Of a stretch of 64,000 bases of DNA, positions 1-64,000 are shown piece after piece. This DNA is from Dimargaris cristalligena. Taxonomy: Eukaryota. Each line of letters begins with the position of its first letter. Within the stretch, counting starts at the first letter, position 1. The position numbers and the translations under genes are program-made. The notes beneath the pieces were generated by a model. That model saw only the letters and a list, made by a program, of their open reading frames with translations, was not told the DNA's origin and searched no databases. Location: assembly GCA_003614675.1 (NCBI GenBank), contig ML002223.1:1-64000 (forward strand). Reading direction: 5' to 3'.

Positions 1-2000
1 CTTATTTACATTATTTTTATTATCCTGGGATGGCCATTTATGTACCTTTACAGACCTGATATGGCTACTCTACCTATCCCTGGAGCCATTCACTCTGATT
101 TAGTAATCATTTCATCTTCTACCAGTAGGGGGCCAGCCCAAGTGGCTTTAAGCCACACAAGCAGGAAGGCAATGGCCCCCCATTTGGATCTCCAAGTCCA
201 ATAGTGCTAGACTGGGGTCCAACAGTAGCTCAACAATACCCCTCTTCATTTCCTATGATACTCCACCTCTAGTTATATTTTTGCAACTACCCTGCAATGA
301 TATTGACTCCCCCAGCTTTACAGCATTGTTGACATAGTTTTTAAATTAACAACTGTAGTATTATAGCTTGTCTGATACTTCCTACCACTAATATTTTTGC
401 TATCCTTATACCCCCCACTTTTCTAAACCAGACTAAATTTAAGATGCTAGGTTGTGCCCTCTATGTATTTCCTTTGGTACATTATGGTTGGCAGGGCATG
501 AAGGCCTGCCACCTACTAGCTGCTGTTTTCACACAGGTTTAGGCTATTCCAGCTTGCTAGTGATCCACTCTCATTATATTGATAAAAATTACTATTGCCA
601 ACCTAAATGGCCATTCTTACTTTAGCTGGCTGTATTATAAGGGTACCTCCCTTCTCAGCTACTCCCAACTTTACAAAAAAGTGTACTACCAGAGATGCCC
701 AGCCTGTTGCTGGTGGCCTTGTGGATTCACAAGGAGGCAGTAGTCTCCTTATCAGTATGGCCTAAAGTTGCAGTGGCCAGCTCCCTGGTGGCAGAAGATG
801 GGAGGCTCATGGAGTTGGAAGAGACAGGGGCAGAGCTGGGTATTGTCATTGTGGAATTTCCAGAGGGCATAGGCATTGTAGAATAAATGGAGGATGTGGG
901 TATGAGTAAGGGTGCAAGGTTTATTGAAAATTTTAATAGAAACAGTGGTGTCAAAAAAATGCATCAATAAAAGGTTACAGCAGAATTCAAAGAAAAAATG
1001 TAATGAAATCAAATAAAACTCTTTGGAGATGATTATCTTAAAAATGAGCAAGAATTTACTGGCTACTTATGCAACCATTTTGTGGGCCTTTGAAGCCACT
1101 GTATAAAAGGAAGGACACAGAATATAACTAGTGAATGGAATGAGGTAGAATAAAAGAGAACCACTAGGAAATAAGTCAGACTTTTGAATGCAAGGAAGAA
1201 AGGCGGACTTTTAAATGTAAACTGCAAGTATTAGAATAAATAATATATTTTGTATTTTTGTATATGGCACAGTATAGGTGGTAATTTTAATGGGAAAATG
1301 GTGGGAATAATACTGCTGTTCTATATTGCAGTATATTCCGCCCTCTAATAATGAGGACTGGCTGTCCATAGTCCGGGGTTAAGTGCCAACCTCCAGATGG
1401 CACTACATAAGGTCTGAGATGATATGAGTATGGGAAAATAGGTGGAAGATTGAATAACCAGTGACATTTGCCTCAACCAATGTATTATTTATTACACAGC
1501 CTGGTTGAACCTCTCCCAAATACCTTCCACCAGAAGTGGCTGCTGTGTTGATGACTGAAACACAATAGCCATATATCCTGCTGTATAGATGGCTTAGTAG
1601 TGGCAGTTGATTTTATTTCCCTGACATGGCAAAATATTGATCTAAATGGCTTGCCCATTACATCTTCTTAACAAGGTGTATTATATATTGGCCTATGCCA
1701 TTTAAAAACAAGTATCTGGTTTGTATGCCTTGGTTTGCTGCCATGCATTCAGTGTATCAAACATCTTTCAAGGTTGCTAAAATCCACCATATTCCCTAGG
1801 GATATCATCCCTTATGCCACCTGTTTCTCACCACCCTATCTATTTCGTCACTTAGGCCATTTTCTGTTTAGTTGACAGTCCACCAGCCATATCCTCTTGG
1901 TCTACTTTTTGGCCTAAAAAAACCTCATGCATGTCAGTTCAAGCACCTTGGCACTTGCCAATAGCCATGGCCCAACCTGGCTGTTTCACTATGAATACGT
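1..2000. other. CpG-depleted, AT-rich decayed region (probable methylated repeat or pseudogene relic)
   Basis: Reading by eye, there is no CG in 1-1203 and only about 5 in 1-2000, whereas CG is abundant in the genes downstream. No long ORF is present. Confidence 0.7.
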
Positions 2001-4989
2001 GATGTGAAAATTTAGCCGGGTCCACATATGGCTGCAGTTTGAGTGGATGAAGGTAATTTACAGTGCCGGTGTATCAGACACACGGTACCCCCCGCCATTT
2101 AGTACCCCCCCCAGGCATTAGTTACCCATCAAACTGCAATTGCCCACCCATCCAATAAAAGGGTTAATGTAACAACTAATAGAGTATAAAGATTTGCCCT
2201 CATTGGCTGGTTTCAACACCAACAGCCCCCGCCTCCCCATAGTTCTGGGTGGTTTCTTTATATTATCACTATTTAATAACCCGTTTATACTTTACCTCAT
2301 TTGACTCCGATTGGCACACAACACTATAAATCTACTTTTTATTGGGGTTCACCTATAACGTAGATTTTTAATTATACTAGAATAACCCTAGTAATTCTAC
2401 AATTACCTAAGAGTTTTTTTTGGTAAATATGTCCCGGGTCCAAAAATGTCAAATTCGGTCGCATGCTCTGCATAATGAAATATCCATCAATAGGTGGGTA
2501 GTATCTGTCCGTAGCACGGGTTAGTGAGGGTTAGTGTGCGTATAAGAGCCCAGCAGGGCCATTCAGGGTGTGGGGGTTAGATACCTGTACTCTTATTGAT
2601 GTTGGCAACAATGGGCAATACACAATAAAAAAATCAGCAGGGAGTAGTTTTTGAAAGAAAATGTACTCTTTCTTGTCTAGAACAATTTATTTCAAAACCT
2701 TGTAGCTATTTATGAGGGGCCTATTTACATGTTTGAATCAGCTATTGGACTATTTTAATTATCTCATATTATTATTCTCATTATAAGTTGGTTATTTTAG
2801 GATCATTTGCTTTAAAATTACTTACTGAATTAGATAAAACAGTTTTTTTGTACTATGTATTAGGGGGGGGGGGTACTATATGCCTAGACATACCAAATGC
2901 CTGTTACACCGGCTTATACAATACCCGTGGATTGGATAGTCATCTGTGTCGTCACTCTGCATATTTAGTTATAGCACTACTTTATATCCGATTCAACGAT
3001 TAAATGTCCTGACATTGCTGATTCTTTCCGATAGTCCGATTATATATAAAAAAACGTTATTGTAAATAGAATCCGAACAAACCAGCGCTTGGACTATATT
3101 TGATATTCGCATATGATGGCGGTAACCAGCTTACATTAGAAAGCAGCGCCTTATATATTAAACATTTAACACCATGCCCATCCATAATGAATCAGACAGT
3201 GGCTGCGTACTTGACATATGGTAAGGTACAACCGATGGTGACTCGACTGGTTCAGTCCAGTCGCATTGTACGAGACACTTTGCTAAAGGTGATAATAACT
3301 AACTAGCCCCACAAAGTATGGTATACCTTGTCTTTTCCAAGTGAGCAATGGCAAAGTGACACCATTCATCCACCACCATTTTAAGTGACCATGGATACGT
3401 GACAAGACCTGGGGAATATGCTCATTTTGGGCGCATTGGAGTACACTGAATGTTATATATTTAGCGTACACGGCTAATTCACTATCCGCACTCGGATTAG
3501 AATGCGCACGAGCACTTAATCCATATGGCGACCCCTGCTACCCTGACAACCCCATTTATTACACCATCCATATCTCCAATCTGGGAGCACTCCTAGCCCC
3601 AACGATGGTCTGCAGGCTGGCCAGGTCCGTTGTGTTCAATTTGCCTTCGGATGCATGGCTGCAGAGTCGATGAGAGGAATGGCTGCAAGGCTGTACGCCA
3701 TCCACTGCTGGGCAAACAATCCAATACGTATGCGAGGTGCTTTTTAGATATGCTGTCTACTTGTGGGTCGAGATGTCGCACAACAGGAAAGCGAGATTAC
3801 CTGCAAGTTTCCGATAGTTCGGGTATGTGCTATGTGGTAAGCCTATTTAGGATTGATGAGCCTGACTTAGGTTTACCCAACTGGAACACGAGGTGGAAAC
3901 ATGGGCTGACAATTGCCACAAAATAGGCCTCTTGATATAAAATGGGGATTGTGTTTCGCAACCAACAATTATGTTGTTGGTGTTCAAACGCAGAAAGGCC
4001 AGTTCAAAAATCCGGGACATATAAATTAAGACCTATTAATAAAGGGGGTTTATCCCCTTACTTATTATTATTTGGATCGGAAGAGCTGGGCGTGGATTTA
4101 TTTTATTTATCAAATCGCTAAATATTATATCGGAGGTCAATCAAGGCTGGATTATATACCTGTCTATTTTCCCAGCAATTGGAAACGATGGGGTCAATAT
4201 CAGCCTGAGAAAAGTGGTGTTCAATGAGAGGCTGTTTGAAATAAGCTGATGCCATCCAAGCATAATCTAGAATATTTTAAACCCGCGGCAATATAGGGCA
4301 ATGCTTCAGGACAAGTCTGGCAATTGCAGGTACGCTTAGAGCTTCTGACATCATGAATGCGAAATGTTTAGTTGTTGAGCGGAGGTACTGGAATAACGCA
4401 ATCCGCAGCTACTACCTGGTGGTTCTTGGGGCGGCATGCGGAACAGGAGGATGCCAAAAAAAACCCGGACGAGGGTGACCGGCTGAGTTTTCCAAACTAT
4501 CTAAACCGCGAGTCACTGTGGGGCTGATGAGCACAAAGGCACTTTCGAGAGGATAGTGATAGAGCTGGTCTTGGTGGGGGTTACAACGACGTGCGGAAGG
4601 CCAGGGGGGCGGGCATGAGAGATTAGAGAGGACTTCGTTGATTTAGACCACCTTTTATAGCAGACCAGACACGGGGAGATACAAGATTTCTAGTGAGCTG
4701 ATGGTACCGCTGGACCAGCGGTCCCGTCAACGTTATGGTTAATGGGATAGCCATAGGGTTTGAGGGCAGCCCGGTTGTTAGTTGACCAAATGACTTATAA
4801 ATTACTCACCGGCCACTACTCCCTTGGTCGCCACCCCCGGATTATTCCTTCAGCCCTACTGACTAAGTCCAGTTTCCCCATAACAAACCTTTAATCGCAT
4901 CTAATTTCCATTCTTAACACTGGGGACATTTCCTGTAAGCCATTATTAGCAATCCCATCGAGTGAGCCGGTCCCCTCTTTCCCACTATT

Positions 4990-5823
4990 ATGTCTACCTT
5001 CGCCGGAGCCACGAATAGCGCATTCCAGTCGTCTGATCCCACTTATCCTGACGCTCATCCGCACGGGATGCCCGTAAACGACCTGGGCCCACTTCAATGC
5101 TTTCATGATCCTACACGGCTCCACGAAGAGAATTTACAATTAGCAGCAAAAATTATCGAGGGTAGTCCCCGTGTTACCGTGCGAGAGACTGTATGGCAGC
5201 TGGTTTCGGTGCCCCTGGAGTATCCCTGGGATGCTTCCGCGATTAAACAACAGCCCGCTGATACAATGATGACATGCCCGCGCATGGATAATTGGATCAG
5301 CAGCGGTCTCAACCAGGTAAGCGTGCCTAGGGCTACCACCTATTCCCCCTTCACACCCGTGTCGCCCAGCCTGCCGTACGCCGTAGCCACCCATGGGGGC
5401 GTCCACAGCGGATATGTACCCCCCATGTCTGTGGTGCACCCAATTTCCAACTACGCCCGTCGAATGATAATGGTTCCCCCTCTGGCCGTTGTCGAACATT
5501 CTCGCTTTTTCGTTGGTGCTCTCCACGGCCCCAGTCGTCCAGTGCTGGGCCATGCTCGGGCTCAGTGTTTTTCGCCTTACCCCCTGGATCGATTCCGCCC
5601 GAATTCGACAAGCCCTAATATTTCTTCTACCGCTAGCCTTGGGTTAAGCCAACCTACCCCCGCCACGTCCCCCCAGACCGCCATGCCCGCCTTCACTGCC
5701 ACACCTACTCCAGTGCCCCAGTACTTCAACCCGAATAACCTCCCGCCCATATCGACCAGACGCGTGGAAGCTCAGCGTGGTCCTCTACCCCCTATTGACA
5801 GTACCCTCCATACGTCCTATTAA
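4990..5823 (+). CDS. Hypothetical Pro/Ser/Thr-rich protein (277 aa)
   Basis: ATG-initiated single ORF with GC-richer, coding-like composition and a TATAA about 190 bp upstream (4797). No recognisable domain. Confidence 0.4.
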   Translation: MSTFAGATNSAFQSSDPTYPDAHPHGMPVNDLGPLQCFHDPTRLHEENLQLAAKIIEGSPRVTVRETVWQLVSVPLEYPWDASAIKQQPADTMMTCPRMDNWISSGLNQVSVPRATTYSPFTPVSPSLPYAVATHGGVHSGYVPPMSVVHPISNYARRMIMVPPLAVVEHSRFFVGALHGPSRPVLGHARAQCFSPYPLDRFRPNSTSPNISSTASLGLSQPTPATSPQTAMPAFTATPTPVPQYFNPNNLPPISTRRVEAQRGPLPPIDSTLHTSY

Positions 5824-6529
5824 GTCGATTCTGTCCCACAGATTCCGATCGAATAGCTCGGTCCGATGGCCTCTTGTCGGGGCGGAAGTGTCCACCACCT
5901 TCAGGACTAGCCCTGCTGATGAATATTTTATGCCAACCAGGCCGTTTTAAATGCTACGTATGTGTCGCCAACCAAAATAGCTTCGTAGCCCCTACTTATT
6001 ATTGGCTTTGCCCATTGTCGTTCACAAATCCATGGGATTCGGAGGAGTGGGTTTCATTCCGCCTTCGAGTTTTGGGTATTTTGCGTCTTGGTAATAAATA
6101 TATCTGCCTATTAGTAGGAATCGGGGTGGTTATAAGGGACTTAGATCTATTTGAATGGCGTAATTGGGTCCTGTCATTATGGTAAGCTGGTGAGTGTCGT
6201 ATCATAGGATGGTCCCATCCGCTCTGACCCTGGCCCACTGCCAATGATTTCCTATCCATTTATTATGAATTCTCGACTAATATCTTTTTCACAAATAGCT
6301 GGTAGCCGTAGATACTGAATCTACCCTCGCTATTGTCCGTCTAATAGCGTTTGCGACCCTCGAATATGGGCCACTCAGGCTTCCCACCTACAATTTAGCC
6401 CTGGACTGATAATTGCTTATAGGCTAATCTAACCATCATTTTATTATTATCGACATGGCTACCGCCTCATTAACATCAAAATCCCCCAAAATAATGAGGC
6501 TCTGTAGTATCGCGCTCCCTCTCAGCTGG

Positions 6530-8723
6530 TCACCGGAGGGCCCGAAGTTGATGGATGAGTGCCACATTGGCCGAGGGTCGTGATGGAGGTTTAAATACCT
6601 TCCAGAAGCGGAGTGTTTCGTCAGCCGCCGCCGTCACAAGGTTCTCGCCGTCAGGGGAAAGGGCCGAATTAAGGACCCGGGTGCGATGACCGGTTAGAGT
6701 GGCAATCTTCTTGAAGTCGGGGTAGCTCCAAAGGGCAATGTGGTGCTGCGAGTAGCCGTGTGCGCTCACCAGTTCGGACGATGTGTGCGACCAAATCACA
6801 TTACAAACCTACACCGGCCACATCATTAATCATATAAAATAGCGCGGGGAGACTAATATTAACCCAAAAATGCTAGAGTTCAAGGGTCTATTGGGGATAC
6901 CACATTAACAGAATCTTAAGGCAGTCAAATATTTTCCGCACTCCCTGTTCTAAAGACAAAAGTCGGGAAAACTACTACGGTTCGGATGCCTTACCTGAGA
7001 GCCGGTTTCAATCACCTGGCCCGTTGTCCCCGTCTTAGCGTTGCGGATTCGGATCGTCTGATCAGCCGTACCACCGCCGCTAGCCAGGATATGCCGCTCA
7101 TGGGGGCTCCAAGCCAGGGCACGGATGGCTGCCTTGTGGTCATTCCAACACCACAAGGGCTGGCGCTGTTGTCGCTGATCCCACACCATCACGCAATTTT
7201 CGTTGCCCCCACTGGCGAAAAGGGGGAGATGCGGGTCGCCCCCTCCGGAACGTCCCCGGGCCGCGACCGCCAACCCACAGACCTCTTGTTCATGGGCCCG
7301 GTACTGCCGGACCGCACGTGGGCCCACCCGAAGGTCGAATTCCCGGATGATATGGTCGCGACAACCCGTCAAGTACCCGTGGGGCTGGTGGAATGTCACC
7401 ACACCTACCCGGTCCTGGTGCGCGGAACTTAGGTCCTCCTCCTGGGTCTTTTGACCGGTGGCGTAATTCCAAACGGCCAGTTTGCCCTGGGACTTTCCTA
7501 CCACGAGGGTATCGCCGTCACCGCTCCAGCCCACAGCGGTTACGGGTACGCCCGTTTCGACCAACCCGCCTAGTAAACTAATGTGCTCGGTGCGGGCGTT
7601 CCAAAGGTAAACTTCTAGTCCTAATGCCACGGCAATCACATCCCGGACCGACCAGTCCAACAAGTGGAGGTAGAAATCGTCTAGAATGTTTGGGGCATCC
7701 AGGATTTTGTAGGGATGTCGGTCAATAAGGCGATTCCGCTGGAGCCGGGGGTCAAAGGGTGGGCACAGCATGGCGTGACTGCGCTGGCTGATTGGACTGC
7801 CGCTGTAAATGGGGTGGTAGGGGGACTGGTGGGCCGTAAGTCGGGGCCTGGTCGGGGTTTGGGGGGTCGATCGAAAATTAAGGAGAGACGGGGCTCGGCT
7901 GGGACTTTCCACCTTTGACCAGGGAGAATGGGCATTGGCGGACGAAGTGGGGGAGTCGTCCGGACCCATGCTACCAACTAACTCATGTTGGAGCACGGAC
8001 TGGTATTTTAAATTGGCCATTTCTATTAGGGTGGTGCAGGTAATGGTGTACAAACAAGTTGATACGGAATTGGCCGATTGGTGAGGAGGTGACATACAAT
8101 CCGGCTATCATTAGACACGTTTCTTGAAGACCAGGTATACCTACTAGGGAATTGTACATGCAGAGTTGGTTAGGGCGGCCCCCACGCACACTGCCCTATT
8201 TTATCCAGCCATGATTACACTTACTGACATCTTCATCCATGGAATTACATTCAGTGCGTAGGCGCTTGAACGCAGGTGTTTCACAAGACAGTGCGAATTC
8301 CGCCTGCAGATTGCGACCGGTCCGGGACGGAATAAATCTAGCGGTAGGAAACGGTTCATTGTAAGTACCGAGGGGTGGAGTTAGCTTAGGAGGGGGTGTT
8401 GTCTACGATGTGTAGATTGGCGAATGTAGCAGGAAATCAGGGAGAAGGGGGGGGGGGTTCGATTGAGCGCTGCTGGAGGCTTACCTGTCCCCATACGTGT
8501 AATGAGCGGGGCGCTTGCGGGGAGTGACGGCAGGTGTGTTCAACAATGAGACCGGACTGGGTAGGAGCTCGAGTGACATGGCCGATGTGGAACCCATGTG
8601 GGCCGGGGACGGTGCAACAGGTAATAGGATGGGCTTAGGTCGAGGAAATTTGGAACGGGGGGAACTGGAAACGCCCTGGGCAGCCGGGCCCAGGGAGGGC
8701 TCAAACGGGGTTGTGTCGGCCAT
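6530..8723 (-). CDS. FZR1: APC/C activator WD40 protein, Cdh1/Fizzy-related type (4 predicted exons: 8723-8485, 8337-8225, ~8022-6995, 6808-6530)
   Basis: The C-box DRFIPSR is reconstituted across intron 1 (GAC AG|A TTT ATT CCG TCC CGG). Other motifs: PYKILDAPNILDDFYLHLLDWS, ASGGGTAD, GSQ|VCNVIWS, SPDGENLVTAAADETLRFWKVF, and a C-terminal LR tail. The exon 3 acceptor is less certain. Confidence 0.9.
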
Positions 8724-10442
8724 GGGGTTAATCGGCCGGGTCAATATCTAATCGTAAGATATATATATATATATATATGGGGAGGGGGATATCCTACTGT
8801 ACGACGGACCGTTTTCGTCAATCACCGCTAAAAATTGTATAAATACGGCAATAGAGGGCAGATAAACAAAGGAGCGGAAATGACCCGGGCGGAAGCGACG
8901 ACGCTGTCGGCAGCATTGATGAACCACGGCAAATACCCTCATTGAAGTTCGAAGTATCGCGGTTAGGAGAGAACAGCGGTGGAGCAATAGACGTGGCACC
9001 TTAGACCAGGAAGGTAATAATAGGCCGGTGGTTTCAAATGGGCGCTTTTAGTAGTTATATTGGATCAGTATTGCCAGCACGCTCCTGGGTAGCACCAGGA
9101 GTCTCTTCACACAGGCTCAGTGGCCCGAGTTGATAAATAGAGTTAAAGGGTACGTGGGCTTGGCCCGAAGCCAGGTGGTGGTGTGGGTTCGTATCTAAAA
9201 GGGTTGCTGGTAAAGGAGGATGCGATGCGACTTGCTGAGCCCCGTAGGAAAATCCAGAATAATAGGGCTGTCCCACTTACACTAGAGCGACCGCATTCCA
9301 AGCAGTCCTTAATGCAATTTATTAATAGGGGCAACGTGAGACAGGGATACTTGAGATAAGGGGTTCATTGGAATGGCGGGGAACCCTGATTATAATTGCA
9401 CCCCTCCTGCTCGTTCACTGACGGGCAAGCGGCATTGACTACGGGGTTTAGGGGCCGGGCATCATTAAATATAACCCTTGGGGCATTTTCTGACGGAGAT
9501 GCCGATTACAAACTAAGCGGCCCGGCACCACCTTGTGTAACCAATGATGTAAACTATAAAGCCCATACACTAAATATCCAATCCCAAATGCCGGGCGGTA
9601 AGTATGGCAGGGCAGCTTAACCACGTCGATCGTCAGTGGTGGAGGCCCTCAGTTGGCCAATGGCGAGTGGCCATCTAGGATGCTAGAGATGTGTGCGTGG
9701 GCCCCGCCGCCCAATGCTGCCTTTGTAAAACAGATAACGGACATTCGACCGTTTTTCACGCGACCCCCGCCAAACCCTGGCTGAAGTCCAAGACGGCCCT
9801 TTTTCGGGACTCGCTGTATTTCCCCTGGTGGAGGGCTATTTTTACGAGTCGAGGGGTCCCTTTGAAGTTCTGCAAAGGACGGGGAATAGGGCAGGACGGC
9901 TAAACTCCGCCTTTGGTCAGATGTTTGGCTTAGTTGCGGCTTAACAAAGGCGGTTAGTATTGCTGGGCCCAAGCTTCATTACATGGCCGGAAGATAGCAC
10001 CTTCCGTTTCCTTTGCCGTATTTGCCCCAAGGAAAATTGGCTAGATTATACTGTACGATACTTGCCCAAGGCCAACCATCTGAAAAGCGTGAGTAACTTG
10101 TGTTTCGTGAACCTTGTGCACCGACAGCAACTCGTTCATTGCAAGATCTCCCCTCTTCTTGTTTGGCCCACTCTATCTATGGACTGGTGAGCGGCAAGTC
10201 TTGAATGCTCTGACCAAGGTTAGAGATTTTTACTTGTAGTTAACTGACCTTCTTCATCCCACTTTCTTCCTTTCGCAACTACTCTGAACTCCTCCCCCCT
10301 TTTTTTCACCCGCTGCGCAATTCGACTTTGTTTCATTTTGCGACTTTCCCTCTGTCTATCGTTTTTGGTATTCCCCTTCTCTCTCTCTCGACTCCAGGCC
10401 CTACTTTGTGCGCGCGTGTTGTCCAGTCCCCGTTTACTTGCC

Positions 10443-13432
10443 ATGTCTTCTTCGTTACAGAAAGCCGTCGTTAAATCAGTACTATCGGGTGACACCGTGA
10501 TTCTTCGTGGCCGACCAAATAATGGCCCACCAGCAGAACGCCAACTGAATCTGAGTTATGCCGCCGCCCCCCGGCTGGGGAGCGTCAAGAAAGACACTTC
10601 TGATGAGCCCTTTGCCTTTGAGTCCCGTAACTTTCTCCGCACCCTCGTCGTAGGGAAAGAAGTGCTATTCCGCGTCAACCATACCGCCCAGCAAAGCGGT
10701 CTAGAGTTCGGCACGTTGTACGTCGCCGGCACGCCCGTCGATGTAGCCACCCAGTGTATTCAGGAAGGTTGGTGTCGGGTGCGGGACGAGGCCCGTAAGC
10801 CCGGCCAGGGCGAGGACGCCCGGGAACTGCTTCGCCTAGAGGCCCAGGCCCAGGCCCAGCACCGTGGTATTTGGGCTGACCCCGGTCGCTCGCCACTGGC
10901 TACTTTGCCCCGTCCTACTTCCTTTCACGGTGACCCACATGCGTTTTTGGCCAAGTACCGGGGCAAGTCGCTAGACGCTATCATCGAACAAGTGCGCGAA
11001 GGATCGACATTCCGTCTGCTCGTTTATTTGCCGAATAAGGACCAGCCCCGCGAGTTCCAGTCCGTTGTTTTGTTTCTTTCTGGTATTAAGTGTCCGATTG
11101 TCCGCAAGGGTATACCGGGTATGGACGATCTAGTGGAGCCTTTTGGTGAAGAGGCGAAGTTCTTTGTCGAATGCCGGTTGCTCCAACGCGACGTTCGGGT
11201 TATTTTGGAAGGACTGGCCGGTACGAACCAGAACTTCGTCGGTTCCGTCATTCATCCCGCCGGTAACATTGCCGAGCTCCTGGTCAGCAGCGGCATGGCC
11301 AAGTGCGTCGATTGGAGTCTATCCATGGTCACCGGGGGCCCTGCTAAACTGCAGGCCGCCGAACGGTACGCCCAGAAGAACTGTCTCCGACTCTGGAAGA
11401 ACTATGTGCCCAAAACTGAAACAGATCGCCCCTCGAAACATTTCCGCGCCACCGTAGTCAAGATCGCCAGTGCTGACGGTCTGCACATTCGCAGGGTGGA
11501 CGACGACGAGGAATTGAAAATTCAGCTCGCTAGTCTCCGACCCCCCAAACTTAAAGACGCCAACGAGGCTGGGTATCATTTGGAGGCTAAGGAATATTTG
11601 CGTAAAAAGTTAATTGGTAAACAGGTAGGTTTACACACACACACACTTACTTTCCCTCTCTAGATATTTATTTATATCCATATATAAATATATGCATGCA
11701 ATCAATCCGACTATCGATCCATCGTCAGGCATTTGCCGTATCTCATTCTGCCGTACTCATCCGTGACTATGCATGTATCCGCCACCCCCTAATCCGTACT
11801 GCCCGTCCCTCGCATCAGGTTGATGTGATTATTGATTTTGTTCGTCCCGCTACCGATGAGTTTGAAGCCCGGCAGTGCGCCACTGTGACCTTAAACCACG
11901 TTGACGTGGGCGAGCAGCTGGTAGCACTAGGTCTGGCCGGAGTGGTTCGCCACCGCAAGGACGACAACGACCGCTCCTCCCATTATGATCAACTTTTGGC
12001 CGTAGAAAATAACGCTATCGCTGAACGCAAGGGCATTCACAGTGGCAAGAAATCCACCGCCCCCCGGGTTACCGACGCCTCCGAGACCCACAGTCGGGCC
12101 CGCCAGTTCCTCCCTTCACTCCAGCGGAGCGGCAGAGTCCATGCCGTCATTGAGCACGTTGCCAACGGGGGCCGCTTCAAAGCCTACTTGCCCAAAGAGC
12201 GGGCCAAGGTCACGCTCGTCCTGTCCGGGGTACGGGTACCCCGGGTGGGTCGCACCATGTCCGACCCTTCTGAGCCTTTTGGTGACGAAGCGATGGACCT
12301 GGCGTTGGAAAAGTGTATGCAGCGTGATGTCGAAGTGGAGTTTGAGGCCATCGATAAGACGGGTGGTTTCATTGGGACATTATGGCTTAACCACAATGAG
12401 AACTTCTCGTTGACTCTCCTCGAGGCCGGTCTAGCCTCGATTCACGAATACAGCGCAAATCAAAGCCCCTACTCTACCCAGCTGTTCACAGCGGAGCGGA
12501 ACGCCCAGGCGGCCCGCCGCGGTCAATGGGAAGACTATGAGGGAGAGGAAGAAGAGCACGTCGAGCCCGCCAAACAGGTACGCGAGACCTCGACCAACGG
12601 ACCGGAGCTGGTGGAGGAACCCGCGTCGTTTGCGCCCGAGTACGTGGACGTGGTCGTGTCGGAAATCATCGACGGCAATAAATTCTACCTCCAGTTCGTG
12701 AAGGATGCCATCCCAGGACTCGAAAACCTCATGGCTGAGGCTTCCGTCTACCACCAAACCCCCGCGGCCATCATGAGTGCCACTGCGTCGGGCTTCCAGC
12801 CCAAGGTGGGCGACATCTGCTGCGCCCAGTTTACGATAGACAACCAGTGGTACCGCGCCCGGATCGACCAGATCCAGAATAACGTGGCCCAGGTGTTTTA
12901 CATTGACTACGGTAACTCCGAGGCCCTGCCCTTCAACCGGTTGCGACCCCTCCCCGCGGCATTCGCCAAGCTCTCCGCCCAGGCCCATGTGGCTTCGCTG
13001 GCCTGCCTCAAGGCCATTCCGAAGGACCAGGAATACGGCATGGACGCCTACGAGCGCCTACGGAGTATGATCGAGAACCGCCAGTTGGTGGCCATCATTG
13101 AAGGTCGTACGAAATTACCCTCGGCCGGCAAGAGCCAGGCGGCCCCATCCAGCAACGGAACCGCGGCCGTTTTCCCCACCCCCGCCCCCCCGGTGGTCCT
13201 GCAGGTCACTCTGTACGACCCCGTCGTGTCGGATAGTCTCGAGGCCAGCATCAACGCTGATCTGGTGCGTGCCGGTCTGGCTCTGGTTAACAAGCAAGAC
13301 CCAATAGGCAAACGGAACCCTAATCAGTTGGCGCATTTATTACGGTGCTTGGAAGAGGCTAAGCGGTGCCATTACGGTATGTTCGAGTACGGTGATACGA
13401 TGGCCGACGACGAAGACAACAATATCGAGTAA
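10443..13432 (+). CDS. SND1: Staphylococcal nuclease domain-containing protein 1 (Tudor-SN); exons 10443-11624 and 11819-13432
   Basis: Repeated SNase domains (VKSVLSGDTVIL, EPFAFESR, EPFGEEAKFFVE.RLLQRDV) and a Tudor domain (QWYRARI...VFYIDYGNSE). A phase-0 GT-AG intron joins KKLIGKQ|VDVIIDF. Confidence 0.96.
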
Positions 13433-14677
13433 ATAGGACCCCCCGTCCATATCTGTTACCTTCTCCCGACCCGACCCTACCCTATCCTATCCTATCCTAT
13501 TCTTACATATCCACGACGCTGTGCTTCGCCCTGTTTTCCATTTCTCTCTCAGTCTCGATCCTTCCTCTATATATTTTTTTGCGTTCAGTCCAAACAAAAT
13601 CGGGCAGTGCAGCTTTCCAACCCTAGCCTATTAAGTTATCGTCCCAACCTACCCTGTCCCCCTTTTTTTTCTCTTCAGGAAGGGTTTATATTTACCGATC
13701 CTAGTTTATTATTCTGTGATACGCCATCACCCGTTCGCGTGTAAAATTGCTCCCTTCCGAGGGTGCAGAATGGTTTATATATAATTATATAAATATACAT
13801 AGGTACCCCCTTCCCCTCTACCTTTTTTATTTAGGCTATAGATACTTGGTGGTTCGCTCTGGCTGATTTAGGGGATATATCCTGCCCGATCGGACTCCAG
13901 CGACTCTACCAGATTTCACATGCAATACGTGCCGGGTGTAGAATTTACTGTGTCAACTTTGCGGGAGGCTTTTGGTGGATTCGGGTCATCGCCGCCCTGC
14001 GGCTGGAAAGTATTTTGCCGCATTTCTGGGCTAGAGCATATACACCGAGACGGAAGCCGAAGTCGAACTCGAGGGGTATGGCATGCTTCCCAATGATTAG
14101 ATTGTTCTAATTTTATCGGAGATAGATGAGGAAGATAAAGAAGGGCTACTTCAGCCTCCCTAGGAACTACCTCTGGTGGCACTGGACAGGCAGACCTTCT
14201 CTGCCCGTGAGTGGCCTGCAAGGGACTAGGAAGTTCTGGGGGAGCGGAACCGACCTATACGATTTTATTCGGCAAGTAAAAATTATCCGCCTAGGAAAGG
14301 CGGGGAAAAGGACACCCAACTCCTCCACTTATCGCAAGGATCGCGCATTTATATAACCTACCACCACCCCAACCATCCTTGGCGCCTGTATATTATCTCT
14401 TCCGCATTTTTTCTCCCCACCCTCTCGTATTGGTTAGCATAGCGAGGAGTGTCTCCCCTTAGTACCTCTCTCATTCCCTTTTTCCTTCTCCCTCCCGGTC
14501 TTGCTCCCATGAGCTTGGTTTCGCACTAAACTTAACCCCTGTGTTCTTCTTCGCATTCCCCCCTCCGCACTCAAAGACTATAGCCCTACATTGCCCTTCG
14601 CTCATTTTGTTAGGGGACTCTAAACACGCGTGCTGTACCCGCCACCCCCCATTCCTCCGACTGCCAGTGGCCCCCCC

Positions 14678-17101
14678 ATGTCGCCCGACCCCCCCCTCGT
14701 CCGTCGAAGCCGTTCCGGGCCCCCGTCGAGTCTGTATCGTAGGCGCCGGTCCCGTTGGCTCTCTCGCCGCCATTTACTTTGCCCAGCGCGGGTGGTGGGT
14801 GGACCTGTACGAGGCCCGCCCCGATATGCGGCGGCCCGCTACTACTACTACTGCCACTGCTAACCCGGCCCAGTCCCAGCGGTCGATTAACTTGGCCCTC
14901 TCCGTGCGCGGGCTGTCGGCGCTTCACCAGACTGGACTGGGCCTCGATGCGGAAATTATGGACCTGGCTATTCCAATGAGAGGACGCATGATCCACGATC
15001 TGGCCGGGCAGCAAACTAGCCAGGTGTACAGTGTCTTTGGCTATGTAAGTAAAATATCTATTAGTTATTTATCAACCCCCTATAGGCTGTGTCAAGTATT
15101 ACACATCCACATCCACATCCACACACATATATATATATATACGACTTGGAATGATTAGCATGGGGTCATATGAGAATTTACCTGCTGATACCCCATCAAA
15201 TTATTTAGGTTCGTTGGAGAATTCAAGCATTATCCTCCACCTCAGAAATATACGTGTGTTTATGGAAGCCATCCGGCAGGTCACTGCATATTTACTGGGG
15301 CACTGTTAAATTATGCAGAAAATACCACTGCCCATGCGAGTGTGTGGGGCTTGGAAGCATTACTCCCTTAAGGGGACTCTGACTACGCTCCCTAATTCTA
15401 TAATACTTCATCAATAATGCATTAAACCCTTCGGCTATTTCTTGTATTTCGACTTTCTCCGAAATTATATCACCTTACTATCCCATGCATCGTATCCCCC
15501 ACTAGTGTATTAACTCGGTCGACCGAGCCGGTCTCAACATAAAACTTCTGGATAGTGTCGAGGCATTCGGGAATGTGCGTATTCACTTTAATCACGCATT
15601 ACAAACGTGCGACCTGGACCGCCGTGAGGCCACATTCATGAACAAGTAAGTGCTTAGTTTATAGATGCCTAAAAGTTGAATACCGGGTAAATTTGGGAAA
15701 TGTCCACGCTCCATCTAATTCCTGTTGCCATACATAATACGGTCTAGAGAGCTCCTCGGTTTTGTAGTTTTACTTTACAGGATGTTACCCCCTCCCGATG
15801 CTGGATATAAACCAATAACTAGAGGGTTCTTGCTAAAACGCACCAAATGGTTCCCGTCAGGGCATTCACTAATCTATATTTCCTGCATCCTTCCGGAAAC
15901 ACGCGAATGGCACCCCGTGTAGGTCTACTGGGGAACATTTAACGGTACAGGCTGATTTGATCGTGGGTGCTGACGGCAGCTACTCCACTTGTCGCCGCCA
16001 GCTGATGCGCCGAACAAGGTAAACCCGCTGGTTTCAATATTCTGATCAACTTCCATATGTATACTACCCGGCCTTTATTTATCCGCTCTCATTATTTCTC
16101 GAACACACACACACACACCTGTGCCATTATTAATATTCTAGTAATAGTATGCAATTATTCCCCAAACCATAACATATTCCACCAGAATGGATTATACACA
16201 GGAGTACATCACACACGGTTACCGCGAACTCACCATCCCCCCACTCGAAAATGAAGATGGCTCCACCGACTTTCGCATGAACCGCAACCACCTCCACATC
16301 TGGCCTCGGCATACATTTATGATGATTGCGCTGCCCAATCTGGACCAATCCTTCACCTGCACCTTATTTATGCCGTACGAGAAATTCGAGGAAATTACCA
16401 CCGAGGCTGAACTTGTGGCCTTTTTTGAGACCTTCTTCCCGGACGCCCTCCCGCTCATGGGCCGGGACCGGTTGTGCGTGGATTTTTTTACCAATCCCCG
16501 GGGGTCCCTGATGTCTGTGAAGTGCCACCCCTACCACTACGAGGACAAAATGGTCATTATCGGCGATGCGGCCCACAGCATGGTGCCTTTTTACGGCCAG
16601 GGCATGAACTGTGGATTTGAGGATGTGGAGGTGCTCTTTAGCATTCTGGACCAACACGATGTGGTGGGTTACCCCCTGCCCGCCACCCCCGACCCCGGGA
16701 CTGCCGCAACGTCTACGACCAATCCCCCAGCCAAAACCACCGGCGACGGCGACTGTGACCGCGATGGTGATTTAGCCCAGGCCCTCGCCGAATATACCGA
16801 GGTGCGGCACCGGGATGCGGTAGCCATTTGTGATTTGGCAATGGTCAACTACATTGAAATGCGCTCGTTGGTCACTAGCCGGCGCTACCTGCTCCGCAAG
16901 ACTATTGAAGGCTATCTCCACCGATGGTTTCCGCGCTGGGTGGTTCCGCTGTATACCATGGTGTCGTTCAGTCGGACTCCGTACCACCGGGCCATTCTGC
17001 AGCACGACCGGCAGACCCGCTGGCTGGGTTACGGATGGCTCGCTGTCACTGTCATGGCGGTCACCGGCTTGGCCTGTGTAATGAGGCGCTGCAAAATGTA
17101 G
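14678..17101 (+). CDS. KMO: Kynurenine 3-monooxygenase (exons ~14678-15044, 15506-15645, 15923-16018, 16186-17101); start uncertain, see finding
   Basis: FAD motif IVGAGPVG, RSINLALSVRG, IPMRGRMIH, DLIVGADG, LHIWPR, GDAAHSMVPFYGQGMNCGFED, and a C-terminal hydrophobic anchor. Intron phases are all compatible. Confidence 0.93.
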
Positions 17102-18866
17102 CCACTAAAATGGACCTAGGAGGTTGCCATGGTTGACCTAATTTGTCCATCACTACCCCCTTCCCTATTCATTACATTATTTGTGTTTGATGACAATGAG
17201 AGGGAGAACCGGTTTATAGTTTATTGTGGTGTTTGTAAGGCTGCCTTTTGGGGGCACTTTCATTATTATGACTCATTGTTAACATCAGCCCGGGCCAAGG
17301 GGGTGTTTTTATTAAGGCTGATATCTCTGGGCTTGGTTAGAGTCAAACCGGCCGATTAAAGGCTGCTATAGTATAAACCAATTGTTGGGCCCGGTGCCCT
17401 TTCGCCAGGGAGAGAATATAAATAATGCAATGGGAAACTACCCCATAAAAGTAATGAGCACACCAAACCCCTCACCGATATATATGATATAAAATAAGTC
17501 TGATGTGAGTATGGGAGCCGAGTCTCTCTCTTGTACACCCCCCCCCCCAACTATAACAATTAATGGTTCTGTATAGACTTATGGCAGGTTCAGTCAGTCT
17601 ATGAAAAAGCAGGCCCCGAGGCAGGGAAATTGGGTTGCTTTAAAGCAGCGGGAGCGTCAGACGTAAATTAATTTCATTATCCCAACTTCCGTTAGTTGAA
17701 GTACAGTAGGTTTGATTCGCAGTTGAAAAGCCGGCTTTTAAGGGCGGAACAGCCGCCCCCTTTCCGCAACAACAAATTCCCTTTACACCCCTCCCTCCCC
17801 AGCCAATTATGATATATGTTTATATATTATGAAGTGCCTGAGTAGCAGCTGGGCAGGACAATCGTGTATTTGAATTTACGAACGCAGTATCTCCCCCTGC
17901 CATGATTTTATGGACTCTCTCCTATGCGAATTGGGTTGGTATATTATCGGAAACGATCCCAATTTTTACACCGGGAAGTCATTTTCGAAAACATTTCATG
18001 AAACACCTCGACCGACGTAGTTGTGAGCTCAATGACGTTTCCAGTCCACCTACCAAGGGTAAAATCGTCCAATCGACCTTTTGTTTTCGCCTGGCCCCTA
18101 ACGATTTTGTTGGTGGTGGGACACGTCAACTAACTGCCCATTATGATTGATCGTTCCTCAAAATGGGGAGACCACTCCCCCACTAATACGCCGCTATCTA
18201 ACCACCCAATCGGACACTTATGTCAGCTATCTAGTGGAGGGGTGGCATACCTTACCCGTCGTCTCTCTCTTTCTCTCTCCTTCTCTATGATCTGTATGCG
18301 AATCGCCGCGGGCCTTACTGTTGGTTTAATGGAAACACTGTATCCGTCCGCGCACCTGTACCTCCCATCCTGCCACCATTTCACTTTCATTATACGAACA
18401 GGGTGCCGTTGTTCAACTATTGTGGCAGTACAGTCTCGAGTGAATCCTTGCATAGCGCAAATTAGCTCCAAGGCCCATCAATTTCGTCCATTCATTAGCC
18501 CCTCCTCCCACTCCTTCTCCCTTGGTGTCACAACGATGCCAGCAGCTCCCCCTTTGCAATGTTTATGCACCCAATTGTTTTGATTTGTTGCCCAGATCTA
18601 AAATTGGCTGTCTTTGTGGAGCGTGTCTGTGTGTGGGGGGAGTAGGGAGTCAGGAAAGATACCGGTGGGTGGGGATGGCCGTTCACGCACAGACCTTTAT
18701 ATAAACAGGTAGGATTGGCCTAGCATTTTTTTAAAAAGAAATCTAAATTGATCTGGACAAGCGCCTCTCTCTCCCTCTCTCACCCCCTCCCGCCAAATCG
18801 CACCAGTTTTATAACGATTGTTTTTGCAGGCCCCCGCTTCAATTTCTTTTACCAGCCAGATCAAAA

Positions 18867-20493
18867 ATGAGACTCTCGCTGTATTCCGTTTCCGCCCTAG
18901 GTCTGATGCTGGCCCACCAGTTCGTACTCGCGGCACCCCAGCCCACCTCCACCTCCACCACCACCTCTACCGACATCGCCTCTCCAACTACTACCCTAGT
19001 CCCGTCCGACTGTCTCATTAAAAAATTGCCCGTTGAAATCCTTTTGGAACTGCTCCAAAATCTTTCAGCTCCTGACTCGTTTCAATACGGTATGACCCAT
19101 AGACATGCGTGGTCCTGTGTTCAAAATCAGCCCGAACTTAAGCCGCTTTTTGCTGTAAGTGAACCACCAGACTATTCATAGTCTGTCCGACCCCAAAGAA
19201 ACCCCACCCCACTTTCTCTCTCGCTCCTTACCAAAGATCTGCTTTATCCACAAACCGAGGGTGTTAGGGGGAAGGTCCACCAGGGGCTGCCCACGCCCCC
19301 CTTACGAATGAGACACTCGGGAAGAGCGGCGGTTAAACCTAGTATGTTTTATTAACCACACACACACACACCCCTCTTCACTTCTCTTCCACCACATCCA
19401 TTATTAGTGCCATACCAATCTGGCCAATATGGAGCAAAATATCCACCAACCTCTGTTACCTGATCAACGACCCCGGGCGATTCGCACGGCCCTTCTGCAC
19501 GAGTACAACAGCGGGTTATTGTTCGAAGCATACCAGCAATTAGAATACCTGGGCATCGACTGGCAAGGGAATCGCCTGGTTGGTGATCCGGCGGATATAG
19601 ACCCGGCGGATTTCCAATTGGGCACGACGCTCCTCGAAGCCCAATCCGGTGGCCTACGGGAGGCCCTCAGCGAGTTACGTCACGACTGGGCCTACCTGCG
19701 CTATGACCAACTTCCGGCCTACCAGCAGTACCAGGCCTTTCCCCTCGTGTTTCTAGCCCTGCGGGGCCGGGTGGTGGTGGTGGCCCGAATTTTGCACCAG
19801 TATCTGCTGGGTCTGGGGGAGGTGGGGCCGGGCGTAGAAGTAGTCGTAGTCGCTACCAACGGAGACGTGATGTCCCCCTCCCTGCCCCCCACCGCCCTTT
19901 TCCGGTACATGGATAATGCCACCATTGACCAACATAATGTGGCCTACTATTCCGTGGGTGTCCAGGCGGCCATGGAAATCGTGGTGGCCCTGGCCGACGC
20001 CGGCCATATGGAAAACCTCCGACTCTTTAGGGACACCCTTCTACAAGGCGGGGGACCGGCCGGCTACGAATGGTCCAACTATATTGAGAATTACTTTTAT
20101 ATGGTGATTTTGGAATTCTTCCCCATGTCTTCTTCTTCCTCCGCTTCTTCGTCGCCCTTGCTTGACGAAGCCCTGGCCCACTTCCAGAGCCAGAACTATA
20201 ATGGGCTCCCCGTGCTGTGTGCCCAGGAACACCTCCGCTTCCCTAACGCTTACGCCCGGTTGCAGTCGGTCCTGGAGGACCCGGTCGAGATGGTGGTGGG
20301 TCAATGCCAGCAAACCTACGACGCCTACCGAACGGTCTACGTGGATCGCAGTCAGCCGGGGGGTGTTTCTGCGCAGTTGGCCTTCCGGGTTCGGCGGTCG
20401 GTTGTGGACGCTCAGATTCAAGTAAATGACGACGTTTTCCTACCCAACGAGCTAACTCAGACGCTTCTTGCCAAATCTTTTATCTCGCGCTAA
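18867..20493 (+). CDS. Secreted protein with F-box-like motif (exons 18867-19154 and 19408-20493)
   Basis: Signal-peptide-like N-terminus (MRLSLYSVSALGLMLAHQFVLA|AP), a Thr-rich linker, then LPVEILLELLQNLSAPD...RHAW. A phase-0 GTAAGT...TAG intron joins the two ORFs in frame. Confidence 0.75.
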
Positions 20494-21183
20494 ACCATAA
20501 TTAGCTAGAGTGGGAATGTATTCCAGCCAATGGTCTGGAATAAGGGACCTGCCATATCATAGTAGAGCCTTGGATAGGCATGGTTTTGGTATCGTTGTAA
20601 TATACATTAGCAATTTATACGGATGAAAGTAGTGGATTGGGTATAGATATTCATTCTTATGTACTGGTTCCCTGATAATAATGATACACCAATATAACCC
20701 ACCTCATCTAGTGTACTCTGAGGGATGTTCACCCGCACTATCAGTATACTCCCACCATCACATAGCTATTTAGCACTCATCTGGGTGGGTGCCCCTTCAT
20801 TTTCCTCGCCATCGCCCCAGTTGATCGGTGTACGTCAATCGCTATTAGGATACACTCATTCTCTCTGACCATCTACATACTGGCGCACGGCCATATAAAT
20901 AAACCAGTGGTAGTGGGACTTCACCTATATTTATTTAAAAGAATTCACAAAGTAATAATCGAGGACTACATTAGAGGTGTTGAAAGAATCGGACGACCCC
21001 GGAAAAAAATACATGGGGAGGGTTAGAGCCTGCGGGGAAGATAGAATAAGAGAGTATTGGGCCGACCGCATCTGCTGCGGAAGCGACTTGCGCTCAAATT
21101 ACTGTCAAGGCGTTCCCCAGGAGTCAAACTCGCCACATCCAAAGGACGATGTGGTTGTTGTTATATGCACCGATTATTAAGGC

Positions 21184-21996
21184 TTAGTAGCCCTGGGGAC
21201 CACCGAAACCACCGGGGCCGCCGTAACCGCCCTGGTGACCACCGTAGCCACCCTGGGGACCGCCATAACCACCACCACCGCCGCCCTGGTAGCTGGCGGC
21301 TTCGCCGTAGCCTCCGGAGTTGTAGTTGTTGTTGCCACCATAACCGCCCTGGTTCTGGTAGCCGCCGCCGTAGCCGGGCTCGTTGGGGGCGTTACCACCA
21401 CCTCCGCTGCCGACCTCCCGGTCGTAGAGCTGCATGGCGTTGGCGGCGGCCTCGCGGGTGGCGGCCTCACGCTTATTGGGGTCGGTGACATTGAATCGGC
21501 CGAGGAGTCGGACGGCCTGGCTCATGGCAATGGCAGCCAAGGCCTTCTTCATGAAGGAGTGTTCCATGGGCTGGCCCGATTGTTCCTGGTGCTTCTGGAA
21601 CGCCTTCATGGCCTGCCAGCCGGCCGCGCCGGAAATAGCCTGCCAGGCAAAAGGGGTGTTGCTGTCACTGAACAGACCCCGGTCGGTGGACTCATTGTTG
21701 AGCTGGTTGAACTGGCTTTCGCACTGGCTGGGGTCAATACCGCCGCCGCCCATACCGCGGCTGCCTTCGTGCTGCTGAGACTCGGCCTGCTCTAGCAACC
21801 GCTGGTGTTCGGGGTTGTTGTTGATAAAGGCCATGGCGTTTTCGATGGACAGTTCCTGGTCGTTGTTTTGGTAACCGCCACCACCGCTGTAGCCTCCTTG
21901 GTTACCATAGCCTTGGTTCCCGTAGCCCTGGTTGCCGTAGCCTTGGTTCCCGTAGCCCTCATTACCGTAGCCCTGGTTGTAGCCGCCGTAGCTCAT
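21184..21996 (-). CDS. CipC-like (DUF3759-type) protein with Gly/Tyr/Asn/Gln-rich N- and C-terminal regions
   Basis: The core AISGAAGWQAMKAFQKHQEQSGQPMEHSFMKKALAAIAMSQAVRL resembles the fungal CipC/DUF3759 motif as recalled. An upstream TA tract at about 22138 could serve as a TATA element. Confidence 0.8.
   Translation of the reverse strand: MSYGGYNQGYGNEGYGNQGYGNQGYGNQGYGNQGGYSGGGGYQNNDQELSIENAMAFINNNPEHQRLLEQAESQQHEGSRGMGGGGIDPSQCESQFNQLNNESTDRGLFSDSNTPFAWQAISGAAGWQAMKAFQKHQEQSGQPMEHSFMKKALAAIAMSQAVRLLGRFNVTDPNKREAATREAAANAMQLYDREVGSGGGGNAPNEPGYGGGYQNQGGYGGNNNYNSGGYGEAASYQGGGGGGYGGPQGGYGGHQGGYGGPGGFGGPQGY
21895..21975 (-). repeat. Coding 15-bp tandem repeat (GYGNQ units)
   Basis: GGCTACGG(G/C/T)AACCA(A/G)-type units repeated about 4-5 times. 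Confidence 0.8.
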
Positions 21997-24667
21997 AGTG
22001 AAGAGATGAGGTACTAAATAAAAATCGGGGAGAGTCTGAGGAAAGAAACTAAGTTATAAGAGAAAGAAAGAGTGAGTGAAAGAGGTGTGGGAAAGGATGT
22101 GGGATACAGAAATAGCGAGTTGGGGGAGGGCGGGGCTTATATATATATATATCTCTCTATCTATGATGCATATAGGGAACCCCCGGAGGTGACGTATTGT
22201 CTCTGAAAGGGGGGGAACCCTTAACCGCGGCGGGAGAATAGGACGAGGTTGGGAAGGGAAATCAGGCGACCCGGCGGTGGTTTCTTTCCCGTTCCCTCTC
22301 CTTCCCAATCGGCCATACCGGCAGTAATTGCTGCCTAGTATAATAGGAGTGGTAGTATAAGTAATAGCCCCGCCTAGCCAATGGGACGCCTTTTCATTGG
22401 TACTCTTTTACTCGCCACCATGCAAATTAATAGGGGCAAACTGGGCCCAAGCTATAGTGGTGGCCCGCTCAGCTACTACTACTGCTTACTTACGTATTGT
22501 ACTCTACTCTACTCAACGGGAACAAAAGGATCACTGGCTGCATTTCTTGGCATCCACTGTGGCTATTTGATGGGAACATTCGCTATCAAATCCCACTGTG
22601 AGTGGGCCCGGCCTTGGCATTTTGGCTTGGGCCTATTCGGTTCGTCTTCGTGGTGGGTGGATACCCTCATCATTCCACCGGGCCAATCCCCCGCGTGTCG
22701 CACCACCTTTCCTATTGTTCTACCCCGTGCTGTCTAGAAGTCTCTCGACTATGTGGGGTGCGCGTTTTTCGCCTCGCCCCTTCCAATTTATCGGACATAT
22801 GACATGTATGGAACAACCTACCTTGGCTTGGCTTGTGTCCCCCACCGACCCTGAGGCAGCATGCTCGCCTATTCGTGCCAGATGCGGTGTGCAACTTAAT
22901 GCGACGCCAGGCATTGGCACCCCGGTTTTATCAGCCACCTCCTGCACTTCTGTCTAGAATCTTCCGCTGTATAGTCTTATCCACCCCCTCCTACTTATTC
23001 TTTCAGGAGCGTTGTATGGGTAGTATACAGGCGACCAAATGAATAATACGCCAGTCGTGGTCTGTGTTTGGCTGCCCCAATGTATCACCCCCATCACCAT
23101 GCCCAACTGGGCGTTTTTCTGGTGACTAATTCGTCGCCGGTTGCGGCTATTTCACCCTCATTGCGACGATCAGGTACTAATACCCAATAAGCCAAGCCAA
23201 GCCATCCCCTTCATTAGGAGCGGTTGGTGACGTAACCACGGCGTAATCTAAATTCCGAGTCCTCCCCTTCAGTGGCAGACATGACAAATGTAATGGAAAA
23301 TGAAACAGGGATATATATCAATCGCAACAACAAACTTGCCGTATTTAACCAATAAAGCCCTATTACAACCCAATAACATTGTGACGGCCAAGTCTTACTG
23401 TATTTCCGATGGGGCCAAATTAAATTGGCTGTTGAGAATCGACAACCATCGTCCTTTGAATCGTAGTGTAATTTCTAGGGAAATGTTTCGGGGCAGATGT
23501 TATCTATCTGTCTACCTAAAATAATAATAGATCGTCTCACCCCAAGTGTACCACCAGTGCTGTATATCCCAATTAAAGAGTGGCCCCCTCAGCATTTTCT
23601 TTTAATGCCGTACCCTAGGTGACGACGACGCGATGACCCTTCGACTGGGGAAGACTACCCGAGGTTTCCGTCCAATTCCGGTTGGTAACCGTAAAATGCC
23701 TTCTCTCATCCTTGCCCCACTCTTATGGAAAACGTTTCAATGACGCTGGCTAATCCCCAATGCTATGGGGTGTAGTAATGTTGGCCATACAGGTGATATT
23801 TCCCAGGTCGAGGACACTTGGGAACTCCGCTGCATTAAAATTGGAGGATGCAGTGATTTTCACCTCGCTATTGCTTTCTTAATATTTCCTTTTCGCCCAT
23901 CGACAATCGATTGGGACTATAGTTTAGACAATTAGGCCAACAACAGACATCATGGCGTCTCGCATGACTGAGGGGGAGGAGGCAACATAGTGTAGTTTTA
24001 GGCTGGGATGTGACGGATTGGTTTTTGCGCTGCGACCACACTGGCACGCTCGGGAATTCCTAACCTCACCACCACCACTATCACCTCTATGATCATTCGA
24101 AACAGACGGAGTCCCCCATTAACTAGAATGGGCGCGGCCAAGGGCTCTGCTGAGGTGAAGGGGGGGGGGCAGTGGCATGCGACTCTACACCTCCATCCCT
24201 ATTGGACCGTTAAAGTAGGTGGTTTGTGACCTGTGCAGCGAATGACCACAACAATGGAATGTGTCCGAGTCTACTCCTGCTCATCGGACAGCTCAATATT
24301 CGCCGGTGGGAACCGGCGGATGACTGAATAGGTAGTATGAGGTTACACCAAGTGGGCCAACTGGGTGAATTATCGCAATTAAGAAAGAGAGTGGGGGGAG
24401 GGGTTGAATACCCCAGTGAAGCGGAATAGCGTGATTACAGGAGTGCCAGTTTAACGATGGGGAATGGGTTGTTTATCGATTTAGTGTGTAGGGGATTGAA
24501 ACATAATGTAAAAGTTAAATAAAGTGGAGGTGGTGTTGATAAGTATTCCCAAGAAAGTCGCCGGCCAAATGGGGAGGGTATTCGATTGTTTATTAGGGAC
24601 ACTGCATTATAAGACTGTTTTCAATTAGACCTTATCGGCTGCTCACTGGGATGGGTCGTATCAAACA

Positions 24668-24952
24668 TTAGGTTGTGCCCGTCTTGGCGTCGGCATGTTT
24701 GGACATGGACTGGACCATTTTCCTACGCGTGGCCCGGGCTTGTTGGCAGGATAACCAAGCACTATCGAGTTGCGCCAGGGTCCGGTGGTCCAGAAGGATG
24801 GTTGGCGGTGTTTGGGCAAGTGAGACGGCCTCGCCAGATTCCGGAATGGACGGCAGTACTGCTGCTGGATTGCGGGGTGGTTGGCTAGCTGCAATACCCC
24901 ATGCACTTAGGCATGCGATGGAGGTAATAAAAATCCCGTGAAGATATACCAT
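24668..24952 (-). CDS. Small secreted orphan protein (94 aa)
   Basis: ATG start, hydrophobic signal-peptide-like N-terminus (MVYLHGIFITSIACLSAWGIAA), GC-richer than its flanks, TA tract about 170 bp upstream. Confidence 0.55.
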   Translation of the reverse strand: MVYLHGIFITSIACLSAWGIAASQPPRNPAAVLPSIPESGEAVSLAQTPPTILLDHRTLAQLDSAWLSCQQARATRRKMVQSMSKHADAKTGTT

Positions 24953-26298
24953 ATTATACGAGTGAGTTCACTGTTGAATAGAATAGTAGATGGGGGCCAA
25001 AGTAAACGCCCCGGGTAATTATACGGATCTAAAATAGTGATAGTAAATGTATGGTAGTCGTCTCTCTGGTAATCAGTGAATATAGCAAGGTGTATTAGAA
25101 AAGGCGGGAAATATGGCAATATATATATATATTTATACATATATCCGAACGCGTCAGTATCGTTGACTATTATATTAAAGTAGCTAGCAAAACCCTCCAC
25201 CGAATTTCACGGAAAAAAAACCTGCACTAAGCTGTCCATTAACGGATATAGCCATTGATCGAGCAAAAGGATACTGAGAGGTTTAGGGGATGCTGTAGGA
25301 CCGCATGCCCTTTCTCTGGACAGGTCCAACAAGTGTGTATCACAGCTTTCTAAGATGAGCCACACCAGTGGTCCATAATAATCAGTACAGGGCTTGTGTA
25401 TAAAATAGGCTGCGTGTGTTAATTGGAGGAATGTTAGGGCTATGCTCCTGTTCCTAAGGAATGGACAATTAGCCAGCATAATCGTGAATCCGGGGGATAT
25501 TTATAGTTTGTGCTCCTAAAGTGTAGAGTATGATTGTATGGTTCTATGACTATCTCTACTCAATACTATCCACTTGAGGGGGGGGGGAGGACGTCGGGTA
25601 TCGCTTTATACCGGCACCGTAGACCATTGGCCGATATGGAAAACAATGGCCTCATAATCCATCTCTCAGTCTAATTGCCGAATCTGAGCTTCCCCTTCCT
25701 CCCAACCGGTGTCTATAATAATATCTGGTAGCGGCAATATGGTACAGCAGGTATTATTGTACCACAGGCCTATGGGAGTGTTTCGCAACTGGATGCTGTC
25801 CGACTTCTTCAGCTTAGAGAGTTCCTATACTTCGGGCACTCCATTGAGGCATACTCATAATTCATATTAATATGGGATATATATGTTTATTTAAGTTTCT
25901 ATGGCTACAGGAAGACACTGGAGGTCAGCGGACTGGCGTCCATGTGCTTCAGATATCAATTCGTTAAGGGAAATGGAGAGGGGGGTGTAAACCACCCCCA
26001 CACGAAGGTATTAATTCTCATCAGATGCAGCAGAAAACATTATTTCAAAAAAGAATGAAAACAGGAATAAAAAAATGGTATAATAATAAATAATGACTAG
26101 TAGCTCTTATATTATAGTCCAAAGTCAAGTCATCGTTGGGGTTAAAGGTAACCACGAAATAGGTGAATCGGGGAGTAGGTACCCACTCGTTCACTTAAAA
26201 CGGATAAAGAGAGGATTGTCAAAATAGTGACGGAGGATGGGGGGGGGTGGAGGTGGAGTTGAGGGGGGAGGATGGAGGTATTCGTAACCATCAGCGAT

Positions 26299-27387
26299 TT
26301 ACTGCTGGGAAGTCCAGGCAGTGCCCGCGGCATCGTTAATCCAAGTGTACGTACAGCCGGTTTGGGTGGCATCGGCGTTTTTACAGGAGCCGACCATGTA
26401 CAGAGTCTTGCCGTCAGTACCACCGAGGGCAATGCTGGTGAGCTGCGTTGTGGGGGCCTTGATAGTCTGGAGGAGCTTACCGGCCACCGAGAACTTAAGG
26501 ACCAGGTTAAGGCTGCTGCGGGCCACGAAGAAGTTACCGCCGACGTCCGTGATAATAGCGTAGGACACCTCGCTGCCCGTTTTGTTAAGGGACTCGAAGT
26601 CGACCAGGAGCTTCTTGACCGGTGCGCCGTCGGCCGCAATTTGCACCAGACCGGTGGACTTATTCAGGGTATACTGCCATACCTTGGCTTCGTAAGGGAC
26701 CGCGTTGTTCAGTCGGGAGTCCACCACGTACAGGTAGTCACCCGCGGCACTAACGGCCACTCCGTTGGGTCGGCTCAATTGGTCCAGACGCTGGGCGGCC
26801 CCGGTGTTGCTGCAGAACCACACGTCACCGCTGTCGGTTCCACTGGTGGGGTTATTGTTCTGACCCACGAGGTAGGCGTGCCCAGCGCTGGTCACATCCA
26901 AGCCCATGGGGCGCAGCATACTCGCGTCCTGGCACCAGGCCTTGAGGGAGTCCGTCGTCGGCAGACCGGTTCCCATATCAATGGACAATTGCATCACCCG
27001 CGGGGTCGTCAAGTCGGTCAGGTACAGTTGTTTGGTCACAACGTTATTGCTCTTGACCGTGCGGAACCGGATGTCGCCGACCGTCAGGTTGCTGTCGGTG
27101 GAGGTGTAGTAAATGGAGGGTTCGCTAATACCCGTCAATTTGGTGACGGAGTTCGAGGTGGCAACGAGGCCGTTATTACCAACGAAGAGATCGCCTTGCT
27201 GGTCGATACCGGCCGCGTCGAGGTACTGGCCCAATTTGGTCTGACCCGCTGCGAATAGGACCGTGGCGTCAACACTGGGGACATCCGTGGTGGGGGTTGA
27301 CGGATGGCACTTGGATATGGGTTGGGCGTGTACCAACACGGCGGCCATGGATAAGGCAAGGATGGAGAGGGCGGAGAAACGGGCCAT
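26299..27387 (-). CDS. Secreted SMP-30/gluconolactonase/LRE-like six-bladed beta-propeller (362 aa)
   Basis: Signal peptide MARFSALSILALSMAAVLVHA. Blade motifs RPNGVAVSAAGDYLYVVDS, DVGGNFFVA and TSIALGGTDGKTLYMV. Intronless. Confidence 0.8.
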   Translation of the reverse strand: MARFSALSILALSMAAVLVHAQPISKCHPSTPTTDVPSVDATVLFAAGQTKLGQYLDAAGIDQQGDLFVGNNGLVATSNSVTKLTGISEPSIYYTSTDSNLTVGDIRFRTVKSNNVVTKQLYLTDLTTPRVMQLSIDMGTGLPTTDSLKAWCQDASMLRPMGLDVTSAGHAYLVGQNNNPTSGTDSGDVWFCSNTGAAQRLDQLSRPNGVAVSAAGDYLYVVDSRLNNAVPYEAKVWQYTLNKSTGLVQIAADGAPVKKLLVDFESLNKTGSEVSYAIITDVGGNFFVARSSLNLVLKFSVAGKLLQTIKAPTTQLTSIALGGTDGKTLYMVGSCKNADATQTGCTYTWINDAAGTAWTSQQ

Positions 27388-28282
27388 GGCTGCGATTTTA
27401 CAAGGGGGTGATGCGGGAGGGGAGGGGGAGGTATAGTGTAATACGAGGTGGGTTTTTGGGAAGGAGTGGTGGTGTGAATAATACAATGTTTGGGAAAGCG
27501 GTCGTTAGTTGTTTTGGTTGAAGGAAGCGAAAGAGAATAGTATGAAGTGCTTAAATACTGCGAGTATTTATAGTGACTTAAAAATCATTAAAAGGCAAGC
27601 AGTAAAGCGAATGCTGGGTGAGAGGGGTAAGGTATATGGTTTAAACTATTGACGACCACGGCTCTTTATATACGTGGGAGCGCCAAGATGGAAATCAATG
27701 GGGAAACCTTTACACCCCCCTCCTGCTCTCCCTTCCCCCCTTTTCAAACTCGTCAGTTGGTCTATTATTTCCCCCTTGTCACCCATCTGCAATCGCCCAA
27801 TTGGATTAAAGAAACAGCCATATCCACCCGCAAGTTCATTTTACGGATTAGGTAAATCAAGCATATTTTGAGGCCGACAATCTCTTCCGAGATTGCTTCC
27901 TTTGATCAACCGAGTTGGAGCCAGTTAATTCGCGCAACCCGGTACTCAGAGCGACGCACAATAAAATGGTCGAATGGGAAAATAGAGGGACACGCCCAAG
28001 CCCCTCGATACAGATAATCTATTTTTGAGTACTCAGGTGGCGAATTGAATAGTCGCCATCGCCGTACTTTGGTTTTCCTAGACTTCTCTACCTCCCCCTT
28101 GCTCAAGGAAATTTATTGGTGCATTTCCTGGAGAATAAAATAGCCATGATGCTCCAGCGGATTTGTGGAGCCAGAGGTTAGGGATGACCTCAGATCGCCT
28201 TAATCGGGCCGATCATTTATCCCGTGGCTCCAATTAATTCATCTATTTCACCGAAATCTAAAGAGACCGAATGTCAATCCTC

Positions 28283-28285
<3 letters not shown>

Positions 28286-28317
<32 letters not shown>
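28286..28317. repeat. (TA)16 microsatellite
   Basis: Perfect TA dinucleotide run. Confidence 0.95.
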
Positions 28318-28320
<3 letters not shown>

Positions 28321-30628
28321 CATCCGCCCGAACTGACCACCACCCCCGATATTCCGACTGCCTTCGTCTACATTGTAGCGGTTGAGTATACTTGAAAAGT
28401 CCGAATAACACAAACCTGCACCGTCTCTAATTTTCCAATAGCAAGAATTGCATGGAACCATTCCATATTTGGTTAGGGCCCTAGGAGATCAGTGCCTGTT
28501 AAGTGTGATGCATGGTCGGGTGGTATAGATTGAAGCGGCTTTGTAGACAATCAACTCTCCGTCGATAGTTCATTTCACTGTATTAGTCTATAATGGTATT
28601 TCATGATAGAATTAGATCTACTGATGTTATTATTATTATTATTATTTGGGGGGGGGGAGGAGGATTAGTTCATTATCTAAGACAAACAATTAGAGTTTCT
28701 ATATCCAAGTGCGGTCACAATAAACGTGGGCATGATAGAGAACATCGTATGGAATAGGAGGATATAGCCGACAGTCGTATCTTTATGAGCGGAATTCTGC
28801 ATATAAAAAACACGGGACAGGCCGATTAGGCTGGAACTACGCTAATTCACTGATAATGCAGCTATATAAGGAATAGTCATGTGTAAATTTAATTAATGGG
28901 GTTTTCGACTCGAGACCCTCAAGAGGCATAATAGAATGTGTTTGAAAAGGGCTGAAGGTATAACCCAGCCCTACCCATCCAAGAATTTTCCACAATTCTT
29001 ATTTTTACGAACAGGAGCCGCAACCATTGACCTCCAGTTTGTGCTTTTCGGGGGGATGACACAGACAAGATTCGACTCAAGTCTACATTATTTTTGAACG
29101 GGATGCCAATGGCGAATGTGAGCATTGGGGGGTAAATTGATTATTTGAACCGGTAAAGTTTGTGTCATCCAGCGTATTTCCGGTGTTATGGTTCGCCCAA
29201 ACCCCACCGGGTTCCTCTCAACGAAAACTTGGGCCATACCATTTAGTGCATTGGCGGTTCGAACGATTGGAAAATCGTAGCGATGCTGCTCATTCGTATA
29301 GCATGTGTCCTTAAGGTAGAGTAGCGTCGCTCATCCTAAACAAATAGCCGGGACGATGGACCGATTCGCTCCCTCGCCTTAGCTCCAATCAGGATAAGCT
29401 TGGGCACATACATGCCGATTAATTTCGAGATTGGTTATTGGTATCATGACGATTTTCGTGGATAAACTCGATGTCTAGACCATATACGGACACCCCCAAA
29501 ATCCCTGTAATCTATTAGTATATAATAGCCGTGTTTACTCTACTTTAATAATAGGGAACGAGCCCTCAAACGGAAGAATACAGGGGAAATATACGAATTT
29601 TTTACCATTCCTCAGTCGTAAAGTTAAAAAAGTACGGTCGAAATAGTCAAGATGATTGTGGGTGACATGCGTCATATATTTGTAATGAACAGGGCTGTCT
29701 ATCAAAAGGGTGGTTAACAAATTCGAAAAATAGGCCGAAGCTCCCTGAGAGCCGATAAAATAATCTATATAAAATGGACTTTCGCTTGGTCGTTTGACCA
29801 CATGCATAGGTGATTTTCCACGAGGGTTGAAACACGATTGGGCTACGGCCAATGTAAATCTGTTTCGAGGGCAATCAGGCCCAAAATTCTTGTATTGAGG
29901 ATTCACAGATATTATGACGATGGTGTCGTTTAATAAATGGGCGCCACGATGGTGGAGGGCAGGGAGCTCTTCTCCGACCCCCATTTTTTATTTTGTGGAT
30001 GAGTTGCCAATAATGCTACCGAACTTGGAAACAGGAGGGCCACATGGGGGAAATGAGTTACGCCGGCGGGCTGGTTTTAATGGTAGAGGTGTTGGTAAGG
30101 GAGGGGGGATAATGCTGCCAAGCCAGGTCTATTTCATGGCGGCTAAAAGGCTCCCAGTCCCTTCGAAAAAGCTTCTAGTTCTATTTTTATATTTTGTCTA
30201 TGGCCTTTTTTAATTAAAAATAATAAAATGTAATAAAAAAGAAACTTGAAAAATTTATTTACGAGGCATATTAGTAAAGGCCATTGTAGAGATGGATAAA
30301 ATATACTATTGAAGGGTCCTTTAATGGCACATAATAGACCGGTTTGGGGGGGGTAAACTTAAAACTGCTTAATTTATAAAACCGAAATGTTCCGCCAGGG
30401 GTAATATGGCACGGCTGGGCCCGTTCCACTTATCGAGTCGATGTACGGTTTTGACGAGATGTGATAATAAACAGGGAGGAATGGGTCAGTTTTTCTTTTT
30501 GTTTTTTTTTTTGATAACGGACCATCCTGACCAACAACAAGTACGACCGGCGACTTTACAGCGGATAAGAACGAACCCTCAATCCCTAATGTCTAAAAGA
30601 ATAATAATCTCTTGGGGTGAGTGTGAGA

Positions 30629-31018
30629 CTATAAACGTTCTTTGATCTTCTCCAAAGGTTTATCGAATTCCCCCGCGGACGAATACGAGTCTACCTGCGG
30701 TGGTATCTGCGGCTGAGACTTGACCATGGCACCCTCCACGGAACGATAGACGGTCCGCTTTGGACCAACCACAGGAGTAACCACGAGCTGCGGGATATGG
30801 TGAACGGCTGGAATGTGACTATTATCGGGGGCCGTAGGTTGTTGTTGGTCTGCGGAGCGGCCGGCCAAAAGTGAAGGACTGGGAAGAACAGGTGGCATGA
30901 CAGGGGTGTTATATCCGAGGGCTGTGGGCTCCGGTTTATCGATGTATAGGTCGGGGGCATTCCAACTTGCCGAGACTGCCACTAAGCCAAGACAAAGGAC
31001 AATGGGAGTGAAGCGCAT
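30629..31018 (-). CDS. Small secreted Pro-rich orphan protein (129 aa)
   Basis: Signal peptide MRFTPIVLCLGLVAVSA and a TATATAA about 140 bp upstream on the minus strand. Confidence 0.65.
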   Translation of the reverse strand: MRFTPIVLCLGLVAVSASWNAPDLYIDKPEPTALGYNTPVMPPVLPSPSLLAGRSADQQQPTAPDNSHIPAVHHIPQLVVTPVVGPKRTVYRSVEGAMVKSQPQIPPQVDSYSSAGEFDKPLEKIKERL

Positions 31019-32238
31019 CGTGGGTGGATAGTATAGTTAAATTACAGAAATAATAACGAATACAGGTAAAGTACTGGGAGAAATGGGTGTAGATATCAAT
31101 ATCAACGAGGGAACTTTGTTGGAAGCTATTTAATGTTAGTATGACAGCCACCCCCCCCTTATATATATCTCTCTCTTTAAGGCAAGAGACTTGGCCGCAA
31201 AAGGGGAATATCGGGAATAGGAGACATGGCAAGAAAATTGGGGTGGTTTACTCTTTAGTATTAGACAAAAATAGCCAGCCATGTTATTTTAGTGGTCCGA
31301 ACGGGCGTACGGAACACTAGCGAGTAGCACTACGACCCCATATTTTCAGTATATATTCTTCAATGGAACATCATCCCATTTAAAGAAGTATTCTTTTAAT
31401 TCGGAATAGCCCAGGGGAGTGAGGGTGGGTGTGGGGGGGGGGGTCGTACGGCCCACCTAAACAGAGACCGTTTCACTTGACCTACACGGCCGCTACGAAC
31501 CGCTATTTGTACTCTATCGGTTAAATATGAATTCCACATTTGAACCTCCGTGGACAAGAGGGGGGGAAGGGGGTAAAGGTAGCGAGCGGGTGATGCAGCG
31601 GTTACACCAAAAAGGGGGCGTTGGCGATTAAAAGGCGGCCATTTCAACAGAATATTCCAAAATGAAAAGGGGGAGAGGCGTATAGCTAGATCAATTTGTA
31701 GTGACTGGGTCGCCAGAGTAGCCGATACCTTGGAAGTTCAAGTTGGTGGCTCCCCGGTCCCCTCTTTATCACACTTACACCCATCCTTTCGCCTTCAGAA
31801 GAAAGGCAGGTTGGCGGGGTTTTATATACTCGAGACGAGCTGGCCACCAAATGGGAGTAATAGATGCATGGTTTATTGGTAAAGCTTTGGCAAGTGAATA
31901 CTGAAATATCAGGTACCAACGAAGGGTGAACTTAGGCAGTGGAAAACTTAATACTTCCGGAGTCAGTCACCCCAGGCAAGTCAATCGGGCGTGCGGTAAA
32001 AATATAGCGGCACTGAACAGGAATGCCAAAACGCATGTTGCCGTCCGCTTATTCTCCATTGAAAAAAAGAGATAGTAGTGCTGGTGGGTCCTGTGGTTTT
32101 ACATATTGGGAAGCTGAGCTTAAAAGAGGGAGATCTGTTGGCAAGTTGTCAAGTTATTTTAACCACAGGTCACTATATAATTTGATTTATAACCAAAAAG
32201 TATTTTCCCCTCCCTTCCTTCAAGGGCCCTTCTGTTCC

Positions 32239-33591
32239 TTATTCGAACATCTTACTAAATGCCTGGCGCTGTTTATCGAGCTTAGACTGGAGGCGTTTGT
32301 TGACGGCGGTCAACTCGTTACGAATCGCCGCATCATTGGGCATGAGTTTGCTCGCTTCCTTCAGGTCCTCCAGCGCGGCATCGTCGTTCTTTTGGAGCAC
32401 ATACGCCGAGGCCCGGCGGAAATGGGCCTTGCATTTATCGGTCGAGGTTGTCAAATCCTCGGGCAAGTCCAGGACCACCCCACAGAAATGGATGGTCGAT
32501 TCGGGATCCTTCATTTTCAGGCTGCAGGCGGCGCAGTTGAGGTAGCAGGAGGCCTTGAGGGTGTAGAACTGGGGCTTGAGGGCGCCATCGGGGTCCGTTT
32601 CGTCATTAAACGTGGTGAATTCGTTGAGGTACCGGATGGCTTTTTTATACTTGCGCTGGGAGAGTTTGGTGTTGCCCTCTTTGAACAGGGTGTTGCCGAT
32701 GGCCTTCATATTTTTGCCGATTTCGAGCAGGTCGGTGCCGGAGGCGGATTCGAGACCCTCGTAGTCATCGGGGTAGTCGGGGTAAGCGTCGCCGCCCACA
32801 CCATCACCCTGCACACCGTCGGGTTCGCCCTCGGCTAATTCCCCGCATGCGGTGATGGTCACGGGCACCACGGGCTTATCACCACTATCGGTGTTCAGGT
32901 TTTCCACGGCCCGAACAACATTCTTGCCCTTCAGCACCTCGCCGAACACCACGTGTTTACCGTCCAGATGCGGGGTAGGCACGGTCGTGATAAAGAACTG
33001 GGATCCATTGGTACCCGGTCCGGCGTTGGCCATGGACAGCAGGAACGGCCGGTCGTGAATCAGTTTGAAGTTCTCGTCCTCGAATTTTTCGCCATAAATG
33101 CTTTCACCGCCCGTACCGTTGTGGGCCGTGAAATCACCACCCTGGATCATAAAGTTCTTGATCACCCGGTGGAAAGTGGAGTTGTTGAAGCTCAGAGGGG
33201 CCCCTGACTTTTCACTCACGCCCTTCTCGCCCGTGCACAGAGCCCGGAAGTTCTCAGCGGTCTTGGGCACCGTATCGGCGTACTATATGGTGGCGAAGGA
33301 GGGAGGGGATTGTGTGATATCATTATGCGGTTTGGGACGCACCCGGTATAAAAATGGCAATTTAGGTATAAGTGGAGAAGCGGTTAGACAGCGTCGTCGG
33401 AGTGTGAATGTGGTGAAGACTAGGTGTTGGCGAAGGTGCGATATTTGGAATAAGGTGGCCACTACTCGCCATTACAAAGAGAATCATCCGCGTCGGACGA
33501 CCAACGAAGCTGGGCTTACCAATTCCATGACAATCCGGCCCTCAGGCTCGTTGCCAATGCTAACATCGAAGTAGACACGGGGATTCGGCAT
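32239..33591 (-). CDS. CPR6: Cyclophilin-40 / peptidyl-prolyl isomerase D with TPR domain (exons 33591-33520 and 33282-32239; 371 aa)
   Basis: MPNPRVYFD...[43 protein letters not shown] and [18 protein letters not shown], followed by TPR helices ending in AFSKMFE. Confidence 0.95.
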
Positions 33592-34749
33592 GGTGGTAGT
33601 TTGTAGCTGGATAGTGGTTGGTTTCAAGTATGGTTAATGGATAGATAGAAATAGGAAAGCGGGATTGTGCCAGAGAATAAAGCCCAAAAGACAGTCAGGA
33701 GGCGGAGTATACCAGCGAGTGTGAACTGGGGAGGGGGTGTGCTGGCGCCACAAGGTGAAGTATATATGCTAGGGTCACTTGCGAGGATAGAGTAGTGTGT
33801 ACCCCACCAAGAGGATTCGATAAACTTCCACTAATAAAATAAATAGGCTTGGGAATCGGAGTGGGGGCCTGGCATACAATTTACTAAATCAACAATCTCT
33901 TTCCCGAGGTTTCGATGAAACCTGGTTTATCACCACAAAATGTTCCCACCTGGCCCATTTCCTCCAATCAGCCGCCACTATGGCTATTCATGGGAGACTT
34001 GTCTTCCTCAAATGCGGCGTGGTACGTTTTCCTTGGGATATTTCCAGTTCCATATCCCACTGGAGGGTTATTGGAATGGGATATTATTGCCTAGGAGTGA
34101 TATGAATTTATTCCCATGGAAAGCCACCCCTGAGTCTATTCCATTGGTCCAACACCTACCACAGCCACTAAGCCTCAGATCCCGTGATTCACCCTGCCCA
34201 CTCATCCCCCCAACAACCACCCATGGTTGCTTGTGTAATAATGGCGCAGGCATAGTTTAAACAGCCTGCCGCCCTCCCCTCCCGCCCCACTGTCTACAGA
34301 CTACTCACCGTTTTGCAACTCACGGGGTTTCTTTTGTCCCTCACCTTTACATATCACGTTTCTTTACTTTCTAATCCACTGACTTGTTCGCATCACCCGA
34401 TCAGACACCATCGCCCTTTATATACCTCAACCAACCTCCACGCCCATTCACTCACGGTCGGTTACCACTGCTGCCATTCAGCTGCGCGCACGGGCATTTT
34501 GTAGCAGACGTACACGCCAACCCTTACTACTACAACTACTACTAAACACCAGCCAAAATATACACTTCCCCCGACGCGTTGCCTTACCCTTGGCACTCGG
34601 TCTTAAGTCGCGTTTATTGTAAACAAATAGATACATACCGGGAGGCTACGCCTGTTTCATACCCAAACGGTTTCCGCAGTCACCCCACCCCACCACCACA
34701 CAGACAAAATCCCCCCCCCTCCCGCCCGAAAAAAATAAGACAACCAGAT

Positions 34750-35991
34750 ATGGTCGCTAACCCCAATAAACGCAAGCGGCCCTCCAAGTCTAATAAAGGC
34801 AAGGAGGCAGCGTCCATCCAAGAGTCGGCCAACCCCACCACCGCCGACCTGATGGCGTCCGCCCTCGAGTTCAGGGACGACCAGTCCATTTTGTTCGAAG
34901 CGGATACCGGAATGAAAGACCCTACCACCCTCACCACGGCCATTGATGGGGAGGAAGACCCTATGGTAGATCCGTCGAATAACTCCGATGCCCTCAATCA
35001 ATACATATTGGATGCTGCGGCCGCTGCCGCCATCGCCGCAACCGAGGGTCTATACCCACCCCGCTCTATGCCCATGATGCTCGATGACAACGAAGGCCTG
35101 GGGGGTGACGGCGGCAGTGTCGGTGGGAAGTTGTCCACCGAACCCGTCGATTTGGCGCCCGGCCTGTTGTCACCGACGGATGAGCACCCCGGGTTCTTGG
35201 ATGTTTCTTCCCTCGACGAGCATGGCTTTCGTTCTACCGAGGACTCGGGACTGACGTCCGGCCTAGGCGATGCGAATCATGCGGTAGCCCCAATGGTCAC
35301 CACGGAAGGGGACGCCGATACCGTCACCGAGGACCCTAGCCATAGTCATGACCATGCTGGCCAGTTAGCCAACTCGGAGAATAACGAAGAAGGTCATCCG
35401 GAGGAGGATCACAAAGCGGATCAGAATGGGGGTAATACCCATATAGCCGAAGATTTACAGGGCGCCAACTCCCATGATGAGGCTGACGGTGAGGATCATA
35501 CCAACGGTGGTCACGACGGCGGCGGCGGTAGTGGTGGTGGCGGCGGCGGCGATGATGATGACGACGAAGATGATGATGATCTCGACGACGGCACATCGGC
35601 CACCAAGAAAACGCGCGGTCGCCGGGGCCGGCATTCCACGGTGAAGAATTCGGTCACCAGCGAGGAATGGATGCGCATTCGGCGCGAGAACCACAAGGAA
35701 GTCGAACGACGCCGTCGGGAAACCATCAACGCCGGGATCGAAGAACTCGTCCTCCTCATTCCTAACCCGCCCAAAAATAAGGGCCGTATCCTGCGGCATG
35801 CCGCGGAATACATTCGCCTGCTCAAACAGAGTGAAGCGACCAACGTCGAGAAGTGGACCCTCGAGAAGTTATTGACCGAACAGGCCATTAACGAACTGAG
35901 TGCCCAGGTCGATATGCTCAAGGCCCAAAACGAGGATTTGCGTAATCAGCTCGATAGTTTAAACCATCCCCATAAGAAGCTCAAGGAATAA
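34750..35991 (+). CDS. CBF1: bHLH-leucine zipper transcription factor, Cbf1-like
   Basis: RRENHKEVERRRRETINAGI...NKGRILRHAAEYI...NVEKWTLEKLLTEQAINEL is characteristic of fungal Cbf1. The N-terminus is acidic and disordered. First in-frame ATG is at 34750. Confidence 0.9.
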   Translation: MVANPNKRKRPSKSNKGKEAASIQESANPTTADLMASALEFRDDQSILFEADTGMKDPTTLTTAIDGEEDPMVDPSNNSDALNQYILDAAAAAAIAATEGLYPPRSMPMMLDDNEGLGGDGGSVGGKLSTEPVDLAPGLLSPTDEHPGFLDVSSLDEHGFRSTEDSGLTSGLGDANHAVAPMVTTEGDADTVTEDPSHSHDHAGQLANSENNEEGHPEEDHKADQNGGNTHIAEDLQGANSHDEADGEDHTNGGHDGGGGSGGGGGGDDDDDEDDDDLDDGTSATKKTRGRRGRHSTVKNSVTSEEWMRIRRENHKEVERRRRETINAGIEELVLLIPNPPKNKGRILRHAAEYIRLLKQSEATNVEKWTLEKLLTEQAINELSAQVDMLKAQNEDLRNQLDSLNHPHKKLKE

Positions 35992-37006
35992 TTGAATCTA
36001 CTAGACCCTCCTCCCCATACATCCATCGTAAATAATATATATATATAATCATATGTTATTGGTAGAAGAGGCCCCAGTCTCCTTGTTCCTTCCCCTTCCT
36101 TCTCCACCTACTTGGTTTTGCCAGGTCGCTTATTCATGGTCAATCCGCTGCCATTGTTACCCCTATTTCACACCAGCCGCCCTCCTTTCCTTTCCAACAT
36201 TGTCAATTTCTTCCGGGTTTGCGAATAGCCGTCTATTCTCGGTTGGCCACGAATTCCTTGAAAAAACCCCATATATATTATACAAACAGTTTCACCATAA
36301 GTCCTGCGTGTCCTTTTAACCACGTTTGACCTCCAATGCTCTCAATATTTTCTTAATTTCGGTACCAACCCAAATTTAATACCTTTATATTGAAATGGCT
36401 CTGGTACGGTCTCGTCTCATTATTCTTTATTACTCTGGAATTTAATTATATTTTGATAGCTAGTGGACCTTGTATGGCGTGTACATTACAAGCTGCTTCT
36501 CTCCCTCCCCCCTTTTATCCACATACCATCGGACTTCTAATGTATATTTTTGATGCCTCTATCCCAATATGCCCCCCTCCCCCCTTCTCGGCCGTAATCT
36601 ATAATAAAATAGTCACCCTAGTTGGAATTGGTTGGTTTGGTTGTGGTGTTCCCATACAGGTGTGGATGAGTGTGCTTGCTGTAACTAACGCGCCTCGTTA
36701 ATCGCAATCGTAGCTCCAATTAGCACTTTGGCGGAATAGTTTGGATGATATACCGGTCCTATTAACTCGTGGCACCAGCAGGATGATCGGTCGGAGGTAG
36801 CTAAAGTAACACCGGAATGAACTATTGGTGAACCATAACCGGCGCGTTCCGTTTCACATGCGCGGCGGCGACTATACTGGGGATATTTTCTTTTAACATT
36901 TATCTACAAACCCGGATTTTCAAATGTCTACACACCCACTGTCAAATGCTCCGACAACTATAAATATTATTGCGTAACGCTTCACTTATTCGCTTCTTGG
37001 ATTAAT

Positions 37007-37049
37007 ATGGGTGAAATTCAGCCCAGCTGTATAAGGTTTTAGATGATAT
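37007..37049 (+). repeat. Dispersed 43-bp repeat, copy 1
   Basis: ATGGGTGAAATTCAGCCCAGCTGTATAAGGTTTTAGATGATAT; 38/43 identical to 62250-62292. Confidence 0.8.
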
Positions 37050-37690
37050 ATGTACGGGAAAATAGGATGTATGTGTATTTTCAACCAGTAGTAGTTGTCT
37101 CATCCAGCGGATTTTTCGTATTACAGTCTGGTTGAGCTCCTCCCATATGTATTATGGACCAAGGCAGCCCCAAATGATAACCATACCCCCCCCCCTTTGA
37201 ATAAATCAGTCATTTTGCGAATCTCGAAACAATGGGCTTATAGGATTTCCGTGGCCATTTTTATTGGGGCTTGAGATATTTAAAGAGCGGGAATGAGTAG
37301 TAATAGACTAGAGCGAGAGGCGGGGAGGGGGTGGCGATGGACAGAGAAGGTAATGGACGTGGAAACTGCACTTCAGGACGGTTAACCTAACTCCCACCTA
37401 CCCTCTCCCTCCCTCATCCGTGACCTGCATCAGAATCTGCAAGGAGAGGTGCACGGCAGGGAGAGAGACCGCCACCATATCACCACAGAGATGACATAGA
37501 GGGTATAAAGTATAGTACAAACCACGGGCTATTATTGTATGGTTTTGGGCGATTAATCCCAGACGGGTGTCTGGTCAATAATAATCGATGCGAAAAACAG
37601 GCAAACGAGTGGATTTGAGGTGGATGATAACTGGCAAGGAGGGGGAGAGATATGTATATAGTGGCTCTCTCCTCTTATTATTTCCTTAAA

Positions 37691-38725
37691 TTAGACGGAG
37701 CGGTGGTAGTCATTGAGGGACTCCACCGTAGTGTACTCCGAACCGGCAATCTTGGGCTCGAAGAACTGGTCTTCGGCAGCGCGGGCGTGGTCTTCCAGGG
37801 ACCAACGCGAGGCCAATTCAGCGGCGGATTGGCCGACTTCGATGTAATCGTCCATGGGGGTGGACACCGTACCGCCTGCGGCGTGGTGGTGCTGGCTAGC
37901 CGTGGGGGTGTAGGAATGGTAGCCGTGGGTGGAGGATGATGATGAATCGGAGGCGGCATCCAGGGCCGACTGGGTCAGGACATCCTGCAGCATGTGTTCG
38001 GCCGAGACGTGCAGTTCTGGCCGGGCTTCGGCGTCGGCCGTCGCCTCGTGGGCTAATGGGTCGAGGTAACCCCGCACGGCGGAGCTGAAGGAGGATTCAC
38101 TGAGGTGGTCTTCCAGGTTATAGCTCATAGGGTGCGCCGAGCGCGCGGAAGAAGCGGAAGGGGAAGCGAAGGGTTTCGAGTGATGGCCCTGTTCTGCGGC
38201 CATGCGCTGAACCACCATGGATACTTTGTTTTCCAGGGGTGAGTAGGCCGTGCCGTAGGGGCTATGGAACACGGGACTAAAACTCTCCTCGACCGACCCC
38301 TTGACTACATAATGGACCGGGCCACGACCGCCCTCGGTCTCTTGTTCGGTGGAACGGTGGCGACCGAAGCTATCCCGGGCCACACTACCGGGGGCGGGGG
38401 CCATGTCGATGGAGGAGGCGAAACCTTCCAACTCACGCAGAGTCGAGCTGAGCATATCGCGGGCGCGGCGGATTTGGTCCAGTTCGGAGGTGAGGGAGCC
38501 TTGGTCGGCCGAGTGGGACATTTCGATTTTGATTTCATCCAGACCCCGTTTAAGGGCTTCCAGACTGAACAGGGGCTGGTGACCGGTGAAACCTTCCGCG
38601 TCGGAACTCAGGTAAAAGGTACGGCGGGCAGGAACGAGGGAGGTGGCGCGCACGTTGGCCGCGGTGGAGCGGCGGAGGGCGGCGGTCAAGAGGGCGGTAT
38701 GGCGGGGGGCGAAGGGTTTTATCAT
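37691..38725 (-). CDS. Hypothetical protein with mitochondrial-presequence-like N-terminus (344 aa)
   Basis: Long ATG ORF with high GC3. The N-terminus is Arg/Ala/Leu/Thr-rich and acid-free, ending in RRTF-Y. An upstream ATAAAA/CCAAT region is present. Confidence 0.75.
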   Translation of the reverse strand: MIKPFAPRHTALLTAALRRSTAANVRATSLVPARRTFYLSSDAEGFTGHQPLFSLEALKRGLDEIKIEMSHSADQGSLTSELDQIRRARDMLSSTLRELEGFASSIDMAPAPGSVARDSFGRHRSTEQETEGGRGPVHYVVKGSVEESFSPVFHSPYGTAYSPLENKVSMVVQRMAAEQGHHSKPFASPSASSARSAHPMSYNLEDHLSESSFSSAVRGYLDPLAHEATADAEARPELHVSAEHMLQDVLTQSALDAASDSSSSSTHGYHSYTPTASQHHHAAGGTVSTPMDDYIEVGQSAAELASRWSLEDHARAAEDQFFEPKIAGSEYTTVESLNDYHRSV

Positions 38726-41315
38726 TGTGATTAGGGATTGATTGGTTGGGAGGAGGGGTTGTGCAAAGGAAGAGGTAGAGGCGAAAGACGATAATATAAT
38801 CAGGAATGATTTAGATTCGATGGCGAGTATAATATTATATATTTAAGTGTGGGTGGTTTGGCAGTGAAGTGGGGTGGCGTATGTAGGTATAACGACTGAC
38901 TGGGAGGTTATAACAAAGCAATGACGACAAGGTGAGGTAATGGAAGGGGAGGCTGAGAAGAAGTAAAGGACAGGACAGAAGAAAGGTAGGAAGGGGGGCT
39001 GCGCTCTCCCCTTTTATATCCACCGACCGGGGGGCAACGTGACTACAACTTAATAGGAGGTTGATTGGCTGTGGGCCGTTGGCGGGTTAGTGGGATAGTC
39101 TACGCCCGGTGGATGTGATTATGGTGGTGGTGGTGAGTCAAAACGAAAGTGAGTGGAGTGGATGAGGCGATCGAATCACACGACCTATACTTTTACTCTT
39201 TCTTGTCTTCGTGCTTACTTATTATACAGCCAAGGACACAGTGAATGAGGAAGAGGGGGGGGGGTTTAGCCAAGAGTATAGTCTCTTTCACTGGACAACA
39301 CCGCGCGCCCATACATCACTGACGCACTCCCTAACCACAACATCCCCTCCTCATTCATTCACGGTCATACTCATATACTGATGACTAAAAGTACCCGTGA
39401 TTCTTTCGAAGAGTCCCGCGTCATCTCTGCTCCATTAACAGAGAGAAAGAGAAGCCCTACCACCCACCCCGCCGCCAACTTGGCCCATGTGATCAGACAC
39501 CGGCTCCCAATTAGCCTTTGCTCTTCCAATAAACGAAGCCCCGGCCAGTTCCGCTCGGCTATGGCCGTGGCCAACCACCGGGTATAATTAACCACCACAC
39601 TTTACCTTTCCGTTCAGTACCCCAGCCAAGCCCACCTCCCTTCTCCCATCCCTCCAGTTCCAATTTCGGGGCCCTCCTCCCAACAGGTCAATAGTATTTT
39701 ACATCCTCCGATAGACACGTCAAACTGGATAAGATTCTCATCATAGAAACCGCTCTCTCTTTGGATTGTTCATCTCTCGTTACACATGTATTGAACACAC
39801 GTATCACACTAATAGCAATACTTGGGGTTATTTTTGGGCATCCCACCCCTTCCAGAAGACCTAATGATGTTGTTATACACAGAATAGTCTAGATGCCAAG
39901 CCAGCGCTCTCCCCAGAAACCTCCACCAACCCTGCTCTGTATCCCGACCAGAAGCCGTGGTGAACCGAGAATCCTATTGTTTATCCCCGAGGGCCAGGGG
40001 GGATGTATGATTATCCACAAATGATATTATTAATACCCCCCCCTCCTTGTTCAAACCACCTCTCTCTATTTCCAATGGCAATCATTCTTGGTCTAAATGG
40101 ATCATGATGAGTCACGGGCGGGAAGAGGAGCAATATCTTAAAGACATTGGGCAATTCCACCGCTACCACCCAATATAATCGACCGATTCTTAAATGGGCG
40201 AATGATCAGTAGTGGTCCCCGCAATTATGTGTAGAGAGGGAGGGAAACATGGGCCCATATATCCCTGTCGATCATTACTAAAACTCTTCCTTCGGTTTAA
40301 CCTTGGCACAATCCCACTTCTCTCCAACACTTCCAATATCAGCCAACGGACATAGTAGGCCGTCCATCCATACATGGCTTAGTATTCTATAAATAGATTA
40401 TGGCGCCATTAACCCCGTCGAACTCTTTTTATAGGATGTGAAGCGTATACCCTTACTATATGGGGTTTTTATTAAGAAGGAGGTGGGGCACTCTTGGCTG
40501 TTTCGTCAATTAACGAAATTTGTATCAAGTACTGTTGTTAATTGTTTACTATTGTTCTATACCCCGTTCTGGTAAATCCCCCCCTACAATATGCCCCAGG
40601 TAAATATTCTCGACCTATCCAGGATTTCGGTGGGCACTCACTCACCCATAGTTGTGTCGGAATTCGGCCCATACTCCGGCAGCTTCATATGGCCTGATAG
40701 TTTTCGTGTTTATATAATACGCCTAGGCCATTCATTACACACTCCTCTTGCCATTCGGGGCTGACATGTGGACGGGTCCACTAATCATCCCATATGGCCT
40801 CCCTTTCCTTCATACTTGGTCCCAAATAATCAATCACTTTCCACATCATTCACCCTCTAAATGAGCTTAAAAACCCCCTTCCACCATTCCAGTCCCATCC
40901 CCAACACGTGCCTCACCATGTAAATTCTTGTCCCATTTTCAGCCAGTCTAGGGTACATCGAGGAGAGTTGTTGAATGGAACCAACTGGGCTGCCTCACAA
41001 TCAGTCGGCGCATTCCGAACCAGGGTCTCCCTTCCCTATTTTTCACCCCTGGATCATTCGATAAACCCATAATTTCAATTTTCCTATTGACTACCGCCAT
41101 TCATTCTCGTTTACATTTATTTCCCTCCTACACTTAAACTCCGTGACAAACCACTTCCCTACACGGGGTAGAGCATTTGGCAAGTGTCGTTGAGAGGTCC
41201 GGCTAGCCTATAGATTTGCTCCAACATCTCTTGATTAGATAATCAACCCGTCGCCCCTACCCACATGATGTCTTTTGGCGTCCACGTGTAGTGTCATCCG
41301 ATGGGGGCTCAGACC

Positions 41316-44300
41316 TAGTCCAACTTGGCCGCTTTTCGCTAGCCCGGCGATACGATGTGATGGAGGGAGATGGATGGAAGGTGTGATATAGTACAGTGTG
41401 AGTGATTCATCATCATTGCCCTCCAGCACGCCTCAGATTCCCCATTTTCAATGGCTTCCACACCGACATTAGTCAGACACAGTACACCGCCTCAGGTGTG
41501 TATAATTGAATGGCTATATTGCTTTTTGACCAACCCACGTGTAGCGATTGAGTGGTCAATAAGGGTCCGGAAGGAAGAGGGCCAAAGGGAGTACCTTGTA
41601 AGTACGGGGGCGTTTCGCAGCCTTGGGTGCCTCACTGCTATGCGAGTCAGCTGCATCGCGCGGTTTCTAGATAGGTTAGCACATTGGGAAGTATATTGGC
41701 CAGGTGAATATATCATTACTGCCCATACTGAGTATCCTACTGACCGGGTATAGTATGATAAATTATGATAATGTAGAAACGACGCACTAGGAGAGCGTGT
41801 ACTGCGAAAGTACTCTCATTATGGAATCTCCGGCTATGGATTGGATGCACCATCATTTCCCGCCCTGCCAGAAAGCTGTCATACTCACAGTATAATGGTT
41901 CCACCTCCTTTCCCTTGTGCCAGCCAGTGCTGAGTAAAAGTTACATACATCGACATGCCTTCAAATGTCTTGCATTGCAGCACGTAAAAATGGTACCATT
42001 TAAAGTGGGAGCGGTGGGTTGTGGAGATAAGGTAAATAGATCCTTATCACCCTTCTGTTTCTAAACCGCGAACGCGACTTACCTTGGCGGTAGTAGCGGT
42101 CCCTCGGTCTAGAGTGCTCAAACCAGCTGCCTTGCCTCGCTTGTCTCTCGCAGGGGGATCATCCGGGGGCGATGTTGATACGGATTCTGGGCTGGTCTGG
42201 AGGTATAAGGTGCAATTATTCCAATATTTGCTGATTTTAATCAAAGCCGTACTATAATTGCCAACCGAAGTACTCGTAGTCGGATTACCGATGCCAGCCT
42301 TGCAAAGACTATCGCCATTTCTGCCACCGCCCCGCCTGCATAATTTTACAAGGTCGATTGACTCGGCGTAAAATAAATATTTTCCCCAAATACCCCTTTT
42401 GGAGTAGGCCACCTTGGCCACTTCCTCCGAGTTCCGGATACATTCCAACAAAAATTGTCGGAATTGATTTTGGCCAGACCAACTGGACACATTCACCTAC
42501 ATGGTTGAGCTGGTCGGGGAATTCATTATGGCAGTCATGTCGCGATGTCCAATGTTGGTGGTATACTGCGAATGTTGGTAGTGAATTTCCCGCGGCTAAG
42601 GGCTGTATATTGGTGGCGGTTGGCTCGAAACATCGGCTGTTGACATCAGGCATAATCAACTGAGTAATGTAGCCGGTTCTACTATCCTTTGTATCACAAT
42701 ATTTTCCAAAGTAAATAGAGGTCAAGCAATTAGTGCCTAATCATTGACAATGAGGGTTGGTATACAATAAATCGAGAGGGCTTAGGGGATTATCAGGCCG
42801 TTTGATTGACGCAATTGCACCAAGAGATCCACAATCCATCGGCAAATGACTGAATTAGTGTACGTAGGGGGGGGGGTGCGTTTTCGATGCTTTTATCCTC
42901 CCTTCCCATTATTCCCAGTTTGGTCGAACTCACGCGACCCTAGTTGGGCAATTGGAGGTTCCCAGTTGGGACTGTTTTTTCGGCTCTCACTTGCAGATGC
43001 TGGTTGTTCCGCCCATATCGGACCTTCAGTACTGAAGTTGCCTATCCGCTGCCCCTTCCAAATGAGGCGGTCTCTTGAGAATATGTACCCATGCAGCATA
43101 GTTTGCTTACATCTTGACCGCCTGGGAACCCCATCCGTTCAATTCCAGGAATACACGTAAGGCGTGGGAGAGAGGAGAAGTCCATCGTTATGATTGCCTG
43201 GGCTGGCTTTGGTCTTATCCTAATAATGTGTAGTCTATACTCCGCACTTACCGTCGTGTAGCAGTCTGCGGGAGATACCACCCACGGGAATGTTCCGGGA
43301 ATGCAGTCTGAGTCAAACCGGGTGGGGTTTACACCTCTACCCAGTTCAATATTTGCAAACGAATAAGATCCAAATAAGGCTACAGTTAAAGGTTGATGGT
43401 CACAATTCGGCGCACATATTGCTTGGTCAGGATTTGTGGCGATTTTAGAACTGGACTACGTGTCATCCCTTTAGAACATGCCACGACACTCTGTTAGCGT
43501 AGAAAATCATGAGACACTTACTGGCCATGGTCCAGGTGGTTCGCCTGTTCCACTCTTCTATTATATCTCTTTAGACTGGTGACCAGTTCTTCCACCCTGC
43601 CCTAGTCCCATTCCCACCGATATATTAATATTAGCATCGGACCGTTGCAGAGGTGAAAGCCTATGTGCTTATGCTATGGGTAAGAGGAGTTTGCTTAATG
43701 TAATTTGGTTTACACACTACGATCATATGGGATTGGCCTACATGAACTTACCTATCCAAAGTTCCCAAACCGCCACCGAGCTCCTGTAACGATGGCAGTT
43801 CGACCGAAGGGTTACTCAAATGTTGGTCGAGAATGGCCTGCAGCCTGTGTTTAAACTTGGCACCAAAAAACCGATTCACAGTCCAAACATTAAATACAAA
43901 TTCCCAATATTTTTCTCTAATCTCTTACCAATAAAACAGGTCTCCAAATAACAGAACGATGGCTTAACAGTTCTGTTTAGAATGGTATACTTGAACAGGC
44001 GCACTGGTCTATTACCTTCGGTCGGTATTAAGGAGCTGGGCCTTTGTGCGAGTTGTCTCCAATACCAGCTGTTCGCCTTTATTTTCCAGTCTTTGGAGTG
44101 TGAGGTGCTGGCATTTGCGCACCCTGTCAAGCCTATTAAGGTAATTATTACAAATCCATTGACTTTAGTCGGCAGGAAATTGAAGTATATCGACTTTGTT
44201 AAAGCAAACAAAGCAACTTGGTAAAGCTTTACTTACGTTTCTGTGAACTTTTCAAGTTGACTGTCTAGCCCAGCCATAACTTTTGTTTGAAGGGAGTCGA

Positions 44301-46985
44301 ATCGATCGATACGCGCAGCCACTGTGATGATCATTGATTTAATACTCTCAGCCCGCTTGGCCGAAGTGACTTCTCCGACGTTTTCCAAATAAAATACTCC
44401 AATTTAATGAATCATCCTACCTCCAGATTCTACTATTGATTCCTTCCGCGTTATTATTCTACTTACGGCATCCCTAGACTATATCTGATATGTCACCAAC
44501 CTTGTTTAGCCGTCAATGTGGCACATTTTCTATCCCAGTTACCAACTTCCTCATTCTTGCCAGCTAGAACTTGAGTGAGGCTATTGTAGTCCTCTTGTAG
44601 TTGGGCGAACTGGAGCTCGCGGGCCTGGCAGTCCTTCAAATCCAGGCGGAGCTCCTCTATTGTAACTTGATCTACGGCTTTATCTGGTTATGATTAGGAT
44701 TGGTCAGGACAAAGTTACATACAGCAGTACTTGTTGAATAAGGGCGAATATTACGCGGAAGTACGGTTATTAAGTTATAATGGGAGATATTTACCCTAAC
44801 ATTAAAAGCAATCCCGCATTAGAATAAATTAGATGGAAGGGGCAAACCAGGCCATACTGACCTTGGTTTAGCCTGTCAATCTGGTCTTGTAACTCCGCAA
44901 TTTTTGCCGCCAGTTCTCGGCCCTCTCTCGCATACTCCTCCAAATGAGCCTAAAAAATGGCAACGAATTAGTTAAGGTAAATCTCACTACCTTGATATTT
45001 CTACTCCCTACTCGCCGAAGGAACCCTTTAGGGCTATTGGTGTCGTTAGGATGCACTCAGCTACTCACTTGACTACTTTGGTGCTTGTCACTTAAGCTTG
45101 ATAACCTGGCGCAGGGTTATATATATATATATATATGTATAAATGAGTATAATGTAGAATAGTTTGGCATTTGGGACATTAGATCAACTTACGAGCAGTA
45201 GGAGTGGCCTAGAGCGTATATTGATATATATTGATCCGAGGTTTTTAGCTTATCCAGCTGTGAACGAGTTATCTCACTTACCGCTTCTCGTTTTCGCTGC
45301 AGCGCTCAAAGGTGGCTTGTAGTATATTGTCTACTTTCTTGATGGCTATCTCGTGCCGCTCCTTCTGGCAAGTGGCCTTCTGGAGTTTCTCGTGGTTCTC
45401 ATTGAGTTGCGTATGCTACCATATCCACCGCGATGTGGTGATCGGGGTTGGCAAAGGCCATGAGTTAAACAAATTGTTTGAAGGGAATATGGCCAATAAT
45501 ATTCTGATTAAACATCTTCTTGGTCATAAAAAAACAATGTGAAATATAATATCGCTGGTGCTCACTGTTTTTAAGTATCAGTAAACAGTTAGTCGTTATT
45601 CTTGCGTACCAGAGAATTTATCAGGTGGTCTTTTTCAGTGTCCCGGTTTTTCCAATCCCGCAAGAGCTGCACCACCATGGCCTGGTGGTCAAACCCCGGT
45701 GTATTCATTCGTAAGAAAGGGTGTGGAGCTGGCGGTGGCTGGGATGGACCCAACTCTTTATCACTTAGGCCTGTTACTAGTGGGACTGTCACCAAGGGCG
45801 AGGGCGGCGATGTCAAAGGTATTGTCATTGTGGCATTTGTGGGTTGTTCTGTGAGCTTGGAAGAAATTCTAAGCTGAGGCGTTTCCTATTTCATTATAGT
45901 GGATGTACAATATATAGGAATAACGTCTGCCAATGAATGGGTAATTTCACGAGGGTATTTAGCTGGGCCGCTCTCATGAGGTATGTGTCACTCAAGCTGC
46001 TCCAAAAACCTACTAGACCGACCTTTTGTTTGGTCGGCTGACTCGTAGCTGCCGAAATGGGGGGTTTGTCAATTGACGGGCGAAACGCACTTGGCTTTAG
46101 AGAAGTGGTGAATTTAGAGGCAAGCGAGTTGAGCCGCTGTATTTTGCGGACAATCGACTCTTTTTTTGCTCCTGGTGGAGAAGGGGTGGTTGGGGTAGGC
46201 TGTATTTCAGTTGTTTGATGTAAGTCGTCACCAGTTTCCTTTGACGCATTCGCAAATGGTATTTCTTGCACTTTTACCGCTATATTCGGTATCGTCAGGT
46301 CTACAACAGTTGATCCGTCAAAGACTGTGGCTGATTCGAGCAAGTCTTTATATTGTAGGATATGTCGTGAGGGCGTATCATCAGTCAATAGTGGACGCCA
46401 GAAAAATAATAATACCTCGATTTATCTTTGCATAGTGGTGGGTGTTTCGACCAAGCATCCAAATATATCAATGAGAAAGGGTCTGTGTTTTAACTTGGTA
46501 CGATACTTACTAGGTTGGGGGGTATTTCTATCACCTATATTAGGATAATTGCAGTCGGACTGGTCGGGGGGTGAAATATCGACTGGCGGATATCCAGGGG
46601 TTGGCGCCGGCGAAGGACAGTCGGGACCGGCGGTTTCCAGCAGTGGATCGATATTAATCACCAGTGAATCCTCGGATGGCTGTGTTACTGACGGAGTCTC
46701 GGAAGCCGCATCACCCGGGTCACAGTCCAGGGCGAAATCGAAATCCGATTCGCTGGGGGTAGGGGCGGGAATAGACCCGATTGATGTAGTTAGAAAACGC
46801 GGGGCCAAATCCGAGTTGTCTAGGCCATTGTTATTGCAGTTCTCAGGGGGCGGGAGCTCAGAGCGGATCCGGAGGCTGTTCCCAGGCGCAGGCGGGTCTC
46901 GAAAAAGCGTAGAGAAGGGTCTCGTGGTGGGCTGGCGACCCGCTGCAGTTCGGCCTGATAGGCGTTTAAATGAGAAAGGGGGCAT
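41316..46985 (-). CDS. Multi-exon orphan coiled-coil protein (3' boundary and exon chain uncertain)
   Basis: Pro/Ser-rich first exon (MPPFSFKRLSGR..., donor GTAAGT at 46510). Successive short open exons bounded by AG/GTAAG encode helical segments (HTQLNENHEKLQKATCQKE, IEELRLDLKDCQARELQFAQLQEDY, LDRVRKCQHLTLQRLENKGEQL) and a basic tail (APKAAKRPRTYK). Confidence 0.5.
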
Positions 46986-48157
46986 CGGGGCTAGTATTTT
47001 GCTATATGTAACCCAACCAGCCCAAGCATCCGATGTATGCGACTGGTAACGGCAATGTAAATAGTAATTTTAAAAGGGGAAGCAAGGCTGGAAAGCCGGC
47101 CCGAGTCGAAAGGTCCTTGGATAAAACTCGACGGGTTTGGAGTTGGCGAAGGCATATAAGGAGTGTATGCGGCTGAAGCTACGGATGCTAAGGGCTTCTT
47201 CACCTTGGTGCATATAGTCAGGATGTGTGGTTACCATGCAGCGGGAGTTAGTTCGGGATAGTGACTGTGGCTCTCTGTTTTTATCGGGCCAGGCGGTTCT
47301 AGGTTTATTATGGCGGCCTGGTTATTTGAGATTAATCAGCGGGGTATTGTAGAGTAGCCTCCTCCCCAACCACAGTTATTGGTTGGTAGTTATTACCTGG
47401 GCCGGGGAATATATCACTCAACTATCTATTACTACTCTATACTTCCACTAGTGTGCTAGGGGGGAGATTCCCCCGCTCGTCCTTTGCCGAGCCAATCTGC
47501 GTCCAGCCTCGTCTACCCCACGTTCCAGCTCAAGGCGCTCCGTGCTGTCAGCCAATCCGCTGCATCGTCTCTAATTCCGGTTGTCTCACTTCCTTTCCTT
47601 TGCATTGCCTTTAGGTAGGTGGACTTTCTCCCTCCTCTACTGATCAATCTCCTCTTTGTGTGTGGTGCGTGTATAGCTCCAAGTCCCTTCCCCGCTCTTT
47701 CTTTTCCCTCCATATATCCGCGCATATACGCGTCTTACCTATTCCCGCCGACCCTTAAAAAACCCTGTTAATTTTTTATTTGAGTGCCTTGACTCTATCT
47801 CCCTTCAGTTCGCTCCTTTACGGTTGTCTTGTTAGAGCTTCGCTCCGTCCCCCCTACTCGGAAACTCCGCCCACCACCGCATCTGGGGACGCCCGTCTGT
47901 CTTGGATTCCGTGGTACTCCCTGGCTGCCGATTCCTTTTCGCCAATTTACACGTACTTGCAGTCCTTACCCCTCTCCCTATTTCCCCTCGCCCGTTCTAT
48001 TGCGCATCTACTTGATTCCTGCTGTTCTGTATAGTCCTTTTGTTTATGTGCCGCGTTTCATCGTCCCACCTGTTTATTTCGTTCATTTAGTCCGATTCCG
48101 AAGTGCCATAGCGACTCCCCTAAAAGCCCACTTACATCCCCCCTGGCCCATGATTCC

Positions 48158-51100
48158 ATGCTTACCGAAAATTCGCTAACCAATATCCTGTCTCTGGTAA
48201 GTCGTCCCCGCTGCTTCGACCCAATGGGCCTACAGACCCTACCCAAATCGGAGACTATTGGCCTCCCCTCCCCCAGGGGTAGCCCATTGCGAGCCACCCG
48301 TTCAAACAGTTCGTGGGTCTCTGTGTTACCCGCTGGCAATCGCCTGTTTACTTTCCATAGCCCAGCCCAGACCACCCAAAACTAACTGAGTTGTCCCAAC
48401 CCATTAACCTAATTATTACGCCGTTCTTTTGCTGCATCGGTCGGTCCACTTTGGTTTAATTAATTACGCTTTTCCCCAAAATCCAGGCAGGATTCGCCCA
48501 AGTTCGATGGCGCTGCTATAGCTACACGTGTAAGCGCTCGGAACTTTGCGAAATTATAAATTTCGATCCTAATGTCGCTGCTGACGGCCTGCCATTGCCG
48601 AAGGAGTCACCCGGTCGTCCACCATTTGTGCCAACTCCATTGGCCCGTGATCCCCTATTCCGGGCGTATGTGCAACTTCTCCAGGGCGAGTTCCTAACCC
48701 ATTGGCAGTACCAGAGTGACGACCCCCTGGCCACGCCTACCGACAGCCCTGTCCATCTATTCCCAAGGGGTAACGCTAATCACCATCCGCCGGGGGCATC
48801 CTTTATTAATGATTCGGCTGACCCTGACGTTCGGCGGGAGCTGTGGGTGTTTATATCTCGGGAGGACACATTTCGCAAAGTGGATACTATGCTCACTGAC
48901 CTAACAGGTAAGTTGCCCGAAGGAAACTTCACCCTATACACGCTAGTCAATGTAGGCTTGATCATGCCCTCCAGGCCCCTTCTGACTTCTGTAAGACTAA
49001 CCCACTCCACTTTTTTATACCGTGTCTCCCTTTTCCGTCCGCTAGAAATCCAATCCGGTATGATCAACTGGGATAGCATCCCAGACGCCATCGCGGGCCG
49101 TGGCTTAGCTCTAAACGGATCCGTCAGTCCGGAATGCCGGGCTTTTTACCGTTCTATTCACAACCTTATTGACCGGTAAGGGTAGTCTACAGGAAATTTT
49201 ATTATCCCTGAACTGACCAATTTCACTGAATAACTGAGGTAGATTTCCGGACTACCATTTGGCTATCTTGATTGTTGGAGGCTGGTTATTCTCACCATAG
49301 CATCTACTAACACTTTTAAAATCGAAATGCATTGGCTGTGCACCTATATCCCTCTACCCGCCCTTAGTTGCCTTATACGAGATGCCATATACCGCGTCAA
49401 TGATATCTGGGTAGTGTCTCCAACCTCCCGGCTATCCCGTTACCTCGGCTATACTTCGTCCACCTCCCTTAAGCGGCCCCCATCCAGCCTTGTCGGGTTT
49501 ACCTTGGATATTAACCCCATCAGTCTCCAAATTCTGCTTCATCCCCAGTTCTATCGGTTAAATCTTCTCCCCGTTTCCTTGCCCGACATTGTGCACCGTG
49601 CACATGTTTTAACGAGTCCATTGGGTGAAGCGGCCCATATTGTGGGCGTACCCGACTTATCCCCAGCCGCTCTCCGCTTCATCGAGCTCGAATGGTCACT
49701 GGTCCTTGGTCTTCCCGAGCCTTCTCCCGAACCCCGTTCGACAACTGGCTGTTCTGCCCTCCCTAGTGTCCTAGAACTGCGTTTGCTGTGCAATAACCGT
49801 ACCCTATACTACCCAACTTGCTTAACATTTGTAACTTCACCTAAATCCGTATTTGGTGGCCCTCGTTCACACCCAGATGTCCGGGTCCAACCGCCGCCTC
49901 CTGGTAAGTCCCATTCGCCAATTCGGCCAATAGCTACTAGAAGTAACAGCGTGTCCCTAGACCTATAAGTTGAACCGATTATAATAGTCGGCAACTAGCT
50001 GGTATCAGGGGGTTTCCAATGGCTATGTGCACGACCCTCCGCTCACTACTGTTTTATGATGTCCACTGATTTGTTTCCCTCACTAGATTCCACCAAGGTG
50101 CCGACTGGGCCAATACACAATCCACTTCCCGCTGTATCGCTCCCTCTAATCCACCCGACCCGATCCGCCCCCGATTTCTACTGGAATATGACCGACCCAT
50201 TTTCGTATTTATTCGACGTATTAAGTGATGTATCTACCATCTCAGGCGATGTCGGCCCTAATGCCAATTCTAAGTTAAGCGAGGGTCAGGGCGGTGAGGC
50301 TCGGCCAGTAAAGTCCGAGCCCAGAAGTTGGTCGCTTGACAATGACTTGACCCACCGAAGTCAACGGAGTCGTATTGGTCTTACCCCCATATCAACCCCC
50401 GGCCATTTGTCGTCCATGTCTCCCCAACCCGCGGTCCCCTATTTCGGTAAATCGACTGACTTGGCCAACCTTGATCCCTCCGCTCACCTACCCACTGCCC
50501 CTTCAACTGTTGAGACTACCCAGGAACCTAGTGGGCCACCCGAGATCACTCACGGGGTATCCAGGGTAGGGAGCCGGTCCCATGAAAGCGAAGTTGATAG
50601 TGGCTTTGCGTCGGGCTCACTGACAGAGATAAAGGCTGGTCCGACGCCTCAATCAGTCCCGATGGCCGCCAACGTCAACCCAACGACCGCAGCGGCATTA
50701 AATAAGGAGATGTCAGATCCATTTGCTATGCAATCGACTATGGGGGGGAGTCAGAACCACGACCTTCTCCTCATGGATAATTCGACTGATGTGATGCTTT
50801 CCAACAGCTATGGATTCGAGGATCTGGATACTGGCCTTGATGTCACTGAAGACGATTTTAGTTTCTTTGACGATGTAAGTACAACGATATGTATGGTATT
50901 TAAAACAATACCGTGTGTGCCTCCTACTGATAGTATTGGCACTGGAGTTTCACATGCAAATGTAGCATCGCTAACTTCTCTGTGTACCCCCTTACATATT
51001 TTACTACCTATAGGGTCCGGCAAAGTCCCACATGACAGCCAATCCAATACCCCGGGCCGCTGCGGTGGCCACCTCATTCAGCGATATCATAGATAAGGCC

Positions 51101-54100
51101 AACCCTACCACGCATCCCCTCGTCAGTCGACCAGCTTCCCATGCAGTGCCCCCGAAGCTCGAGACTGATCCATCATACGCCTCCTTAGCCAACCGTCTAC
51201 CTTCCGAAATCCTGCCCAATCCTCTTCGGCCTCCTCTCCTGGACACTAAAGGTCCCATACCCTCCTTAGATTCCGGGGGACCTTTCACCCTGGATTCTGT
51301 TATTTCTCGAGATCGATCAGTCACACCGGCCCTGTTCCGTAGCCTATCGCCATATCCACCCGCCGATACCGAAACCCCCTTAATGCCCCGTGGCTCGTCG
51401 GTCGAGTCTCTTAGTACCCACGCTCAACCCATATATGTCCCAGTGTCATCTGAACAGACTTTCATACCACCCCCGTTTAGTCCCATCAATGAAGCCCTGT
51501 CCAGCCTGGTGGAAACTAAGTACGTCGGTACCGGGAAATACGCCCCTCGCCCGCGGCCTCGTGACTGGTCTGCCGAATTGAAACGACGACCCTACCGTGC
51601 CGATCGGGGTCCTCCGCTGCCTTCAATTTACTGCCCCACTGCATGCCGCATGCGGTTGAAGACCGCCCTGCCAGCTGTTTCCCGTGTTTCGGTTATTATT
51701 AATCACCGCCCATCGATCACTGCATTTATGCCCCTTACCCGACGATCCTGCCCACCCTGGCGTCCGCACCCTTTTGTGCCGCGTTGCGTTGAGTTCCCTC
51801 TCGGTGCCCACCCGCGGCGGACCCCTCATCCATCCCACATTCCCGACCTTTTATCCTTTCTTCCCCCTGGCAATTCCGCTCGGTCGTTTTTTTTAGACTC
51901 CTCCTCCTGTAGTTCGGAATCAGATACGGACGACGATTTGATATCTTCGGGCGAGGCCGGCTCGCGTGCTTCAGTGGCCCCTGACGCTCACTTAGGATCC
52001 GATATGGACTCCGCCGAACTGAATCCCGACTTCCAGTCGAAACTTAACTCTTTATTCGATTCTAACCCCAATTCGGATTCCGAGCCTGAACCGGAACCCG
52101 AGCCCTGGGCTCTTACCCCTGCTGAAGGTCGGGTCACCCCGGCCATGTCCCCGGGGCGAACCTCGGTGGTGCGCTCATCCATGGCGTCCACTCCTAGTCA
52201 CCGTAAGAAGCGCCGGCGACTGTTGGACCTAAATATCCCCGTGGATCCCCACGCCCCTAAAGCCCTTCAGGTTGGTTCCGCGGCTCCATCCGAGCCTGCA
52301 CCTCGTCCCCTTGCCGCTCATGGGCTCTACGTTATTCTCCTATCGGAGACGCAATCCACCATGTCCAACCAGTGTGGTTCGCGTTCCCAGAACGACCAAC
52401 GGGCTCCTTCCGCTGCCGATACCCTCCCCCTTCGGTCCTCAGCACCGGTGGCGGGATTTCCCAATCGACGCAGCTTTCTATCCTATTTTCCTCCCGCAAA
52501 TCCCCTTCAGGGCCGTGATCCGGCTACTATGCGAGCCACTCCTACTCCATCCTCCCGGCATATGTCTCCCTTTGACGAGACCGGCCAGACTGTCCCTTCG
52601 CCCCACCTCGTACTTTCCCCCCTCGATTCGGGCCGAGAGTCCCTATCCCACGAGTCCTTCTTAGAGGTGGTCAGGATCTTGTGCCAACAGGCGGCCCTGG
52701 GAGCCTATATGGGCCCGGAAATGTCCGCCGGCGTGGCCTCCTCCCTCCCGCGGCCAGGAGCAGCATCGACCCACCGCCCGGCCAAATCCAATACCGGCAC
52801 GACCGAGTCCAGCTCTCGCCCTTCGCTGGTACGATCTCTTCTTCTTCACCAAGATACGACCACCGTCATTGAATTACAACACACCTTACAGGGAGGCTGG
52901 GCTCGGTTAACGGGCAAATCCATCAATCCCCTCTCATTCCCCAGTATGGAGGGAGAACCCATTATGTTCAAGGGCCCTCTGTCCCTAGCTCAGCTGGCCC
53001 AAATCCCCGAATCAAGTCCCTACAGTATGTCGCTCGGTAAATCCTACATTAAGAAGAAACGCAGCGCCGACTCGGACTTGGAACGTCTTCCTGAGCCCGA
53101 ATTGGTAGTAGGCTACCATTACCCGCCCGTTTTAAATCGGCAACATCCGCCTGTGCCTAATCCAGCCGAGCGGGAGCATACTAGCCAAGGGGCGTTGCAT
53201 TTACAAGCCGACTCGACGATTCTACCCCTATGGGAAAAGCTACAGCTTAGTCCCGTATCCGCGCCCAAGGACATCACTTACTTCGCCCTCGTTCCGTGCC
53301 AAACCCGTAATTCGGAGGACGAGTACCTGACCCGAGCCGTGACGTGGTATTTGAAGGAACTCAGTATTTCCTACCAGACCGCCCGATTAGGCACCCACGC
53401 CCCGGGTCAGATGGATGCCCTCCCCTCCTGGCTAGTCCCAGTAGTGGATCCCGTTCCTTCGGGTGCGGAACCGCCCGTTCCCGACCAGCGGTTGCGGCAC
53501 TTTATGCTCGCTTGCGAGCGGCTAGGAGTGGCCCTTCGGGGTCGGTATCCCATGGAAGACCTCCCTCCGGGCCAGTGGCAGGCCCCAGCCGAAACCTCAC
53601 AGCATATTATGGTCTACTTAATCAACCCCTCCCCCACCCCTGCCTCCATCTTCGAACTCTGCAATTGTATACGAATGCTCCAGGCAGTGTGGCGAAACAA
53701 TCGAAAGGGCTCCCTTCGGTCTGACACTCAGCTCAATTTCCAGATCCTGAACCCCACCACCATCACCCGGGTCTATTCATTGGGCAGTCGGGTTGACTTG
53801 CGCGCCCTTGCCTTTAGCGTCTACACCAAATGCTATCGGGCCCTGTATTCCCTGTACCCCCCCTCTTCGTCCGCCGATACGGCCTCCACTCCTACCAAAC
53901 GCTGGAAATCATGGGGTAAACCCTCGACGCTTGGTTTATCCGCCGAAGAACTCCAACAGCTGTGGGGCCGTAGTTTTACCCCACCGATTACTCTAGCCCG
54001 TTCCCGACCTACCCAGCTGCAGTTCTCGGTGGTCAAGACTTCGCTTCCTTTCGTATCCCCCATCGACTCCAATACCACGATTCACCTCTTTTATTCCCCC

Positions 54101-55288
54101 ACACTGAGTGGCCGTTGGGTACTGGCGGTGTGGATCGATGTCCGGGGCCAGATGATGGACCTGTCGGTATACGAAAACACCTCATCGGCCGGGCCAGGTA
54201 TCACTCCCCCGCGTCCTTGCACTCGTGTAGTTGATTCGGCGGTACTGGCTAAGCTGTGGCTCAAAACGCGAGCCCTGGATACGGTCTATGGCCTGTCGTT
54301 CAAATTTGTCATTTCCCGAATTGGTTCGCTTGGCGAAGCCGAATGGCTGGCGTGGGATCGTCTTCTGGGCGAGCACCCCAGTGTGTCCCTGCTGTCTGTC
54401 TACCCCAAATCGACCTTCTTCGCACTCGCCAACCCCGCTGATCCTGCAGAAACAGTCAAACCGCCCCACCGATCGTCAGGGTCCGATACCAGCCCGTTGA
54501 TGAAAACGGGCAGCAGTGGTGGTGGCTCGCCGTGGGATAAATCTCCGGCAAGCCACGCCATTCCCGGCCGACCACTGCGGCGGGAAAACTCGGGCAATTT
54601 GCCGAGCAAGCAGATGGGCGGACTCCTCGACAAGTCCAACAAAAACACCCCTCTTGGTGCACGCGGAGTGGCGGGGAGTGACTGGCATGAACACCTGGAG
54701 ACCAACAGTGGGTCCGTTCAGGCCTTTATTTTCAACCACCAGCAACTGCTGCCCGCCACTTCCGATGCCTGCGGGACCGTTCCCCCTCCCCTTTTTTCTA
54801 AAGCAACGGGCTATCTCCTCCGTGCTTTCTCGCCGGCCGACTATCGCCACAGTAACGGAGGAAATTCCTTATCGCGGACCCCGTCTACTGCCGCATCGAG
54901 TGGCCGGACTGCGGTGATTGATGACTCCTCCGCCCCAGTACGTCAGTTCTGTACCGAAATCCGTATGCTACGTCCCTCCGGAAGCCAGGCCGTGACTGCC
55001 GTTATGCGGGAAACCCTTCGCCACCTCCACCAGTTGTCCTACTTGAACCACTGGTCGCTTCTACATAACCAGCCGGACACTGTAGCGGAACCTTCTGCCT
55101 CGTTCTCCTCCAAGAGTAGTGGGGGCACCGATGATGGATCAGTTCTGACTTGGGAAGAGGCCTACGGATACGCCGGCGAACGGTTACTGGTGCCGTCGCA
55201 TTACTGGCGATTCATGCCTCTGCCGATTGTCATGCTGCAGCGTATTCAGTGGCTGTTTGCCCAGTTGGAGTCGTCGGCGTCTGATTGA
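48158..55288 (+). CDS. MED13: Mediator kinase-module subunit 13 (multi-exon; last exon ~51013-55288)
   Basis: N-terminal MLTENSLTNILSL|gtaagt, DVTEDDFSFFDD, LWEKLQLSPVSAPKDITYFALVP, HLFYSPTLSGRWVLAVWID and FVISRIGSL match Med13 family motifs. Total size exceeds 1900 aa. Confidence 0.85.
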
Positions 55289-56149
55289 TCTCCAATGGTA
55301 TTAAAACTGGGAGATATGTAAGTGATGGTTTGTTAAAATAGCCTCGGTCTAATAGGCAGTGCACCACTCTATATTTCATGACCGGATTGATTAGACCTCC
55401 CTTTTCTTTTTTCTGTCCTGTTTTTCGCTCAACTTCTCCACCCCCCTATGTTGGTATATATATGTTTTTAAATTATTAATAACCACTAATGTCCATGACC
55501 AGTGCTCTATGTCTTTATAATGGCGTTTAGTGCTCTAATGGTGTTTGCTACCGTATATTATAATTTGTGGTTTCTGTCTCCCCCTTCTCTCCCTCGGTTT
55601 TGATTGCGCCTCGTGTAATAAATATTCTCATAATGACATCTCACCCAACCCTTCGCTGGTAAATAACCACCCAGCCAGGGCCCGTTTAAGTAGTAGGTGG
55701 CTAGCAACTGCATTCGAAATGGTTTGGTATAAAAGGCATTTAGGTATACCATGTATTAGTGATACCGCGGCTAATATGTTATTGAATAACCATCGCTATT
55801 AATGCCCTGGCCAATCTGGTACCCACCAAAGTAAGAGTTTCCGCTGCCCTTTGTTGTATTTAGCCAGTTAAGCCAGGAAAGTCCTGGGTATAAACTAGAC
55901 ATGCCCATTCCCAAGGTGAGCCGAGTCGCTGTAGGGTTCGTGGATATAGTAGCATGCACTCAACTATTCTTGTTTGATAGCCTCTTATATTAAAAGCCAC
56001 TATAGGCAGCCTCCCGTTTGTTTACTCTCCTTTTCCCCGCTTCATTCTCCTCTACCTACTCTACCCGTTTCATTTGCTGCCATTTTATTTGCATTACCCT
56101 TCCTCTCCCCCTTCTTCTCCTTACATACTCTCATTCGGAATATTCCACC

Positions 56150-57450
56150 ATGTACCAGCAGGACCGCTTCTTGCCCCCCTATAGTTCCGCCGAGGATGTG
56201 TGTCCGATTTGCAAGAGCGATCGGTACCTCAACCCGGGCATGAAACTTCTGGTTCCCCCCTGCTACCATAAGATGTGCGAATCCTGTATCGACCGGCTCT
56301 TCTCGTTGGGCCCGGCGCCTTGCCCCGTGTGCCAGCGAATTCTGCGGAAAACCAATTTCTGGACGCAACGCTTCGAGGACCTGAAAGTGGAACGAGAATT
56401 GCAGGTGCGGAAGCGCATCGCCCGTAACTTTAATAAAAGACCGGGTGACTTTAAGGACGTGCGGCAGTACAACGACTACCTGGAGGAGGTGGAAGATATC
56501 AGTAAGTGGATTGAGTTGGATTTCTTTTAAATTTTATATATAAGCATACATTTAGTTTGCTTTAGTTGGCTCGGTTTGATGTATCGCGGATCTTCTCTCA
56601 GTTTAGTTCTAGGTTTTTTGCGCAACTGCTCTATCGATAAGCTAAGCTGAGGGTTGCGCAATGGATTCAAACACCTTTAACCTACTTTCTTGGAACTGGA
56701 ATAAATGGTATTGTTCTGCCTATTCGCTAACGTCACTCGGTTCTCTATTTGTACGTATTCATCCTCCTTAAACCATGGTCGCTCTACCTAGCCTTCAACC
56801 TCGTCAACGGGATCGATGTTGAAGAAACGGAGGAGCGGATCCAGAAGTTTGCGCTTGAGAATCGGGACAGTATTGCGGCCAATTTAGCGCGGGCCCAGCG
56901 CGAAGAGCGAATGTTCAACTACCGCCTGGAACAAGAGAAGGCCGATAAGGAAGTCCAGCGCCAAATGTATCTACAGCAGCTGGAAAAGGAGGAGCTGGCC
57001 CGTACCTCCGAAAAATCGAGCATTATTAACCAACTGGCGACCTCGAACCAGGCGGCCCGGGACATTTTAGCTCAGCGGGCCATTACCCTGAAGCGGTCGT
57101 CGATGCGGCGGCAGCAGGAAGAATCCTCCTCACATTCGTTCCGGTCCCACGACTCGGCCCTCCAGGACCACAGTTGGATGGACCAGGCCCACGACGATGA
57201 TTTCATGGACGTCGACGGGGAGGAATTCTCCCCCTTAGACGACCAGTACGGCCCCGTGGACGGATTCACCCTGCGGACGGACTATTACGACCCCATCTCG
57301 AATTCGCTGCAGAATGTGCAGGTATTGATATCCGGGGGTTATTCCGCCACTTTCGCACACGAACGGGCCCTCGAGGCGGCCTTTACCGGGCTGACCATCG
57401 CCCCCCTAACCGGGCTGTCACCTAATCCCGAGGCGGCCGAACCACAGTAG
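56150..57450 (+). CDS. TFB3: CDK-activating kinase assembly factor MAT1 / TFIIH subunit Tfb3 (exons 56150-56501 and 56792-57450)
   Basis: RING CPICKSDRYLNPGMKLLV..CYHKMCESCIDRLFSLGPAPCPVC and YNDYLEEVEDI|TFNLVNGIDV, joined by a phase-1 intron. Confidence 0.95.
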
Positions 57451-58253
57451 ATGACGGACTGGCGTGTAATTCCGGCAATGTCCTCTCCATGATTCCCTGC
57501 GGGGTATGTATTTTATCTATGTCACTATTCAATAATCACCGCACCGGTGTTGTTTCTGTTGTCAGCTGAAATAATTTTATCCGGTTATTACAGATGCCCA
57601 GTCGACTGCCCATTACTATCGATTAGGCTGCCGCTGAGTAGGCTGTAGTTGGTATTTCTTCAGTATTGGAATAGCGTTGGTGTATACGAATTAATTTTGG
57701 ATACCTTTTCAATCATTTTTAAGCAATAAAGAGACACAGTAGTTCACCGACTTTTATTTGTTCCCATCAGGTTAACCTATATGATAATATTTGGTCCACG
57801 ACTAACAATGCCTAGCAGCTTTGGGATCACTGGCAACCTCGTGATTCTTCTATTATCATACATACATATGGTCGTTCCACAATGACCAAAGGTAATCGAT
57901 GATTCTAGAGTGTAGTTGGCCCAGAATACGTAATAGATGTAAAGAGGTGCATCAGTAGGTTTAGTTGTATTGAAGGCCCGGCCACTGTATCATTGGTTCA
58001 TACTACGCTGGCTGCGTGGGTTTTATGTGGATTGACAGTCAATGCACTGCGCCCAACCCGGGCTTGGATTAAAAGTGGGCCCATATAAAGGGTTGTCGGG
58101 GTTGAAGTGAGCCCATTTAGCCATCCACCGCCCTTCCACTTCGTCCGTCCCATTCCTTCCACATAGTCTTCGTTATTTGTTTCTTCTATAGCCTCGTACC
58201 AGGGCCAAGTCCACTCCCATCGCCCAATCGCAACCCCCTTCACCCGCTTTACC

Positions 58254-60853
58254 ATGTCTTCCTTTCGCCGTTTTCGGGCGGAGCTGAAGTCCACCTCCGC
58301 GGGCTTTAACAATGAGTCCGAGAACCAAGACCCCAACTATGTTAGCCCCGGGGTATTGCAGTCGGCCCGCGGTTCAGGTAAGTTTATTTTTAGAATTGGG
58401 CTGTATTTCATTCGGCGGGACCAAGGTCCATTAGGCACCATTACGGGTTCGTTGGCCGTCGCGGAACTCCTCTCTCGCGACCTTTGCTTTTGAATTTTCC
58501 CCAGCGGTCAATATGCTGTTAACCTAGACCCACCTGTCGCGTCAACCAAGTCCCATATATTGGCGGATGAATGGCGAGTCGGACCAAAAATAGCCTGCTC
58601 GACAAAATGAAGGGCGTTATTAACCATCCCGAACTCACCACTGGTTTCTCCGGCGGAATATATGTCTTGCGAATAAATTATCTATCCCACACAGGTCAAT
58701 TGAATTTATCCAGTCGTGGCCTCACCACTATTCCCGAAGGCGTTTACAATATTATGGACCTTAGTGAAAACCCGACTACCAAAAGCTTCAGCCTATCCGG
58801 CAATAGTGGCCGCTGGTGGGAGAGCGTCGACCTTACCCGCCTAGTTATGAGCAATAATGCCATAACCTCCGTGGACGCCCGCATCATTAATCTCGCCGCA
58901 TTGGCCATGTTGGATCTGAGTCACAACCAGCTAACGACTTTGCCTAAGGAAATTGCTGAGCTAAAGGGCCTGCAGACGGTGAACCTGACCGACAATCTCC
59001 TAACGGACATCCCCGAGGGTCTCTTTGCCCTTGACTTGGTGGAACTGCGTATGGCCCGGAATTCACTAACTACTATTCCTGGGGGACATATGGCCACCTG
59101 GGCCACTTCGCTGGCCCGTTTGGATTTATCTGAAAACCAACTCACCGAACTTCCCGCCGATCTAGGTCAATTAAGTTCTCTGACGAACTTGAATGTAGCC
59201 AAGAACAAGCTGGAGGTATTACCTACCGACTGGTGGCAATGCGCTCGCCTGCTGGATTTGAATGCCGCCGAGAACCGTTTGCGATGCCTGTTTCTGTTGC
59301 CCCCGCAGTCGCTTCCGCCAAAGGGGTCGATCGATATCCGCCTTGATCGCCTCACTTCGCTTGACCTCCACTCCAACACCATGGTGAGCCCCGTAGGCCT
59401 GGGCGTCATTGCATCCGCTGCAGGAACCGCCCCTTCCACCATGGACCTAACCGGCCTTCGCATCCACATGGGTAATTTAAAGGAGCTTAGCCTGTCCTAT
59501 AATCGCCTAGTTACCCTGGGCCCTCTGGTCGACCACTGTCCCGGGCTCTTAACTCTGGACGCCAATGCGAATAAGCTCACCTCCCTCCCCGTCGCCATCT
59601 ACCGTCTCGGCCACATCAGCCGACTGGATATCTCCGCCAACGAATTCAGCCAACTTCCCCTTCGATTGGGTCTATTGGATTCTCTGAAGGTGCTGCTTTT
59701 CGCCGGCAACCCCTTTCGAGTGTACAGCTTAGGTAACAACACGTCCACCATGTTATCCCGTCTCCGGAATCGCCTTTCCCCCGAGGATATTGCGGGGTCC
59801 TTTGAAGATCCCTTGGGGCCTGTCGAGGTGGCCCTAGTCCCCTGGACACAGGCGGTAGAGAACGAAGCCTCTTCGCCTGACCAACCAATCGGTTCCGCGA
59901 ATAATGCCCCAGCCGCTGAAATAGCTCCACCCGAGCCGGCCACTGCCGTCGAGGAGCCCACTCCCCCGGCCGAGCCAACTGCCCCTGAGGTAGAGCCCGA
60001 GTCCCTGGCTGTGGCTGTGGCCAGTAGCACTCCCTTACTCCATGCCGTCATTCAGCCGACTATCCATAAGGGTGATTCCGACGAGCCGTCGACCTCAAGT
60101 GCCATTCCCGATAATTTCGAGGACCAGCACATTCGACTACTCACCCTCAGGCTCGCGTCGCTGGGCCTGACCCAATTGGCCCCTCAGGATATTGACCGAA
60201 TTCCTTTCCAGCCCCGCGATGTTCAACTGGCCCGCAACGCCCTACCGGCTTTTCCTCGCTCTCTGATTGTCTCATACCATAATTCGCTGACTTATTTAGA
60301 CCTATCGCATAACCGCATCACCACTTTCCCCTGGTGGACCGCGGCCGGCCCTGAGGGTGATGCCCACCACCTTCCCCAGCTGCCGTCCCTACGAGTGCTG
60401 AACCTGTCCAACAACCGCATTACAGAATGGCCCGCCCTGGTCCAGGAGCTCCCGCTTGAGGCTAATGGCCAGCCCGGCGTATGTCCCGATCTGATGGTCC
60501 CGGTCAACCAACTGCCTTTCCCCAATCTACAAGAGCTCGTCCTAGCCGATAATTTGCTCACCAAGACCCCCATCTACCCGGTCCAGTCACTCTTCCCCAA
60601 GCTGGATAATCTGAACCTCGACCATAACAAGGTTACCAGTATTCCGTTCCCAACTGCTTTCAAAGGACTGCTGCGCCTCAACTTAGCTAATAATGACATT
60701 GGCTCCATTCCGGCTACCCTCGGGCTTAACACCACCCTGCAGACACTGAGCCTCGAGGGAAACTCGTTCCTATTTCCTCGGTTCCAAACGTTACGTCTAG
60801 GCACTCTCGCCGTTCTTGAGTATTTGCGGGACCGTATTCCGCGCTCATCTTAA
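58254..60853 (+). CDS. LRRC40: Leucine-rich repeat protein, LRRC40 homolog (exons 58254-58377 and 58695-60853)
   Basis: The spliced N-cap ARGSG|QLNLSSRGL...RWWESVDLTRL and C-terminal LEGNSF..PR...GT.AVLEYLRDRIP are LRRC40 signatures. Many LxxLxLxxN repeats. Confidence 0.85.
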
Positions 60854-62249
60854 TTATTGAAGGCCTGTGCCCAGGGTCCTGGATAAGCAGAAAACCAGCC
60901 TGGTCATTTCACCAGTACTATTGCCCACCCACATTGTCGCTATTCACCGGTTTTTATTTTATTGCATATCCCTCTTTTTTTCACTGCTGTTCTCTTGGGC
61001 ATTGTCATTGTTAGTTTGATTTAGGCTTTGTATCCCTCGCCCATTTTTGTGGACTATTTACTGCCGCTTGTTGCATCTATAGGTACTTTGCATTTAACTT
61101 ACTTGCCATCTATTTAGCCAGCGGGAGCTCACCGGTATTGTAGTTTAACCTAGTTAGTTCAGTCCGGGCGGCCGGGTGGATTTAAAGGCCCATTGGCCTA
61201 AAATAAATACATACCACTTGAAACTGCCAACTGCAGGTATGTTTTTAAAAATACTGAAATCCATATTGGCGTTGGGTGATAAAATGTAAGCTGATACGCC
61301 AAAGTCTTATCTATAGATCCAAGCTATCAACCAAGCCACCATAGCGCCCGACTTTTCTTGTGGGCACTTCAGCCGTATGCCACTGCTGCGACTCTCCTAG
61401 TAATATGGTTAACTTTTCAATTGACATGCATACCAGAGGATATATACTCTAATTGTTACATGTAACTGGGTGTCCATGCTCAGCAAGAAATACAGTGCGC
61501 CTGATTGCAGCTGGTTGTTTGAAGGATGTCCACGTTTCCATAGTTACGACTCAAGCAGACTGTTATCTATGAAGTGTAGCCCGACTGACCATTTGATTTA
61601 CAGTCAATTTGAAATACTTTGAACAGCAGCAAACTATTATTGTCACCTATTGATTGTTGTATTAACCGAGCTAACAGGGGTTTATACCGCTCTTCTTAGC
61701 TTTAAAAGAACTCGGTGCCCCTGAGCTAAGCTACGGACGTGGATTGTCACATAGTCTAGGATAGGTTATAGCCGACATGCAATGGCAGCTTCATTCTTGA
61801 TGAAAATGGAAGTATGCGGTCACTAATGACGAGTCGTCTACTGCAATTATTATTTTTTTACAGTATTTTTGTAAGCACCTTAACAATATCTTCATCTGTT
61901 ATTATCTTATTAGAAAATGGTAAATAACTTCATCGCCCGGGTATTGTCATCTGCCCTGTCAGAAGGTACAATTTTCCGGGTCAGACATCGTCCAAATGTC
62001 GAGTGCAGCCGACGCTGCTGGATCCCGGAGTGCGGCCGACTGAACGTCTTTTCCATGCCAGCCAAGTCTGCTGTTTCCCTAGTTTTTTTATAGCCGGGAG
62101 TTTTGGCCAGCCTGGTAAGACACAGCTTTTCATTGTATTATTCGTTCTCATCGTGCAGTTGCCCTCTTATCATAAATGCAGGCAGACTTTAGATTATATT
62201 ATACAGTACTTTCTAGTGAGGGGTTGTTTATTAACCAGCTGTTATTCAA

Positions 62250-62292
62250 ATGGGTGAAATTCGGCCCAGCTGTATAGGGTTATCAATGATAT
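62250..62292 (+). repeat. Dispersed 43-bp repeat, copy 2
   Basis: ATGGGTGAAATTCGGCCCAGCTGTATAGGGTTATCAATGATAT; matches 37007-37049. Confidence 0.8.
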
Positions 62293-63562
62293 TGTAACCT
62301 AGTGCCGAGTAGGGCAGGATGAAGGGTGAGGAAAATGGAGCTGAGTGGAGCAGGGTAGATGCGAAATAACTGTAGGCATTTTGGTAAATAATAGTAATTT
62401 ATTTAAAGACACAGAATCCCAGTCCGCTGGGTAGGTGGCTAGTTTTATCCCTCTGGGGCGGGGTGTAGTTCTTGTGTCGACGGGAGAGGGTCGTCCTCCT
62501 CCATTAGGGGGGTAGATTGGACCCCCATGTATATCAGCGGGTTATCCTCCTGAAGGGGGGTATGGTTGGGTTGGCCGTCCTCCAGATTATTCAGGTCGGA
62601 GTTTCCCCTTGGATGCAATATGTGTATGGGAAAATATTTTTAACCAGCAATATTTGCTCCATCCGACAGATTATTCGTTGTACTGCTCAGTTGAGCCTCT
62701 CCCATGTGTTCATTTCAATGGCGCAATAAGGATCAGATCCATGATAATTTATTCTCCTAGCTAATAGTCGGGTTCGCTTGTCAGAACCCCATCCATTTCC
62801 TAGTCCCCAAAGACGTATCGCTTGAACCGAATCCTTCGCTGAAATTTTATCCCAATTCTATGCCCAACTTGGCGACTACACTTGGTTGCTGGGTCTCAAC
62901 TATACAGGTATGGCGTCTGATTGGGATTTAAGGTTTATTATCACTAAATTATACTTGGGGGATACCGCAGTGGCGAATAAGTCATATGCCAATAGCTGAC
63001 CCAACAAAAGGCGGAATTGACGTAGGGATGGTCATATAAAACTGAACAATGCGGGCGGTATAAACATGAATATAGAGGCAATATTTTTGGTAGGATATGT
63101 AATATGTATTGTGTGAGTTCGCATACTTTTACTTCACAAAATAATATCAGTTTGTGGATTGTAGGTGTAACTATACTGGATACACACCCGAGGTTCGATA
63201 TATAGAATAGTCACGATTGTGCCAATGGTTTGCTTAAGGTGAGTTGGGCTACAAGAAGAAATCAGCCGATCTGGAAATGAACGCCATTCCTTTTGAACTC
63301 CACTAGCCAGTGAGAGGGAACCATGCAGTCATTGGAGCCAAGGGGCTAGCCTAAATGGGTAATCTGCCATGATCGTAATGGTCTGTGGTTGGAAATCTGG
63401 CATACGGAAAATAGGGGGAGGGGATAAAGGCCACCAGTAGCCAATATTTATATCTTACCCGGCCCTACCCCTACCCATGCCCCTCCGATTCATCCCCTCC
63501 CCCTCCCACACACTCTTCGCCAGATTTCTACGGCACCATTTAAATGAGCCTAGTCAGTAGGA

Positions 63563-64000
63563 TCATTGGGACTGAGCCCCTAGGTCGCCTTTAGTCTGAT
63601 TTTCTTCGGGTAAGTTGAATTTACCCAACAGGATTTGCATTTCGAGCATATCGATTAAGCATATCATGAGCAATTCCTCTAGGTCGGCGGTGGGCTTTCC
63701 GGGTAAGAAGAGGCGAAGGCGCCCCACCAGCTTCCAGTGGAGACCACCCCGGAAGTCCGCCAACATATTTTCCGTGTTTTTCTCGTAACACTGCATCGAG
63801 AGGGTCAATGGTCGGCGGTTTTGCCAAGTGTAGGTCTTGCCTTCCCACTCGAACTGGAAAGTGGGAAAATGGAGGCCCGTGTCTATATTGAGGGTGGCGA
63901 TCGACTTGGTCCGGGAATTGTAGTAACGCCGGCGTAGAAAGGCATACTGGAACCAGCACTGTTCCCAAACCGTCGCATCCGTTTTGGCGCTGATAAGACG
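63563..64000 (-). CDS. 3' part of a hypothetical protein (possibly DUF6593/tubby-like fold), truncated by the window edge
   Basis: The frame is open from the window end to TGA at 63563: ...FQFEWEGKTYTWQNRRPLTLSMQCYEK...MLADFRG...VGRLRLF...LEELLMICLIDM. The pattern is beta-rich followed by a terminal hydrophobic helix. Confidence 0.55.
   Translation of the reverse strand, partial: RLISAKTDATVWEQCWFQYAFLRRRYYNSRTKSIATLNIDTGLHFPTFQFEWEGKTYTWQNRRPLTLSMQCYEKNTENMLADFRGGLHWKLVGRLRLFLPGKPTADLEELLMICLIDMLEMQILLGKFNLPEENQTKGDLGAQSQ

Follow-up and report, generated by a model that had tools for sequence, protein, structure and literature searches.

A Dimargaris cristalligena gene that combines a signal-peptide-like start with a sub-threshold F-box-like segment: a candidate divergent SCF adaptor

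Locus and gene model

The window analyzed here, by which we mean the whole 64,000-nucleotide stretch of contig ML002223.1 (assembly GCA_003614675.1, positions 1 to 64,000 of the forward strand) from Dimargaris cristalligena, contains a two-exon gene on the forward strand at 18867-20493, whose features are listed in Table 1. It encodes a protein of 457 amino acids, starting with the ATG at 18867 and ending with a TAA stop at 20491-20493. The product is identical to the public D. cristalligena model H4R33_000295 (P0001), to which UniRef gives the name "F-box domain-containing protein" on a basis that is not visible. The initial annotation had located the gene correctly, and the peptide it quoted, LIKKLPVEILLELLQNLSAPDSFQYGMTHRHAW, was found at aa 50-82. 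Its proposal that two ORFs, 18867-19181 and 19429-20493, belong to one gene also held: they join in frame, and their product corresponds exactly to the public annotation.

Table 1. Features of the D. cristalligena gene, with positions in the window
Feature	Position	Strand	Basis and remarks
TATA-like box TATATAAA	18698..18705	+	Read from the sequence; ~160 nt 5' of the first ATG; putative promoter role
CT-rich tract	~18766-18800	+	Read from the sequence; between the TATA-like box and the start codon
Exon 1, aa 1-96	18867..19154	+	tblastn with the public protein, 100% identity
Signal-peptide-like segment, aa 1-22 (MRLSLYSVSALGLMLAHQFVLA)	18867..18932	+	n/h/c layout, hydropathy; in-frame codon LLR +0.21
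Ser/Thr/Pro-rich linker, aa 23-48	18933..19010	+	69% S+T+P; codon LLR +0.46
F-box-like segment, aa 50-96	19014..19154	+	LP at aa 54-55, W82; sub-threshold Pfam matches
Intron, 253 nt, phase 0, with (CA)n run	19155..19407	+	GTAAGT (19155)...TAG (19407); donor GTAAGTGA
Exon 2, aa 97-457 and stop; orphan, mostly helical, acidic domain	19408..20493	+	tblastn, 100% identity
Stretch conserved with BJ085DRAFT_37722, aa ~119-355	19474..20184	+	E 1.2e-25, 38% identity, query residues 24-242

The codon-usage log-likelihood of exon 1 was +0.145 per codon in frame, as opposed to -0.36 and -0.35 in the other two frames, and exon 2 gave a codon LLR of +0.27. The stretch from the upstream stop (18747) to 18867 was searched for an in-frame ATG, and none was found. 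Since the in-frame codon usage is gene-like and the ATG at 18867 is the first one after the TATA-like box, a mis-called start is not obvious. At the 3' end of the intron, 70% of the last 50 nt are pyrimidines.

The two ORFs could also be left unspliced, always or part of the time, and yield separate proteins. ORF 1 (18867-19181, 104 aa) would then be a small secreted protein, and ORF 2 (354 aa) an F-box-less protein made from ATG 19429 via an internal promoter, resembling the model of the paralogue described below. The ATG of ORF 2 has A at -3 and G at +4 and is preceded by a CT-rich tract, as is the first ATG, and the public model of the paralogue (233 aa) begins 17 residues ahead of the conserved domain, with neither F-box nor signal. 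Furthermore, since ORF 2 opens with an in-frame stop of which the acceptor AG forms part, this AG offers little independent evidence for the splice, and "transcriptom" has 0 occurrences in the genome paper of the species (PMC6784888), with no RNA basis visible for the public models. Against this stands a canonical GTAAGT donor at a codon boundary, 9 codons ahead of the ORF 1 stop, together with branch-like motifs (TTAAC at 19352 and TTCAC at 19377) after which the first AG, at 19407, is the annotated acceptor. The 253 nt in between appear non-coding by codon usage, with a negative LLR in all three frames, and a comparable GTAAGT...TAG intron of 290 nt was inferred for the MAT1 gene in the same window. 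Moreover, the ORFs lie only 247 nt apart, so that a terminator and a promoter would hardly fit between them, and they are joined in the public annotation. The paralogue model, which in addition stops 100 aa short at the C-terminus, is probably incomplete. Separate proteins are, in our judgment, quite unlikely.

The neighbors of the gene in the window are housekeeping genes, among them CDC20, Tudor-SN, cyclophilin-TPR, Med13, and MAT1, and the window holds no cluster of secreted or duplicated genes around it. A search of the window ORFs of at least 110 aa revealed no Skp1.

The signal-peptide-like start and the F-box-like segment

By inspection, the N-terminus has the layout of a Sec signal peptide, with a charged n-region (MR), an uncharged h-region (LSLYSVSALGLMLA), and a c-region (HQFVLA) that places small residues at -3 (V20) and -1 (A22) before A23. 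Its best 19-residue Kyte-Doolittle mean is 1.54, and the best 10-mer of the h-region reaches 1.9, compared with 2.8 and 3.2 for two convincing signal peptides in the same window. The signal-peptide-like start proposed by the initial annotation is borne out in its n/h/c layout but may be a chance resemblance. The crude n/h/c rule devised ad hoc is unspecific: of the 126 ORFs in the window that begin with ATG and span 60 aa or more, 9 satisfied it. The Thr-rich spacer that was said to follow is evident from the composition of aa 23-48 (Table 1), a linker devoid of K and R with two acidic residues. An N-glycosylation sequon (NLS) is present at N65, within the F-box-like helix region. A Pfam match to SoxE_N (E 0.054, aa 20-35) was taken as noise.

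A first helix of the LPxE(I/L)L type, LPVEILLELLQNL, lies near the N-terminus at aa 54-66. When aa 46-96 were compared with Pfam at E values up to 10, the two F-box models were the sole families matched: F-box-like (PF12937), which reached 14.9 bits at E 0.023 over profile positions 2-23 of 47 (cut-off 24.3), and F-box (PF00646), which reached 14.5 bits at E 0.035 over profile positions 2-29 of 43 (cut-off 20.5). Exon 1 alone gave 13.2 and 12.7 bits, respectively, again short of both cut-offs; the full-length protein matched no family at E values up to 10. As a control, 65 other ORFs of the window were searched; none of them gave an E value of 0.2 or better with an F-box model, and noise matches in the same E-value range were obtained for 6 of the 65. 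A tryptophan is present at position 82, but the HMM envelopes end before it. The literal F-box consensus of the initial annotation, run as a regular expression, matched nowhere, not even in the target. A relaxed core, LP.[ED][ILV][ILV]..[ILV]...L, which was chosen post hoc, matched once in the six frames of the window, namely in the target, compared with a mean of 0.04 in shuffled sequences (at least one match in 8 of 200 shuffles).

AF2 modeling of aa 44-96 yielded helices at aa 56-66 and 78-86 with a short turn between them, at a low pLDDT of 62.3. With this model, Foldseek found no PDB entry at E up to 0.001 and seven when E was allowed to reach 10, with no F-box among the seven; given the low confidence of the model, this does not weigh against an F-box fold. 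The matches to Rho, MANF/CDNF, and a histone chain are at chance level. PDB sequence searches, phmmer included, returned no F-box among their matches either. Histone H2A (E ~0.8-1) and designed toroids and MccF (E 0.07-0.9) were taken as chance matches, the latter two, which are unrelated to F-boxes, carrying similar P-x-E-[IV]-L-L-E helices. The best ESM-Atlas feature match was a cluster of F-box domain-containing proteins (0.88), which we regard as a weak lead only, and the ESM-Atlas structure matches, all with TM below 0.35, were disregarded. A search for relatives of aa 46-100 recovered the protein itself only (1 of 5 candidates).

These data indicated that the F-box likeness of aa 50-96 is sub-threshold and approximate. 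Of the fit claimed beforehand, the relaxed LPxE(I/L)L core and the matches to both Pfam F-box models stood, whereas the literal consensus failed and the scores stayed below the cut-offs. A proposed check for an HMM or structural match likewise gave a sub-threshold HMM resemblance but nothing comparable in PDB sequences or folds, which amounts to half a failure by the refuting outcomes that the initial annotation itself had named.

The orphan C-terminal domain and its single paralogue

The C-terminal region comprises 361 aa and matched no Pfam family, whether the whole of exon 2 or six sub-segments were searched, in agreement with the roughly 360 aa of unrecognized sequence described earlier. 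The best internal repeat in exon 2 scored 32, compared with 31.3 ± 4.0 for shuffles, and according to Pfam and this repeat analysis, LRR or ankyrin repeats for target binding are absent from exon 2. An ankyrin domain, which had emerged as an ESM-Atlas lead (0.80-0.82, of which 0.80 is at chance level), was rejected for want of a Pfam Ank match and of an internal repeat. AF2 modeling of the whole protein from a two-sequence alignment had a pLDDT of 38.7 and was unusable.

Among 1,835,955,588 representatives, the sole relative is another D. cristalligena protein, BJ085DRAFT_37722 (P0002; 233 aa), whose model contains neither the N-terminal part with F-box and signal nor the C-terminal 100 aa. 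The novelty ascribed to the C-terminal region is thus supported, the region being Pfam-less with a single same-species paralogue as its only relative. A search with exon 2 found only the protein itself among 8,000 scored, and one with the paralogue found only the paralogue (1 of 677); a Pfam match of the paralogue to GED (E 0.15) was taken as noise. Within the window, tblastn detected no paralogue, the remaining matches having E values of 0.53-9.6. We take the gene at 18867-20493 to be a real, two-exon, lineage-restricted coding gene.

Site of action and comparison with known systems

D. cristalligena is a biotrophic mycoparasite that forms appressoria and haustoria in fungal hosts, as described in PMC9866270. 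The supposition that the producer is a fungus with a host is accordingly sound for D. cristalligena, whose haustoria in other fungi offer a host cell to deliver into. Its predicted secretome is large and enzyme-poor, with 815 of 7,456 proteins (10.9%) and 66 enzymes (PMC9391592, Table S2), and predicted secretomes of zygomycetes hold many typically cytosolic domains, such as F-box-like, RhoGAP, Hsp70, AAA, and kinases (PMC9391592, Table S6). PMC9866270, PMC9391592, and PMC6784888 do not use the term "F-box" in their main text. When the literature was searched for this gene, or for a described effector that a fungus secretes and that carries an F-box, only bacterial cases, a Hessian fly family, and computational candidates came up.

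The protein may be an orphan, divergent F-box-type SCF adaptor acting in the cytosol or nucleus of D. cristalligena itself, a tentative reading, the likeliest of those considered here, to which we assign a probability of about 0.35. The F-box-like helical module (aa ~50-96) would dock on Skp1 of an SCF ubiquitin ligase, and the orphan helical domain of ~360 aa would select the substrate. The first 22 residues would be an unused signal, or a look-alike of the kind that every signal-peptide screen produces, and the protein would stay inside the cell. This reading is favored by the usual F-box architecture, in which the motif is close to the N-terminus and a larger domain comes after it, by the exclusive matching of F-box models to aa 46-96 that none of the 65 controls shares, and by the single relaxed core in the six-frame window where 0.04 is expected. 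The independent UniRef name argues in the same direction, as does, as a weak lead, the ESM-Atlas match; so do the housekeeping neighborhood without a paralogue in the window and a hydrophobic core weaker than those of the two clear signal peptides nearby. In addition, a glycan attached at N65 on the secretory route would sit on the presumed Skp1-binding module. The domain content of zygomycete secretomes (PMC9391592, Table S6) suggests that a predicted signal on a protein of cytosolic type is common and no proof of export. The same reading is weakened by an N-terminus with the appearance of an authentic fungal signal peptide (Met-Arg, an uncharged core, V-x-A, and then an S/T/P stretch), by a start codon that appears correct, and by positive charge that flanks the hydrophobic stretch solely at its N-terminal end, which favors translocation of everything downstream. 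It is further weakened by the sub-threshold score of the F-box, by the full-length, PDB sequence, and Foldseek searches, all of which lack an F-box match, and by the similar P-x-E-[IV]-L-L-E helices of MccF and designed toroids.

If the signal peptide and the Ser/Thr stalk were real, the product could be an ordinary secreted or cell wall glycoprotein of unknown function, its "F-box" being a helix-capping P-x-E motif with a Leu-rich amphipathic helix unconnected with SCF ligases. Fungal secreted and wall proteins classically open with a signal-like start and an S/T/P linker, the HMM matches cover the first helix of the F-box only and fall 6 to 9 bits short of the cut-offs, and noise of the same E-value range occurs in 6 of 65 control ORFs. 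Such a protein would also fit the leading PDB sequence matches, which are helices outside F-boxes that share the P-x-E-[IV]-L-L-E motif, and the lack of an F-box fold among the Foldseek matches. However, only F-box models match the segment and no control ORF matches any of them, W82 and the hydrophobic positions appear to fall roughly where the F-box consensus has them, and UniRef names the product an F-box domain protein. The C-terminal domain, moreover, is helical, acidic, and Cys-poor (5 Cys in 457 aa), which is atypical for extracellular fungal proteins, and we regard the glycoprotein as doubtful. An uncleaved N-terminal anchor that holds a cytosol-facing F-box protein at the ER or another membrane would reconcile the hydrophobic start with the F-box, and a single hydrophobic stretch of ~20 residues does lie at the extreme N-terminus, with no other comparably placed. 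Its hydrophobicity (19-residue mean 1.54) is modest for a membrane span, though, and a good V-x-A cleavage site comes next. By the positive-inside rule, which is well established, positive charge on the N-side only, with none in the next 29 residues, would put the F-box in the lumen or outside, and such an anchor is very improbable.

The reading proposed in the initial annotation is a fungal effector that redirects ubiquitination in a host cell; in D. cristalligena it would be secreted at haustoria, enter the host cytosol, and bind host Skp1 through its F-box, the C-terminal domain sending host proteins to the proteasome. Signal-peptide-like and F-box-like features do occur within one annotated protein, D. 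cristalligena is biotrophic, forms appressoria and haustoria in fungi (PMC9866270), and has a large, enzyme-poor predicted secretome (PMC9391592, Table S2), and an orphan with one same-species paralogue resembles many effector candidates. The idea is helped as well by precedents from the Hessian fly (PMC4617103) and from Rhizophagus clarus (PMC4746824), both considered below. On the other hand, the F-box is sub-threshold and has no structural support, no expansion was seen among the sequence representatives searched beyond one paralogue whose model misses the N-terminal part, recognized substrate-binding repeats are absent, and the neighborhood is a housekeeping one. The N65 sequon and a linker that is likely O-glycosylated would be modified on the secretory route. 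Moreover, F-box-like secretome orthogroups mark the saprotrophic Mortierellomycotina, so that the combination exists without parasitism (PMC9391592, Table S6), and a 2021 comparative study states that it finds evidence for F-box roles in eukaryotic pathogenicity lacking (PMC8146833). We consider delivery to the host unlikely; action in the fungus itself is somewhat more likely. The earlier interpretation is thus partly supported, and to regard the protein as a candidate for host delivery is reasonable but unproven.

To our knowledge, next to nothing has been established on how Dimargaris and other biotrophic mycoparasites gain control of the fungi they parasitize. Since the mycoparasite is itself a fungus, with SCF machinery nearly identical to that of its host, an F-box protein, if exported, would be a very direct route to host rewiring. 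The full fungus-to-fungus scheme, in which an F-box effector would be exported through haustoria and engage host Skp1-cullin while its orphan domain marks host proteins for destruction, is even less likely than delivery as such. If true, it would be the first fungal effector that hijacks host SCF, no effector mechanism having been known before from any zygomycete mycoparasite, and it would extend to fungi a strategy of injected bacterial effectors and one insect family. At present the gene is a computational candidate only, and predicted-secreted F-box-like proteins are already known in other early-diverging fungi, saprotrophs included. Its practical value is that of a cheap and well-defined test case.

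The protein resembles canonical F-box proteins (PF00646/PF12937) in its N-terminal LPxE(I/L)L helix and the larger C-terminal domain, and perhaps in the further predicted helices and the Trp. It differs from them in scoring below the cut-offs, in an alignment that covers the first half of each profile and no more, in lacking a fold or PDB sequence match, and in having a C-terminal domain outside the LRR, WD40, Kelch, and Ank classes; in addition, canonical F-box proteins have no signal-peptide-like start. Bacterial F-box effectors are injected by type III or type IV systems, carry LRR or ankyrin target domains, and have experimentally established Skp1 binding, in contrast to the Sec-type signal-peptide-like start found here. 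Our sequence searches detected no homology to them. The likeness to Ralstonia GALA/RipG, Legionella AnkB, and Agrobacterium VirF lies in an F-box that recruits an SCF ligase in a foreign cell, a role only proposed here (for RipG7, see PMC4617103).

A precedent for secreted eukaryotic F-box mimics exists in the SSGP-71 family of the Hessian fly (Mayetiola destructor), whose members combine an F-box with LRRs, interact with Skp proteins of the host, and are listed as effectors acting within its cells (PMC4617103). They too come from a eukaryotic parasite, and their N-terminal F-box ahead of a target-binding domain would have its counterpart here in the F-box-like segment ahead of the orphan domain. 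SSGP-71, however, is a large expanded LRR family with experimental Skp binding, whereas one gene and one paralogue without LRRs, characterized from sequence, are at hand in D. cristalligena. Among fungi, R. clarus NLS_30765 is a predicted-secreted effector candidate of 542 aa that matches PF12937 at E 2.8e-07 (PMC4746824), and two PF12937 orthogroups are indicators of the predicted secretomes of Mortierellomycotina (PMC9391592, Table S6). Since the Mortierellomycotina are listed there as saprotrophs, a signal together with an F-box is by itself no sign of host manipulation, and their way of life differs from that of the haustorial mycoparasite D. cristalligena. NLS_30765 and the orthogroup proteins pass the Pfam model, and the latter are conserved, whereas the D. 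cristalligena protein is a sub-threshold orphan; yet all of them are fungal, predicted-secreted, F-box-like, and purely computational candidates.

Gene structure and genomic surroundings

A database search with the 361-aa translation of positions 19408-20490, in which 8,000 candidates were scored, yielded one match at 100% identity and full coverage. This match, 457 aa long, is recorded as "hypothetical protein H4R33_000295" of Dimargaris cristalligena, and its UniRef name starts "F-box domain-containing pro". Its sequence is that of two exons separated by a 253-nt intron (see the table), each of which was placed at 100% identity by tblastn. The proposal of the initial annotation that the two ORFs form one gene thus agrees with a public gene prediction. 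The intron size is normal, since MAT1, a conserved gene of the window divided over two ORFs, has an inferred 290-nt GTAAGT...TAG intron (56502-56791). Inside the 253-nt intron, positions 19358-19372 form a (CA)n microsatellite.

Codon usage was scored with eight Pfam-supported ORFs of the window as the training set. Exon 1 scored +0.145 per codon in frame versus -0.36 and -0.35 in the remaining frames, exon 2 reached +0.27 in frame, and the intron was below zero in every frame. Within exon 1, the signal-like part scored +0.21, the linker +0.46 and the F-box-like part -0.06, which is about neutral. A CT-rich tract and, before it, a TATA-like box lie ahead of the first ATG, and no in-frame ATG occurs upstream of it. 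A term search of the species' genome paper (PMC6784888) gave 0 occurrences of transcriptomes.

The recognisable genes around the target are housekeeping genes, and the window contains no secreted-gene cluster, no paralogue of the target and, among its ORFs of at least 110 aa, no Skp1. Long flanking Gly/Tyr/Asn/Gln-rich low-complexity tails of prion-like composition were observed in the DUF3759 protein; owing to this repeat composition, the region also shows several long ORFs that overlap across the two strands and are artefacts. Positions 1-4000 are markedly AT-richer (GC 0.40-0.42 versus mostly 0.46-0.58 elsewhere) and hold zero ORFs of at least 110 aa.

Features of the target gene and of its neighbours in the window
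Feature	Position	Strand	Details
CDC20/Fizzy	about 6950-8100	-	
Tudor-SN	10248-13429	+	SNase repeats and Tudor; two overlapping ORFs, 10248-11660 and 11621-13429
FAD-dependent oxidoreductase pieces	14463-17098	+	
Target, exon 1	18867-19154	+	aa 1-96
Target, intron donor		+	GTAAGT, at a codon boundary
Target, branch-like motifs	19352; 19377	+	TTAAC; TTCAC; 70%-pyrimidine tract next
Target, annotated acceptor	19406-19407	+	first AG 3' of the branch-like motifs
Target, exon 2	19408-20493	+	
DUF3759 protein	21184-21996	-	Pfam E 7e-17
SMP-30/gluconolactonase/LRE-like protein	26302-27504	-	ATG 27387; Pfam E 4.1e-16
129-aa ORF	30632-31036	-	ATG 31018
MAT1	56006-57447	+	two ORFs
Cyclophilin-TPR, bHLH protein, Med13, LRR protein			

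The F-box-like segment

Exon 1 matched the Pfam models F-box-like (13.2 bits, E = 0.076) and F-box (12.7 bits, E = 0.13). When residues 46-96 were used alone, these were the sole two families reported: F-box-like at 14.9 bits (E = 0.023) over profile positions 2-23 of 47, and F-box at 14.5 bits (E = 0.035) over positions 2-29 of 43. The full-length protein matched zero Pfam families. All scores are below the curated cut-offs (24.3 bits for F-box-like and 20.5 for F-box), so the protein falls short of Pfam F-box membership, and the alignment is limited to the first helix region. In a control scan (E up to 0.2) of 65 further stop-to-stop ORFs from the window, 6 had some match (seven family matches, E 0.013-0.2); the families were unrelated throughout, and F-box models were not among them. 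Matches this weak are ordinary noise generally, yet that noise has no preference for F-box models.

The F-box consensus quoted in the initial annotation, taken literally, had zero matches in the six-frame translation of the window, the target included. A relaxed core pattern, drawn up post hoc with the target already seen, matched once, in the target, where shuffles gave an expectation of 0.04 (8/200 with at least one match). No F-box chain was found by phmmer against PDB sequences: the full-length query retrieved 4 distinct sequences, all histone H2A (E about 0.8-1), and the segment retrieved 7, designed toroids and MccF, with a P-x-E-[IV]-L-L-E helix in common. This motif is therefore not unique to F-boxes. 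An AF2 single-sequence model of residues 44-96 had a pLDDT of just 62.3, and Foldseek with this low-confidence model found no F-box and 0 matches at E up to 0.001. W82 and the hydrophobic positions lie about where we take F-boxes to have them. The claim of an F-box thus survived as sub-threshold similarity to both Pfam models and gained nothing from PDB sequences or fold. Overall, the segment at about residues 50-96 is F-box-like and probably a true F-box, an estimate raised because the UniRef name says so, although the basis of that name is not visible.

The terminal regions

Residues 1-22 read MR/LSLYSVSALGLMLA/HQFVLA, in which V occupies position -3 and A position -1, and residues 23-48 are 69% Ser/Thr/Pro with zero basic residues; together they resemble a fungal signal peptide followed by an O-glycosylated stalk. 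The signal-like feature cannot be claimed beyond chance, since our own crude n/h/c rule for such starts fired on 9 of 126 ATG-ORFs of the window (at least 60 aa), several surely non-coding. Two of the nine, the SMP-30-like gene and the 129-aa ORF, resemble real signal peptides and have clearly stronger hydrophobic cores (2.8 and 3.2 versus 1.9 for the target). The former starts with MARFSALSILALSMAAVLVHA..., far more signal-peptide-like than the target, and continues into a stretch rich in Pro, Ser and Thr; this enzyme is probably truly secreted and offers a handy in-genome comparator for signal peptides. The latter matches zero Pfam families and begins with a signal-peptide-like segment of very high hydrophobicity (MRFTPIVLCLGLVAVSAS...); it may encode a small secreted protein. 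The hydrophobic stretch of the target could also anchor an F-box protein facing the cytosol, but the surrounding charge distribution is contrary to this, and we regard it as highly improbable.

The roughly 360 aa described as unrecognised proved to be a 361-aa C-terminal domain with zero Pfam families, both as a whole and when divided into six pieces. The only sequences that HMMER returned from 1,835,955,588 representative proteins were the target and a protein of 233 aa (E = 1.2e-25, 38% identity), "hypothetical protein BJ085DRAFT_37722", from D. cristalligena as well. Its model spans only target residues about 119-355, without the N-terminal part and the last 100 residues. It is probably incomplete, and its locus may hide unannotated exons, possibly including a signal and F-box exon. 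The model begins at the point equivalent to the well-placed ATG (19429) of the second target ORF; an unspliced or internally initiated product is therefore possible, and we consider it, or two separate genes, unlikely beside the annotated spliced gene. The domain is predicted to be helical at an unusable AF2 confidence (pLDDT 38.7), and no internal repeats above shuffles were detected. Atlas leads to ankyrin clusters were at chance level (0.80), and an ankyrin domain was rejected, as neither a Pfam ankyrin match nor a repeat was detected.

Competing readings and precedents

Given a real F-box and an intracellular location, the target would be a lineage-specific SCF substrate receptor. We tentatively place such an F-box adaptor, acting in its own cell, at about 0.35. 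A secreted glycoprotein in which only the signal peptide is real is doubtful, and the host-delivered effector of the initial annotation more doubtful still; the latter takes both signal peptide and F-box as real, so that a foreign cytosol would be the sole sensible site of F-box action. A rough weighing that takes into account how rarely F-box proteins are truly exported, how often signal-like N-termini are false positives and how weak the F-box score is puts these three readings within a factor of about 2 of one another.

The initial observation is largely right, and its effector idea is a legitimate prediction, the more so because the producer is a haustorial mycoparasite. The window is fungal DNA, and D. 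cristalligena is placed in Dimargaritales (Kickxellomycota), an order whose members are described in extracts of PMC9866270 as parasites of other fungi via an appressorium and a biotrophic haustorium. Extracts of PMC9391592 list 815 of 7,456 proteins of D. cristalligena RSA 468 as predicted secreted (10.9% versus an average of 5.7%): 436 small secreted proteins, 313 "other" and just 66 enzymes.

A full-text literature search retrieved nothing on the target gene and no described secreted fungal F-box effector, the fungal cases being computational candidates only; "secreted F-box" had zero occurrences among the matches listed. According to a 2021 comparative study (PMC8146833), a role of the F-box in eukaryotic pathogenicity lacks evidence. 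The signal-peptide and F-box-like combination is already on record in other fungi as an unvalidated prediction. Rhizophagus clarus NLS_30765 is a computational candidate (PF12937 at 2.8e-07; extract of PMC4746824), and a survey of secretomes predicted for zygomycetes gives two F-box-like orthogroups as indicators of Mortierellomycotina (PMC9391592, Table S6); in Table S2 (part 1 of 4), every Mortierellomycotina row is given as a saprotroph. The target would be a new, weakly supported addition to these candidates. A eukaryotic precedent for the effector idea is the SSGP-71 proteins of the Hessian fly, which have an F-box and LRRs, interact with host Skp proteins and are listed in extracts of PMC4617103 as effectors active inside host cells.
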